The position numbers and the translations under genes were made by a program. From assembly GCA_021159385.1 (NCBI GenBank), contig JAGGRW010000001.1, forward strand, positions 1 to 45,154: a stretch of DNA of 45,154 nucleotides, read 5' to 3'. Origin of the DNA: Methanosarcinales archaeon. GTDB taxonomy: Archaea; Halobacteriota; Methanosarcinia; Methanosarcinales; Methanogasteraceae. Below the pieces are notes generated by a model. It was not told where the DNA came from. It was given only the letters and a program-made list of their open reading frames with translations, and ran no database searches. Of this stretch, positions 1 through 45,154 are shown piece by piece. Each line of letters opens with the position of its first letter. Position 1 is the first letter of the stretch.

Positions 1-259
1 CACGCACCCACGGGCGGCGCATCTGTCGCGACACCACGAGACGCTACCGCCGCCCACGGCTTTCTCCTAAAAATGTGTCGATCTTCACATGCATTATCCC
101 ACGTTTGCTCGGTCGACCTCCAGCGTATTTGAGCTGGGACGAATACGGAATTCCTGATGTTTCAAGCGACTGGAGTTGAACTATTATAGTTTTGTGATTT
201 AATATGGGACTAAAAGTAGCGCATAGTATAATACATGATGACACGATATTATAGTTTCT

Positions 260-1025
260 ATGCTCAACTTTAATAATGGAACTATTGGCGAAATGAGATA
301 TGGACAAGAAATGTCTGTTGAGCCGAACGTGGAACCGTTGATTAGTGATGGTACTGAGGTCGCGTATTTCATAGAATTATTAAGAAATATAAGCGATCCT
401 CGCGATAACAGAGGAAAAAGACACGAACTGGCATTTGTTCTCGCTGTGACCACAATGGCGATCTTGAGTGGTAAGAACTATGTTTCTGAAATTCGTCGCT
501 ACATTTGCAACAAGATCGAATGGTTGCAAAAAATTTTCGATCGCCCGGATGTCAAACCGATCTCTCGAGCACAATTGCCCCGAATTATAGCTATCGTGGA
601 GTTTGATGCGCGGTGGAGTCAAAGTGACTTTCAGACGCCCGATAGCGGTCGATAGAACGATCAAAAAGATAAAAACGGGAGAGGTATCCAGAGAAAGATC
701 GTATTATGTGTCTAATGTGGAATCGGATGGTCATCAATCGGAAACTTCGACTGATGTGGAAGAAGAACTCTTTACTGCCATCCGTGAGCACTGGCATGTC
801 GAATCCAATAATCACATTCGAGATGTGACATTCAAAGAAGATTATGTGAAGACTAAGAATAAAAATCAAGGGCAAATTTTGAGCTTGCTGCGGACTTTTG
901 CCATCAAAATCATCAGGAAAACAAATCCGAAAAACTTTAAAGAAGTGATCGATTCTTTTTGTGATTCACAGGACGCTTTAGCAAGTGTTTTGTTGAAATT
1001 CGATTTTTTGCGACCGTGGATTTAG
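260..1025 (+). pseudogene. ISAs1-family (H-repeat-associated) transposase remnant, split over two frames with most of the central DDE region missing
   Basis: ORF 260-655 has the ISAs1 N-terminal signature (ISDPRDNRGKRHELAFVLAVTTMAILSG). ORF 603-1025, in another frame, has the ISAs1 C-terminal signature (REHWHVESNNHIRDVTFKEDY...LLRTFAIKIIRK). The two pieces total about 270 aa and overlap in different frames, so there is a frameshift plus an internal deletion. The region looks AT-richer than its flanks by eye. Confidence 0.7.
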
Positions 1026-1238
1026 GTTTCAGTGACTTATCGTAATCCATCTGAAAGTCGGAGGATAATCGATGCCGAACAGTTGAAGCTGTGCAGAAAT
1101 TTGGCCATGGGGGTCGATTTCGCGAGGGAATCGTGTCGACAGGGTGTTTTTCGGAGACTCCGGAGAGTTTTAGAGAAAGGTCTTGACGAGTCGTGTCGCG
1201 ATCAGTGAAGAGAATTTTGTGCGGTCCGGGTTTTATGA

Positions 1239-1558
1239 GAAAGCCGTGACCGCTATTATGGAATGAGCGGCAACTTCCGCTGGATACGGAACTTCTACCA
1301 TCAGGTCGTGAAACTCACCTTTAAATGGATTAATCGTCGCAGCCAGAAGAAGAGCTACAACTGGGATCAGTTTCATCGTTTTCTCCAATTTAATCCACTC
1401 CCGATACCGAAGATATGTCACTCGTTGTACGACCTGAAATCATAGAAGATGTGCTTCTGAAGAGCCGGATCTGGGGAAATCTTCAAGTACGGTTCTGTGA
1501 GGGGGCGCATAGTAACCTCGGGGCTATTACCCCGGAAAGAGGCGGTTATGCGCCCTAC
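1239..1558 (+). mobile_element. 3' remnant of a group II intron: maturase C-terminal fragment plus domain V/VI-like RNA
   Basis: The frame opens after a stop at 1236. It reads ...YYGMSGNFRWIRNFYHQVVKLTFKWINRRSQKKSYNWDQFHRFLQFNPLPIPKI (ORF 1263-1445), the typical C-terminal tail of group II intron-encoded proteins (WxNYY-like, LNRRSQ, PLPxPxI). A domain V-like hairpin follows 17 nt later. After that comes a long stem GGGCGCATA...TATGCGCCC ending in CTAC near 1558. No RT domain lies upstream, so the intron is truncated. Confidence 0.65.
1462..1495 (+). ncRNA. Group II intron domain V-like hairpin (34 nt)
   Basis: GAGCCGGATCTGGGGAAATCTTCAAGTACGGTTC is exactly 34 nt. It has the AGC triad at positions 2-4, closing helix GAGCCG/CGGTTC, a GAAA (GNRA) tetraloop at positions 15-18 and a 2-nt bulge position on the 3' strand. 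Several internal mismatches suggest decay. Confidence 0.6.
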
Positions 1559-1841
1559 TCGACATTGCACGAATGTTCGAACACGCGCACAATCACCACA
1601 AAATCAGAGTGTTTTCACTGGAATTTCCGATTGTGCCGGACAAGGGATCGGATGAAATAAAAAACGAGTCTTGCGAACATAAACAATAATATCACCTCGT
1701 CAACACAGGTTGTCAATATCCACCAGTATCAACCACCCGAACGCATAAAACCTGAATTGGAAGAAATCGAGGTAAACGAAGGCGAATCTGTTTGATATTA
1801 ACCTCTTAAAACCTCGTACCGGTCTGAGATGGCTGCCACAA

Positions 1842-3356
1842 TCACGCGGCACCCCCATTCCCGCTCAAGAATTGAACCATCTTCGTTCCGAGCGTCGCAA
1901 GATCAACGACAGCGGCATGTGCGGGCACGGGCATAAGGTTCACCCGCTTCTGAAAATCAGTCTGTGACTGCCATGTTCCGGCATTGATCACGGTAACGCC
2001 TTTGTATCGATCAACGCCCACGGTATGCACATGCCCGCAGTGCAGGATGTGCGGAATCGGATCGATCACGAAATGATCCGTTGCTTCAGGTGCGATCGAG
2101 ACCCTGCCGCCGTAGATGGGCGCAAGATGCCTGCGTCGCAGCATTTCGATCATGACCTTGTCCGGCTGCTGGTAGCTCATCCTGGGTATGGTTGCGATCA
2201 GATCATCCATCGACCGCCCGTGGTAGATCAGAATTTTTACGCCGCCAATCTCGATTAACGCAGGATTGCCGACGAAGACCACATCATCACGAAACATCGA
2301 CGTGACCTTCTCGGGCAGCGCGGGTTGCGGCTCCGCCTGCCTCACTGCATCGTGGTTACCTGGTGCGATTACGATCCTGACATCTCTTGGCACTCGCTTG
2401 AGATACGCTGCTGCGCGTCTGTACTGCTCATACACGTCAGAGATCTCCAGTTCCTGCTCCTGACCCGGATATATGCCAACTCCATCGACTATATCACCAG
2501 CTATTATCAGGTAACGCACCGATTCGGAATTATCTCCGAGCCAGTCGATGAATTCGCAGAACGCGTCCTCCAGAAACGTGTTGCTCCCGACATGCATATC
2601 CGATATCAGGACCGCGCTGCCTGCGCAATCCCCGCGGTTCCTACCATCTCCGTTCCCATTTCCATCCCCCTTTCCGTTCGTATTCCAATTTCCACTTCCA
2701 TTCCCATTTCCGCCGCCGGGAAGCGTCTGGTTGTACCGGTTCGGTATGTCCGGCAGAACGATCCCTTTCGCGATCATCAGCCTGCCGTCTCTCGTGAGTG
2801 AACCCGTAACCCCAATCACCTCATCGCAGACGACCCCCAACGCCGCATTCCACAGATCGCGATCGGATGGCATGACGAGAACCGAGAACGAACCTGTCGG
2901 ATCCTCCAGTTGCAGAAGCTTGTTGCCGTTCGCCGTCGTTTTGATATCGGAGACCATGCCGATTATCGAGATGCTGTCATACTCCCTTCCGGTTCGCCCC
3001 ACGCGCAGCGATTCGATCGGGCGCGCTGTCACCCTGCCACGAATGATTCCGGAAAGCCGCGTGTAGCGGTCGCGGAAGTACCGCACAAACTCGGAATACT
3101 CGCCGACGCATGTCGATTCATCGCTGATGTCGCTCATGATGGTGACTTCAGGAAGCGGTCGTTCCGGGCGCCTCTCCTTCTTCGGTTCGAGTTTGACATG
3201 CTCCCTCCCGACCACGAGTACCGAGTCGTCCAGCGACCTGAGCACCTGTTTCATGACCGTGTCAGGTGCCGGGTACGCGCCGATCAGCGCGACCGCATCC
3301 GGACTGATCTGGTATCCGGCGTTCGCAAACTCCTCCACAATCAGCGATTCATGCAT
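1842..3356 (-). CDS. DNA polymerase II (PolD) small subunit DP1
   Basis: 504 aa with an OB-fold-like middle and a C-terminal calcineurin-like phosphoesterase domain (ISDMHVGS, GDIVDG, GNHD, HCGHVH), as in archaeal DP1. It carries a G/N/D-rich insert at aa 214-243. Confidence 0.9.
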   Translation of the reverse strand: MHESLIVEEFANAGYQISPDAVALIGAYPAPDTVMKQVLRSLDDSVLVVGREHVKLEPKKERRPERPLPEVTIMSDISDESTCVGEYSEFVRYFRDRYTRLSGIIRGRVTARPIESLRVGRTGREYDSISIIGMVSDIKTTANGNKLLQLEDPTGSFSVLVMPSDRDLWNAALGVVCDEVIGVTGSLTRDGRLMIAKGIVLPDIPNRYNQTLPGGGNGNGSGNWNTNGKGDGNGNGDGRNRGDCAGSAVLISDMHVGSNTFLEDAFCEFIDWLGDNSESVRYLIIAGDIVDGVGIYPGQEQELEISDVYEQYRRAAAYLKRVPRDVRIVIAPGNHDAVRQAEPQPALPEKVTSMFRDDVVFVGNPALIEIGGVKILIYHGRSMDDLIATIPRMSYQQPDKVMIEMLRRRHLAPIYGGRVSIAPEATDHFVIDPIPHILHCGHVHTVGVDRYKGVTVINAGTWQSQTDFQKRVNLMPVPAHAAVVDLATLGTKMVQFLSGNGGAA

Positions 3357-3520
3357 TGGTTTGTACTTGTCCCGGGCAGAGATAAAACTTTATGTGGCGT
3401 CTGCCAGATGGTCTCCCGAAACGTTTTTTGGCGAGATATGCCCTCTCTCGCGCTGGATCGTGTCGCGGGAAATTGGCTGGTTCCTTTTGCGCCCTCGCGT
3501 TAAAACACAAATTTTAACAG

Positions 3521-4276
3521 TTATGTTCTGGCAAGCATCTCCACAGGAATCTCCAGATTGTGCACGCCGGTTGCAACCAGAGCCCCCGCGACACCGAGAT
3601 TGCGCAGCAGGTCGAGATCATTCATATCCCTGACGCCGCCGCCGAATATGACCGGATGGTCCGAGCGTGAGACCACTTCGGCGAGAAGATCGAGGTCGAT
3701 GCCGGATTCTGTCCCGACCCGCGTCAGATCGATTATGATCAGCTCGTTTATCGGGTAGTCGTTCAGTCTCGCAACCGCTTCCAGCGGGGTAAGCGACATT
3801 CCGACGTTTGTCAGGATCCTACCGCCCATGAGGTCGATATTCACATCCACACCCACTCGCCTGGAATCAGTCCCGGCGGCCTCACATTCACATTCATATT
3901 TACTCCCGCACCCGCACACCTCCCCGATCACGTCAAACCCAGCGTTCTCGGTTCCGATCGTGACAGTATCAGCGATCAGAAGTCCACGTGCGAAATCATT
4001 GGCAGACCGAACCCCGCAACTGAGTATCGTCTTGCAGTGCATGGATACATCCCGCACAACCGAATCATTGTCGGCAGCCGTGCCGCGCCCGCGTATCCGG
4101 TTGAGGTCTGCGGCGTACACCTCCCTTGCTTTGAGCGATCTTACGATCGCAACAGCGTCTGACGTCTCGCAGACCGAACTGTATTCGGCGATCGGGCGAT
4201 ATTCCTCTCGCCTGCCACCGACCGCATGGACGACAACGCCATCGAATATATCCAGCACGAGAATGGTTCTGAACAT
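3521..4276 (-). CDS. HisA/HisF-family TIM-barrel protein (methanogen-type paralogue)
   Basis: N-terminus ILVLDIFDGVVVHAVGG and C-terminus VIFGGGVRDMNDLDLLRNLGVAGALVATGVH are typical of the HisA/HisF superfamily. The ORF track starts at 4312; the ATG at 4276 (MFRTILVLD) fits family N-termini better. Start uncertain. Confidence 0.65.
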   Translation of the reverse strand: MFRTILVLDIFDGVVVHAVGGRREEYRPIAEYSSVCETSDAVAIVRSLKAREVYAADLNRIRGRGTAADNDSVVRDVSMHCKTILSCGVRSANDFARGLLIADTVTIGTENAGFDVIGEVCGCGSKYECECEAAGTDSRRVGVDVNIDLMGGRILTNVGMSLTPLEAVARLNDYPINELIIIDLTRVGTESGIDLDLLAEVVSRSDHPVIFGGGVRDMNDLDLLRNLGVAGALVATGVHNLEIPVEMLART

Positions 4277-4524
4277 GTACGCGAGTATTTGCAGTGCCAT
4301 CGCATATAACATGCGGACTCTGCCTGGGCGGTCAACGTGCTGGTGGTTGTGCCGAGATCAAAGAATCCTTGCTCAAAACCGCACCACCCCGCACTGAATG
4401 TCGAGAGCATCCGCGGCAAGGAAGGGGTTGTGTGAGAGGATATGTTTATCACACGGCGAATGGAAAACAATACGCCGGCTCTGTGCTTAAGACCGGCATA
4501 CACCAAACTTGAGAGACGATCCAA

Positions 4525-4761
4525 ATGAAACTCGATGCAAAAGATGCGGCAAAAATCGCTAAAAAATATTTTGAAGAAACAAAAGGTCATCTTTACTTCC
4601 TGTTTGAAACGATTAAAATTGCGTACGATCACAGAGAAGGATGCTGGATCGTAGATTGCGAAGTTACGAATATATTTGAGGAAGCAAGCAGAGAATACTT
4701 GGTACGTATCAGAGACGAGGATGGTACTATCGCTGATGTCGAAATAAAACAGCCGACATGA
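4525..4761 (+). CDS. Small hypothetical protein (78 aa)
   Basis: Clean ORF in an otherwise empty intergenic space with protein-like composition and no recognisable family. It looks AT-richer than its neighbours. Confidence 0.45.
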   Translation: MKLDAKDAAKIAKKYFEETKGHLYFLFETIKIAYDHREGCWIVDCEVTNIFEEASREYLVRIRDEDGTIADVEIKQPT

Positions 4762-4906
4762 CTAATTTGGATAGATGAATCGGTGGGGCTCAAGTATATG
4801 TGCACGAGATCGGGTGAAGGCGAAGGCATCAGCCAGCGTCAGAGCAGAATTGAAGCGATCCGGAGTTACCGCAACCCATATACTCAATCAAGTCATTCTA
4901 ACTGTC

Positions 4907-5986
4907 ATGACTGACTGGATCGCGTGGGACGTGATCGAGACTGCTCTCGCAAAGACCAGATGCATGCTCTTTGAGCCGTTCGATCTGAAAAAATGGGTGA
5001 AACTTGCAGTGATACTCCTTTTCATCGGCGGTTATGGCGGTTATGGCGGCAATGGTGGCGGTGGCGGTCCGGGTTATAGATACAACCTACAGGACAACGG
5101 TTTTGGAGACTTTGGCGATCATTCTGAGTTTAATACAGCAATCGAAGAGGCGATAGTCAAAATCTCGGCCTTCGTTGACCAGAACGTGATTGCAATCATA
5201 CTTGCAGTAATTTCCATCCTCCTGACAATACTCCTGCTCTCCTACATCTCGAGCATCATGGAGTTTGCGCTCGTCGAGTCCGTTGTGACGAACCGGGTCA
5301 TGCTCCGGGCATACATCAGAAACAACATGGGGAACGCACTGCAGCTCTTCGCGTTGAGGTGGACACTTACTATAATATTCCTGATCGCAATTATCCTGTC
5401 GCTCCTGCCAGCGATTCCCACGATACTGGATGGCAACTTTGGGATTACGATTCTCGGATCGATCTTTTTACTTTTCATTGTTATTATAATTAGTAGCATA
5501 ATCTTTGCAGTGATCGGTTCGTTCATCAACATGGCGATCCCGGTGATGCTCTACGAGGATGTGGGTGTGATTGGTGCGCTCTTACGAGTGATCGGCACAG
5601 CAAAGCACAGCGTTTCGCAGCTACTGGTCTACTGGGTTCTGCGGATCATACTGAGTATAGTGGTCTCAATCGTTGCAGCGATTGCAGGAATCATCGTCTT
5701 TCTGCTCGCAATGCTCATACTGGTGCCGATCGGCGTTGTGATATATTATCTGATTCTCGCAATGCCGGCGGTGACCGGCTTTCTTGACCCGGTATTTCTC
5801 ATCGGGATCGGATTGTATATTTTTGTAGCCATACTGGTAATCCTATTTTCAGTCACCCTTGCAACCGTGCCGCTTCCCGTATTTATGAAGTACCATACAC
5901 TCCTCTTCCTCCGGGACTGGTACGCAGATATCGTGCCGTTCCATGAAGATGTTCCATTACCCGCTCCTTTATCGCAACAGGCATAA
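4907..5986 (+). CDS. Polytopic membrane protein of unknown function with a Gly/Tyr-rich loop
   Basis: Multiple long hydrophobic segments follow MLFEPFDLKKWVKLAVILLFIGG and the low-complexity loop GGYGGYGGNGGGGGPGY. The ATG at 4907 is preferred over the ORF-track start at 4775, whose N-terminus is Arg/Lys/Ser-rich. Confidence 0.6.
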   Translation: MTDWIAWDVIETALAKTRCMLFEPFDLKKWVKLAVILLFIGGYGGYGGNGGGGGPGYRYNLQDNGFGDFGDHSEFNTAIEEAIVKISAFVDQNVIAIILAVISILLTILLLSYISSIMEFALVESVVTNRVMLRAYIRNNMGNALQLFALRWTLTIIFLIAIILSLLPAIPTILDGNFGITILGSIFLLFIVIIISSIIFAVIGSFINMAIPVMLYEDVGVIGALLRVIGTAKHSVSQLLVYWVLRIILSIVVSIVAAIAGIIVFLLAMLILVPIGVVIYYLILAMPAVTGFLDPVFLIGIGLYIFVAILVILFSVTLATVPLPVFMKYHTLLFLRDWYADIVPFHEDVPLPAPLSQQA

Positions 5987-7103
5987 GCGGGATGTTCGGA
6001 ACATCTGCGTTGCCCGGTTTTACCATCACGTGAATGAACCTCGGACCATCGCTCTCGTACAAATTCTCAATTGCTGACCGCAGTTCCTGCTCGGTATGCA
6101 CTTTTCCGGTCTCGTTAATCCCGGCGCTCACCGCCATCAATTCCAGGTCCAGTTGCATGTACGCGTTCGTCAGTTGATCTCCTGTGCTGCCGAGTGTGCC
6201 ATTGTCAAGGCAGAAGATAGAGAGATTCGTTGGACGTTCCGCTGCCAGCACCGGCAGCACATTTGATGCCAAAAGACTCCCATCGCCATCGAGAACGATT
6301 ACCTCTCTTGCCGTTGCAAGCGAGATTCCAAAGCCTACGGACGACGCCTGGCTATAGCTCCCCAGCATATAGAAATTGAGATCCCGGTCACCTGCGTCGT
6401 ACAGTTCCTTACTCGGGATGCCGATATTGGATACGACAGCCTCCTCGTGCAGATATTCCGATATGATCTTTATCGCGTCATATCTCGTCATTACGGGTTC
6501 GCGAATTACTCGTTCGTATCTCAAGCGTGAGATTCGCCCCCTCTCCGGAAATCGCTCTGCGGTTGTGCTCTCAGCGCGCTCCACCTTGTCTTCTTCCACC
6601 CCTGCCCAGGCTTTCGGAGATATCAGGGCAACGGAGGGCGTGTTGCCGTCGTACGCGGCTTCGATGACCTCATCCACCATGCCGATCTCGGACGGCTCTT
6701 CTATCACCGTGCAAGGAATCTTCCACACCCGCAGCGCATCCGGGAGAACGCTGTTGAACGGAATCTGTGCAGGTATTTTCTCGTCGTAAAACCCGCGCCA
6801 ACTGGCAATTATCGGCAACGGCAGCTCGTAAGTTACGGAAAGAGAAAGTAACGCGTTGAAACAGTTGCCCAAGCCCGAACTCTGGATAGCAATCGCAGGT
6901 CTTCCGCCTGCAAGGTATACGCCCGCGCCGATGCCGATTCCGTCCTCCTCCCTTATTATCGGTATCTCGCGGAGCTCCGGATCAGAGTGCAGGAGATAAA
7001 AGAGATCCTTTGCTTTATCACACGGAACTGTCGCAACAATATCGATTTTGTTCTTTTTGAGTATCTTTATGACCTTCTCTTCAATCTCGTACATGTTACT
7101 CAC
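5883..7103 (-). CDS. comDE: Sulfopyruvate decarboxylase, fused alpha-beta (ComD-ComE)
   Basis: The N-terminal half matches ComD (DIVATVPCDKAKDLF, REEDGIGIGAGVYLAGGRPAIAIQSSGLGN, IPAQIP). The C-terminal half matches ComE, a TPP-binding module (VLDGDGSLL...CLDNGTLGSTGDQ). It is the last gene of the com operon. Confidence 0.9.
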   Translation of the reverse strand: MSNMYEIEEKVIKILKKNKIDIVATVPCDKAKDLFYLLHSDPELREIPIIREEDGIGIGAGVYLAGGRPAIAIQSSGLGNCFNALLSLSVTYELPLPIIASWRGFYDEKIPAQIPFNSVLPDALRVWKIPCTVIEEPSEIGMVDEVIEAAYDGNTPSVALISPKAWAGVEEDKVERAESTTAERFPERGRISRLRYERVIREPVMTRYDAIKIISEYLHEEAVVSNIGIPSKELYDAGDRDLNFYMLGSYSQASSVGFGISLATAREVIVLDGDGSLLASNVLPVLAAERPTNLSIFCLDNGTLGSTGDQLTNAYMQLDLELMAVSAGINETGKVHTEQELRSAIENLYESDGPRFIHVMVKPGNADVPNIPLMPVAIKERVMEHLHGTARYLRTSPGGRGVYGTS

Positions 7104-8136
7104 CTACCGCAACGCCGTACTTCATGCAGACGTCTTCAAACTCGCTATAAATTAGATCAGGAACTTCCACGCCGCTTATGCTCTTCTTCTCGTTGAGCTC
7201 TTCCCGTTCCCCAGGAAACATGGCGCAATCGTCTTGGACCTCCCGCACCAGTTCACCTGACCTTGATTTGAAAAGATCGAGATCGGTGAAACTCGAAATG
7301 TTTATCGCGATGAAGAAATCCCCTTTTGTGCATTTTTCCAGTGTTGTCGTGCCTCTGACGTCTGTTCCACTCGCAGCATTGGTAAGAGGTCCACAGAGAA
7401 GATCGATAACATAGGATAATCCGTAACCCTTATACCCGAAGTCTTTTCCGCCGATTGGAAGAAGACTAAAGAGTTCTTCGGGATTAACCGTTGGATTTCC
7501 GTCCCTGTCAAGAGCGCAATCATCCGGAAGCAGCTCATTTTCGCTGATAGCTCGTGACACCTTTCCTCTTGCGATATTGGTCGTTGCTGCGTCGAATACG
7601 ACCGGACGCTCCATAGTCGGTGCCGCAACCGAGATGGGATTTGTTCCGAGAACCGGGGTTTTTCCACCGAATGCTGCCATTGCTGGCTCCGTATTGCAGA
7701 ACACGATCCCGATCATCCCACTCAACGCTGCCATCTCTGAGTAGTAGCCAGCCATCCCAAAATGGTTCGTGTTATGCACTCCAACTGCTGCGATACCGCA
7801 ACTCCTCGCTTTTTCGATTGCAATCGTAATCGCCTTTGCGGCAACGACCATTCCCAGACCGCTGTTCCCGTTGATCAACGCCGAATTGGGCGACTCCCTC
7901 TCAATCGTTATCTCGGTCTTTGTCCTCTGAAGACCGTGCTCGATCGATGCGATCAATTTCGGGAATCTCATAATTCCGTGAGACCCAAAGCCCCTCAGTT
8001 CAGCTCTCAGAAGTACATCAGAGACCGTTCTTGCGTCTTCTTCCGGTGCGCCGAGTCTGATCAGAACCCGCTCCATCGCCAATCCGAGACTCTCTGGTCT
8101 GCACATCACTGTATCACCACAGTATCCCCTCACCAT
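7096..8136 (-). CDS. comC: (R)-2-hydroxyacid / sulfolactate dehydrogenase (Ldh_2 family, ComC)
   Basis: Ldh_2 (malate/L-sulfolactate dehydrogenase) family motifs are present (LRGFGSHGIMRFPKLI, NTNHFGMAGYY, GGKDFGYKGYGL). It lies between comB and comDE, and its start overlaps the comB stop as TAATG. Confidence 0.85.
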   Translation of the reverse strand: MVRGYCGDTVMCRPESLGLAMERVLIRLGAPEEDARTVSDVLLRAELRGFGSHGIMRFPKLIASIEHGLQRTKTEITIERESPNSALINGNSGLGMVVAAKAITIAIEKARSCGIAAVGVHNTNHFGMAGYYSEMAALSGMIGIVFCNTEPAMAAFGGKTPVLGTNPISVAAPTMERPVVFDAATTNIARGKVSRAISENELLPDDCALDRDGNPTVNPEELFSLLPIGGKDFGYKGYGLSYVIDLLCGPLTNAASGTDVRGTTTLEKCTKGDFFIAINISSFTDLDLFKSRSGELVREVQDDCAMFPGEREELNEKKSISGVEVPDLIYSEFEDVCMKYGVAVGE

Positions 8137-8786
8137 TACCCCAATATCACACCATCTTCCAGTACGGGAACGACATCGTATCTATCGATCTGCGAGATGA
8201 ACAAAACGTCCTTCGCATAGCCGATCTCGCCCAGATACCTTGCAGCGCGGGATTGTTGAACGGATCTCGCCAGGAATCCTTCGTCGATCTCAATGCCGTC
8301 ATTCAGGCTGCTGTAAAGTGCTATCGCAACCGCAAGGTCCTCTGTTACCCCATGCCTGCCGCCCACAGCCAATATCTCTGCGCTCTCGCCGGTCTTCTCG
8401 AGTCTGTTCCTGACAGCACTCAGGTTCAGGCTTGAGCTTATGAGCGCACAGTCCAGTCCGGTCAGTATCTCTGTCGAGTTGGTGGTTGTTAACGCGAGTC
8501 TTTCAATATCAGACCGTTTCAGGTACTGAAGTAACTCGACAGGCGAGTTTCCGATATCGAAATTATGGGATTTGACACCCCCGCGCTCGCCTGCAATCAC
8601 ACACCCCTCTTCTTTTAATCCAAACGCCGCTTCTTCGCTATCTACCGGAATTACCTCCCGAACACCGTTTGCAAGAGCCGTTATAATGGTTGAAGAGGCT
8701 CTCAAGACGTCGATCAGGACGCAGACGCGGTCAACGTGTCCGCCTCCACTCCCGAAGTCCCCGATGCTGATACTATACCCTGCCAA
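8136..8786 (-). CDS. comB: 2-phosphosulfolactate phosphatase
   Basis: ComB family signature VLIDVLRASSTIITALANG at about 216 aa, positioned between comA and comC. Confidence 0.85.
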   Translation of the reverse strand: MAGYSISIGDFGSGGGHVDRVCVLIDVLRASSTIITALANGVREVIPVDSEEAAFGLKEEGCVIAGERGGVKSHNFDIGNSPVELLQYLKRSDIERLALTTTNSTEILTGLDCALISSSLNLSAVRNRLEKTGESAEILAVGGRHGVTEDLAVAIALYSSLNDGIEIDEGFLARSVQQSRAARYLGEIGYAKDVLFISQIDRYDVVPVLEDGVILG

Positions 8787-9585
8787 GCGTATCCCCTCTG
8801 AGACCTCGTCTCAATGTTTCGAGCGGGATCACATCAGCAGGCGATATGTTTCCCAGACTGACGTCAATTCCGAATTCGAGTATCAAATAAACCTGCTGAC
8901 TCTTTATCGGCGCTTCAAAGAGAATATCTTCGATTCCGATGCCTTTTACCAGTCTTTCTGCCATATCCTCCCTGATGCCGCCAACACCATCGAATATGCC
9001 GATTCCCTTCCCGCTTTCTCTGGCTTCCATGATTACTTTGTCTGCTCCTGCTTTTAGATCGTTTTTCGCTTCGTGGATTCGCTCTTCCACAGTAAATTTC
9101 GCGTCTTCTGATGGATTTTTCTTGCCAACCTCTGAGAAGACCTCAAAACCTATTCTCTTTGCTTTTTCGATCATCTCCGTCCTTTCATCCATGCCAATCT
9201 CGATGGAACCGTCGGATATCTCAATTCCGTTGATGCCGATCCTTCTGGCGTATCCAAAGAATTCGTCCACCTTTCGTTTCAGGTATGCGATCTCAAAGAG
9301 CGTCCCGCCGTTGCTCACAATGATCCCATGCTCCCGGTATAACCGTATCTTCTTCTTGACCGCCTCTTCCGGGCAGATTCTTGGAGTGCCCCATCCGAGC
9401 TTGATCACGTCGATATACTCGCCTGCGCATTCCATCAGGTCGGATGCGGCGTTGTAACCAAGTCCCTTGTCCAGTACCATCGTAAGACCAGAGTCTCTTG
9501 GTTTTTTCGCCCGGTCCGGAATGTCTATCATCTCAAATGCTTTCGTTGCTGTTTCCGTTTCTACTTCCATTGCCATCGCCGTCAC
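8773..9585 (-). CDS. comA: Phosphosulfolactate synthase
   Basis: ComA family signature (KPRDSGLTMVLDKGLG...YIDVIKLGWGT) at 270 aa. Confidence 0.9.
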   Translation of the reverse strand: MTAMAMEVETETATKAFEMIDIPDRAKKPRDSGLTMVLDKGLGYNAASDLMECAGEYIDVIKLGWGTPRICPEEAVKKKIRLYREHGIIVSNGGTLFEIAYLKRKVDEFFGYARRIGINGIEISDGSIEIGMDERTEMIEKAKRIGFEVFSEVGKKNPSEDAKFTVEERIHEAKNDLKAGADKVIMEARESGKGIGIFDGVGGIREDMAERLVKGIGIEDILFEAPIKSQQVYLILEFGIDVSLGNISPADVIPLETLRRGLRGDTLGRV

Positions 9586-10847
9586 CTCAACGATCCAACC
9601 GGATCCGTCAGCGTAAATCTGCCGTCCAGAATCATCTCTTTCAATTCGTGTGATAACTCATCCGCTCTCGCCCTGTTTGACTGCCTCAATGTTATGGGAA
9701 CTTCGTTTCCCTCTACATCAATACGTCCCAGATTCCCTTTAAATGCGCGCTCCGGGCACAGATTCAAACAGGCTCCACAGTTAAAGCACCTCGCCCTATC
9801 GATTCCGCCCGACCGTAAAAACGCATTCGTGGGGCAGTAGCTCTCGACCTCGCAGTCGTCGCAACCGATGCATCTCGCTGGATCGAAGTATACTTCCATG
9901 TCAGTGCCCTGCCAGAGGTCTGCATAACTCCCCTCTGCAAACGGTATCCTGTCGTGGATGTCTGCTATCGGCAGTTTCACATCCTCATCCAGAATTTTGA
10001 GGTTGGGCAAGGTGTCTTCAGTAACTATGATCGGAACCGCTATGGACGTTATACAATCTACGCCGTCCGAAGTCCTGAACCCGCCCATGTATTCAGGGTT
10101 CATCCCGCGCATATCAGCAAACACCGAAAGATTCGGCTTTTCCGGGCTGCTTCTCGTTCCGGTGCCAATCACATACCCGGGAGCACCGTTTACCAGTATC
10201 CCGGTCCCAACACCAATTGATTCCCCCAGCGGATCGTTCTCCAGTGGATTGAGTTCACCACAGCCGCTCACAGAAAGTTCCTTGCAGGGTCCCTTCAATC
10301 CGTTGGCAACCGAGAAGATAGTCCTGACAGCATCGCTTCCCTTATTCAGGAATCCCGTATAGTTTTTAACGGAGGTTCTGGTCGTAATAATCCTTGCAAA
10401 CTCCAGATCTTCGAGTGTTACCGTGTTTTCGAATATTTTCCCACCGGAATCCACCTCCACATCGATCTCTCTTCCTTCCACCAGCTCCCGAAACAGGTGC
10501 CCACCACCGTATTCCATCGGTCCGGAGATGCTTGGCGTTGACCCGTACAGAACCGCCTCCACGATTCCAAGATTCTCGTTTGGACATGGACCAGGGGATG
10601 CAGGAACACCGTTTAATAAAACACTCTTTGCACGCGCAAACGCCCCCCTTCCGGCAACAGGTATCGATAAAACGGCTGCTGTGCCTGACATCACGCCGCA
10701 GGTGCCTGTTGTCACCACATCCACATCTCTCGGTGTAATGTCCTCTCCAGCTCTTAACATCCTTTTAAACTCTTCTGCGGTGTAAACAACCGCTTTTCCT
10801 TCCTTTATCCGGTCATTGACCTCTTTTGCGGTATTCATGATCTTCAC
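9582..10847 (-). CDS. comF: DUF39 (COG1900) sulfurtransferase-like protein with C-terminal 2x[4Fe-4S] ferredoxin domain; candidate sulfoacetaldehyde-to-CoM enzyme (MJ1681/ComF-like)
   Basis: The N-terminus is typical of DUF39 homocysteine-biosynthesis-type proteins (KAVVYTAEEF...DVVTTGTCGVMSGTAA...YGGGHLFRELVEG). The C-terminus has two CxxCxxCxxxCP motifs (CIGCDDCEVESYCP, CFNCGACLNLCP). It has a 4-nt overlap with comA. Confidence 0.7.
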   Translation of the reverse strand: MKIMNTAKEVNDRIKEGKAVVYTAEEFKRMLRAGEDITPRDVDVVTTGTCGVMSGTAAVLSIPVAGRGAFARAKSVLLNGVPASPGPCPNENLGIVEAVLYGSTPSISGPMEYGGGHLFRELVEGREIDVEVDSGGKIFENTVTLEDLEFARIITTRTSVKNYTGFLNKGSDAVRTIFSVANGLKGPCKELSVSGCGELNPLENDPLGESIGVGTGILVNGAPGYVIGTGTRSSPEKPNLSVFADMRGMNPEYMGGFRTSDGVDCITSIAVPIIVTEDTLPNLKILDEDVKLPIADIHDRIPFAEGSYADLWQGTDMEVYFDPARCIGCDDCEVESYCPTNAFLRSGGIDRARCFNCGACLNLCPERAFKGNLGRIDVEGNEVPITLRQSNRARADELSHELKEMILDGRFTLTDPVGSLR

Positions 10848-10852
10848 AATCG

Positions 10853-11491
10853 TTACAATCGTACATCCTCAATTCTGACATGGAATCCATCCTTTTTTTC
10901 CAGAATCATATTGATAACGCCGGTATGGCTCAAATCCATCATGCAGAACCCAGGTAAAAACCTCTGCCGCATTCCAAAGACCGGTTCCCTGGCAACAACC
11001 CTTGCAACACCAACAAAGCCAACTACGTGATACGCTTCGATCTCTTTTACCTGTTTGCCTCTCGAATGCGCTGGGCCAACAACGAAACACGTCAAGACTC
11101 CGGTTACGGCATTCGCATCGATCACCCTCATGACGTGCTGCACAGGACAGCCCGATCCCGCAGGTCTGCCGACAACGATGTCGTCCGGGACGATCCCCCA
11201 CTTCTCTACCAGATCCGGTCTGAATGGGAGTATTACCTTTCGTGCAGAGACCTCGCAGGGCATAGGATCAAGAATAAAATCGTAGTCCCTGCCAAGAATG
11301 TCTTTTCCGGAGTAGGAGTCCTTGTCTCGACACAATTCCGTCTCTTCGATTTTTTCTATCTCTTCTCTGTAAAAAGGGCAGTCAAAATAGGATTTTTCGC
11401 CTTTTTGTACCGATATGACAAACTCATCACAACTCTCCACACCACACAGCCCACAGTTTTTTCCGGGCGGATTCCAGCCCATTTCAGCCAT
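10853..11491 (-). CDS. Uncharacterised Cys-rich protein with an N-terminal putative Fe-S cluster motif
   Basis: 212 aa. The N-terminus PPGKNCGLCGVESCDEF...DCPFY resembles the four-Cys putative Fe-S domain found at the N-terminus of RnfB and CFeSP large subunits. I do not recognise the remainder. It lies 5 nt upstream of the comF-like gene. Confidence 0.55.
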   Translation of the reverse strand: MAEMGWNPPGKNCGLCGVESCDEFVISVQKGEKSYFDCPFYREEIEKIEETELCRDKDSYSGKDILGRDYDFILDPMPCEVSARKVILPFRPDLVEKWGIVPDDIVVGRPAGSGCPVQHVMRVIDANAVTGVLTCFVVGPAHSRGKQVKEIEAYHVVGFVGVARVVAREPVFGMRQRFLPGFCMMDLSHTGVINMILEKKDGFHVRIEDVRL

Positions 11492-11492
11492 T

Positions 11493-12209
11493 TCAGTCGC
11501 CCCGATACAGATAATCCGCGTCTTTCAGCCGTCGTATCACGCCAAAATGGTTCTGCCATCCAATATCCTTCTTGCCGATGCAGATCGTACAGACCCCGAG
11601 AGGCGGCTCTCCCTTCAACATCACCTTTTCCTTGTCTATGTCACTAAGGGAGTCTACAATCCTCATCAGATACCGCATCCCGGTCCCTTGCAGCGCATTC
11701 GTCTCTATGATATCGATGTTTCCGTTAACCTCCTTTATCTTCTCTCTGAATACCTCCCTCTCTGCCTGCGAAATCAGATCGATCTTCGTCACAACCGCGA
11801 GATCCGCGAGAGTTATCATCGGACCCATCTTGAGCGGAGTATTGGTTCCGCTGATCGCACTGAGCACCACTATGCCAAGACCCTCTGTGACGTACGGCGA
11901 ACACCGCAGGCACAAGCCCGCGCTCTCAACGATGAGAAGATCAGACTCGTTTTCTTCCGCCCAAACGACCGCATCCCTGAGAACCATGATGCCTGCGTGA
12001 TCCGGGCAGAGATCGCCAGAATAAATCTTTTTCGTCGGGATTCCAAACTCTTTTTTGAGTTCTTCGTCTTCAAAAGCTCTAACGACATCGATCTTCAGGT
12101 AGGATACCTTGTTTTTATTTTTGCTCTTGTTCTGCAAGCCATTTATGATCTGCCTCGTCAATGTGGTCTTTCCGGCAGATGGCGGACCAGCCACGATGAT
12201 CAATCGCAT
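11493..12209 (-). CDS. G3E-family P-loop GTPase, HypB/UreG-like metallochaperone candidate
   Basis: Walker A GPPSAGKT. LCPDHAGIMVLRD resembles the UreG CPH / HypB metal-binding segment. ESAGLCLRCSPY resembles HypB ENVGNLVCP. TKIDL is an NKxD-like motif. The tail contains an extra CTIC pair. Confidence 0.6.
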   Translation of the reverse strand: MRLIIVAGPPSAGKTTLTRQIINGLQNKSKNKNKVSYLKIDVVRAFEDEELKKEFGIPTKKIYSGDLCPDHAGIMVLRDAVVWAEENESDLLIVESAGLCLRCSPYVTEGLGIVVLSAISGTNTPLKMGPMITLADLAVVTKIDLISQAEREVFREKIKEVNGNIDIIETNALQGTGMRYLMRIVDSLSDIDKEKVMLKGEPPLGVCTICIGKKDIGWQNHFGVIRRLKDADYLYRGD

Positions 12210-12967
12210 ATCGATTCCCCCTGCCTTATTTTTTCCCTTATGACGTCCATCCTCTTATCCATCAACATTATCCTTTTGAGAATGGGTTTTTCTTCTTCTT
12301 TAGGTGTCAGAACCTTTTCCACAGCGCCATTCTTCATAACAATCCTTTTGTCAGACAACAGGGCTATGAGTGGGTCATGGGTGACGAAGACCACGGCTTT
12401 TCTGAACCTCTTTACGCACTCTATCACCCTGTCTTTGAATATACCGGCATTTTCGATCTCGTCAAGGAGTATTATGGGCGTATTGCTGATGAGGGTGGCG
12501 TCTGCTATCATCAAAGCTCTGGTCTGACCTCCTGACAACTCTGTCACCTTCATACCAGGCAATATCTTCTCCCCGGTGAATTCATTTGCCAGATCGATTG
12601 TTTTTTGGATCACCTCGCAATCAACCATCTTTCTCGCTCTTGCGTGCATTTCCAGGAAATTTTTTACGAGCAAATCCGCCAAACACTGTGTATTTTGAGT
12701 TATTGAAGCGATCGGCTTCTTTGAAGGGTCCCTTACGTACTCTTCAGGGGGATGCTCACCATTGACCAGAATCGTCCTGCCTGTTACCGTGTCGTGTTGA
12801 GCAAACATCTCGATATCGTTTATGAATGCGCTTTTTCCGGAACCAGTCGGACCGACGATCGAGATCGTTTCGCCGAGTGTGATAACGATGCTGCCGAAAT
12901 CTTCCGCTTCTCCGTCTTTCTTTCTGCCCGGGAGAATTGTGATCTCTTCTATCTCTGCATGTTTCAT
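12200..12967 (-). CDS. Soluble ABC-type ATPase with no transmembrane partner in the operon
   Basis: Walker A GPTGSGKS, Q-loop region QNTQ, signature LSGGQ, Walker B ILLDE and H-loop THD. No permease or substrate-binding gene is adjacent. It is the first gene behind a TATA-like box. Confidence 0.8.
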   Translation of the reverse strand: MKHAEIEEITILPGRKKDGEAEDFGSIVITLGETISIVGPTGSGKSAFINDIEMFAQHDTVTGRTILVNGEHPPEEYVRDPSKKPIASITQNTQCLADLLVKNFLEMHARARKMVDCEVIQKTIDLANEFTGEKILPGMKVTELSGGQTRALMIADATLISNTPIILLDEIENAGIFKDRVIECVKRFRKAVVFVTHDPLIALLSDKRIVMKNGAVEKVLTPKEEEKPILKRIMLMDKRMDVIREKIRQGESICD

Positions 12968-12988
12968 GGCTCTTCATTTAGATAGAGG

Positions 12989-12996
12989 ATTATAAA
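12989..12996 (-). promoter_or_regulatory. TATA-box-like element (TTTATAAT on the minus strand) upstream of the ABC-ATPase/com operon
   Basis: The plus strand reads attataaa at 12989-12996, 22-29 nt upstream of the ATG at 12967. This spacing fits a leaderless or short-leader archaeal transcript. Confidence 0.45.
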
Positions 12997-13043
12997 CATA
13001 TCACCATCACAACCCATCACCGCTCACCGTCGCCACTGCGCCG

Positions 13044-14147
13044 TCACGATTCCGGGTATCTCGCAACGATCTCGTGGTAGTCATCGAACCAGTATGCGCC
13101 AGGATTGCGCTTGAAGACGACGAAACTTCCGATCTGCGCCGGGTCTGCGGACTGATGGTACCTGAAGAAGATGTGCTGATCTGTCATTCCCGCGATCTCG
13201 ATCTTTCCTGTCGAATGCGACATGATCAATCTGGCGCGCTTGGCGAGACCTGCGCAGTCTGTAATCGACTGCTGGAATATCTCGTATGTCTCCTCGACCG
13301 GGACCGCGAAGGTCTTGTTGCCTGCGGTCGGACGGCACTGGAAGACGTAGTAGGGGGCGGCTCCGATGAACGAGAGTTTTTTGAGAAGCAGCGACAGGAC
13401 ACTGGGGTCGTCGTTGACCCCTCGTAGCACCGGCGTCTGGTTGGCGATTATCGCACCTGCCCGGATCAGGGAGTGCACAGCCGCAATGGCGACGTCTGTC
13501 AGTTCCGCAGGGTGATTGAACTGCGTCATCACATAGATCTTCTTTTCAGGAGTTGAGTACTTCCGCACCATTTCAAGGAGGGACGGATCATCAAGGATCC
13601 GATACGGATTAAACGCCGGAATCTTCGTCCCGATACGCAGGATTTTGACGTGGTCGATCTCCCGAAGCTCCCGTATTATCGTTTCCAGCTTGTTTGTGGA
13701 CAGCATCAGAGGATCCCCGCCGGTGATAAGGATGTTGGAGATCTCTTTGTGCGCACGGATGTACCCGATCCCGCCCGCGACATCACGGGAGATCTCGTCA
13801 TGACCGTCTATGAAAAGCCGCTTTCTGAAACAGAACCGGCAGTACCCACCGCACACATCAGTTATCAGAAGAACCGCAGTGGACTTGTATTTGTGTTGCA
13901 GACCCGGAACTCTCGTATACGCGTTCTCGTCTGAAGCGTCCAGTTGCCCCCATTCCTCAAGTTCACGTACGTCCGGTATTATAATGCGTCTTATTGGGTC
14001 GTGGGAATCGTCCCAGTCGATCAGATCGAGGTAGTACTCATTTGCACGGAAAGCGAACTTTTTGGTAACTTCTTTGAGTGCAACTCCTTCGTTGTCGTCG
14101 AGTCCGTGTATTTTTTCAATTTTTGTGGTGTATTTTGGCGTCTTCAT
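13044..14147 (-). CDS. KamA-family radical SAM protein (lysine 2,3-aminomutase-like)
   Basis: CGGYCRFCFRKR is the CxxxCxxC radical SAM motif in KamA context. Also present are HKYKSTAVLLITDVCG, ILITGGDPL and RIGTKIPAFNP. At 367 aa it is shorter than canonical AblA/KamA. Confidence 0.8.
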   Translation of the reverse strand: MKTPKYTTKIEKIHGLDDNEGVALKEVTKKFAFRANEYYLDLIDWDDSHDPIRRIIIPDVRELEEWGQLDASDENAYTRVPGLQHKYKSTAVLLITDVCGGYCRFCFRKRLFIDGHDEISRDVAGGIGYIRAHKEISNILITGGDPLMLSTNKLETIIRELREIDHVKILRIGTKIPAFNPYRILDDPSLLEMVRKYSTPEKKIYVMTQFNHPAELTDVAIAAVHSLIRAGAIIANQTPVLRGVNDDPSVLSLLLKKLSFIGAAPYYVFQCRPTAGNKTFAVPVEETYEIFQQSITDCAGLAKRARLIMSHSTGKIEIAGMTDQHIFFRYHQSADPAQIGSFVVFKRNPGAYWFDDYHEIVARYPES

Positions 14148-14332
14148 GACTCATTCCTCGCTTTTTGAAGAGATATTATCAAGAAAATTCAATGTCGCCG
14201 CATGCGCGTGGTATTCACATTAAATACAGCACCTACTTAAAGGTTTTACCGGCACACTTGAGACTTTTACGAACCAATCCCTCCCGCGCCTCCGAAGATG
14301 TTAAAAGGAAGGCGGCGTATCCAGTGTGACAG

Positions 14333-14707
14333 GTGGCTCGGATGATCGAAATAACAGAAGAAGATTTTAATATAAGTAAAGTAATAGAAGAGGCAGAGAA
14401 TCCGGATGTCGGCGCAGTCGTCACGTTTCTTGGTATCGTCAGGGACGACGGGATCAGTGGCATGGAGATTGCGGTGCATGAAGGCGCAGCCGCGGAGGAA
14501 CTCGGCAAAATACGGGACGAGGCGATGGAACGCTTCGATATCAGGTCTCTTGACATCCGTAACCGCAAGGGGACGCTTCCCATTGGTGGAAAGATACTGC
14601 TCGTCGTCTGCGGTGCTCCGCACAGGAAGGATGCGTTTCTCGCATGTGAATACGTGGTAGACGAACTGCACAAGAGAGTTCCGATACAGAGGAAGGAGCT
14701 ACCGTAA
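14333..14707 (+). CDS. moaE: Molybdopterin synthase catalytic subunit (MoaE)
   Basis: VGAVVTFLGIVRD, RKGTLPIGGKILLVVCGAPHRKDAFLACEYVVDELHKRVPIQRKE matches the MoaE pattern (HR..AF....id.lK...P.wK.E). The ORF opens at a GTG (14333); the ATG at 14342 is the likelier start. Confidence 0.75.
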   Translation: MARMIEITEEDFNISKVIEEAENPDVGAVVTFLGIVRDDGISGMEIAVHEGAAAEELGKIRDEAMERFDIRSLDIRNRKGTLPIGGKILLVVCGAPHRKDAFLACEYVVDELHKRVPIQRKELP

Positions 14708-14727
14708 GCGTCGCCGGAGGGTTAAGG

Positions 14728-15225
14728 GTGCCGATCAAAGCGAATAACGCTCTTTTGCTTCTGGGATGTCCGGAATCGCCGGTTCAGACAGGCATCGCGC
14801 TCTATCTTGCAAGCAGGCTCGGAAAAGAGGGGATCGACGTAACCGTAGCCGGAACACGATCCGCGCTCAACCTTATCAGGATCTCTGACCCGGACGGGCA
14901 CTACGTGGACGGGACCCGCGGGATGGTCGATCTGGATCTCTGCGTAGCGAATCTTGCGGAGAATAAGATCGATTTCGATCTCTCTTTCGGATTCGTCCAC
15001 AACGACGCGGGCGTGTCGTATCTCGCAACCATGCGCAGCATATCGAACGCGAAACTTGTTGCAATCGTCTTCGGGAGCGATGCGGACGCGCTCGCATCGA
15101 GTATGGATTTTGACTGCGAGAAGCTCGTATCAGCGACCGCTCATAATCCGATTCCGCTGAAGAAGAAGATAGACAGGGTGATGATGGACATGGTGATGGC
15201 AGACAGAGTGATGGTAGACGGGTGA
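14728..15225 (+). CDS. Conserved archaeal hypothetical protein (tentatively DUF1890-like)
   Basis: 165 aa with a GTG start. N-terminus LLLLGCPESPVQTGIALYLASRLGKEGIDVTVAGT. The family assignment is from memory only. The C-terminal tail DRVMMDMVMADRVMVDG is encoded by a gtgatgg word repeat. Confidence 0.5.
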   Translation: MPIKANNALLLLGCPESPVQTGIALYLASRLGKEGIDVTVAGTRSALNLIRISDPDGHYVDGTRGMVDLDLCVANLAENKIDFDLSFGFVHNDAGVSYLATMRSISNAKLVAIVFGSDADALASSMDFDCEKLVSATAHNPIPLKKKIDRVMMDMVMADRVMVDG

Positions 15226-15229
15226 TGGC

Positions 15230-15523
15230 ATGGGATGCATAGAGCAGATGAAATACGAGATCATTCTCAAAAATACGACGTTTAGTGAGTGCAGGGAGTA
15301 TGTCCGGAAAAATTTTAAGGAGATTCACGAGGTCAAACCCGGATACAAGATGTTTGACGTTTATCTGATTGGAGTTCCCCCGATTACGATAGGAATCGAT
15401 TCAGAGGACGTGATATTCCCGTACACCAAACCATGCTACGGCACGTTTCTGCTGCGGATACGGGGCGTTGACGAGATCGAGACGCTGCGGGGTGCCGGGA
15501 GTGCCGGAGGCACCCGGCGGTGA
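15230..15523 (+). CDS. Conserved archaeal hypothetical protein (tentatively DUF1894-like)
   Basis: 97 aa starting MGCIEQMKYEIILKN, 4 nt after the preceding gene. Family assignment tentative. Confidence 0.5.
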   Translation: MGCIEQMKYEIILKNTTFSECREYVRKNFKEIHEVKPGYKMFDVYLIGVPPITIGIDSEDVIFPYTKPCYGTFLLRIRGVDEIETLRGAGSAGGTRR

Positions 15524-15601
15524 TCGAGTGTTGGCGGTCAGCGGGCTTCCGGGGTGTTTTGGCGTTTGGATCAATGATTGCCAGACGAGCCTTTCACAAA
15601 C

Positions 15602-15670
15602 ACGAATGACACGTTTAAACGAATCGCACGAATCGATATCGGTAAATTCGTGTCATTCGCCCGATTCGTG
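15602..15670. repeat. Interleaved inverted repeats built from the word cacgaat
   Basis: acgaatgacacg (15602-15613) pairs with cgtgtcattcg (15649-15659). cacgaatcg (15627-15635) pairs with cgattcgtg (15662-15670). The two pairings interleave. Confidence 0.6.
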
Positions 15671-15783
15671 AAATTCATGATAAGTAGTGTGACTAAAACC
15701 ACAGAAAACGATTTATCAGCCCCCAACAACTTGACAGCCACGTTTTAGATAAATTTATTAGGAACGAGTGCATCTGGGGTATT

Positions 15784-16047
15784 ATGTCAATGACAGTTGA
15801 AGTTTCGGATGAAATCCTGAAAACGATCTCCACAATCAATGAAGATGTTCTGCAGGGATTGATCGAAATCGGAGCAAAATGCATGAGAACGGAGCAGGCG
15901 CTGGCGATATTCAAAGAAGGCAAGATATCAATCTGGCGTGCATCCCGAATCGCCGGGCTGCCTTTGCGAGATATGATTGCATACGCATCCGCTCGTGGAT
16001 TTGAACCATCTTATGATGATGAGATGGTTGCAGAGGAACTTGGATGA
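15784..16047 (+). CDS. UPF0175-family antitoxin-like protein
   Basis: 87 aa. ALAIFKEGKISIWRASRIAGLPLRDMIAYASARG is typical of UPF0175. It has a 4-nt ATGA overlap with the downstream PIN-like gene. Confidence 0.7.
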   Translation: MSMTVEVSDEILKTISTINEDVLQGLIEIGAKCMRTEQALAIFKEGKISIWRASRIAGLPLRDMIAYASARGFEPSYDDEMVAEELG

Positions 16048-16577
16048 GTGGGGTCGTATCCAACGCAGGTCCCCTGATCGCACTCGGTAAACTCAATTTA
16101 TTACATCTTCTCAGAGATTTGTATTGTAATGTATATATTCCAAAAATGGTGTATGAGGAGGTCGTAGTAAATGGCACCCGGGTCGGTTGCATAGATGCGT
16201 TTCGTGCCAGATTGCTCATCGGGGACGTACTGATCGTGAAAGAAGCGTCTCCCGCGAGTACAGTCGTCTTCGATGATATTGGAATCGATGAAGGTGAAAT
16301 CGAGACGATTGAACTGTCTATCGCACTCGATGCCGATCTGGTATTGATTGATGATTGGCATGCACGAATCGAGGCAAGGAATCACGGTTTGCATGTGTTA
16401 GGTACACTTGGCATCCTGTACAGTGCATATAAAACCGAACTAATCAATTTCAGAGAATTTGAGGCTGCAATAAAAGAAATTATGCATCGTGGTGATATCT
16501 GGATCAGCAATGATCTGTGTGGGAAGGTGTTGGATGCGGCAGGTGAGTCGAATCCTAACCACGGCATGATCAAGTAG
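16044..16577 (+). CDS. DUF3368-type PIN-like nuclease domain protein (putative toxin)
   Basis: 177 aa. The N-terminus VVSNAGPLIALGKLNLLHLL and the acidic residues (DEGEIETIELS, LIDD) are typical of DUF3368/PIN-like partners of UPF0175. Confidence 0.7.
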   Translation: MSGVVSNAGPLIALGKLNLLHLLRDLYCNVYIPKMVYEEVVVNGTRVGCIDAFRARLLIGDVLIVKEASPASTVVFDDIGIDEGEIETIELSIALDADLVLIDDWHARIEARNHGLHVLGTLGILYSAYKTELINFREFEAAIKEIMHRGDIWISNDLCGKVLDAAGESNPNHGMIK

Positions 16578-16588
16578 TGAGAACCCGC

Positions 16589-16598
16589 CTTTATATAT
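16589..16598 (+). promoter_or_regulatory. Strong TATA-box-like element (cTTTATATAt)
   Basis: A near-consensus archaeal TATA box directly after the PIN-like gene stop. It lies about 140 nt upstream of the preferred cca start at 16741. Confidence 0.45.
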
Positions 16599-16740
16599 CG
16601 GATGCTTCCCCCTCCACTGCGTAAATGTTCGTCGCCGCTCGTTTCGCCACGTTGTAGCATCAATGGTTGGGGGTCAAGTATCGCAGATCATGAACACTTA
16701 TGTAAGCCGACAGAAGATACGTGAAAGGCGAGAAAAGACC

Positions 16741-18195
16741 ATGCAAAACAACATCCGAAACAACATCCGAAAAATCCATGCAACCGTACTCGCGAAGATC
16801 AAACCGACCCCCGAAGAACGCGAGAAACTCGCAGAACTCGCACGCAAGATCGAGGGTTATATCGTGGAAGAGGGAGTACCGTGCGAGATGGTGGGGTCTG
16901 CGGCACGGAAAACATGGATTTCCGGAGAACACGATCTGGACATGTTCATAATGCTCCCCACAACCCTCTCGAGAGAGGAACTCGAAGTCGAGGGGCTGCG
17001 CATCGCAAAATCGGTGGCAGACCGTGCAAATAGCTTTGAAATGCGGTATGCAGAGCATCCGTACATCCATGCCAGATTCGGCGAGTACCGGGTCGATCTG
17101 GTGCCGTGCTATCGGGTAAACAGCGTGCGAGAGCTTAAATCCGCGGTCGATCGGACGCCTTTTCACAATCAGTACGTTCTGTCGCGGATCCGCGGATTGG
17201 AGGACAGTGTGCTGCTTCTCAAGCAGTTCATGAAGCGCTCTGGCGTCTACGGCTCGGAACTGCGAGTACGTGGATTTTCCGGCTTTCTCTGCGAACTGCT
17301 GGTCCTCCGCTACGGCTCGTTTCTCGGGGTGCTTGAGGCTGCCAGCGACTGGCAGGAGGGTCTGTTGATCAAGCCCGGAGCCAGCACCGACGCATCCAGG
17401 CGTGCAGCAGGTGTGGGTGCGGGCACAGGCACAGGTACAGATGCGGATGTGGATGCAGAGATCGCCCCCGGAAATCCGTGGGAGCCGCTCTGCGTGATCG
17501 ATCCGACCGATCCGAACCGCAACGTCGCAGCAGCGCTCTCCCTTGACCAGTTCTACACATTCGTGGACGCAGCACGAGGATTTCTGGCAGAGCCGTCCAT
17601 CGGGTACTTCTTTGCAGAGCCAAAACCCCGCATGACCGAACATGAGATACTCGCGGCAATTGCGGAGCGGGGCACCGATCTCCTTGCAGTCGTCTTCGGA
17701 ATTCCGGACATGGTCGAAGACATAGTATACCCACAATTATATAAAATGGAGCAGTCGGTGCTCACTCTCCTGAAGGAGCATGGATTCGCAGTGCATAGAA
17801 GCTCTGTCGGGGTTCAGGTTCAGTCTGCGGGCGGCGAGGGTGGGGCTGAGGGGGGCGACAACGTCGTGCTGCTGATCGAACTGATGTCAGGATCGCTTCC
17901 GCCGCTTATGAAGCACGATGGTCCGCCTGTGTACATGCGGAAGCACGCAGAGCGATTCAAAATGAAGTTTGAGGATGAAGAGACGTTTTCCGGCGTGTAT
18001 ATCGAGAACGGGCGGTATGTTGTGGATGTATATCGTAAATATGCATCGGCAAAGCACCTGCTGGAATCAAAGCTTTTGTCCTGTGCGCTCGGAAAACAGA
18101 TGTACGAGTGCGCCTCTCTGGGATATACGGTGCTCGAAGGCGAAGAGGTCGTTTACGCTGCTGATTTTGAGTTTTTGAGCAGATTTTTCAGGTAA
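16741..18195 (+). CDS. cca: CCA-adding enzyme (archaeal class I tRNA nucleotidyltransferase)
   Basis: VLAKIKPTPEEREKL...MVGSAARKTWISGEHDLDMFIMLP...RTPFHNQYV...VIDPTDPNRNVAAALS are archaeal CCA signatures. The ATG at 16741 is preferred over the ORF-track start at 16663 by comparison with typical family N-termini. Confidence 0.85.
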   Translation: MQNNIRNNIRKIHATVLAKIKPTPEEREKLAELARKIEGYIVEEGVPCEMVGSAARKTWISGEHDLDMFIMLPTTLSREELEVEGLRIAKSVADRANSFEMRYAEHPYIHARFGEYRVDLVPCYRVNSVRELKSAVDRTPFHNQYVLSRIRGLEDSVLLLKQFMKRSGVYGSELRVRGFSGFLCELLVLRYGSFLGVLEAASDWQEGLLIKPGASTDASRRAAGVGAGTGTGTDADVDAEIAPGNPWEPLCVIDPTDPNRNVAAALSLDQFYTFVDAARGFLAEPSIGYFFAEPKPRMTEHEILAAIAERGTDLLAVVFGIPDMVEDIVYPQLYKMEQSVLTLLKEHGFAVHRSSVGVQVQSAGGEGGAEGGDNVVLLIELMSGSLPPLMKHDGPPVYMRKHAERFKMKFEDEETFSGVYIENGRYVVDVYRKYASAKHLLESKLLSCALGKQMYECASLGYTVLEGEEVVYAADFEFLSRFFR

Positions 18196-18340
18196 AAGAT
18201 GTTTATTTACCAAATGGCGATCGATAAGATGTTTTATGTGAGTTCATGAGGACGAATCAATCTTTTTGGCTCTCTCTGTAATTCGCGTTGCAAGCACTTT
18301 TTCACTCTTCCAGAGGATCTGGCCATAGTAAGGAAGATTA

Positions 18341-18423
18341 AACCACAGAGAGCACAGAGGGTCACAGAGAGTTGTTATTTCTCTCTTTCGCCCCCTCTTG
18401 TGCTCTCTGTGTCCTCTGTGGTT
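18341..18423. repeat. Imperfect palindromic element built from cacagag words
   Basis: The left arm is aaccacagagagcacagagggtcacagagag. The reverse complement of the right arm is aaccacagaggacacagagagcaca.... The outer 10 bp aaccacagag/ctctgtggtt are perfect. It lies between the convergent cca and V4R-like genes. Confidence 0.7.
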
Positions 18424-18487
18424 TTCCGAAACTTTATTTCGAAAATATCGAATTTGGTCATCACAATCAGCCGGATCCTTTCAGACT

Positions 18488-19021
18488 TCACTCAATCACA
18501 AACTCGCAGTACGGATCGCCCGCACACATCCGCAGTCTCCGGTTGAGCCGGCACCCACGATCGGAATCGATGCCGGCGTAGGTTGCATGAACAATGCCCA
18601 TGAGATGGCACTCGCAGATCATGTCAGGCGAACACAGATCTGTTAATATGCCAGAGTACGGGCAGTTCATGACTCTCAATGCGGGTTTCCCGTCCACCCG
18701 GGTAAGTTCGGTCTGTATACCTGAGAGCAGGCACATAAGCTCGATCGTCGCCAGACCCGCACCGATATCGGTAGCACCAGTTGCGCCGGTGACATCGCCG
18801 CTCTTCTGCAGGTTCTCCCCGTCCGAGCGTCCGGTCTCGTAGCAGGCGCTGCGGATGATGGCAGTCCCGCCTTCTGACCTGCTGACCCGTTCGAGCACAC
18901 GCCAGAGCACCTTCTCCTGAATGCTCTTCTTTTGCCACCGTTTTCTCGATGTTATCCCGATCAGTTTCCAGTTTCTGGCAAACGTCGAGTACCTGTCGGA
19001 TTTGTGGTGATCGCGCCCCAT
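18488..19021 (-). CDS. Hypothetical protein, possibly V4R-like ligand-binding domain
   Basis: 177 aa. The C-terminus ...MCAGDPYCEFVIE with upstream Cys residues resembles V4R (4-vinyl reductase) domain ends. Weak, memory-based call. Confidence 0.4.
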   Translation of the reverse strand: MGRDHHKSDRYSTFARNWKLIGITSRKRWQKKSIQEKVLWRVLERVSRSEGGTAIIRSACYETGRSDGENLQKSGDVTGATGATDIGAGLATIELMCLLSGIQTELTRVDGKPALRVMNCPYSGILTDLCSPDMICECHLMGIVHATYAGIDSDRGCRLNRRLRMCAGDPYCEFVIE

Positions 19022-19032
19022 AGTACCTGTAC

Positions 19033-19308
19033 CTATGACCTGATAGCCGAATAGAGCATGATCAGAATGCCCGGTATTTCGATCAGTAAAGCGATTATGC
19101 GCGACGTTGATTCCCCTACGTAGTCAGAGAGCAAGAGTCCGGCGAGTATATCGAAATTGCTCCCGAATATCAGTATGAACATCCCGATTGCCAGCATCAG
19201 AAGGTTTTTCTGGTGCGTGTGTGTGTACGCCTCGTATATAAACAAAATGAACGCGCCCCCGAGCAGATATACGATTGCGGTCAGTACTGCCTCAAAACTT
19301 GTTATCAT
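19033..19308 (-). CDS. Small membrane protein (91 aa, about 3 hydrophobic segments)
   Basis: Hydrophobic ORF whose start overlaps the stop of the Lrp/AsnC gene by 17 nt. Confidence 0.45.
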   Translation of the reverse strand: MITSFEAVLTAIVYLLGGAFILFIYEAYTHTHQKNLLMLAIGMFILIFGSNFDILAGLLLSDYVGESTSRIIALLIEIPGILIMLYSAIRS

Positions 19309-19768
19309 GTTGATCCCTTACCTTCCCCTTAACGGTTGAAGATACCTCCTTATGTCGTTTCGTTGTCAGAATGGTGCTCGAATCGAGAACCCCGTCGAGA
19401 TCGTTGATCGTATGCAGAACGCGCTCCTTGAGTGAACTGATATCATGGGTGCGCACCTTTATGAACAGATCGTACGGCTCAAGCAGTTCATAGATCTCGC
19501 AAACGTCCTCGATCTTCTGCAGCCGGTCGATTATGGCGATCCTCCTCTCGGATTCGATATTGATCCCGATGTACGCTGTTACTGTCTGCCCGACGGTTGC
19601 CGGGTCGAGGATGACTGTGAATCGTTCGATTACGCCGGCTTCCTTCAATCGATTGATTCGGTTGTGCACCGTCGAGGGCGCAACCCCCAGTTCCTTTGCG
19701 ACCTCTGTCGTGCTTGCCCTGCCGTTCTCGCAGAGATGCCAGAGAATCGAGCAATCGAGATCGTCCAT
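19292..19768 (-). CDS. Lrp/AsnC-family transcriptional regulator
   Basis: MDDLDCSILWHLCENGRASTTEVAKELGVAPSTVHNRINRLKEAGVIERF (HTH_AsnC), followed by a RAM-like domain (TAYIGINIE...YDLFIKVR). The ORF-track start at 19984 would overlap the divergent gene; the ATG at 19768 (or 19789) is preferred. Confidence 0.8.
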   Translation of the reverse strand: MDDLDCSILWHLCENGRASTTEVAKELGVAPSTVHNRINRLKEAGVIERFTVILDPATVGQTVTAYIGINIESERRIAIIDRLQKIEDVCEIYELLEPYDLFIKVRTHDISSLKERVLHTINDLDGVLDSSTILTTKRHKEVSSTVKGKVRDQHDNKF

Positions 19769-19968
19769 CAGTGTATAGTGGCGTATCATGCGTGATAACA
19801 ATTTCGGACGGACGATAGCGGCATCCACGACCCGCATCCGCCCGCCCGTACAGAAAACATATATATCATCAAACAAATGGTTCTGACGGACTGTATCGGA
19901 GGTGAACGGAGGGAATCTCCGAATATGATAGATCGAACAACCATAACAAACAGATAGGAGGAACAGGT

Positions 19969-21279
19969 TTGAAAATAGCAACATATCTGGCGATTTTCGT
20001 AGTCTTTGCCATCATTCTGGCATCCGGCTGCGTGACTCCGTCAGGTGAAGAAGGCGCGGAACATGCAGAGGAGGCAGGTCATGCGGAAGACGCGAAACCG
20101 GATGAGGGCGCGGGAACCGATGGCGCAGGCGCAGTCAAGATCGGCACATTGCTGCCACTCACAGGAGACCTCTCCGCGTATGGCGGACCTATGGAGGACG
20201 GCGCGCGGCTTGCGATAAAGGGAGTGAACGAGAATGGAGGCGTTCTCGGAAGCGAGATTGTCATCGTGAGCACGGACTCCCGGACATCAGAGGTCGCTGC
20301 GGTCGATGCGATGAACCAGCTGGCAACCATAGATAAGGTTCCGGCGGTGATCGGTGCCGCGGGAAGCGGTCCGAGTCTGGCGATAATAAACATTGCGATT
20401 GCAAACAAGATCGTTCAGATATCACCATCCAACACTGGACCCGACTTCACGACGTACGAGGACGACGGATTCTACTTTAGAACCGTTCCGTCAGACGCAT
20501 TGCAAGGAAAAGCGATGGCGAAACTTGCAAAGGACAGCGGGTACGTTAATGCGAGCACAATCGTCCTGAACAACCCTTACGGAGTAGGATTTGAGGGTGT
20601 CTTCAAGGAAGAGTTCGAGAAACTCGGCGGAACCGTTATGGACAGGGTCAGGTACGATCCGAGCGGGGCGACGTTCGATTCGGAGGTTGACAAAGTCTCT
20701 GCGAACGATCCGGACGCAATCGTCCTCGTTGGCTATCCGGACACGGGAAGCATAGTCCTCAAATCCGCTTACGAGAAAGGCATCATGGAAACGAGCGATT
20801 GGCTTCTCTCAGAAGGAATGCGTACCGATGAACTTGCCGAGAAGGTCGGAAAGGACACCGAGGGCAACTACATCATAGCCGGCTTCGTCGGCACAACGCC
20901 AGACCCGCGAGCCACAGGTCCTGCCCACGACGTCTTTGCCGCGGCTTACGAGGCAGAGTACGGAGAAGCGCCAGCCACGTTCTGCTCAAACACCTACGAC
21001 GCTGCCGCCCTGATCGCTCTTGCGATAGAGAAGTCGGGAAGTGCAGACGGAACCGCGATACGGGATACGCTCCCGAGTGTTGCAAATGCACCGGGAGAGG
21101 AGGTCTCTGACATCGGAACAGCGCTTGCACTGATTCGGGAAGGAAAGGAGATCAATTACCAGGGTGCATCCGGAGAGCTCACCTTTGATGGCGTCGGCGA
21201 TGTCTTTGGCGAATACTGCACGTGGCAGATAGCAGACGACGGAACGATCACGCTGGGCGAAACGATACCGATCGAGTGA
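19969..21279 (+). CDS. ABC transporter substrate-binding lipoprotein, branched-chain amino acid (LivJ/Peripla_BP_6) type
   Basis: TTG start preceded by aggagg. Signal peptide with lipobox LASGC. VKIGTLLPLTGDLSAYGGPMEDGARLAIKGVNENGGVLG is typical of the family. No permease or ATPase genes are adjacent. Confidence 0.85.
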   Translation: MKIATYLAIFVVFAIILASGCVTPSGEEGAEHAEEAGHAEDAKPDEGAGTDGAGAVKIGTLLPLTGDLSAYGGPMEDGARLAIKGVNENGGVLGSEIVIVSTDSRTSEVAAVDAMNQLATIDKVPAVIGAAGSGPSLAIINIAIANKIVQISPSNTGPDFTTYEDDGFYFRTVPSDALQGKAMAKLAKDSGYVNASTIVLNNPYGVGFEGVFKEEFEKLGGTVMDRVRYDPSGATFDSEVDKVSANDPDAIVLVGYPDTGSIVLKSAYEKGIMETSDWLLSEGMRTDELAEKVGKDTEGNYIIAGFVGTTPDPRATGPAHDVFAAAYEAEYGEAPATFCSNTYDAAALIALAIEKSGSADGTAIRDTLPSVANAPGEEVSDIGTALALIREGKEINYQGASGELTFDGVGDVFGEYCTWQIADDGTITLGETIPIE

Positions 21280-21523
21280 TCGGATGAGTGCCTGCCGCCC
21301 GGCGGGTTTTATTTTTGTATCCCCTCCGAATCAGAGGGTAACTCGAAGAAGTATAAATATACAGAGTCCCCAATGACCATGTTATTATTGTCATTTGACA
21401 AGCAATGAATCGCCATACCAGTTGTTTTATCACATCACCCCATTCGATAGAATACTATATACCAGAAGAGTAAAGGTCGTCTCATGAATTCATCAGGGAT
21501 CGCACAAACAGTAGAAACGATAA

Positions 21524-21805
21524 ATGTCCGATCTGATGGAATTCATGATAAGCAACTGTCAGAAGCTTTCCGTCTCCTTCTCCAGCCGAATCGTTGAATT
21601 GAGCAAAAACAATGAAAAATTAAAAGCAGAAAATCAGAAGTTGCGAGATGAAATCAGCCTGATGAAAGGAGAGCAGCCAAAACCAGACATTAAACCTTCC
21701 GGGAAGGAACCAAACGTTGACATCTCTTCAGAAGAAGAAAGAAAACCCAAAAATACTCCAAAAAATAAGAAACCGAAAACAAAGAAAGACAAGATAAAGA
21801 GGTAG
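21524..21805 (+). CDS. Hypothetical coiled-coil / Lys-rich protein, possibly the N-terminal fragment of a transposase
   Basis: 93 aa. NNEKLKAENQKLRDEISLMKGEQPKPDIKP...KKPKTKKDKIKR resembles the leucine-zipper plus basic N-termini of some IS transposases. It sits in an AT-rich region with no further coding continuation. Confidence 0.3.
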   Translation: MSDLMEFMISNCQKLSVSFSSRIVELSKNNEKLKAENQKLRDEISLMKGEQPKPDIKPSGKEPNVDISSEEERKPKNTPKNKKPKTKKDKIKR

Positions 21806-21954
21806 TGTACCAATCCAAGATAGTTAATAGAAATAAAAAAAGTCCGTGTTGTAATATCCGATAAGAGGGTGATTATACGTACATGCTCGATGTCATGCGG
21901 AGTTTTAAAAAGGGTCCAACGGTACAAACAACCTGTAATCTGTGTTCATCAGTG

Positions 21955-21993
21955 TTAATCAGTGGTTGATAAGGGTTTTTAGCCACTGATTAA
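21955..21993. repeat. Perfect 11-bp stem hairpin (ttaatcagtgg / ccactgattaa) inside a word-repeat tract
   Basis: Stem 21955-21965 pairs with 21983-21993 around a 17-nt loop. It is flanked by atctgtgttcatcagtg words and lies about 260 nt downstream of the FG-GAP gene stop. Confidence 0.55.
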
Positions 21994-22251
21994 TGCAGAT
22001 TTCACGGATTTTATCCATCTACGTATTACTATGTTCCCACATAATGCATGTTATGATAAACTATTGTAGATTAGGACACTACCTACTTTTGGAGTGGATA
22101 CAATTTATCTTCCATGATCTTACGCCTCCCTATGGCATCCAGTTACACTGAATCGGTTAAAAAGAGTAGCCTCCGCCGCATCTGCGGGAGCGATCCGCAT
22201 TCAAAAACATCCTACCAATGGTCAGGACTGTGGACAGTTCTGGCTACAAAT

Positions 22252-25200
22252 CTATGTCCCACCCGCAGCATTGAGGATCATGAGAGCGTCGAGAGATGTG
22301 ACTTTGTTGTCGCCGCTGACGTCAGCGGCGGTGAGCGTTGCGGCATCGCACTGGCGGCTGCCGGCTGCGATTGCAAGCGCGATCGCGGCGTCCGCGGGGG
22401 TGACGCTGCCGTCGGAGTTGAGGTCGCCACGTACCTCAACCTCACCGACTGATAGGTAACGGTTGGTGTTTGTGCCCGGGTTGTACGTATCAGTCTGGTG
22501 GGCTTGCATGCCATTGATCCGGAAGGTTACGTCGTCGCCCACATCACACTCACTGCCCGCAACGAGCAGTTTTGGGTCGAATGTGCCAGGACCGCCATAC
22601 ACCCCGATCAAGGTGGTTACGAAGCTTCCTTTCTCAGTTCCATTGATCGCGGCTATGATCTCGGTTCCTGCCGGGGCAGGGTCGCCATCTATTGTGATCG
22701 CGCCATAATATGCCCGAGGAAGCTGTGGCACTTCTGACGAGGATGCAGCCATGAGAGTTGTCATCTCCTCCTCTGCTGCCGATGCCGTTGCCGCCGCCTG
22801 TGCGCCGCCATCGAGTCCACCCAGTTCTCCGGCATCGGTCATGTAGAGCCAGTAACCATTGGTCGGGTACATGGGATTGTCTTCATCGTGGGAACTTCCG
22901 GTCTCGTCATCGTTTACGATCTCGGGCTTGTAGCTCTGGGAGGGGGCGTCAAACCCGATCAGGTGGGTCCATTCGGACTCAACTGTAGTGAGTGTCGAGT
23001 CCGCCGTGACCGGCACCCTTGACGAGTGCCCGATCGCGTTCCAGTTCGCCTCCAGATTCTTGGTCGGCGGGGTGGACGGTGGATTGGTATCGAAGTTGAG
23101 GCTCACAATCTCATCGGTTGTTGAGTAGACCCAGATGCCATCCAGCGTCATCACTATGTCGCTGCCACTCATCATGTTCCATGCACAACCATCGTAGAGG
23201 TAAATGGGGTTACCTCCGGTCTCAACACCTCCAAAGACCTGCTGCACCTCATCGTCCGAGTTATCCAGCATGGCAGGTGTTGCGACAAAGTTCCAGCCCG
23301 ACGAAAGGTTGATACTATCCTTATGAAGCCCGATTACGAAAGTCTCATCGGAGATGTCTGAGTCTTTGTTATCAATGACATCGGTTACCACCACCCGCGC
23401 CCGTGCTTCTTCAGTTTCCACATCCGGAACCGCCCATGCATAAGTCCCGGTATTGGCGATCCCATCAGCTATAGTTGTCCAGTTGTAGCCATCGTCGGTG
23501 GAATAGTAGAGGCTGATCGGTGCTGCCACAAGATTACCTGATGCACTCCAGATGATCTGTGCCTCTTCCCCGCCAATGAGTATCTCCTCTCCGTTGGGTG
23601 AGGTTATCTCAACAGCGGGCGCAGTGTACGGGTATTCCTCGTAGACGATGGAGAGATCGGTGATTGTGGGACTCTTCGCCTTTTCTTCGTCACTGTGGAG
23701 GGACGCTCTGTATCTCCAGACCTTCCCGTTCTGTTCGGAGTAGATCGCCTGACCGTGCGGATCAGTGTAATATGTATCAGGAGTGCCGTCGGGACCAAGG
23801 TACACAAAATTGGTGCCATCATTGCTGGTGCCGATCTGGAATCTGGCACCGGTTCCGCCCGGTTGTGTTACCGGGTTCCAGCTTATGTTGAGCCATCTGA
23901 CGATGTTGCTGCCGTTCACACTGAATTTTTCGGAAGCGAACGCCCCGTACTCAGAGTACCCGGAACCCCCGTATGCGTAAGCCGCACCCGCGTTGCTCCC
24001 GCCATCGTCGTTGTAACGTGCGCCAACGATGACCTCATCGCAACCATCCCCGTTCACATCTCCGGCTGATGCTACAGCGGAGCCGAATTGATCTCCTGCT
24101 GCCTCGCCTGCTGCAGTCCACGAGGCAGTCGCGCTGATGCCTGTTACAGAGCCAAGATAGACGTAAGCCGCACCCGCGTTGTTTCCGCCATCGTCGTTGT
24201 AACATGCGCCAACGGCGATGTCACCACATCCATCTCCATTCACATCCCCGGCTGATGCCACAGACTTGCCAAAGCAATCATAAGCAATCTTGCCCGTTGC
24301 ATTCCACAAAGGAATTGTGTTGAGACCAGAGGCAGAGCCATGATAGACGTAAGCCTTTCCGGCGTTGTTGCCGCCGCAGCCGTTGTGATACGCGCCGATG
24401 ATAATATCGGAATAGCTATCCCCGTCTACATCTCCGGCTGTTGCTACAGAATAACCAAAGTAATCGTCCGCGTCCTCGCCTGTCTCAGTCCACGAGGCGG
24501 TTGTGATGAGCCCTGTTGCAGAGCCATGATAAACGTAAGCCTTCCCGGCATTGCTATAGTCACAATTGCTACGGTAAGCGCCCACGATAACATCTGAATA
24601 ACCATCTCCATTCACGTCCCCTGCTGACGCTACGGAGTAGCCAAAGTAATCGCCTGCTACCTCTCCAGCCACAGTCGATGGGTCAGTTGTTACAAGCCCG
24701 GAGGCAGAGCCAAAGTAGAGATATATCTTCCCTGAATCACTGCCGCTGCAATCGTTTTGATGGGCACCAACAATAACGTCAGAGTAACCATCACCGTTCA
24801 CATCTCCTGCTGACGCTACGGAGTAGCCGAAGTAATCACCTGCTACCTCGCCCGTCGCAGTCCACGAGGCAGTTGTGTTGAGCCCTGTTGCAGAGCCGAG
24901 ATAGACGTAAGCCTTCCCGGTATCGTTGCCGCAGCTATCGTTTTGATGGGCACCAACGATAACGTCAGAGTAACCATCATTGTTCACATCCCCGGCTGAT
25001 GCCACAGAGTGACCGAAGTGATCTCCCATACCTTCTCCTGTCGCAGCCCATGCGGCAATCGCGCTGATGCCTGTTGCAGAGCCATGATAAACGTAAGCCG
25101 CACCCGCGTCGTTGTAAGCGCCGACGATAACGTCAGAGTAACCATCACCGTTCACATCTCCTGCCGATGCTACGGACCAGCCGAAGTAATCCGATGCCGC

Positions 25201-26532
25201 TCCGCCGGTCGCAGTCCATTTAACTGCTTCCATAGCCCAGAGATCGAGATTCTGGTAGACGTATACCTTCCCGGCACAATAGCCGCCATCGTCGTTGTAA
25301 CATGCACCAACGATGACATCATCATAGCCATCACCGTTAACGTCCCCTGCCGATGCCATGGACTTTCCAAATTGATCTCCTGCTACCTCGCCTGCTGCAG
25401 TCCACGAAGCAGTCGTTAAAAGTCCTGAAGAAGAACCGAGGTAGAGGTACACCTTCCCTGAATCAGTGCCGCCACAATCGTTGTAATGTGCGCCAACGAT
25501 AACGTCAGAGTAGCTATCTCCGTTCACATCCCCTGCCGATGCCACCGAGTATCCAAAGTAATCGACCTCCGACTCACCGGTCGCAGTCCACGGGTCAGTT
25601 GTTACAAGCCCGGCGGCAGAGCCGAGATAGACGTAAACTTTCCCTGAATCACTACCGCCGCAATCGTTCTGATAGGCACCAACAATGACATCATCGTAGC
25701 CATCTCCGTTCACATCCCCGGCTGTTGCTACAGAGCAGCCAAAGTTATCCTTCGACGTCTCACCGATCGCAGTCCACGGGTCAGTTGTTACAAGCCCGGA
25801 TGATGAACCGAGATAAACGTAAGCTTTTCCGGCGTTCTCGCCGCCGCAATCGTTATGATGGGCGCCGACGATGATATCATCGTAGCCATCTCCGTTCACA
25901 TCCCCGGCTGTTGCCATAGACTTTCCAAAGTGATCTCCTGCTGCATCACCAGTCGCAGTCCATGCAGCTGTCGTGCCGAGACCTGACGCTGAGCCGAGAT
26001 ATACGTAAACTTTCCCTGAATCACTACCACCACAATCGTTCCGATATGCGCCAACGATGACATCATCGTAGCCATCTCCGTTCACATCCCCGGCTGTTGC
26101 TACAGAGCAGCCAAAGTAATCGACTGCCGACTCACCGGTCGCAGTCCACAAGGCGGTCGCGCTGATGCCAGTTGCAGAGCCGAGATAGACGTAAGCCTTC
26201 CCGGCGTTGTTGCCGTTATCATCATTCCGGTATGCGCCAACGATGACATCATCGTAGCCATCTCCGTTCACATCCCCGGCTGATGCTACAGAGCAGCCAA
26301 AGTTATCATTCAACGCCTCACCGATGTCATGCCACTGGTTGCCCAAGCCGCGGGCTAATTTCAGCGTGCCATCATCTACTTCCACCATGAACGTCTCGCC
26401 GTTCTCAAAGTCCGCATCAGTCGTCTGTGTCCACGTATCCGCGCCTGCCGGCAGTGCCGCAAGCCAAATCGCCGCGATCAGGGCTGCCACCCATATTCTA
26501 AAAATCCAGTTCACTTTGCTTCTCGATATCAT
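22252..26532 (-). CDS. Giant secreted FG-GAP (integrin-alpha-type) repeat protein with C-terminal dockerin
   Basis: N-terminal signal-like segment (IWVAALIAAIWLAALPAGA). It has 13 consecutive FG-GAP repeats (FGxSVASAGDVNGDGYxDVIVGA...GKAYVYxGS), a non-repetitive beta-rich middle, and a C-terminal pair of dockerin type I repeats (GDLNSDGSVTPADAAIAL / ADVSGDNKVTSLDALMIL). Confidence 0.9.
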   Translation of the reverse strand: MISRSKVNWIFRIWVAALIAAIWLAALPAGADTWTQTTDADFENGETFMVEVDDGTLKLARGLGNQWHDIGEALNDNFGCSVASAGDVNGDGYDDVIVGAYRNDDNGNNAGKAYVYLGSATGISATALWTATGESAVDYFGCSVATAGDVNGDGYDDVIVGAYRNDCGGSDSGKVYVYLGSASGLGTTAAWTATGDAAGDHFGKSMATAGDVNGDGYDDIIVGAHHNDCGGENAGKAYVYLGSSSGLVTTDPWTAIGETSKDNFGCSVATAGDVNGDGYDDVIVGAYQNDCGGSDSGKVYVYLGSAAGLVTTDPWTATGESEVDYFGYSVASAGDVNGDSYSDVIVGAHYNDCGGTDSGKVYLYLGSSSGLLTTASWTAAGEVAGDQFGKSMASAGDVNGDGYDDVIVGACYNDDGGYCAGKVYVYQNLDLWAMEAVKWTATGGAASDYFGWSVASAGDVNGDGYSDVIVGAYNDAGAAYVYHGSATGISAIAAWAATGEGMGDHFGHSVASAGDVNNDGYSDVIVGAHQNDSCGNDTGKAYVYLGSATGLNTTASWTATGEVAGDYFGYSVASAGDVNGDGYSDVIVGAHQNDCSGSDSGKIYLYFGSASGLVTTDPSTVAGEVAGDYFGYSVASAGDVNGDGYSDVIVGAYRSNCDYSNAGKAYVYHGSATGLITTASWTETGEDADDYFGYSVATAGDVDGDSYSDIIIGAYHNGCGGNNAGKAYVYHGSASGLNTIPLWNATGKIAYDCFGKSVASAGDVNGDGCGDIAVGACYNDDGGNNAGAAYVYLGSVTGISATASWTAAGEAAGDQFGSAVASAGDVNGDGCDEVIVGARYNDDGGSNAGAAYAYGGSGYSEYGAFASEKFSVNGSNIVRWLNISWNPVTQPGGTGARFQIGTSNDGTNFVYLGPDGTPDTYYTDPHGQAIYSEQNGKVWRYRASLHSDEEKAKSPTITDLSIVYEEYPYTAPAVEITSPNGEEILIGGEEAQIIWSASGNLVAAPISLYYSTDDGYNWTTIADGIANTGTYAWAVPDVETEEARARVVVTDVIDNKDSDISDETFVIGLHKDSINLSSGWNFVATPAMLDNSDDEVQQVFGGVETGGNPIYLYDGCAWNMMSGSDIVMTLDGIWVYSTTDEIVSLNFDTNPPSTPPTKNLEANWNAIGHSSRVPVTADSTLTTVESEWTHLIGFDAPSQSYKPEIVNDDETGSSHDEDNPMYPTNGYWLYMTDAGELGGLDGGAQAAATASAAEEEMTTLMAASSSEVPQLPRAYYGAITIDGDPAPAGTEIIAAINGTEKGSFVTTLIGVYGGPGTFDPKLLVAGSECDVGDDVTFRINGMQAHQTDTYNPGTNTNRYLSVGEVEVRGDLNSDGSVTPADAAIALAIAAGSRQCDAATLTAADVSGDNKVTSLDALMILNAAGGT
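23960..26301 (-). repeat. Tandem coding repeats of about 186 nt (13 FG-GAP units)
   Basis: Repeat periodicity is visible in both the protein and the DNA. Near-identical strings such as ccatctccgttcacatccccggctgttgctacagagcagccaaag recur several times. Confidence 0.85.
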
Positions 26533-26864
26533 TTTGCGCCTCCTTGTCTGTAGTGTTCCTGATCGTTCGATGTTGCCCTTGTTGTACTTGTCCGCGTGTC
26601 GTTTGCTCCAGATACCATAGTCTGCCTCCCTTCAGGATTGTTGGGTGCTCTCGACAGTTTACAGCGAGACTCCAAATCCAGCGCAAAACCTCTGTGAGAT
26701 AGATATGCATAAAACTTTCCATACAACTGCCATATTTTCCAAAAATTCTTGCGGAAACTTCGAAAATCCGCAACAGGATACCTATATCCGGTTATCACTG
26801 CCCTGCCATGCACCCCGACTCATGCGGAGAGACTATTAAGATAAATCACACGAATGTGAGAGCA

Positions 26865-28040
26865 ATGGCACGCACGAAATACGTAATCCTCCTCGGCGAC
26901 GGGATGGCTGACATCCCGCTTTCCGAACTCGGCGGAAAGACGCCGCTTGAGCACGCAAACACACCGAATATGGATTACATCGCAAAGCACGGCAGATGTG
27001 GGCTTGCTAAGACGGTTCCGGATGGAATGCCCGCTGGAAGCGAGATTGCGAACATGTCAATTCTCGGATACGCTCCTGAGAAGTACTACACAGGAAGGGG
27101 ACCGCTTGAGGCTGCGAGCATGGGGGTCGCACTCTCAGAAAGTGAGGTTGCGTTCAGATGTAACCTGATAACAGTAGCGGACGGCGCAATCGCCGACTAC
27201 AGCGCAGGACACATCACAAGCGAGGAAGCGGCAGAATTGATCGCGTCAATCAATGAAACACTCTCATCAGGTTGCATCCGCTTCCATGCCGGGATCAGCT
27301 ACCGTCACCTGATGGTAACGGACGGGATTGGCGCATCCGCGGTCTGCACGCCGCCGCATGACGTACTCGGCGAGCCGATGGAGTCGCAGATGCCGGAGGG
27401 CGAGGACTGCGAGTTGCTCTGTGACCTGATCCGCGGGTCGGCGAGGGTGCTTGGAGAGCATCGGGTTAACGTTGAGCGGATCCGTGCCGGGAAGAATCCA
27501 GCGACGCACATCTGGCTCTGGGGGCAGGGAAGAGCGCCGCGTTTCCCATCGTTTGAGGAGATGTTCGGGATCACTGGCTCAATGATCTCGGCTGTTGATC
27601 TCCTGAAAGGGCTTGCAATCTACGCGGGAATGGATGTGATCGAGGTTCCGGGTGCAACAGGCTATCTCGACACGAATTACGCAGGGAAAGCGGATTACGC
27701 GGTGCGTGCTCTCAAGGATCATGATTTCGTGTACGTGCACGTCGAGGCTCCTGATGAGGCAGGACACGCAGGCGACGTTTACGCGAAGGTTGCGGCGATC
27801 GAGAGCTTCGACGAAAAAGTCGTGGGGCGGGTTCTTGACAACTGTTCGGATTGCGTGATCATGGTGCTCCCAGACCACCCCACACCGATACCGCTCCGGA
27901 CGCATACCGCGGATCCGGTGCCGTTTGCGATATACGGGCACGGTGCCGACTCGGTCCCGGCGTTTGACGAGCGTTCCGCGGCAGGGGGGTCGTACGGGGT
28001 GCGGATCGGGAGCGATCTTGTGAGGCTGATGATTGAGTAA
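26865..28040 (+). CDS. apgM: 2,3-bisphosphoglycerate-independent phosphoglycerate mutase, archaeal type
   Basis: [47 protein letters not shown] and LPDHPTP match ApgM. The ATG at 26865 is preferred over 26808, and a TATA-like attaagataaat lies about 25 nt upstream. Confidence 0.9.
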
Positions 28041-28066
28041 TGGGATAATGCAATTCATCCCATTTT
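28040..28066 (+). terminator. Hairpin plus T-tract directly after the apgM stop
   Basis: A 7-bp stem (atgggat / atcccat) with a 10-nt loop, followed by ttt. Archaeal termination mainly uses T-tracts, so this call is tentative. Confidence 0.3.
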
Positions 28067-28356
28067 ACCCTTCTGAATCATCAGAATAAAAAGTGACAGA
28101 TACGATTCCAGGAGACTTTTTATTACTTTCTGGAAACGCCGGATTGTCTTATGTAAGCACAACTGCCAGAATGGGAATATGTTCAATGATGTGTGGTAAA
28201 CAGATAACCCCCAACCTGTGCAAATCAGTGGCTGATATGGGTTCGATCAATATACGCATGGCAGTTGCGCCGGAGGTTTAATTATCGTTGGCTGACATAT
28301 CGGTTCATCGGGAGCGTTTCGGTCGCTGATGCGCTCCGGAGAGTCGGACACACTAT

Positions 28357-29187
28357 ATGGGGACAAAAATGATCGATCTGCTAAAAATGGTTCTTTGTAT
28401 CGCGTTTTTGTTGTATTCGTGCCGTACCGACCTTCGGGAGCGAATGGTGCCGAACGAACTCTGGGGCGTGGTCTTCGCAGCAACCCTGCCACTTGTAATC
28501 GCTGACGCACTGGCGGAAGGGGCTTGCTACCTTCTGCAGACCGCAATTTCGGTCGTGAGCGTGTATGCGTTTGTGTACGTGCTGTTCAGGTTAAATGCGT
28601 TCGGTGGCGCAGATGCAAAAGCGTTGATCGCTCTCGCGTTCATCTTCCCGGTTTTTCCGGATCTCGGAGTCATCGGATCCTGGTGCGAACTGCCCCTGAC
28701 AGGCGTTCCTCCTGTAAACATCTTCGCGTTCAGCGTTCTTGTGAATGCGGTTCTCCTAACCGTTGTAGTTCCGCTCGGACTCCTTGCGTACAACCTCTGC
28801 ACGCTCGCAATCCCGGAGATCGTGGAGAAGCCGTGGTACCTGCCTGTCGGGTACAGGTGCGAGATAGCCAATCTGAAGGGCAGGCACGTCAGGCTGATCG
28901 AGGAGTATCTCTGTGAGGGAGGTGGTGGGGGCGAGGGTGATGGTGAGAGGGATGGTGAGTGGGATGGCGAGGGCGTGGTCGTCAGGAGGAGATTCAGTAA
29001 AGGCGGCGATAACATAGATGATTCTGCCATAAAACGACTGGAGCGGCTCGCGTCGGAAGGGCTGATCGAAGACAGGGTGTGGGTGACTCCGGGACTGCCG
29101 TTCATGATTCCGATAACCCTGGGGTTCGCAAGCGCTGCGATCTACGGGGATCTGATGTTTCAGGGCGTTATGCTGTTTCTTATGTAG
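28357..29187 (+). CDS. A24-family aspartic peptidase (archaeal preflagellin/prepilin peptidase-like)
   Basis: [15 protein letters not shown] (first catalytic Asp context) and [14 protein letters not shown] (GxGD-like second Asp), in a polytopic membrane profile. It carries a Gly/Asp/Glu-rich insert at aa 187-206. Confidence 0.8.
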
Positions 29188-29240
29188 CCGCAGAAACCTT
29201 GATAACGCACCTGATAGACAGGAGATCACAGGAGATCACG

Positions 29241-32200
29241 ATGGAAACGATTACCGCACGATACGATGCAAAAGTAATAGAGAAAGAAGTGCAGCAGTTC
29301 TGGGACGATAACGATACCTACACGCGTGTCAGGAATCTGCGAAAGGACAAAAAACCATTCTTCTTCGTGGACGGACCTCCGTACACCACAGGGCACATCC
29401 ATCTCGGAACGGCATGGAACAAGATCATAAAAGATGCGATCCTGCGGTATCGATCGATGCATGGATATGCTGTCGTCGATCGCGCCGGATGGGACATGCA
29501 CGGACTTCCGATCGAAGTGAAAGTCGAAGAAAAACTAAATTTCAGTACGAAAAAAGATATAGAGACGTATGGCATCGATTCATTCGTAAAAACCTGCGAA
29601 GAGTTCGCGATACAGAATATGCGTGAGATGACTGCCCAGTTCAAACGTCTCGGAGCGTGGCTTGACTGGGACGATCCGTACATGACGCTTTCGCGGGAAT
29701 ACATCGAATCAGTCTGGTGGACGCTCAAACAGGCGCACGAGAAGGACTTGCTCGAGAAAGGGATGCGAGTTGTGAACTGGTGTCCGCGATGCGAGACAGC
29801 GATAGCGGATTCCGAGGTTGAATACTCGGATCGGACGGATTCATCGATCTACGTCAAATTCCCGGTGCTGAACGAGAACGGGAATGAGGATGAGGGAGGA
29901 GATGGAGGCAAGAGTGCTGGCGACACGTTCATCGTCATCTGGACGACGACTCCGTGGACGATTCCTGCAAATATCGCGGTTGCTGTTCATCCCGACTTTG
30001 AGTACTCAAAGGTGCGGGCGTACAAGGGCAATGGCGAGGATGCGGCGGCTGGGACGGACAGAGAAAGCGAGAGCGAGATTTTGATCGTTGCCTCGGATCT
30101 GGTCGATTCGGTGCTGAGGGCTGGTCGATATCAGGATTATGAGTTGATCGACGTCTGTTCAGGAAGCGAGCTCGTTGGGATGCGGTATACGCACCCCCTC
30201 GCAGACCAGATCCCGAAACAGAACGAATTTACGCACAGCGTCCTTCCCGCGGAGTTTGTGACGACAGAAAACACCGGATGCGTGCATATTGCACCCGGGC
30301 ACGGCGTGGACGATTTTGAACTTGGATTAAAGTACGGACTGCCAGCATTCTGCCCTGTCGGACCGGATGGGCGGTACACAGCGGATGTTGCAGTGTACGA
30401 GGGCGTTTATGTCAAGGACGCAGACCAGACCGTGATCGATGATCTCGCAGATCGCGGACTCCTTCTTGCGAGCGGACAGATCGTGCACAGATACGGGCAT
30501 TGCTGGCGGTGCAAGACTCCGATCATCTATCTTGCAACCGAACAGTGGTTTTTGAAGATTTCAGAGCTTAAGGAGCCGATGCTCGATGAGATTGCAAAGG
30601 TAAAATGGTATCCTGACTGGGCTGGCTCTGCGAGGTTCCGTGACTGGGTCGCAGGAGCGCGGGACTGGTGCATATCGAGGCAGCGGTACTGGGGCGTGCC
30701 GATCCCGATCTGGGTCTGCGACTCGTGCAAACGGTATGAGGTGATCGGAACAGGCAGTGAGCTCGATTGGCGGCTCAAAGCTGGGTCGGAAGTAGGGTTA
30801 GGGGCAGGGACGGAGGCAGACTCGGAAGGGACTGTGCCGTCTGACCTGCACAGACCGTGGGTCGATCTGGTGACGTTCAAATGCACCTGCGGCGGCACAA
30901 TGCGGAGAGTCGAGGACGTCTTCGATGTCTGGTTCGATTCAGCAGTCGCATCATGGGCAACGCTTGGGTATCCGCATGACGATTGTGCATTCAAAGAACT
31001 ATGGCCCCCCGATTTCATTGTAGAAGGGCACGACCAGACACGGGGCTGGTTCTATTCGCAACTCGGCGCAGGCATGGTCGCGTTCGGGAAGATTCCGTAT
31101 AAGAGCGTTCTCGTGCATGGTTTCACGCTGGATGAGTCCGGCAGCAAGATGTCAAAGAGCCTCGGCAACGTGGTTGCGCCGGATACCGTAATCGAGAAGT
31201 TCGGAGCGGATGCGCTGCGCATGTACGTTCTGTCCACGAACGCTCTGTGGGACGACCTGAAATTCAACTGGAGCGAGATTGAGACCGTCCACCGTTCGTT
31301 AAACATCCTCTGGAACGTCTACCGGTTCCCGCTGCCCTACATGATCCTCGATCACTTTGATCCTGCGATAGCGTCGGCTTCGTTTGAATCGGTACGCGGC
31401 GCGATGAGACCCGAAGACTTATGGATTCTATCGAGGGTAAACTCGCTTATACGTGACGTCGAGCACGCGATGGATGAATACAAACTCCACGTTGCGACCC
31501 GTGCAATAACCGAGTTCGTACTCGACGATCTCTCGAGATGGTATGTCCAGCTGATCAGACCGCGGACATGGACTGAAGCGGACGATCCGGACAAACTTGC
31601 GGTTTACAGATCGCTTTACGACGTTTTCACGACCGTCACACGGTTGATCGCGCCATTTGCGCCGTACCTCGCAGAAGCGATCTACCAGAACCTCGAAGGG
31701 TTTGGGTTAGAGTCGGTGTCAGTGTCCGGGACTGGCGATGACAGATCGGTTCAATCGGTTCATGCGTGCGACTTCCCAAAACCTGCTCAGAACCTGATCA
31801 ACGAGGAGCTTGAGGCGGATATGGCAGAGATCAGACGAATCGTGGAAGCGGTCGCAAACGCCCGCCAGAAGGCAAAAAGGAAACTCAGGTGGCAGGTCAG
31901 AAGGGTCATCATCGCGCCCGTTGCAGACGTTGCTGCGCGTGCTGTCGGATCGCTGAAATCGGTTCTCGCAGAGCAGGCGAATGCCAGAGAGATCGTTCTT
32001 CTGGATGTGGGAAGCGGTTGGGACGAGCTTGGGGTGGAGACAGTGCCAGATATGGCAAAACTCGGTCCCGCGTTCAAAAAGGACGCTGGAAAGGTCGCGG
32101 ACGCGATCAGGGCTGCGGACGCGAGGAGTGTCATGGCAGAGATCGAGAAGACCGGACGTTACGATCTTGATGGCGTGACAATCACAGAGGAGATGGTTGA

Positions 32201-32552
32201 GTTCCGGAGAACCGTTCCCGAGTTTGCTTCTGCTTCTGATTTTTCGCACGGGACTGTCTACGTGGACGCCACGCTCACGCCTGAAATCGAGGCGGATGGT
32301 TATGCTGCGGAGGTGATACGCCGGATTCAGGACATGCGGAAAGAGCTGGATCTCGCAGTCAACGACTGGATCAGCGTGACTGTTGCGCTCTCGGACGAAC
32401 GGACAACCGGTCTTCTGCACGGCAAGGAGGAATCAATCGCCGAAGAAGTTCGTGCAAAGGAGATCTCGATCGGCGATATTTCGGCAGCAGGCAAGCTCGT
32501 GAAGGACTGGAACGTTGAAGGCGTGGAGATCTCGATCGGTATTTTGGGATAA
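29241..32552 (+). CDS. ileS: Isoleucyl-tRNA synthetase
   Basis: [16 protein letters not shown] (HIGH), KMSKSLGN (KMSKS), a CP1 editing region and zinc-type Cys pairs. The ATG at 29241 ([17 protein letters not shown]) is preferred; the ORF-track start at 29079 overlaps the upstream peptidase gene. Confidence 0.95.
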
Positions 32553-32623
32553 CACGTCAGGAGATCGCTGAAACGGCTCACACATTTCTTTCAAATCTTT
32601 TTCATGGACTCTGGAGTCAAAAG

Positions 32624-32926
32624 ATGAAGAATATCAGGAAAACAAAGGATTGGATTGAGATGGCGCTGGATGATTGGGATGGTGCTATTTCAGATGTAGA
32701 TGGAGAAAGATACCCTAGCAGCGTCTTTCATGCACAACAGTGCACAGAAAAACTACTGAAAGCGGTTCTATATTTTTTTGGGATAATCCACGAAAAAACA
32801 CACTTTCCGTCGGATATCCTGGCTGAAGACATCTTGAATAATCCGGAGATGACGCATGAACTGCAACTCGATAAAGAGCAGATCGAACTATTGCTGGAGA
32901 AGATGGAAAGATGTTTGAAGAGATGA
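32624..32926 (+). CDS. HEPN-domain protein (short, 100 aa)
   Basis: SSVFHAQQCTEKLLKAVLYFFGIIHEKTH matches the HEPN (PF05168-like) core. I see no clear C-terminal Rx4-6H motif. Confidence 0.65.
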   Translation: MKNIRKTKDWIEMALDDWDGAISDVDGERYPSSVFHAQQCTEKLLKAVLYFFGIIHEKTHFPSDILAEDILNNPEMTHELQLDKEQIELLLEKMERCLKR

Positions 32927-33330
32927 TTAATGATTACATCGAGAAGATAGGGGGGTCGGATGTATGTGGAATCCTGCTATTTGGCTCGGTTGTCAGGAAT
33001 GATGCGAAGGAACAGAGTGATGTGGATCTACTTGTGATCGCGTCGGGACTTCCGGATATAACGGAAAGATACGACTTTATAACGGTCAAAAAACCATCCA
33101 GAATCGAGGATATCTGGATGACGCCGGATGAACTGGTCGAGATGGTCGATGCCAAGACCGGGTTTGTTATGGATGCACTGCTTGAGGGGAGGATATTATT
33201 GGACGATGGGACGATCAAAGATGCGAGAAATCGATTGATTGCGTCTCTGAAGCGATTGAACGCAAAGAAGTTGAAACACGGCTGGTTTATACCGAGGGGC
33301 GACCTGAGAGAGGTGATCTCCTTCGATTGA
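32911..33330 (+). CDS. Minimal nucleotidyltransferase (MNT)-type protein
   Basis: GILLFGSVVRNDAKEQSDVDLLVI is the GS...DxD NTase motif. It overlaps the HEPN gene by 16 nt. Confidence 0.75.
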   Translation: MFEEMINDYIEKIGGSDVCGILLFGSVVRNDAKEQSDVDLLVIASGLPDITERYDFITVKKPSRIEDIWMTPDELVEMVDAKTGFVMDALLEGRILLDDGTIKDARNRLIASLKRLNAKKLKHGWFIPRGDLREVISFD

Positions 33331-33375
33331 ATATACGATAATCGTTAAATGCGATCACTCACAAGAGAGGTTGTG

Positions 33376-34101
33376 ATGATCCGTGTCCGCAATCTGACCA
33401 AGAAATTCGGAAACAAGACCGTGTTCGCTGACATCAACTTTTCTGTTGAAAGCGGGGACTTCCTGACGATAGTAGGGCCAAACGGAGCAGGAAAGACGAC
33501 GCTTCTCAAGATCATGGCAACGCTCACTAAAGCAACGAAAGGCAGCGTTAAAATCGGCGGTTTCGACGCAAAAGAGCACCCTGACAGGATACGGGAGATC
33601 GTAGGCGTAATTTCACACAATACCTACCTGTACAACGAACTCACAGCCTCTGAAAATCTTAAATTCTTCGGGAAAATGTATAAACTTATGGAATTGGATG
33701 AGAGAGTCGATCACGTCCTCAAGGAGACCGAACTCGCCGACCGAAGGGACGACCGTGTCAGCACGTTCTCAAGAGGCATGAAACAGCGGCTCTCAATCGC
33801 CCGTGCGATCCTGCACCGCCCATCCGTTCTCCTGCTCGACGAGCCGTACACGGGTCTGGATCAGCATGCGTCAAGAGCTCTTGAGGGGGTGTTGCATGGG
33901 CTTACCGGTTCAGGGATCACGACGGTCATGGTATCACACGACATCGGGCGCGGTCTTGCGCTCGCAGATCAGGTGCTTGTCATGGCAGCAGGAAGCGTCG
34001 CATATCATGCGCCCGCGTCAGAGGTTCGGGACGCTGACGAGTTTCAGGCGGTGTACGACCGGTGCATTAATATTACTGATGCGAAGGATATGAACCGCTA
34101 A
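33376..34101 (+). CDS. ABC transporter ATP-binding protein (CcmA / ABC-2-like), orphan
   Basis: GPNGAGKTTLLK, FSRGMKQRLSIARA, LLLDEPYTGLD and SHD motifs. The ATG at 33376 (MIRVRNLTKKFG) is preferred. No permease gene is adjacent. Confidence 0.8.
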   Translation: MIRVRNLTKKFGNKTVFADINFSVESGDFLTIVGPNGAGKTTLLKIMATLTKATKGSVKIGGFDAKEHPDRIREIVGVISHNTYLYNELTASENLKFFGKMYKLMELDERVDHVLKETELADRRDDRVSTFSRGMKQRLSIARAILHRPSVLLLDEPYTGLDQHASRALEGVLHGLTGSGITTVMVSHDIGRGLALADQVLVMAAGSVAYHAPASEVRDADEFQAVYDRCINITDAKDMNR

Positions 34102-34145
34102 AAGCAGAACTTGTGAGACGGCGAAACTGGAGAAACTGGAGAAAC

Positions 34146-35183
34146 ATGACCCTACGAATATCGATCATCGGATTCGGCGCTGTCGGGCAGGGCGTTTCCG
34201 AGATACTGGCGCACACGAACCACAACAATCATAACAATCACAACCAGCATCCCCCAATCAGCGTAGTTGCGATCGCGGATTCCCGCGGCGCAGTCGTTGA
34301 CGAGGGCGGCGTCGATCTCGCGGACACATTGCAGCGGAAGAGGAGTACCGGGACGGTTGCGACCGCTGACGCTACTGGTATGACCGCGCTCGATGTAATC
34401 GAGAGCGTCGATCACGAGATCGTCGTCGAGGCGACGCCGACTGATATCACAACAGGCGGAATCGGGCTTACACACATCAGAAGAGCATTCGAGTGCGGGA
34501 GACACGTTGTCACGTCGAACAAAGGTCCTCTCGTCGTGAAATACAGAGAACTCTGTGAGCTTGCAAGAGCGAACGGACTTCATTTCAGATTCGAGGCGAC
34601 CGTCGGCGGTGCGATGCCGATCATCAATCTTTCAAGAGAGGTTCTTGCCGGAAACCGGATTCTCGCAACCGAGGGCGTTTTGAACGGGACATGCAACTAC
34701 ATCCTGACGCGCATGGATGATGAGGGCGTCTCGTACGAACATGCGCTTGGAGAGGCGCAGGAACTCGGCATCGCCGAAGCGGACCCGACCGCAGACGTTG
34801 ATGGGATCGATACCGCAGCAAAGATCGTGATTCTCGCAAATTCGCTCTTCGGGATGGATGTCGGGTACGACGACGTGGATGTGACCGGGATCACAAAGAT
34901 CACACCGGAAGCATTCAAACTTGCAAAAGAAAGCGGACACACAATAAAACTGATCGGAGAGGTTCAGGAAAATCGGGACAGTCAGGACAACCGGCTCAGG
35001 GTTGCGCCAAAGATGGTGCCGAGAAACCACCCCCTGAACATCGGCGGAACGTTCAACCTCGCATCCATACAGACCGAGCTTGCCGGGAGAATCACGATCG
35101 GCGGGATTGGTGCCGGATCAATCGAGACCGCAAGCGCGATACTGAGCGACATTCTGTGGATAGCCGGAGTGGGTGGAGAATAG
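34146..35183 (+). CDS. hom: Homoserine dehydrogenase
   Basis: ISIIGFGAVGQGV (NAD-binding), VVTSNKGPL, FEATVGGAMPII and NGTCNYILTRM are typical. The ATG at 34146 is preferred. There is a His/Asn-rich insert near the N-terminus. Confidence 0.85.
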   Translation: MTLRISIIGFGAVGQGVSEILAHTNHNNHNNHNQHPPISVVAIADSRGAVVDEGGVDLADTLQRKRSTGTVATADATGMTALDVIESVDHEIVVEATPTDITTGGIGLTHIRRAFECGRHVVTSNKGPLVVKYRELCELARANGLHFRFEATVGGAMPIINLSREVLAGNRILATEGVLNGTCNYILTRMDDEGVSYEHALGEAQELGIAEADPTADVDGIDTAAKIVILANSLFGMDVGYDDVDVTGITKITPEAFKLAKESGHTIKLIGEVQENRDSQDNRLRVAPKMVPRNHPLNIGGTFNLASIQTELAGRITIGGIGAGSIETASAILSDILWIAGVGGE

Positions 35184-35335
35184 GGAATAGCGCGAGTTTG
35201 AGTTGGGGGTTGCTGCCACAAAACCTCTGCGCCCCTCCACATCCCTCCACGCCCTTCTATGGTTAATTTCCTGCAATGGAATAGCAAAGACCTAAAAATG
35301 ACGTTGGGAGGTGAGAGAGATCAGCATGCACAGAT

Positions 35336-35923
35336 CTACGTGGCAGGAGTACCTGTGATCTCCGTTTTCAGAATCTCCACCCTGCGCAGCGGGTATATCT
35401 GTTTAACGCTACGATAAATCTTTGCAGAAAACTTCCCATTCACAATTTCTTCGATTAACTTTTCAAAATCAAGTTTTCTTGCGCGTTCAAAGACAAGTGC
35501 TTCTACCTTCTTGCGCATTCCAATGATCTGGCTTGTTTTTGCGCGATGTGTCGTGAAACACGTTGGTTTTATCCGCAGCCGGTACCCGTCCTTTGTATAC
35601 ACCTCAAGGTTTGCATCGATTCTTGAGGTCTGGCGCTTGACCAGCGACCCGATGTAATCGTTTGCAAGCCTGTGCCCGACGAACGTTGTGTCTGCTGTGT
35701 TTCCGCTCGCCTCATTGACTTTGAATCGCAGTTTGACGTTCTGCTTCGAGAACTCCTTTGTCATCTCGCCGACCGTGACATCAATCGTCCGACCGATCAG
35801 CTTTTCGGGCGCGTCTGCAAACGTCTCCCCTATGACCGACCTGCCAAACATCTCAGGGGCTACGATCTGGTACCATTCCTTTGACTTCCATCGATCGACT
35901 TTCCGTGTCGTTTTTCTTGCCAA
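35336..35923 (-). CDS. rps3ae: 30S ribosomal protein S3Ae (eS1)
   Basis: MARKTTRKVDRWKSKEWYQIVAPEMFG... is the characteristic S3Ae N-terminus, at 195 aa. Confidence 0.95.
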   Translation of the reverse strand: MARKTTRKVDRWKSKEWYQIVAPEMFGRSVIGETFADAPEKLIGRTIDVTVGEMTKEFSKQNVKLRFKVNEASGNTADTTFVGHRLANDYIGSLVKRQTSRIDANLEVYTKDGYRLRIKPTCFTTHRAKTSQIIGMRKKVEALVFERARKLDFEKLIEEIVNGKFSAKIYRSVKQIYPLRRVEILKTEITGTPAT

Positions 35924-35961
35924 TTGTTCGTTTCCTCCGGAATGGTATGTTGCAGGCGATG

Positions 35962-35969
35962 ATTATAAA
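35962..35969. promoter_or_regulatory. Shared TATA-like element in the 77-bp divergent rps3ae / antiporter intergenic region
   Basis: attataaa on the plus strand is TTTATAAT on the minus strand. It lies 32-39 nt upstream of the antiporter ATG (36001) and 39-46 nt upstream of the rps3ae ATG (35923). Confidence 0.35.
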
Positions 35970-36000
35970 GATTATGTATCATGAAGCCGAATTTCATCTC

Positions 36001-36945
36001 ATGATGATAAAACTGCTGGTGCTTGTTATCTCTGCAATCCTTCTGGCGTATTCGAGTGACTGGTTTACAAACGGCGCATCGAAACTCGCAAGGGCGATCG
36101 GCGTCTCGGATTTCATGATCGGATTAACAGTCGTTGCGATCGGAACCTCGCTTCCTGAGATCGCGGTCTCTGCGACGTCGGCATATTCGCAACTCGAGGG
36201 CGCTACCGGGCTTGCGGTCGGAAACATCATCGGATCAAACATCACAAACATCGCGCTGATACTCGGAACAGCGTGCATCGTAAAGCCGATCGTGATTGAT
36301 TCCCGCGTCTCCCGCGACGCTACGATCCACGCGCTGATACTTGTTGCGGCATCGCTTTTTTTCATGTACCAGAGCAAGATCACGCGCCCGGGAGGTCTGC
36401 TCCTGATTCTGGTGTACGGGTGGTATATCTGGGACGGGTACACCCGACACAGGTCGGTACATGCCCGGAGGGACGGGGTTCGCAGCAACCGCAAGTACAT
36501 CGCGCAAGCCCTGCTTGAGACTGTAATCGGGGCACTGGGCGTTCTTGTGGCATGTAAATTTCTGGTGGGCGCGGCAATCGATATCGCATCCGAACTGGGC
36601 ATATCCGCAACAGTCATCGGACTCACGATCGTTGCGCTCGGAACCTCACTCCCCGAACTCGCAGTATCGGTTGCAGCAGCCAAGAAACGGCAGGGCATGA
36701 TGGTTCTTGGAAACGTGATCGGGAGTAACATCGCAAACATCCTGCTCGCTCTCGGAATCGGCGCGGGGATACGCACAATCACACTCTCTGACGTCGGCGA
36801 GACGTTTGTTACCAACATCGTCCTGATGGTCTTTCTGGCGATGGCGATCTCGATCTTTGTCAGGTATCGCGGGGTATTTGATAGGAGAGTCGGCGTCCTC
36901 TTCGTCATGACGTACGCAACCTTCATCGCGATGACCGTTTTGTGA
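36001..36945 (+). CDS. Ca2+/cation antiporter (CaCA family, YrbG-like)
   Basis: Two alpha-repeat motifs are present (GLTVVAIGTSLPE and GLTIVALGTSLPELAVS; GNIIGSNITNI and GNVIGSNIANI). The ATG at 36001 is preferred over the ORF-track start at 35881, which overlaps rps3ae. Confidence 0.85.
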   Translation: MMIKLLVLVISAILLAYSSDWFTNGASKLARAIGVSDFMIGLTVVAIGTSLPEIAVSATSAYSQLEGATGLAVGNIIGSNITNIALILGTACIVKPIVIDSRVSRDATIHALILVAASLFFMYQSKITRPGGLLLILVYGWYIWDGYTRHRSVHARRDGVRSNRKYIAQALLETVIGALGVLVACKFLVGAAIDIASELGISATVIGLTIVALGTSLPELAVSVAAAKKRQGMMVLGNVIGSNIANILLALGIGAGIRTITLSDVGETFVTNIVLMVFLAMAISIFVRYRGVFDRRVGVLFVMTYATFIAMTVL

Positions 36946-37133
36946 AGAGTTCGCGAGTGTAGAAGCTGCCCTGCGATAGGTTTAGGTGCGGTCTCGCCAA
37001 GTGTAGGATTCATCCCCGCCATCCCCGCCATTCCATCGCAGAGTACCGACACGATGTGAATGACGTAAATAGCGCAAATGACCTAACCTACCGCAAACAA
37101 CGCAAACAACGCAAAACGGTGACTGATGAAACG

Positions 37134-38822
37134 ATGTTCCTCAAATTTAAAGACGAAGTAGAGACTGTTCTTGCAGATGCGTTCGATTCAACCGAATATT
37201 CGGCAGATGACCTCCGGATCGAAGAATCTGCGCACGCAGACCTCGCATCATCGTTGTCGTTCGGATTGGCGTCGACGTACAGGCAGAATCCGGCAACGAT
37301 CGCAAATAGAATCGCCGATGCAATCATAATCCCCGCGGATTCGTTGATCGGGGACGTACAGGTGGCTGGTGCGTACATCAATTTTTTCGTCAGTAAAAAA
37401 TTCCTGGAATGTACAATACGTGAAACGTTCGGAGCGAAGGAATCGTACGGCGCAGGTCACAGAGAAGGCAGGGTGATAATCGAGCACACCTCTGCAAACC
37501 CGAACGGTCCATTGCACGTCGGACACATCAGGAATTCGGTCATTGGTGACACTCTTGCCCGAATTCTGAAAAAGGCAGGATATGAGGTGGAAGTCCAGTA
37601 TTATGTCAATGATATGGGGCGGCAGGTCGCAATCGTCGCATGGGCGCTCGATCGTTTTGAATTTGACGGCGGCAAGAAGACGGATCATGCGATAGCAGAC
37701 GTCTACATCCGTGCAAATCAGGAACTCGGAGAAGACCCGGATCTGGTCTGCGAGATTGATTCCATGATGCAGGAGATCGAACTCGGCGACGAGGGCATGA
37801 TCGACCGGTTCAGTCGTGTAACTCTCCTTGCAATCGACGGGATTACGACAACACTCGCACGCATGAACGTCCATCACGATCAATTTGTTCACGAGTCGCA
37901 GTTCGTACGAAACGGCGACGTGGCTTCTCTTCTGCAGGAACTGGATCACAGAGGACTGGTGGAGATGATTGACGGCGCTCTCACGGTTCCGATGCCAGAG
38001 TTTGACAAGGATCTCGTGGTCAGGCGGAGCGATCAGACCTCGCTCTATGTCACAAGGGACCTCGCGTACCACCGGTGGAAGGCGGAGCGGTGCGACAGCA
38101 TGATCGATGTTCTTGGCGCGGATCACAAATTAATCTCAAGCCAGCTGTGCCATGTCCTTGCGGCGTATGGGGTAATGGAGCCTAAGATCGTCATTTTTGA
38201 GTTTGTATCGCTTCCGGAGGGCTCGATGAGCACCCGGGCAGGCAAATTCATCTCCGCAGACGAACTCCTCGATCAGATCGAGAAGCAGGCGCTTCAAGAA
38301 GTCACAAAGCGCAGACCTGACGCGGACGCGGGTTTCAGAGATCGCGTCGCACGAGAGGTCGGAGTGGGCGCTGTCAGGTACGATATCGTGAAAGTCTCGC
38401 CTGAGAAGGCAACGACCTTCGATTGGGAGAGTGCGCTCGACTTTGATAAGCTCGGAGCCCCATTCATACAGTATTCTCACGCACGGGCGTGCAGCATCAT
38501 CAGAAAAGCGCCGCACGTCCCGGAGTTAGCCGAGATCGACCTGTCTCTTCTGATGAGTGACGCCGAGATTGCGTTTGTAAAACAACTCGCCAGATTCTCG
38601 TTTGTAATCGATACTGCGGCGACAGAGCTGAAACCGCATATCGTAGCGATCTATGCACGGGAACTTGCGGAATCGTTCAATCAGTTCTACCGGCTGTCGC
38701 CTGTTCTCACTGCGCCCGACGAACTCCTGCGCGACGCCAGAATCGGGCTTGTCGAGTGCGCACGGGTCGCGCTCTCAAATGTGCTGGATGTGCTCGGAAT
38801 CGCCGCGCCCGAGTCGATGTGA
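37134..38822 (+). CDS. argS: Arginyl-tRNA synthetase
   Basis: SANPNGPLHVGHIRNSVIGD (HIGH region), GADH, and the DALR anticodon-binding end (YARELAESFNQFY). The ATG at 37134 is preferred. Confidence 0.95.
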   Translation: MFLKFKDEVETVLADAFDSTEYSADDLRIEESAHADLASSLSFGLASTYRQNPATIANRIADAIIIPADSLIGDVQVAGAYINFFVSKKFLECTIRETFGAKESYGAGHREGRVIIEHTSANPNGPLHVGHIRNSVIGDTLARILKKAGYEVEVQYYVNDMGRQVAIVAWALDRFEFDGGKKTDHAIADVYIRANQELGEDPDLVCEIDSMMQEIELGDEGMIDRFSRVTLLAIDGITTTLARMNVHHDQFVHESQFVRNGDVASLLQELDHRGLVEMIDGALTVPMPEFDKDLVVRRSDQTSLYVTRDLAYHRWKAERCDSMIDVLGADHKLISSQLCHVLAAYGVMEPKIVIFEFVSLPEGSMSTRAGKFISADELLDQIEKQALQEVTKRRPDADAGFRDRVAREVGVGAVRYDIVKVSPEKATTFDWESALDFDKLGAPFIQYSHARACSIIRKAPHVPELAEIDLSLLMSDAEIAFVKQLARFSFVIDTAATELKPHIVAIYARELAESFNQFYRLSPVLTAPDELLRDARIGLVECARVALSNVLDVLGIAAPESM

Positions 38823-38940
38823 TGAGCGTGGGCGGTGGTAAGGCGAACGGTTGATGATATAGACAGGCGAGTCGTACGTGTAAGCCATCGTTTAGTCAAA
38901 GTGAGCAGGTTTATCTACCCCGGATCTAAGAAAATGCTCG

Positions 38941-39324
38941 ATGTCCGATGATACGAAGCTTTCATCTCGTAGTACAGTCGATACAACTCGAACCATCGCG
39001 CCCAATCCGCCCAATCCGCCAGATCCAACGTATCCTGTTGCTAAATTTCTTTCGTGGCTAATAAAACGCGGATCGATCAGAAGATTGAGTGAATGTAAGA
39101 AAAAATGGGGGGCTGAAGGACTCGATATCGAAAGTATTGTCAAAGAATTGAGTCCGCAATATATAGGCATGTATCGATATAAAGGTGAAAAAATAGTTAA
39201 ATTAGAAGACCAGGCATGGGCATCCCAATGGATCTCATACTATGATCTTGAAGTCCCTCATCACAGACATAAAAAGCGATTAGAAAAAATATTTTCTGTA
39301 ACAGAAAACAAAACAAAGGTTTAA
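38941..39324 (+). CDS. Hypothetical protein (127 aa), first ORF of an AT-rich island
   Basis: No recognisable family. The N-terminal part overlaps a cccaatccg tandem word repeat, so the true start is uncertain. The C-terminal two-thirds share the AT-rich composition of the next two genes. Confidence 0.35.
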   Translation: MSDDTKLSSRSTVDTTRTIAPNPPNPPDPTYPVAKFLSWLIKRGSIRRLSECKKKWGAEGLDIESIVKELSPQYIGMYRYKGEKIVKLEDQAWASQWISYYDLEVPHHRHKKRLEKIFSVTENKTKV

Positions 39325-39351
39325 TAAGAGAAGATGCCATACTGAATTAAC

Positions 39352-39870
39352 ATGGCAGAAGAACACTTACCAGAGTTGCCAGATGAATTTGAGATATATC
39401 TCGATAAACCCTACGGCGGACTCTTTGGCGATAATGTACAGACGCGGATCATCGAAGAGGTTGTAGCTGACCCCTATCGCGACTATCGACCCAAATATTT
39501 TGAAGAAATGACTGGAGCCAGAGCACCAACCGTCAGAAAAGCTCTTGCCAATCTCACATATCTTGGGTTGCTTGAAAAAGACGTGAACGATGTGCAACAT
39601 CCTATTTATCGTTTAAATTTAAAATCAAAAAAAATTATTGCATTAACATTTCTGTCTTATGCTTCAATAGACGATAGAGATGGAACGGAATGTATGGATA
39701 ATGCCATTTTGGAGTACTACATGAAAATACTAAGTCAAAAAGTACAGCCATTAGCTGTTGCCACTATGACCAAATATGAATGCGACGGCAGAATTTTGAC
39801 TGATGAATTCATCGCAGGTGGTGGACAACCATCTAAAGAAAGTGGTGTATTGGCTTCAGGACAGGCTTGA
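39352..39870 (+). CDS. Putative winged-helix DNA-binding protein
   Basis: TRIIEEVVADPYRDYRPKYFEEMTGARAPTVRKALANLTYLGLLEK looks like a wHTH recognition unit. 172 aa. Confidence 0.5.
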   Translation: MAEEHLPELPDEFEIYLDKPYGGLFGDNVQTRIIEEVVADPYRDYRPKYFEEMTGARAPTVRKALANLTYLGLLEKDVNDVQHPIYRLNLKSKKIIALTFLSYASIDDRDGTECMDNAILEYYMKILSQKVQPLAVATMTKYECDGRILTDEFIAGGGQPSKESGVLASGQA

Positions 39871-39875
39871 TTTTT

Positions 39876-40238
39876 ATGACTACTGAAAAAGAAAAGGATT
39901 TACTGGAAGAAGAAAAGGCTCCGGACGAAGAAGCAAAATCAGTTTTAATCGATTTAGGAGAAATTTACAGATTCGATCCGAAGGATATCATACCAGATAT
40001 ATCTGTAGTTCACTACTCAAATCTTGCATATATTCAAGCGACCCATAGAGATGTGTATATAGACTTCCTTCAAATGCCCGGCATCAAGAAAGGCGATAAA
40101 GTTCTCCTCGATGGAACCCGGATATACATGTCACATGTGGCTGCCAAAAAACTCGCTGAAGCGTTACAGGGGATTTTAGAACAAGTATATTCTCGTGGCG
40201 ACATGGAAATGTATGTTAACGCAGAAAAAGATGAATAG
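39876..40238 (+). CDS. DUF3467-like protein
   Basis: YSNLAYIQATHRDVYIDFLQMPG...GTRIYMSHVAAKKLAEAL matches my memory of the DUF3467 pattern (xxEfxlDF...RVxMSPxxAKxL). The ORF-track TTG start at 39867 overlaps the previous stop; the ATG at 39876 is preferred. Confidence 0.5.
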   Translation: MTTEKEKDLLEEEKAPDEEAKSVLIDLGEIYRFDPKDIIPDISVVHYSNLAYIQATHRDVYIDFLQMPGIKKGDKVLLDGTRIYMSHVAAKKLAEALQGILEQVYSRGDMEMYVNAEKDE

Positions 40239-40377
40239 AAAATCAACCAAACGATCTCTGCACCTCCGTGACATTCGCGTGCGCTCACATTCGCGTCTGT
40301 GTAGCAGGGGCAGCAGCGAAGCCATCCATCGGCAACCATAAGCAATATATCCCCCGAACTCCAGAAAGCCACTCCAG

Positions 40378-42381
40378 ATGCAGAAAAGAACACTTGTCAC
40401 ATGCGGACTCCCCTACGCAAACGGACCCGCACACATCGGGCACCTCAGGACATACATCCCGGCAGACATATTCGTCAGGTCGCTGCGGAAAGAGGGGCGG
40501 GACACGACGTTTGTCTGCGGATCGGACGCGCACGGAACCCCCATTGTCATCAATGCCGAGGAACTCGGGACGACGCCGTCCGAACTTGTTACGCAGTACC
40601 ATGATCACTTTGATGAGACTTTCAAGTCTCTTAACATCATATTCGACAGATTCGGTAGCACAGAGTCAGAGACGAACCACAACCGTACAACAGAGATCGT
40701 GAATACGCTGATTTCTAATGGTTATGTCTTTTCACAGGAAGTTGAGCTCGCATACTGTCCGACATGCAACAGGTTCCTGCCTGACCGGTATGTTGAGGGC
40801 GTATGTCCCGACTGCGGCGCGGTTGCGCGGGGTGACGAATGTGATCAGGGCTGCGGCAAGCATCTCGAACCAGGGGAGATTCTTAATCCGCTCTGCAAGA
40901 TATGCGGAAGCAAAGCGGAATTCAGATCACAGGAGCACTTCTTCTTCAGATTGTCCGAATTTAGCGGATTTCTTTCGGATTATCTCAAGAAACTCGGCGG
41001 AACATCAAACGCAAGGAATTATGCGATGGGGTGGATCGACAGGAAGCTGAATGACTGGTGCATCACCCGAAATCTCGAGTGGGGCGTTCGGTTTCCGGGT
41101 CACGAGGATCTGGTCGTCTACGTCTGGGTGGACGCGCCGATCGGCTACATCTCGTTCACCGAGGAGTGGGCGAACGAGAACGGGATTGACTGGAAGGAGT
41201 ACTGGGTGAATCCCGACGGAGACACCGACATCATCCATTTCATCGGCGGAGACATCATCTACCACCACTGCATCTTTTGGCCCGCGCTACTCAAAGGCGC
41301 AGGATACACGCTTCCGAGAGCCGTTGTCGCATCCGGAATGGTCAAAATCGGAGACAAGACGTTCTCAAAGAGCAGGGGGTACGTCGTCTGGGTGAACGAC
41401 GATTATCTCGACAAAGGGTTCCATCCCGACCTGCTGCGGTACTATCTCGCAAGCTACACCTCGCATACGAAGGAACTGAACTTCTCGTGGAAGATCTTTC
41501 AGGAGAAGGTGAACAACGAACTCGTGGGAACGCTCGGAAACTTCATCTACAGAACGCTCCTCTTTGCGCAGAAGAACTTTGGCGCTGTGCCGGACGGAGA
41601 GATCGATTCCGGTGTCGCAAAGGAGATAGAGGCTGCAAAGGACTCGGTCATTGCGGCGTTTAACGGTTACGAGTTCAAGCGGGGGATCGACGATGCGATG
41701 AACCTTGCATCGTTTGGAAACTCGTATTTCCAGTCGAACGAACCGTGGAAACTGATAAAAACTGATGCGGCGGCTGCGGGAAAGGTGGTTCGGAACTGCC
41801 TCCAGATCGCAAAGGCACTTGCAATACTCTTCGAGTCTGTGATCCCGGCAACAGCAAGCGAAGCATGGAATCAGCTCGGAATGGGAACAGAACTCAAAAA
41901 TACGCCTTATGATGAGGTTGCAGTAGAGATTGCGGCAGGGCAGTCGCTTCTGCCGCCGTCTCTTCTCTTCGCGAAGATCGATGACCAGACGATCAAAGAA
42001 ATGGATGCGATTCTCAGTGATCGCGTCAGTGAGGGGGCATCGAAGAAGCATATCACGTTTGAGGAGTTTTCAGAGCTTGACATCCGCATCGGGACGATTG
42101 TTCAGGCAGAACCGATCAAGAAATCGAAGAAACTGTTGAAGCTTATTGTCGATCTCGGCGAGGGCGGGGGTCGGAACCGGAACCGGCAGATCGTTGCCGG
42201 AATCGCGGAGACGCATAGCCCGGAGGATCTCGTGGGTCGGCAGGTCGTGGTTCTTGCAAACATGGCGCCTGCGACGCTATTCGGTGTTGAGTCGCGGGGC
42301 ATGATCCTTGCCGCAGATTCCGGTGGCGCGATCCTGCTTGTGCCTGAGCGTGAGGTTCCGGCTGGGGTCGCGGTGGGGTGA
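40378..42381 (+). CDS. metG: Methionyl-tRNA synthetase with C-terminal Trbp111/EMAP-like tRNA-binding domain
   Basis: [18 protein letters not shown] (HIGH), zinc knuckles CPTC...CPDC...CKIC, KFSKSRG (KMSKS variant) and a C-terminal OB domain ([28 protein letters not shown]...GMILAA). Confidence 0.95.
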
Positions 42382-42555
42382 TATTTTGGTAGTGTCCCGG
42401 ATTTCATGACTTCTGAATAACCGTAGATGCCGGGGTTAACAAATCTGCGTTCATGCCAACGGCTGCGCTTCGCAGTCAGCGTTTATCTGCGGTTGATTAT
42501 ATTTTCAACTTTTTTTCTGTGATTCGTTATTGGGGGCTACATTCTTTGAATTTTG

Positions 42556-42770
42556 CTGGTTCTGACATTTTTTGCGGTCGATAGCGGTAGCCTTCATGCG
42601 TGTGGGGAAAAGCAGGCGTATCGCTCTCAACTTTCTCGTCTTTCTCGTCTTTCTCGTCTCTCTCGCCTTTGCGTTGTGTCGGAGGAAACGCAAAGTCGCA
42701 AAGTCGCAAAGATTGAAACCCCCACCCTCTTCGGCATCTTTTGAAAACCACAGAATCCGTCAGAATCAGG
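42556..42770 (+). repeat. MITE-like repeat element, copy R1 (degenerate left end)
   Basis: The right end ccacagaatccgtcagaatcagg is the inverted match of the R2 left end cctgattctgatggcttctgtgg. Blocks shared with R2 are cggtagcctt, gcctttgcgtt, gtcgcaaaga and ttgaaaacc-cacagaatcc. The interior holds ttctcgtc x3 and gtcgcaaag x3 word arrays. Confidence 0.65.
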
Positions 42771-42787
42771 TCATTTTCTGGCAAGCC

Positions 42788-43861
42788 CTAATTCTCAACG
42801 TACCTGACCGAAATCAGAAAACCGATGAGACTCAATCCCGCTCCAACCAGAAAAACTGCTGTAAATCCAAAGTTATGCGAAAGAACTCCTCCGAGAAGAG
42901 AACCGGCAACCAATGAGAGGCTGACAACTGACGTGATCATACCCGCGGCTGCCGCCTTGTCCTGATTCGTGCGCAGCAGAAGTTCGGTTGAGCCCACGTA
43001 CAGAAACGACCACGCGATCGCGATCAGGATCATTCCGGGTATGGTGTAGTAGAATACTGGCGATGGGATAAAACTCAAGAATGCGATGACAGATATCAGG
43101 TACCCGCATCGTACGAGCGCAACCATATCCCGCCCGTCAAGCCGCCGCATCATGAAGAACTGTAGCAGGGGGTTTATCGCGTAGATTATCCCGATTGATA
43201 GCTCGTCTGCGCCGATGCTCACGAGATACAGGGGAAAGATCACCCAGACGGCTGTTGCTCCGGTATGCCGCAGCATGAACGCCAGATAGATCGCCCAGTT
43301 GACGCGCACCGTGTCAAGTGACAGGTATCGAACCTTCATCCTTCGGATCTTAACTTCCGGCAGGGTCAGGGCAGTGATCGCAGATAGCAGCATGAGAACT
43401 GAACTGGCAGCAAATATCAGGTCGTAGCCACCGGTAACTCCGATGATTCCAGCCCCGATGAATCCTGCGGCCCATCCGAGCGAGCCGAACGAGATGAACT
43501 TGCCGATACTCCGGTTCATCCCGTGAACGTGCATGATCAGAGCCGCGGGATAGATGCCGATGCAGATCCCGAGAAACCCACGCGCCAGCCCGAGACTGAT
43601 CGGATCACAGGAAAAGACTTGCAGGAGATAGGCGACCGCGGAGAGTGCGATCCCTGCAATGAGCAGTCTTTTGATGTTCCACGCATCAGAAGCCTTGCTG
43701 AAGAGATAGGAGGAGACAAAGAGGCAGAGACCGTACAGAGCAACAATCACGCCGATCTCGGTGTGGTTGGCTCCAAGCTCCTTCTCCGCAAAGAGCGGGA
43801 TCAGCATCATCGACAGCATCATCGCCGTGTTTGTTGCGAACTGGATCAGGTCGAGTCTCAT
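42788..43861 (-). CDS. MFS-type transporter
   Basis: About 12 hydrophobic segments from MRLDLIQFATNTAMMLSMMLIPLFAEKELG. The ATG at 43861 is preferred. The ORF-track start at 44116 adds an 85-aa non-hydrophobic extension that is just a translation of repeat element R2. Confidence 0.8.
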   Translation of the reverse strand: MRLDLIQFATNTAMMLSMMLIPLFAEKELGANHTEIGVIVALYGLCLFVSSYLFSKASDAWNIKRLLIAGIALSAVAYLLQVFSCDPISLGLARGFLGICIGIYPAALIMHVHGMNRSIGKFISFGSLGWAAGFIGAGIIGVTGGYDLIFAASSVLMLLSAITALTLPEVKIRRMKVRYLSLDTVRVNWAIYLAFMLRHTGATAVWVIFPLYLVSIGADELSIGIIYAINPLLQFFMMRRLDGRDMVALVRCGYLISVIAFLSFIPSPVFYYTIPGMILIAIAWSFLYVGSTELLLRTNQDKAAAAGMITSVVSLSLVAGSLLGGVLSHNFGFTAVFLVGAGLSLIGFLISVRYVEN

Positions 43862-43944
43862 CGATAGTACTTGATTCGGTCGATATTCACAATGTCGTCT
43901 GGCATGACTGACGCGATCCCAAAATCCGTTTTCTTTCGGCTTTT

Positions 43945-44149
43945 CCTGATTCTGATGGCTTCTGTGGTCACTATCGGTAGCCTTTACAGGTGTAGAGATC
44001 GCGGGCACCTCTCTCTGCATCCTTGCGCCTTTGTGCCTTTGCGTTATATCAGAGGGAACGCCAAGACGCGAAGGCGCAGAGTCGCAAAGAATGAAAAGCC
44101 CACCCCATATCAGCATCTCTTGAAACCCACAGAATCCATCAGAACCGGG
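43945..44149 (+). repeat. MITE-like repeat element, copy R2 (intact terminal inverted repeats)
   Basis: The left TIR ttctgatggcttctgtgg (43950-43967) matches the reverse complement of ccacagaatccatcagaa (44127-44144) at 17 of 18 positions. The direct repeat gctttt (ggcttttc with ambiguous borders) is at 43938-43945 and 44149-44156. The orientation is the same as R1. Confidence 0.7.
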
Positions 44150-44291
44150 GCTTTTCGAGGGGTTCGGATATGCGGAGGTCAGAATGTCATGCCAGTGGAT
44201 TTGATGTCAGATTGACAGGTCATTTCGGAGATACTGCATCTTCCGACAGATTTAAATAAGGGGTGAAAAGAGGGGGGCTCACGTGATATTT

Positions 44292-45062
44292 ATGAACAGA
44301 AACATAAGACTGATTGGAATTTTGGCGATGATGTTGCTTGTGGCAACGGTACAGATGGCGGGCGCGAACATAGCAGATCATGTCGTGATAAGTGAGATTT
44401 GTGTGACTGGTGACACGGAATGGGTGGAACTGTATAACCCGACAGATGGAGCTATAGATTTAAGTAATACACCCATATATTTGTGCTATTATTCACACGG
44501 AAAGGATTGGAATGTGTCATTTAAGCCAGGAACTGCTAAAAAGGAATTATCAGGAACTATCCCTACGCATGGATTCTATTTGGTAAGAATCGACGGATCA
44601 ACCGATGACATACCCAATCCTGACTATGATTGGGGCTATGAGGGAGTTGCTAGCACTTTATCTGATTCACAAGGTTCCATTGGGATTTTTCCTTGTGATC
44701 CGAGTACATACGCCAATTCTAACGCTGCAAATGCCGGAAGAATAGATGCCGTAGCATGGGGTACTGTTAGTTCTGTCAAGGAAGGTGATGAAGCCAGTGT
44801 CCCCGACTCTACCAAAACCATCCAACGAAAAGTCAGCGATACTATAGATAGCCACCCCGACTACGGTCCTGCATGGGATTCAGATAACAACAGTGCCGAT
44901 TTCTTCATTCAAGATTCGCCGAACCCAGTAAACTCTACTATGAGTTCTGGAAATCCGGTAGCCCCGCTCCCCGAACTCCCCACAATCACCCTCACAGCAA
45001 CAGGCATACTCGTGCTCGCGGGATACGCCAGTCTGCGCAGGAGCAGGAAAACGGATAAGTGA
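44292..45062 (+). CDS. Secreted lamin-tail-domain (LTD) protein with a C-terminal archaeosortase-type sorting-signal-like tail
   Basis: Signal peptide MNRNIRLIGILAMMLLVATVQMAGA. The LTD core is VVISEICVTGDTEWVELYNPTDGAIDLSN...GFYLV. The C-terminus PLPELPTITLTATGILVLAGYASLRRSRK is a Pro-rich motif plus a TM helix plus a basic tail. The ORF opens at a GTG (44283). Confidence 0.7.
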   Translation: MNRNIRLIGILAMMLLVATVQMAGANIADHVVISEICVTGDTEWVELYNPTDGAIDLSNTPIYLCYYSHGKDWNVSFKPGTAKKELSGTIPTHGFYLVRIDGSTDDIPNPDYDWGYEGVASTLSDSQGSIGIFPCDPSTYANSNAANAGRIDAVAWGTVSSVKEGDEASVPDSTKTIQRKVSDTIDSHPDYGPAWDSDNNSADFFIQDSPNPVNSTMSSGNPVAPLPELPTITLTATGILVLAGYASLRRSRKTDK

Positions 45063-45154
45063 CCCCGCCCCGCTCAACTGACTGCGGAGATTCGCAAAGG
45101 CTAATACCTCCGGCATTGAATAAATCGAAGTATGGGCGAGACAGCAATCAAAAA

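Follow-up and report, generated by a model that had tools for sequence, protein, structure and literature searches.

The window, a stretch of 45,154 nucleotides from a Methanosarcinales archaeon (contig JAGGRW010000001.1, positions 1 to 45,154), contains eight minus-strand genes in the order ABC ATPase, G3E GTPase, COG2000 Fe-S protein, Mmp16/ComF, ComA, ComB, ComC and ComDE, as established from the list of open reading frames (ORFs) and the sequence. The ABC ATPase gene (12200..12967) starts with an ATG at 12967 and encodes 255 amino acids. It overlaps by 10 nt with the GTPase gene (11493..12209; 238 amino acids), which is followed after a 1-nt gap by the COG2000 gene (10853..11491; 212 amino acids). 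The Mmp16/ComF-like gene (9582..10847; GTG start) begins after a further 5 nt, and overlaps of 4, 14, 1 and 8 nt then connect it to comA (8773..9585), comA to comB (8136..8786; TTG start), comB to comC (7096..8136) and comC to comDE (5883..7103). The GTG and TTG starts are ORF-derived calls. The overlaps and gaps thus agree with the continuous eight-gene run described in an initial, sequence-only reading of this DNA. The TATA-like box proposed by that reading, TTTATAAT (12989..12996, minus strand), was recovered by sequence inspection and a pattern scan 22-29 nt 5' of the ATPase ATG, a spacing implying a leaderless or short-leader transcript. It is not the only such element, since the scan also returned the TATA-like hexamer TTTATA at 7151-7146, within the 3' end of comC and 43 nt before the comDE start. 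No Rfam elements were detected in the region 5500-14500. A ninth gene on the same strand, encoding a KamA-family radical SAM protein (14147-13044), stops 76 nt upstream of the ATPase gene.

The genes downstream of COG2000 correspond to an archaeal coenzyme M (CoM) biosynthesis operon, in which ComA, ComDE and Mmp16 exceeded curated cut-offs and ComB and ComC were assigned at the Pfam level only. Mmp16 (methanogenesis marker 16), whose function as ComF or coenzyme M synthase has been described (PMC12068725), was matched by TIGR03287 with 520 bits (cut-off 364) and by PF01837 with 314 bits, and is composed of a COG1900 domain and a ferredoxin domain. ComA, the phosphosulfolactate synthase that uses PEP and sulfite, was recognized by TIGR03849 (314.5 bits; cut-off 280) and PF02679, and the fused sulfopyruvate decarboxylase ComDE by TIGR03845 (203 bits) and TIGR03846 (229 bits), each score exceeding its cut-off. 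The 2-phosphosulfolactate phosphatase ComB matched PF04029 (137 bits), with NCBIfam models under their cut-offs, and the ComC-like sulfolactate dehydrogenase of the Ldh_2 family matched PF02615 (347 bits) and, below the cut-off of 500, NF040650 (355 bits). Profile-HMM searches assigned the three upstream proteins, hereafter the trio, to PF00005, PF02492 and PF04060. None of them is a defined CoM pathway enzyme, in agreement with their having been placed outside the textbook pathway.

The ABC ATPase consists of a single nucleotide-binding domain and belongs to the ABC ATPase superfamily (PF00005, 56 bits; cut-off 25). Its Walker A K45, Q91, signature S145/Q148, Walker B D169/E170 and H197 were universal among 29 representatives, as were the family-specific residues E22, D51, E53, D59, R64, H108 and R112. 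Transporter ATPase models matched the protein weakly, at about 40-59 bits and far under every family cut-off. A permease or binding-protein partner neither adjoined the gene in the window nor recurred across the ~100 archaeal and bacterial loci inspected, so that the cognate permease that defines an ABC transporter system was missing. The ATPase therefore carries all ABC motifs and, wherever its locus was inspected, lacks a membrane partner, as had been anticipated.

The second protein of the trio is a member of the G3E family (PF02492, cobW/HypB/UreG; 52.8 bits, cut-off 20.7) and contains the GPPSAGKT, ESAG and TKID motifs. It scored 67.1 bits with the HypB model TIGR00073 (cut-off 121.2) and 32 bits with the UreG equivalog (cut-off 204), and is thus not HypB proper; in addition, no hyp or hydrogenase genes neighboured it in any locus examined. 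In an alignment to Methanocaldococcus jannaschii HypB (2hf8), C68 and H71 coincide with the "CH" residues of that protein, and C100 and C103 flank the HypB Cys position. These four residues, together with C207, C210 and H221, which form a C-terminal CxxC...H motif, were universal in the 29 representatives. Judging from its sequence, the GTPase is a HypB-like yet distinct subfamily, and the PF02492 score and the universal HypB-type metal-binding residues substantiate the G3E metallochaperone features noted previously.

The COG2000 protein is composed of two domains. The N-terminal domain matched PF04060 (36.6 bits; cut-off 23), is of the four-Cys type found in CFeSP and RnfB, and is predicted to bind a [4Fe-4S] cluster. 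Its C13, C16, C21 and C38 were universal in 29 representatives, which confirms the Cys4 motif recognized initially. Foldseek returned a match for the N terminus only (CFeSP, 4djd_C; probability 0.95, 35% identity). The C-terminal domain is all-beta in the predicted model (pLDDT 94.6) and had no fold match in the PDB (best E-value, 0.24); as modelled, it is a novel beta-domain without a solved structural relative. It carries C115, H119, C183 and H189 (Cys2His2) as well as R84 and R109, all universal in 29 representatives. The family is small, with 135 representatives at 50% identity among 1.84 billion proteins.

The order of the trio was kept in essentially all of ~100 related loci, which is far beyond chance, with median gaps of -4 nt between the ATPase and GTPase genes and +3 nt between the GTPase and COG2000 genes. 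A neighbour-joining tree of the concatenated trio contained three coherent subfamilies. The trio is thus a co-inherited, translationally coupled unit that has evolved jointly across three subfamilies in archaea and bacteria. Of the 35 archaeal loci with sufficient flanking sequence, all had ComA or cysteate synthase nearby, whereas Mmp16 was present at 30 and ComDE likewise at 30; the cysteate synthases scored 540-617 bits (cut-off 325). Mmp16 comes directly after COG2000 in the window as well as in Methanomicrobiales and Methanomassiliicoccales (median gap, -4 nt; 56 loci). It is the immediate neighbour of the trio, with a 4-nt overlap, in most Methanomicrobiales, and lies in convergent orientation right after the trio in Methanococcoides and L093. 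Other arrangements are illustrated by Methanobacterium, where ComA and the trio overlap by 4 nt with no further com genes nearby, and by Methanothrix, where cysteate synthase accompanies the trio and neither Mmp16 nor ComDE is nearby. Among the homologues listed, none was named Methanosarcina, and the trio was not among the neighbours listed for the cs-comDE-MMP16 cluster of M. acetivorans.

The bacterial loci were more varied. Spore-forming Bacillota harbored either a ComA-ComB-trio arrangement beside spore germination genes or the trio by itself. The sole recurrent neighbour in their flanks was ComA (8 of 20 loci within 10 kb; 343 bits, above cut-off); neither ComA nor cysteate synthase was present within 10 kb at the other 12 loci, and none of the 20 flanks contained a match to Mmp16 or ComDE. 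Bacteroidota-like genomes had no com genes within 10 kb of the trio, which was directly preceded by a two-component system (HisKA_3 kinase and LuxR-type response regulator). In subfamily III, the gene for a NifS/IscS-type cysteine desulfurase (425-470 bits) separates those of the GTPase and COG2000, an insertion seen in two lineages; the window cluster has no cysteine desulfurase. Taken together, the ~100 loci show that the three genes form a real, co-inherited module with a functional tie to CoM/sulfonate biosynthesis. Of the proposed co-localization with comF and comA, the part concerning the entry enzyme, ComA or cysteate synthase, held at all 35 archaeal loci with sufficient flank, whereas the part concerning comF did not extend to every one of these or to any of the 20 Bacillota loci.

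The colocalization of the trio with CoM genes is already published and is not new. Chadwick, Williams, Shalvarjian and Nayak (PLoS Genet 2025, PMC12068725, Fig. 2B) found an ATPase, a Ni-binding GTPase and COG2000 together with CoM genes and stated that their "putative role remains unknown." In several methanogen orders, their set has the same three families next to Mmp16 and genes of the sulfoacetaldehyde pathway, and the window is a further instance. What the present analysis adds to that study (PMC12068725) are the bacterial homologues, the contexts in which only the entry enzyme is present, the cysteine desulfurase subfamily, the novel fold and the apparent absence from Methanosarcina.

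All biological methane formation depends on coenzyme M, as does anaerobic alkane oxidation, and both archaeal CoM routes start with the addition of sulfite to a carbon skeleton. Recombinant ComA and cysteate synthase were reportedly active in the hands of Graham et al. in 2002 and 2009. Formation of CoM by Mmp16 on expression in E. coli has been reported in another study (PMC12068725). The known pathway enzymes, therefore, do not need the trio. How methanogens obtain the sulfite required for CoM synthesis is unresolved: some of them lack Dsr-LP, which has been proposed as a source, sulfite is toxic to these organisms, and it has yet to be established where it arises within cells grown on sulfide (PMC3448663). 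Because the trio follows the sulfite-using first enzyme rather than the final thiol-forming enzyme across ~100 loci, it may bear on the sulfite source of anaerobes. We consider that the trio is a soluble, co-inherited module of sulfonate (C-SO3-) biosynthesis, most likely supplying sulfite to ComA or cysteate synthase, and we give this reading a probability of roughly one in three. Our best guess at its nature, made with modest confidence, is a sulfur-handling enzyme, loaded with metal and assisted by NTP, which hands sulfite to either entry enzyme; we infer sulfite formation itself solely from gene context and pathway logic. In such an enzyme, COG2000 would be the working redox and sulfur-handling component, the GTPase would load its Cys/His metal site, and the dimer of the ABC ATPase would provide conformational or energetic drive. 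The sulfur input would be sulfide or, where free sulfide may be scarce, a cysteine-derived persulfide from the NifS-like enzyme, and the output would most likely be the substrate of the first pathway step, sulfite made in situ.

Several observations weigh against sulfite supply. The trio proteins contain no siroheme NIR_SIR, molybdopterin, APS-reductase or PAPS_reduct domain in Pfam and NCBIfam searches, so that they would supply sulfite by a new mechanism and not by membership in a family of known sulfite-forming or sulfite-reducing enzymes. Sulfide oxidation to sulfite involves six electrons, and we know of no precedent for it in a protein as small as COG2000. Mmp16, and not an entry enzyme, is the immediate neighbour in most Methanomicrobiales, and the Bacteroidota-like loci and 12 of the 20 Bacillota loci have no entry enzyme within 10 kb. 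Methanomicrobia also carry Dsr-LP, and the trio and Dsr-LP are therefore not distributed in a complementary manner. Furthermore, Methanosarcina makes CoM from sulfide and yet no homologue so named was listed, so that the trio cannot be a universal source; it would be an accessory or alternative supply route. We place less confidence in the stronger proposal that the trio is the missing sulfite source of anaerobic sulfonate biosynthesis, namely, a hitherto undescribed NTP-assisted Fe-S metalloenzyme system on a new fold that converts sulfide or persulfide to sulfite for ComA or cysteate synthase and has spread horizontally among methanogens, Bacillota (some of them syntrophs) and Bacteroidota. 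Its variant, the direct reduction of sulfate or thiosulfate, is less likely.

A G3E GTPase, an ABC ATPase and a cysteine desulfurase are also classic parts of metallocluster assembly and fit that explanation equally well. The trio could be a dedicated metallocluster/Fe-S assembly or sulfur-relay machine, with the desulfurase or sulfide as sulfur donor, the GTPase as metal donor, the ATPase as an energiser in the manner of SufC, and COG2000 as scaffold or carrier; what is served would be another enzyme, encoded either within the com cluster or elsewhere, rather than a sulfite-forming activity of COG2000, and co-regulation with CoM or sulfonate synthesis would account for the com linkage. We see a realistic, if tentative, case for this alternative. 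HypB/UreG/CobW, SufC and NifS/IscS all have maturation or assembly roles in characterized systems, the conserved HypB-type ligands, the extra CxxC...H motif of the GTPase and the Cys2His2 set of COG2000 are compatible with metal handling, and the desulfurase of subfamily III is in accordance with it, as are the Bacteroidota-like loci and the many from Bacillota whose 10-kb surroundings lack com genes. However, no conserved candidate client adjoins the trio other than the com genes, and these have no known special metal-centre need: ComA works with Mg, cysteate synthase with PLP. The ATPase resembled generic transporter nucleotide-binding domains and not SufC in particular, and the loci do not represent SUF, NIF or ISC systems, as a SufB/D, NifU or IscU-like scaffold was found at none of them and the desulfurase is limited to subfamily III.

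The sequence-only reading had proposed a more specific client, with the trio maturing, activating or feeding sulfur to the ComF-like (Mmp16) or ComDE enzymes of the terminal thiolation step. The tight coupling of Mmp16 to COG2000 at 56 loci and its position in Methanococcoides and L093 speak for this, as does the fact that Mmp16 is an Fe-S enzyme requiring a sulfur donor and two electrons, a role that the cysteine desulfurase link would suit. The metal, Fe-S or sulfur role remains plausible and is reinforced by the desulfurase subfamily, but the choice of clients is not supported by the distribution: Methanobacterium and Methanothrix have the trio with neither enzyme nearby, and the Bacillota partners are ComA and ComB. 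ComDE, which uses TPP, is not known to need maturation. The neighbours listed for the M. acetivorans cluster do not include the trio, and the homologues listed include none named Methanosarcina. In vivo function of the Mmp16 of M. acetivorans has been reported, as has CoM formation by Mmp16 in E. coli (PMC12068725); we therefore judge ComF/ComDE maturation unlikely. Even less probable is a sensor or regulator that matches sulfonate synthesis to the supply of sulfide, sulfite or metal, such as a switch that depends on NTP and includes a redox-sensitive Fe-S protein. Sensing or switching can be performed by Fe-S domains as well as by G3E GTPases, and the two-component system of the Bacteroidota-like loci would fit, but profile searches found no DNA-binding or signalling domain in any trio protein, the operon position and translational coupling to biosynthetic enzymes suggest stoichiometric co-production, and the novel domain strongly conserves a catalytic-looking Cys2His2/Arg set. 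We attach very little weight to an ABC system that imports CoM, sulfonate, sulfate or metal and has its membrane parts encoded elsewhere, or to anti-phage defence. The ATPase is matched best by nucleotide-binding domains of transporters, among them the sulfate/molybdate ModC structure 3d31 (55 bits), although at scores far under transporter cut-offs and without a permease or binding-protein gene at the ~100 loci. The weak PADLOC matches (mad3, 58 bits; mad8, 18 bits) are confined to generic ATPase segments (residues 140-227 for mad3), COG2000 had none, and the context is biosynthetic, neither a mobile element nor a defence island; the matches thus do not identify the trio as a defined defence system.

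Sulfite supply thus remains the reading that we prefer. Since the trio is conserved, follows the sulfite-using enzyme, recruits a desulfurase in one lineage and has a domain without a solved relative, it is a concrete candidate for the missing step and one that can be tested. Should the idea of sulfite supply prove incorrect, the data still redirect experiments away from ComF maturation, widen the system to include apparently sulfolactate-producing bacteria, and define a new combination of G3E GTPase, ABC ATPase and Fe-S protein with universal Cys/His sites that can be mutated.

The trio resembles several known systems in part. The first 40 residues of COG2000 match, in sequence and fold, the N-terminal [4Fe-4S] domain (PF04060) of the CFeSP large subunit (AcsC/CdhE) and of RnfB, which is a low-potential electron-entry domain; the remainder is unrelated, with no TIM-barrel or B12 domain. 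HypB, together with HypA, is the nickel insertion GTPase of [NiFe]-hydrogenase maturation. The trio GTPase shares with HypB and other G3E proteins (UreG, CobW/ZigA, MeaB) the P-loop G3E fold, the ESAG and TKxD motifs and Cys/His residues at the HypB metal-site positions, and would be expected to bind metal in a GTP-dependent manner at the dimer interface. Unlike HypB, it has a CxxC in place of the single Cys and the additional C-terminal motif, and it is never found beside hydrogenase or urease genes, being always paired with the ABC ATPase and COG2000. As with SufC in SufBC2D Fe-S assembly, which works with the SufS or NifS desulfurase, the trio has a soluble ABC-type ATPase that lacks a membrane partner and is encoded beside an Fe-S protein, in subfamily III also with a desulfurase; however, that desulfurase is of the type I NifS/IscS-like kind and restricted to one subfamily, and the set contains a G3E GTPase and no SufB/D-like scaffold. 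A positional analogy is provided by Bacillus subtilis. Its yitBA-yisZ genes are sulfate-activation and reduction paralogues (ATP sulfurylase, APS kinase and PAPS reductase). For yitCD, the ComB/ComA homologues, and for this neighbouring operon, a function in phosphosulfolactate synthesis has been inferred (PMC517825). In this spore-former, ComA/ComB homologues are thus clustered with dedicated accessory genes, as they are in the ComA-ComB-trio arrangement of anaerobic Bacillota. The analogy is positional and not homologous, as the trio shares no fold with the yitBA-yisZ products, but the role that we propose for the trio would parallel the one inferred for yitBA-yisZ beside the comA/comB homologues.

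Eight contiguous genes on the minus strand, from the ABC ATPase through ComDE, were delineated in the window from the ORF list and the sequence. The operon starts with the genes for a soluble ABC-type ATPase (12967-12200; PF00005), a HypB-like GTPase (12209-11493; PF02492, cobW/HypB/UreG; 10-nt overlap with the ATPase gene), and a Cys-rich protein of family COG2000 (11491-10853; PF04060, 4Cys Fe-S domain; 1-nt gap after the GTPase gene), referred to here as the trio. These are followed by the gene for the Mmp16/ComF-like coenzyme M (CoM) synthase (10847-9582; 520 bits to the Mmp16 profile), 5 nt after the Cys-rich gene, and by comA (9585-8773; 4-nt overlap with the Mmp16 gene), comB (8786-8136; 14-nt overlap with comA), comC (8136-7096; 1-nt overlap with comB), and comDE (7103-5883; 8-nt overlap with comC), the last encoding sulfopyruvate decarboxylase. 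The profile assignments were clear for ComA and ComDE and at the Pfam level for ComB and ComC. The sequence, the ORF list, and the profile searches confirmed the operon as proposed in the sequence-only reading, including its gaps and overlaps.

Inspection of the sequence and a pattern scan located a TATA-like element, TTTATAAT, at 12996-12989, 22 nt ahead of the first ATG. This box, previously considered the only one of its kind, is present, but a second TTTATA hexamer was found at 7151-7146 on the minus strand, inside the 3' end of comC and 43 nt upstream of the GTG start of comDE, so that the box at 12989-12996 is not strictly the sole TATA-like element. The hexamer in comC may be an internal promoter candidate. 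Rfam searches revealed no RNA elements in the operon region, and a scan for sigma-70 promoters and terminators, a model that is not relevant to archaea, gave counts that were not above the shuffled expectation.

The ABC ATPase gene is preceded on the same strand, at a distance of 76 nt, by a gene for a radical SAM protein of the KamA family (resembling lysine/glutamate 2,3-aminomutase; 13044-14147, minus strand; TIGR00238, 209 bits). It was considered as a ninth member of the operon and rejected: no homologue was present beside the trio at any of 80 related loci, and it is therefore probably outside the module. At the other end of the operon, an ORF for a DUF7544 membrane protein (4775-5986, plus strand) converges with comDE, and their 3' ends overlap by ~100 nt if the ORF calls are right. 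Elsewhere in the window (22252-26532, minus strand), a 1426-aa protein contains many FG-GAP repeats and a C-terminal dockerin type I domain, a surface or cell-cell interaction architecture that is unusual in an archaeon.

The alignment of the ATPases showed that every ABC motif is universal and that there are additional family-specific acidic and basic residues. Matches to transporter models were weak and generic, no permease partner was found alongside the ATPase gene at the related loci examined, and the NCBIfam ranking did not support an identification as SufC. The GTPase belongs to the G3E class and is nearest to HypB, yet it scored under the HypB cut-off (67 vs 121 bits). Its residues C68 and H71 align to the Cys-His of Methanocaldococcus jannaschii HypB (2hf8) with C100/C103 on either side of the second HypB Cys; C68, H71, C100, C103, C207, C210, and H221 are universal. 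The N-terminal 40 residues of COG2000 form a CFeSP/RnfB-type [4Fe-4S] domain (PF04060; Foldseek match to 4djd_C, probability 0.95), and the C-terminal 155 residues are predicted to form an all-beta domain (pLDDT of 94.6, compared to 79.7 for the full-length model). Residues C115, H119, C183, H189, R84, and R109 are universal in all three subfamilies of the trio. The PDB was searched with the models of the full-length protein and of the C-terminal domain, and no structural match to the beta domain was obtained (best E = 0.24). As only the 4Fe-4S N terminus (CFeSP) was matched, no function could be transferred from structure. A role of the trio in anti-phage defence was also considered, and PADLOC returned nothing meaningful.

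A scan of the GTDB species genomes with the COG2000 alignment retrieved 291 relatives, of which the best 80 loci were taken; extra loci were added from protein look-ups, and gene order was mapped by tblastn. The COG2000 family is small: a set of 1.84 billion proteins holds 135 representatives of it at 50% identity. The order ABC ATPase-GTPase-COG2000 is kept in essentially all loci, with median gaps of -4 nt between the first two genes and +3 nt between the last two. Several types of surroundings were seen for the trio in archaea. The arrangement trio-Mmp16-ComA-ComB-ComC-ComDE was seen in the window and its closest relative, L001, and trio-Mmp16-cysteate synthase-ComDE in most Methanomicrobiales and two Thermoplasmata/Methanomassiliicoccales. 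Methanococcoides has cysteate synthase-trio-ComD-ComE with a convergent Mmp16 gene, and a locus of the same class (L093) has cysteate synthase-trio, a convergent Mmp16 gene, and ComD/E ~8 kb downstream. Methanothrix contains cysteate synthase-trio alone, Methanobacterium ComA-trio alone (4-nt ComA/ABC overlap), and ANME-2 cysteate synthase-ComDE-two genes-trio. All PALP neighbours tested were cysteate synthases (540-617 bits vs a cut-off of 325). Of the archaeal loci that had enough flank, all (35/35) have ComA or cysteate synthase nearby, and Mmp16 and ComDE each occur in 30/35. Sulfite is the one substrate shared by ComA and cysteate synthase, which are not related to each other.

When the trio sequences were concatenated, neighbour joining gave a tree with three subfamilies. 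A Bacillota clade and the Methanomicrobiales-type clade are sisters, as are the Bacteroidota-like sequences and Methanobacterium, a topology that fits the module having moved horizontally as a unit. The trio of the window clusters with Methanomicrobiales-type rather than Methanosarcinales-type sequences; the closest homologue of its COG2000 protein is 99% identical and belongs to a 90%-identity cluster that includes MCD6206370.1 (212 aa, "Methanosarcinales archaeon"). The window and L001 use ComA-ComB-ComC, and in nearly all loci whose trios most resemble theirs a cysteate synthase gene occupies the corresponding position, which looks like an in situ swap of the sulfite-consuming entry enzyme inside an otherwise conserved operon. 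In one Methanobacterium locus (L082), a fusion of a PAPS-reductase-like protein with a ferredoxin domain is encoded 2 kb upstream of ComA-trio (2277-3410, minus strand); the second Methanobacterium locus, L081, lacks it at that position.

Among Bacillota (Pelotomaculum, Peptococcia, Desulfotomaculaceae, and Dethiobacter), loci contained ComA-ComB-trio adjoining GerA spore-germination genes, ComA a few kilobases away, or the trio alone. No match to Mmp16 or ComDE was found near the trio in these loci, and the sole recurrent neighbour was ComA (within 10 kb in 8/20 loci), which exceeds the ComA profile cut-off. In Desulfotomaculaceae and Pelotomaculum loci (L077, 12615-14242; L070, 10719-15508), the 5 to 7 kb between trio and ComA encode a glutamate-synthase-like FMN protein, a GFO/IDH/MocA oxidoreductase, and an MFS transporter, as well as, in L077, a split TPP enzyme including its central domain; this stretch is possibly a more extensive bacterial gene cluster for sulfonates. 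In Bacteroidota-like genomes (~6 Mb; L090-L092), the trio directly follows a HisKA_3/LuxR-type two-component pair and precedes an MFS transporter or an F-type ATP synthase operon; the surrounding 10 kb hold no com genes. Bacteroidota build sulfonolipids from cysteate (PMC11211663). The loci of subfamily III (L094, L096-L102), from two separate lineages, have the order ABC ATPase-GTPase-cysteine desulfurase-COG2000; these NifS/IscS-type desulfurases scored 425-470 bits to TIGR03402, and no com genes were visible on these short contigs. NifS-like genes 3-6 kb upstream of the trio in three Methanoregula-type loci were judged to be lineage synteny outside the trio cluster.

A search with the Methanococcoides protein listed Methanolobus, Methanomethylovorans, Methanosalsum, ANME-2, and Methanothrix, and no Methanosarcina-named homologue was among the matches listed, down to 52% identity. 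The trio was also absent among the listed neighbours of the cs-comDE-MMP16 cluster of Methanosarcina acetivorans. In the delta-MMP16 mutant of that species without CoM, the "GTP-binding protein" MA4556 is up by ~3.4 log2, together with the cobalamin-dependent protein MA4558 (~8.4 log2), cs, and comDE (PMC12068725, S4 Table). Because the listed neighbours of MA4556 are the type III RuBisCO MA4555 and MA4558, it was set apart by annotation and not taken as a trio member.

The sequence-only reading had proposed that the trio is a maturation or sulfur-handling module for the ComF-like or ComDE enzymes. This idea is weakened by the loci with an entry enzyme only or free of com genes, as seen in Methanothrix, Methanobacterium, Bacillota, and Bacteroidota-like genomes, by the fact that Methanosarcina appears to lack the trio, and by the reported activity in Escherichia coli of Mmp16, the main CoM synthase (Chadwick et al., PLoS Genet 2025, PMC12068725). 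What all archaeal loci with sufficient flank share instead is a sulfite-consuming entry enzyme, and this is also the sole recurrent feature in Bacillota. In the model that we find best supported, to which we give a chance of roughly one in three, the trio feeds ComA or cysteate synthase its inorganic sulfur substrate, most probably sulfite. Beyond the observed anatomy, conservation, and linkage, we infer substrate, product, and roles for the two NTPases: COG2000 would be a redox, sulfur-handling metalloprotein into which the GTPase would put metal and which the ABC ATPase would help or drive. The presence of a desulfurase in subfamily III points to reduced sulfur (sulfide or persulfide) as the input.

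Several points weigh against such a sulfite supply. The trio resembles no known sulfite-forming enzyme, the chemistry would be demanding, Mmp16 adjoins the trio in most Methanomicrobiales, com genes are missing from the 10 kb around the trio in many bacterial loci, and the module is not universal in CoM producers. Neither is its distribution complementary to that of Dsr-LP; Methanomicrobia have the trio plus 1-4 Dsr-LP, and the idea that the trio and Dsr-LP/Fsr, as alternative sulfite sources, replace each other across genomes was rejected. The main competing explanation, in which the trio would be a machine dedicated to metallocluster assembly or sulfur relay for some other client, fits the parts list of the trio equally well, but no client is conserved.

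The colocalisation of trio and com genes appears in Chadwick et al. (PMC12068725), so that the initial observation is real but already on record; a full-text literature search found no other relevant COG2000 papers. New here are the bacterial distribution, the entry-enzyme-only contexts, the desulfurase-containing subfamily, the universal Cys/His sites, and the lack of a structural relative. CoM synthesis needs sulfite, whose source in methanogens is unsettled, and Dsr-LP has been suggested but is absent in some species (PMC3448663). Follow-up is deserved, since the finding makes this long-standing gap in CoM biosynthesis directly testable. A dedicated sulfite supply near comA/comB has a positional precedent in Bacillus subtilis, where yitBA-yisZ encode what we take to be sulfate-activation and reduction paralogues. 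The ComB/ComA homologues yitCD adjoin yitBA-yisZ, and both operons were inferred to act in phosphosulfolactate synthesis (PMC517825). No characterised system combines a soluble ABC ATPase, a HypB-like GTPase, and a 4Fe-4S/novel-domain protein. In kind, we place the trio with the known metallocentre or sulfur modules that are assisted by NTPases; should it turn out to supply the sulfite, it would form a new category.
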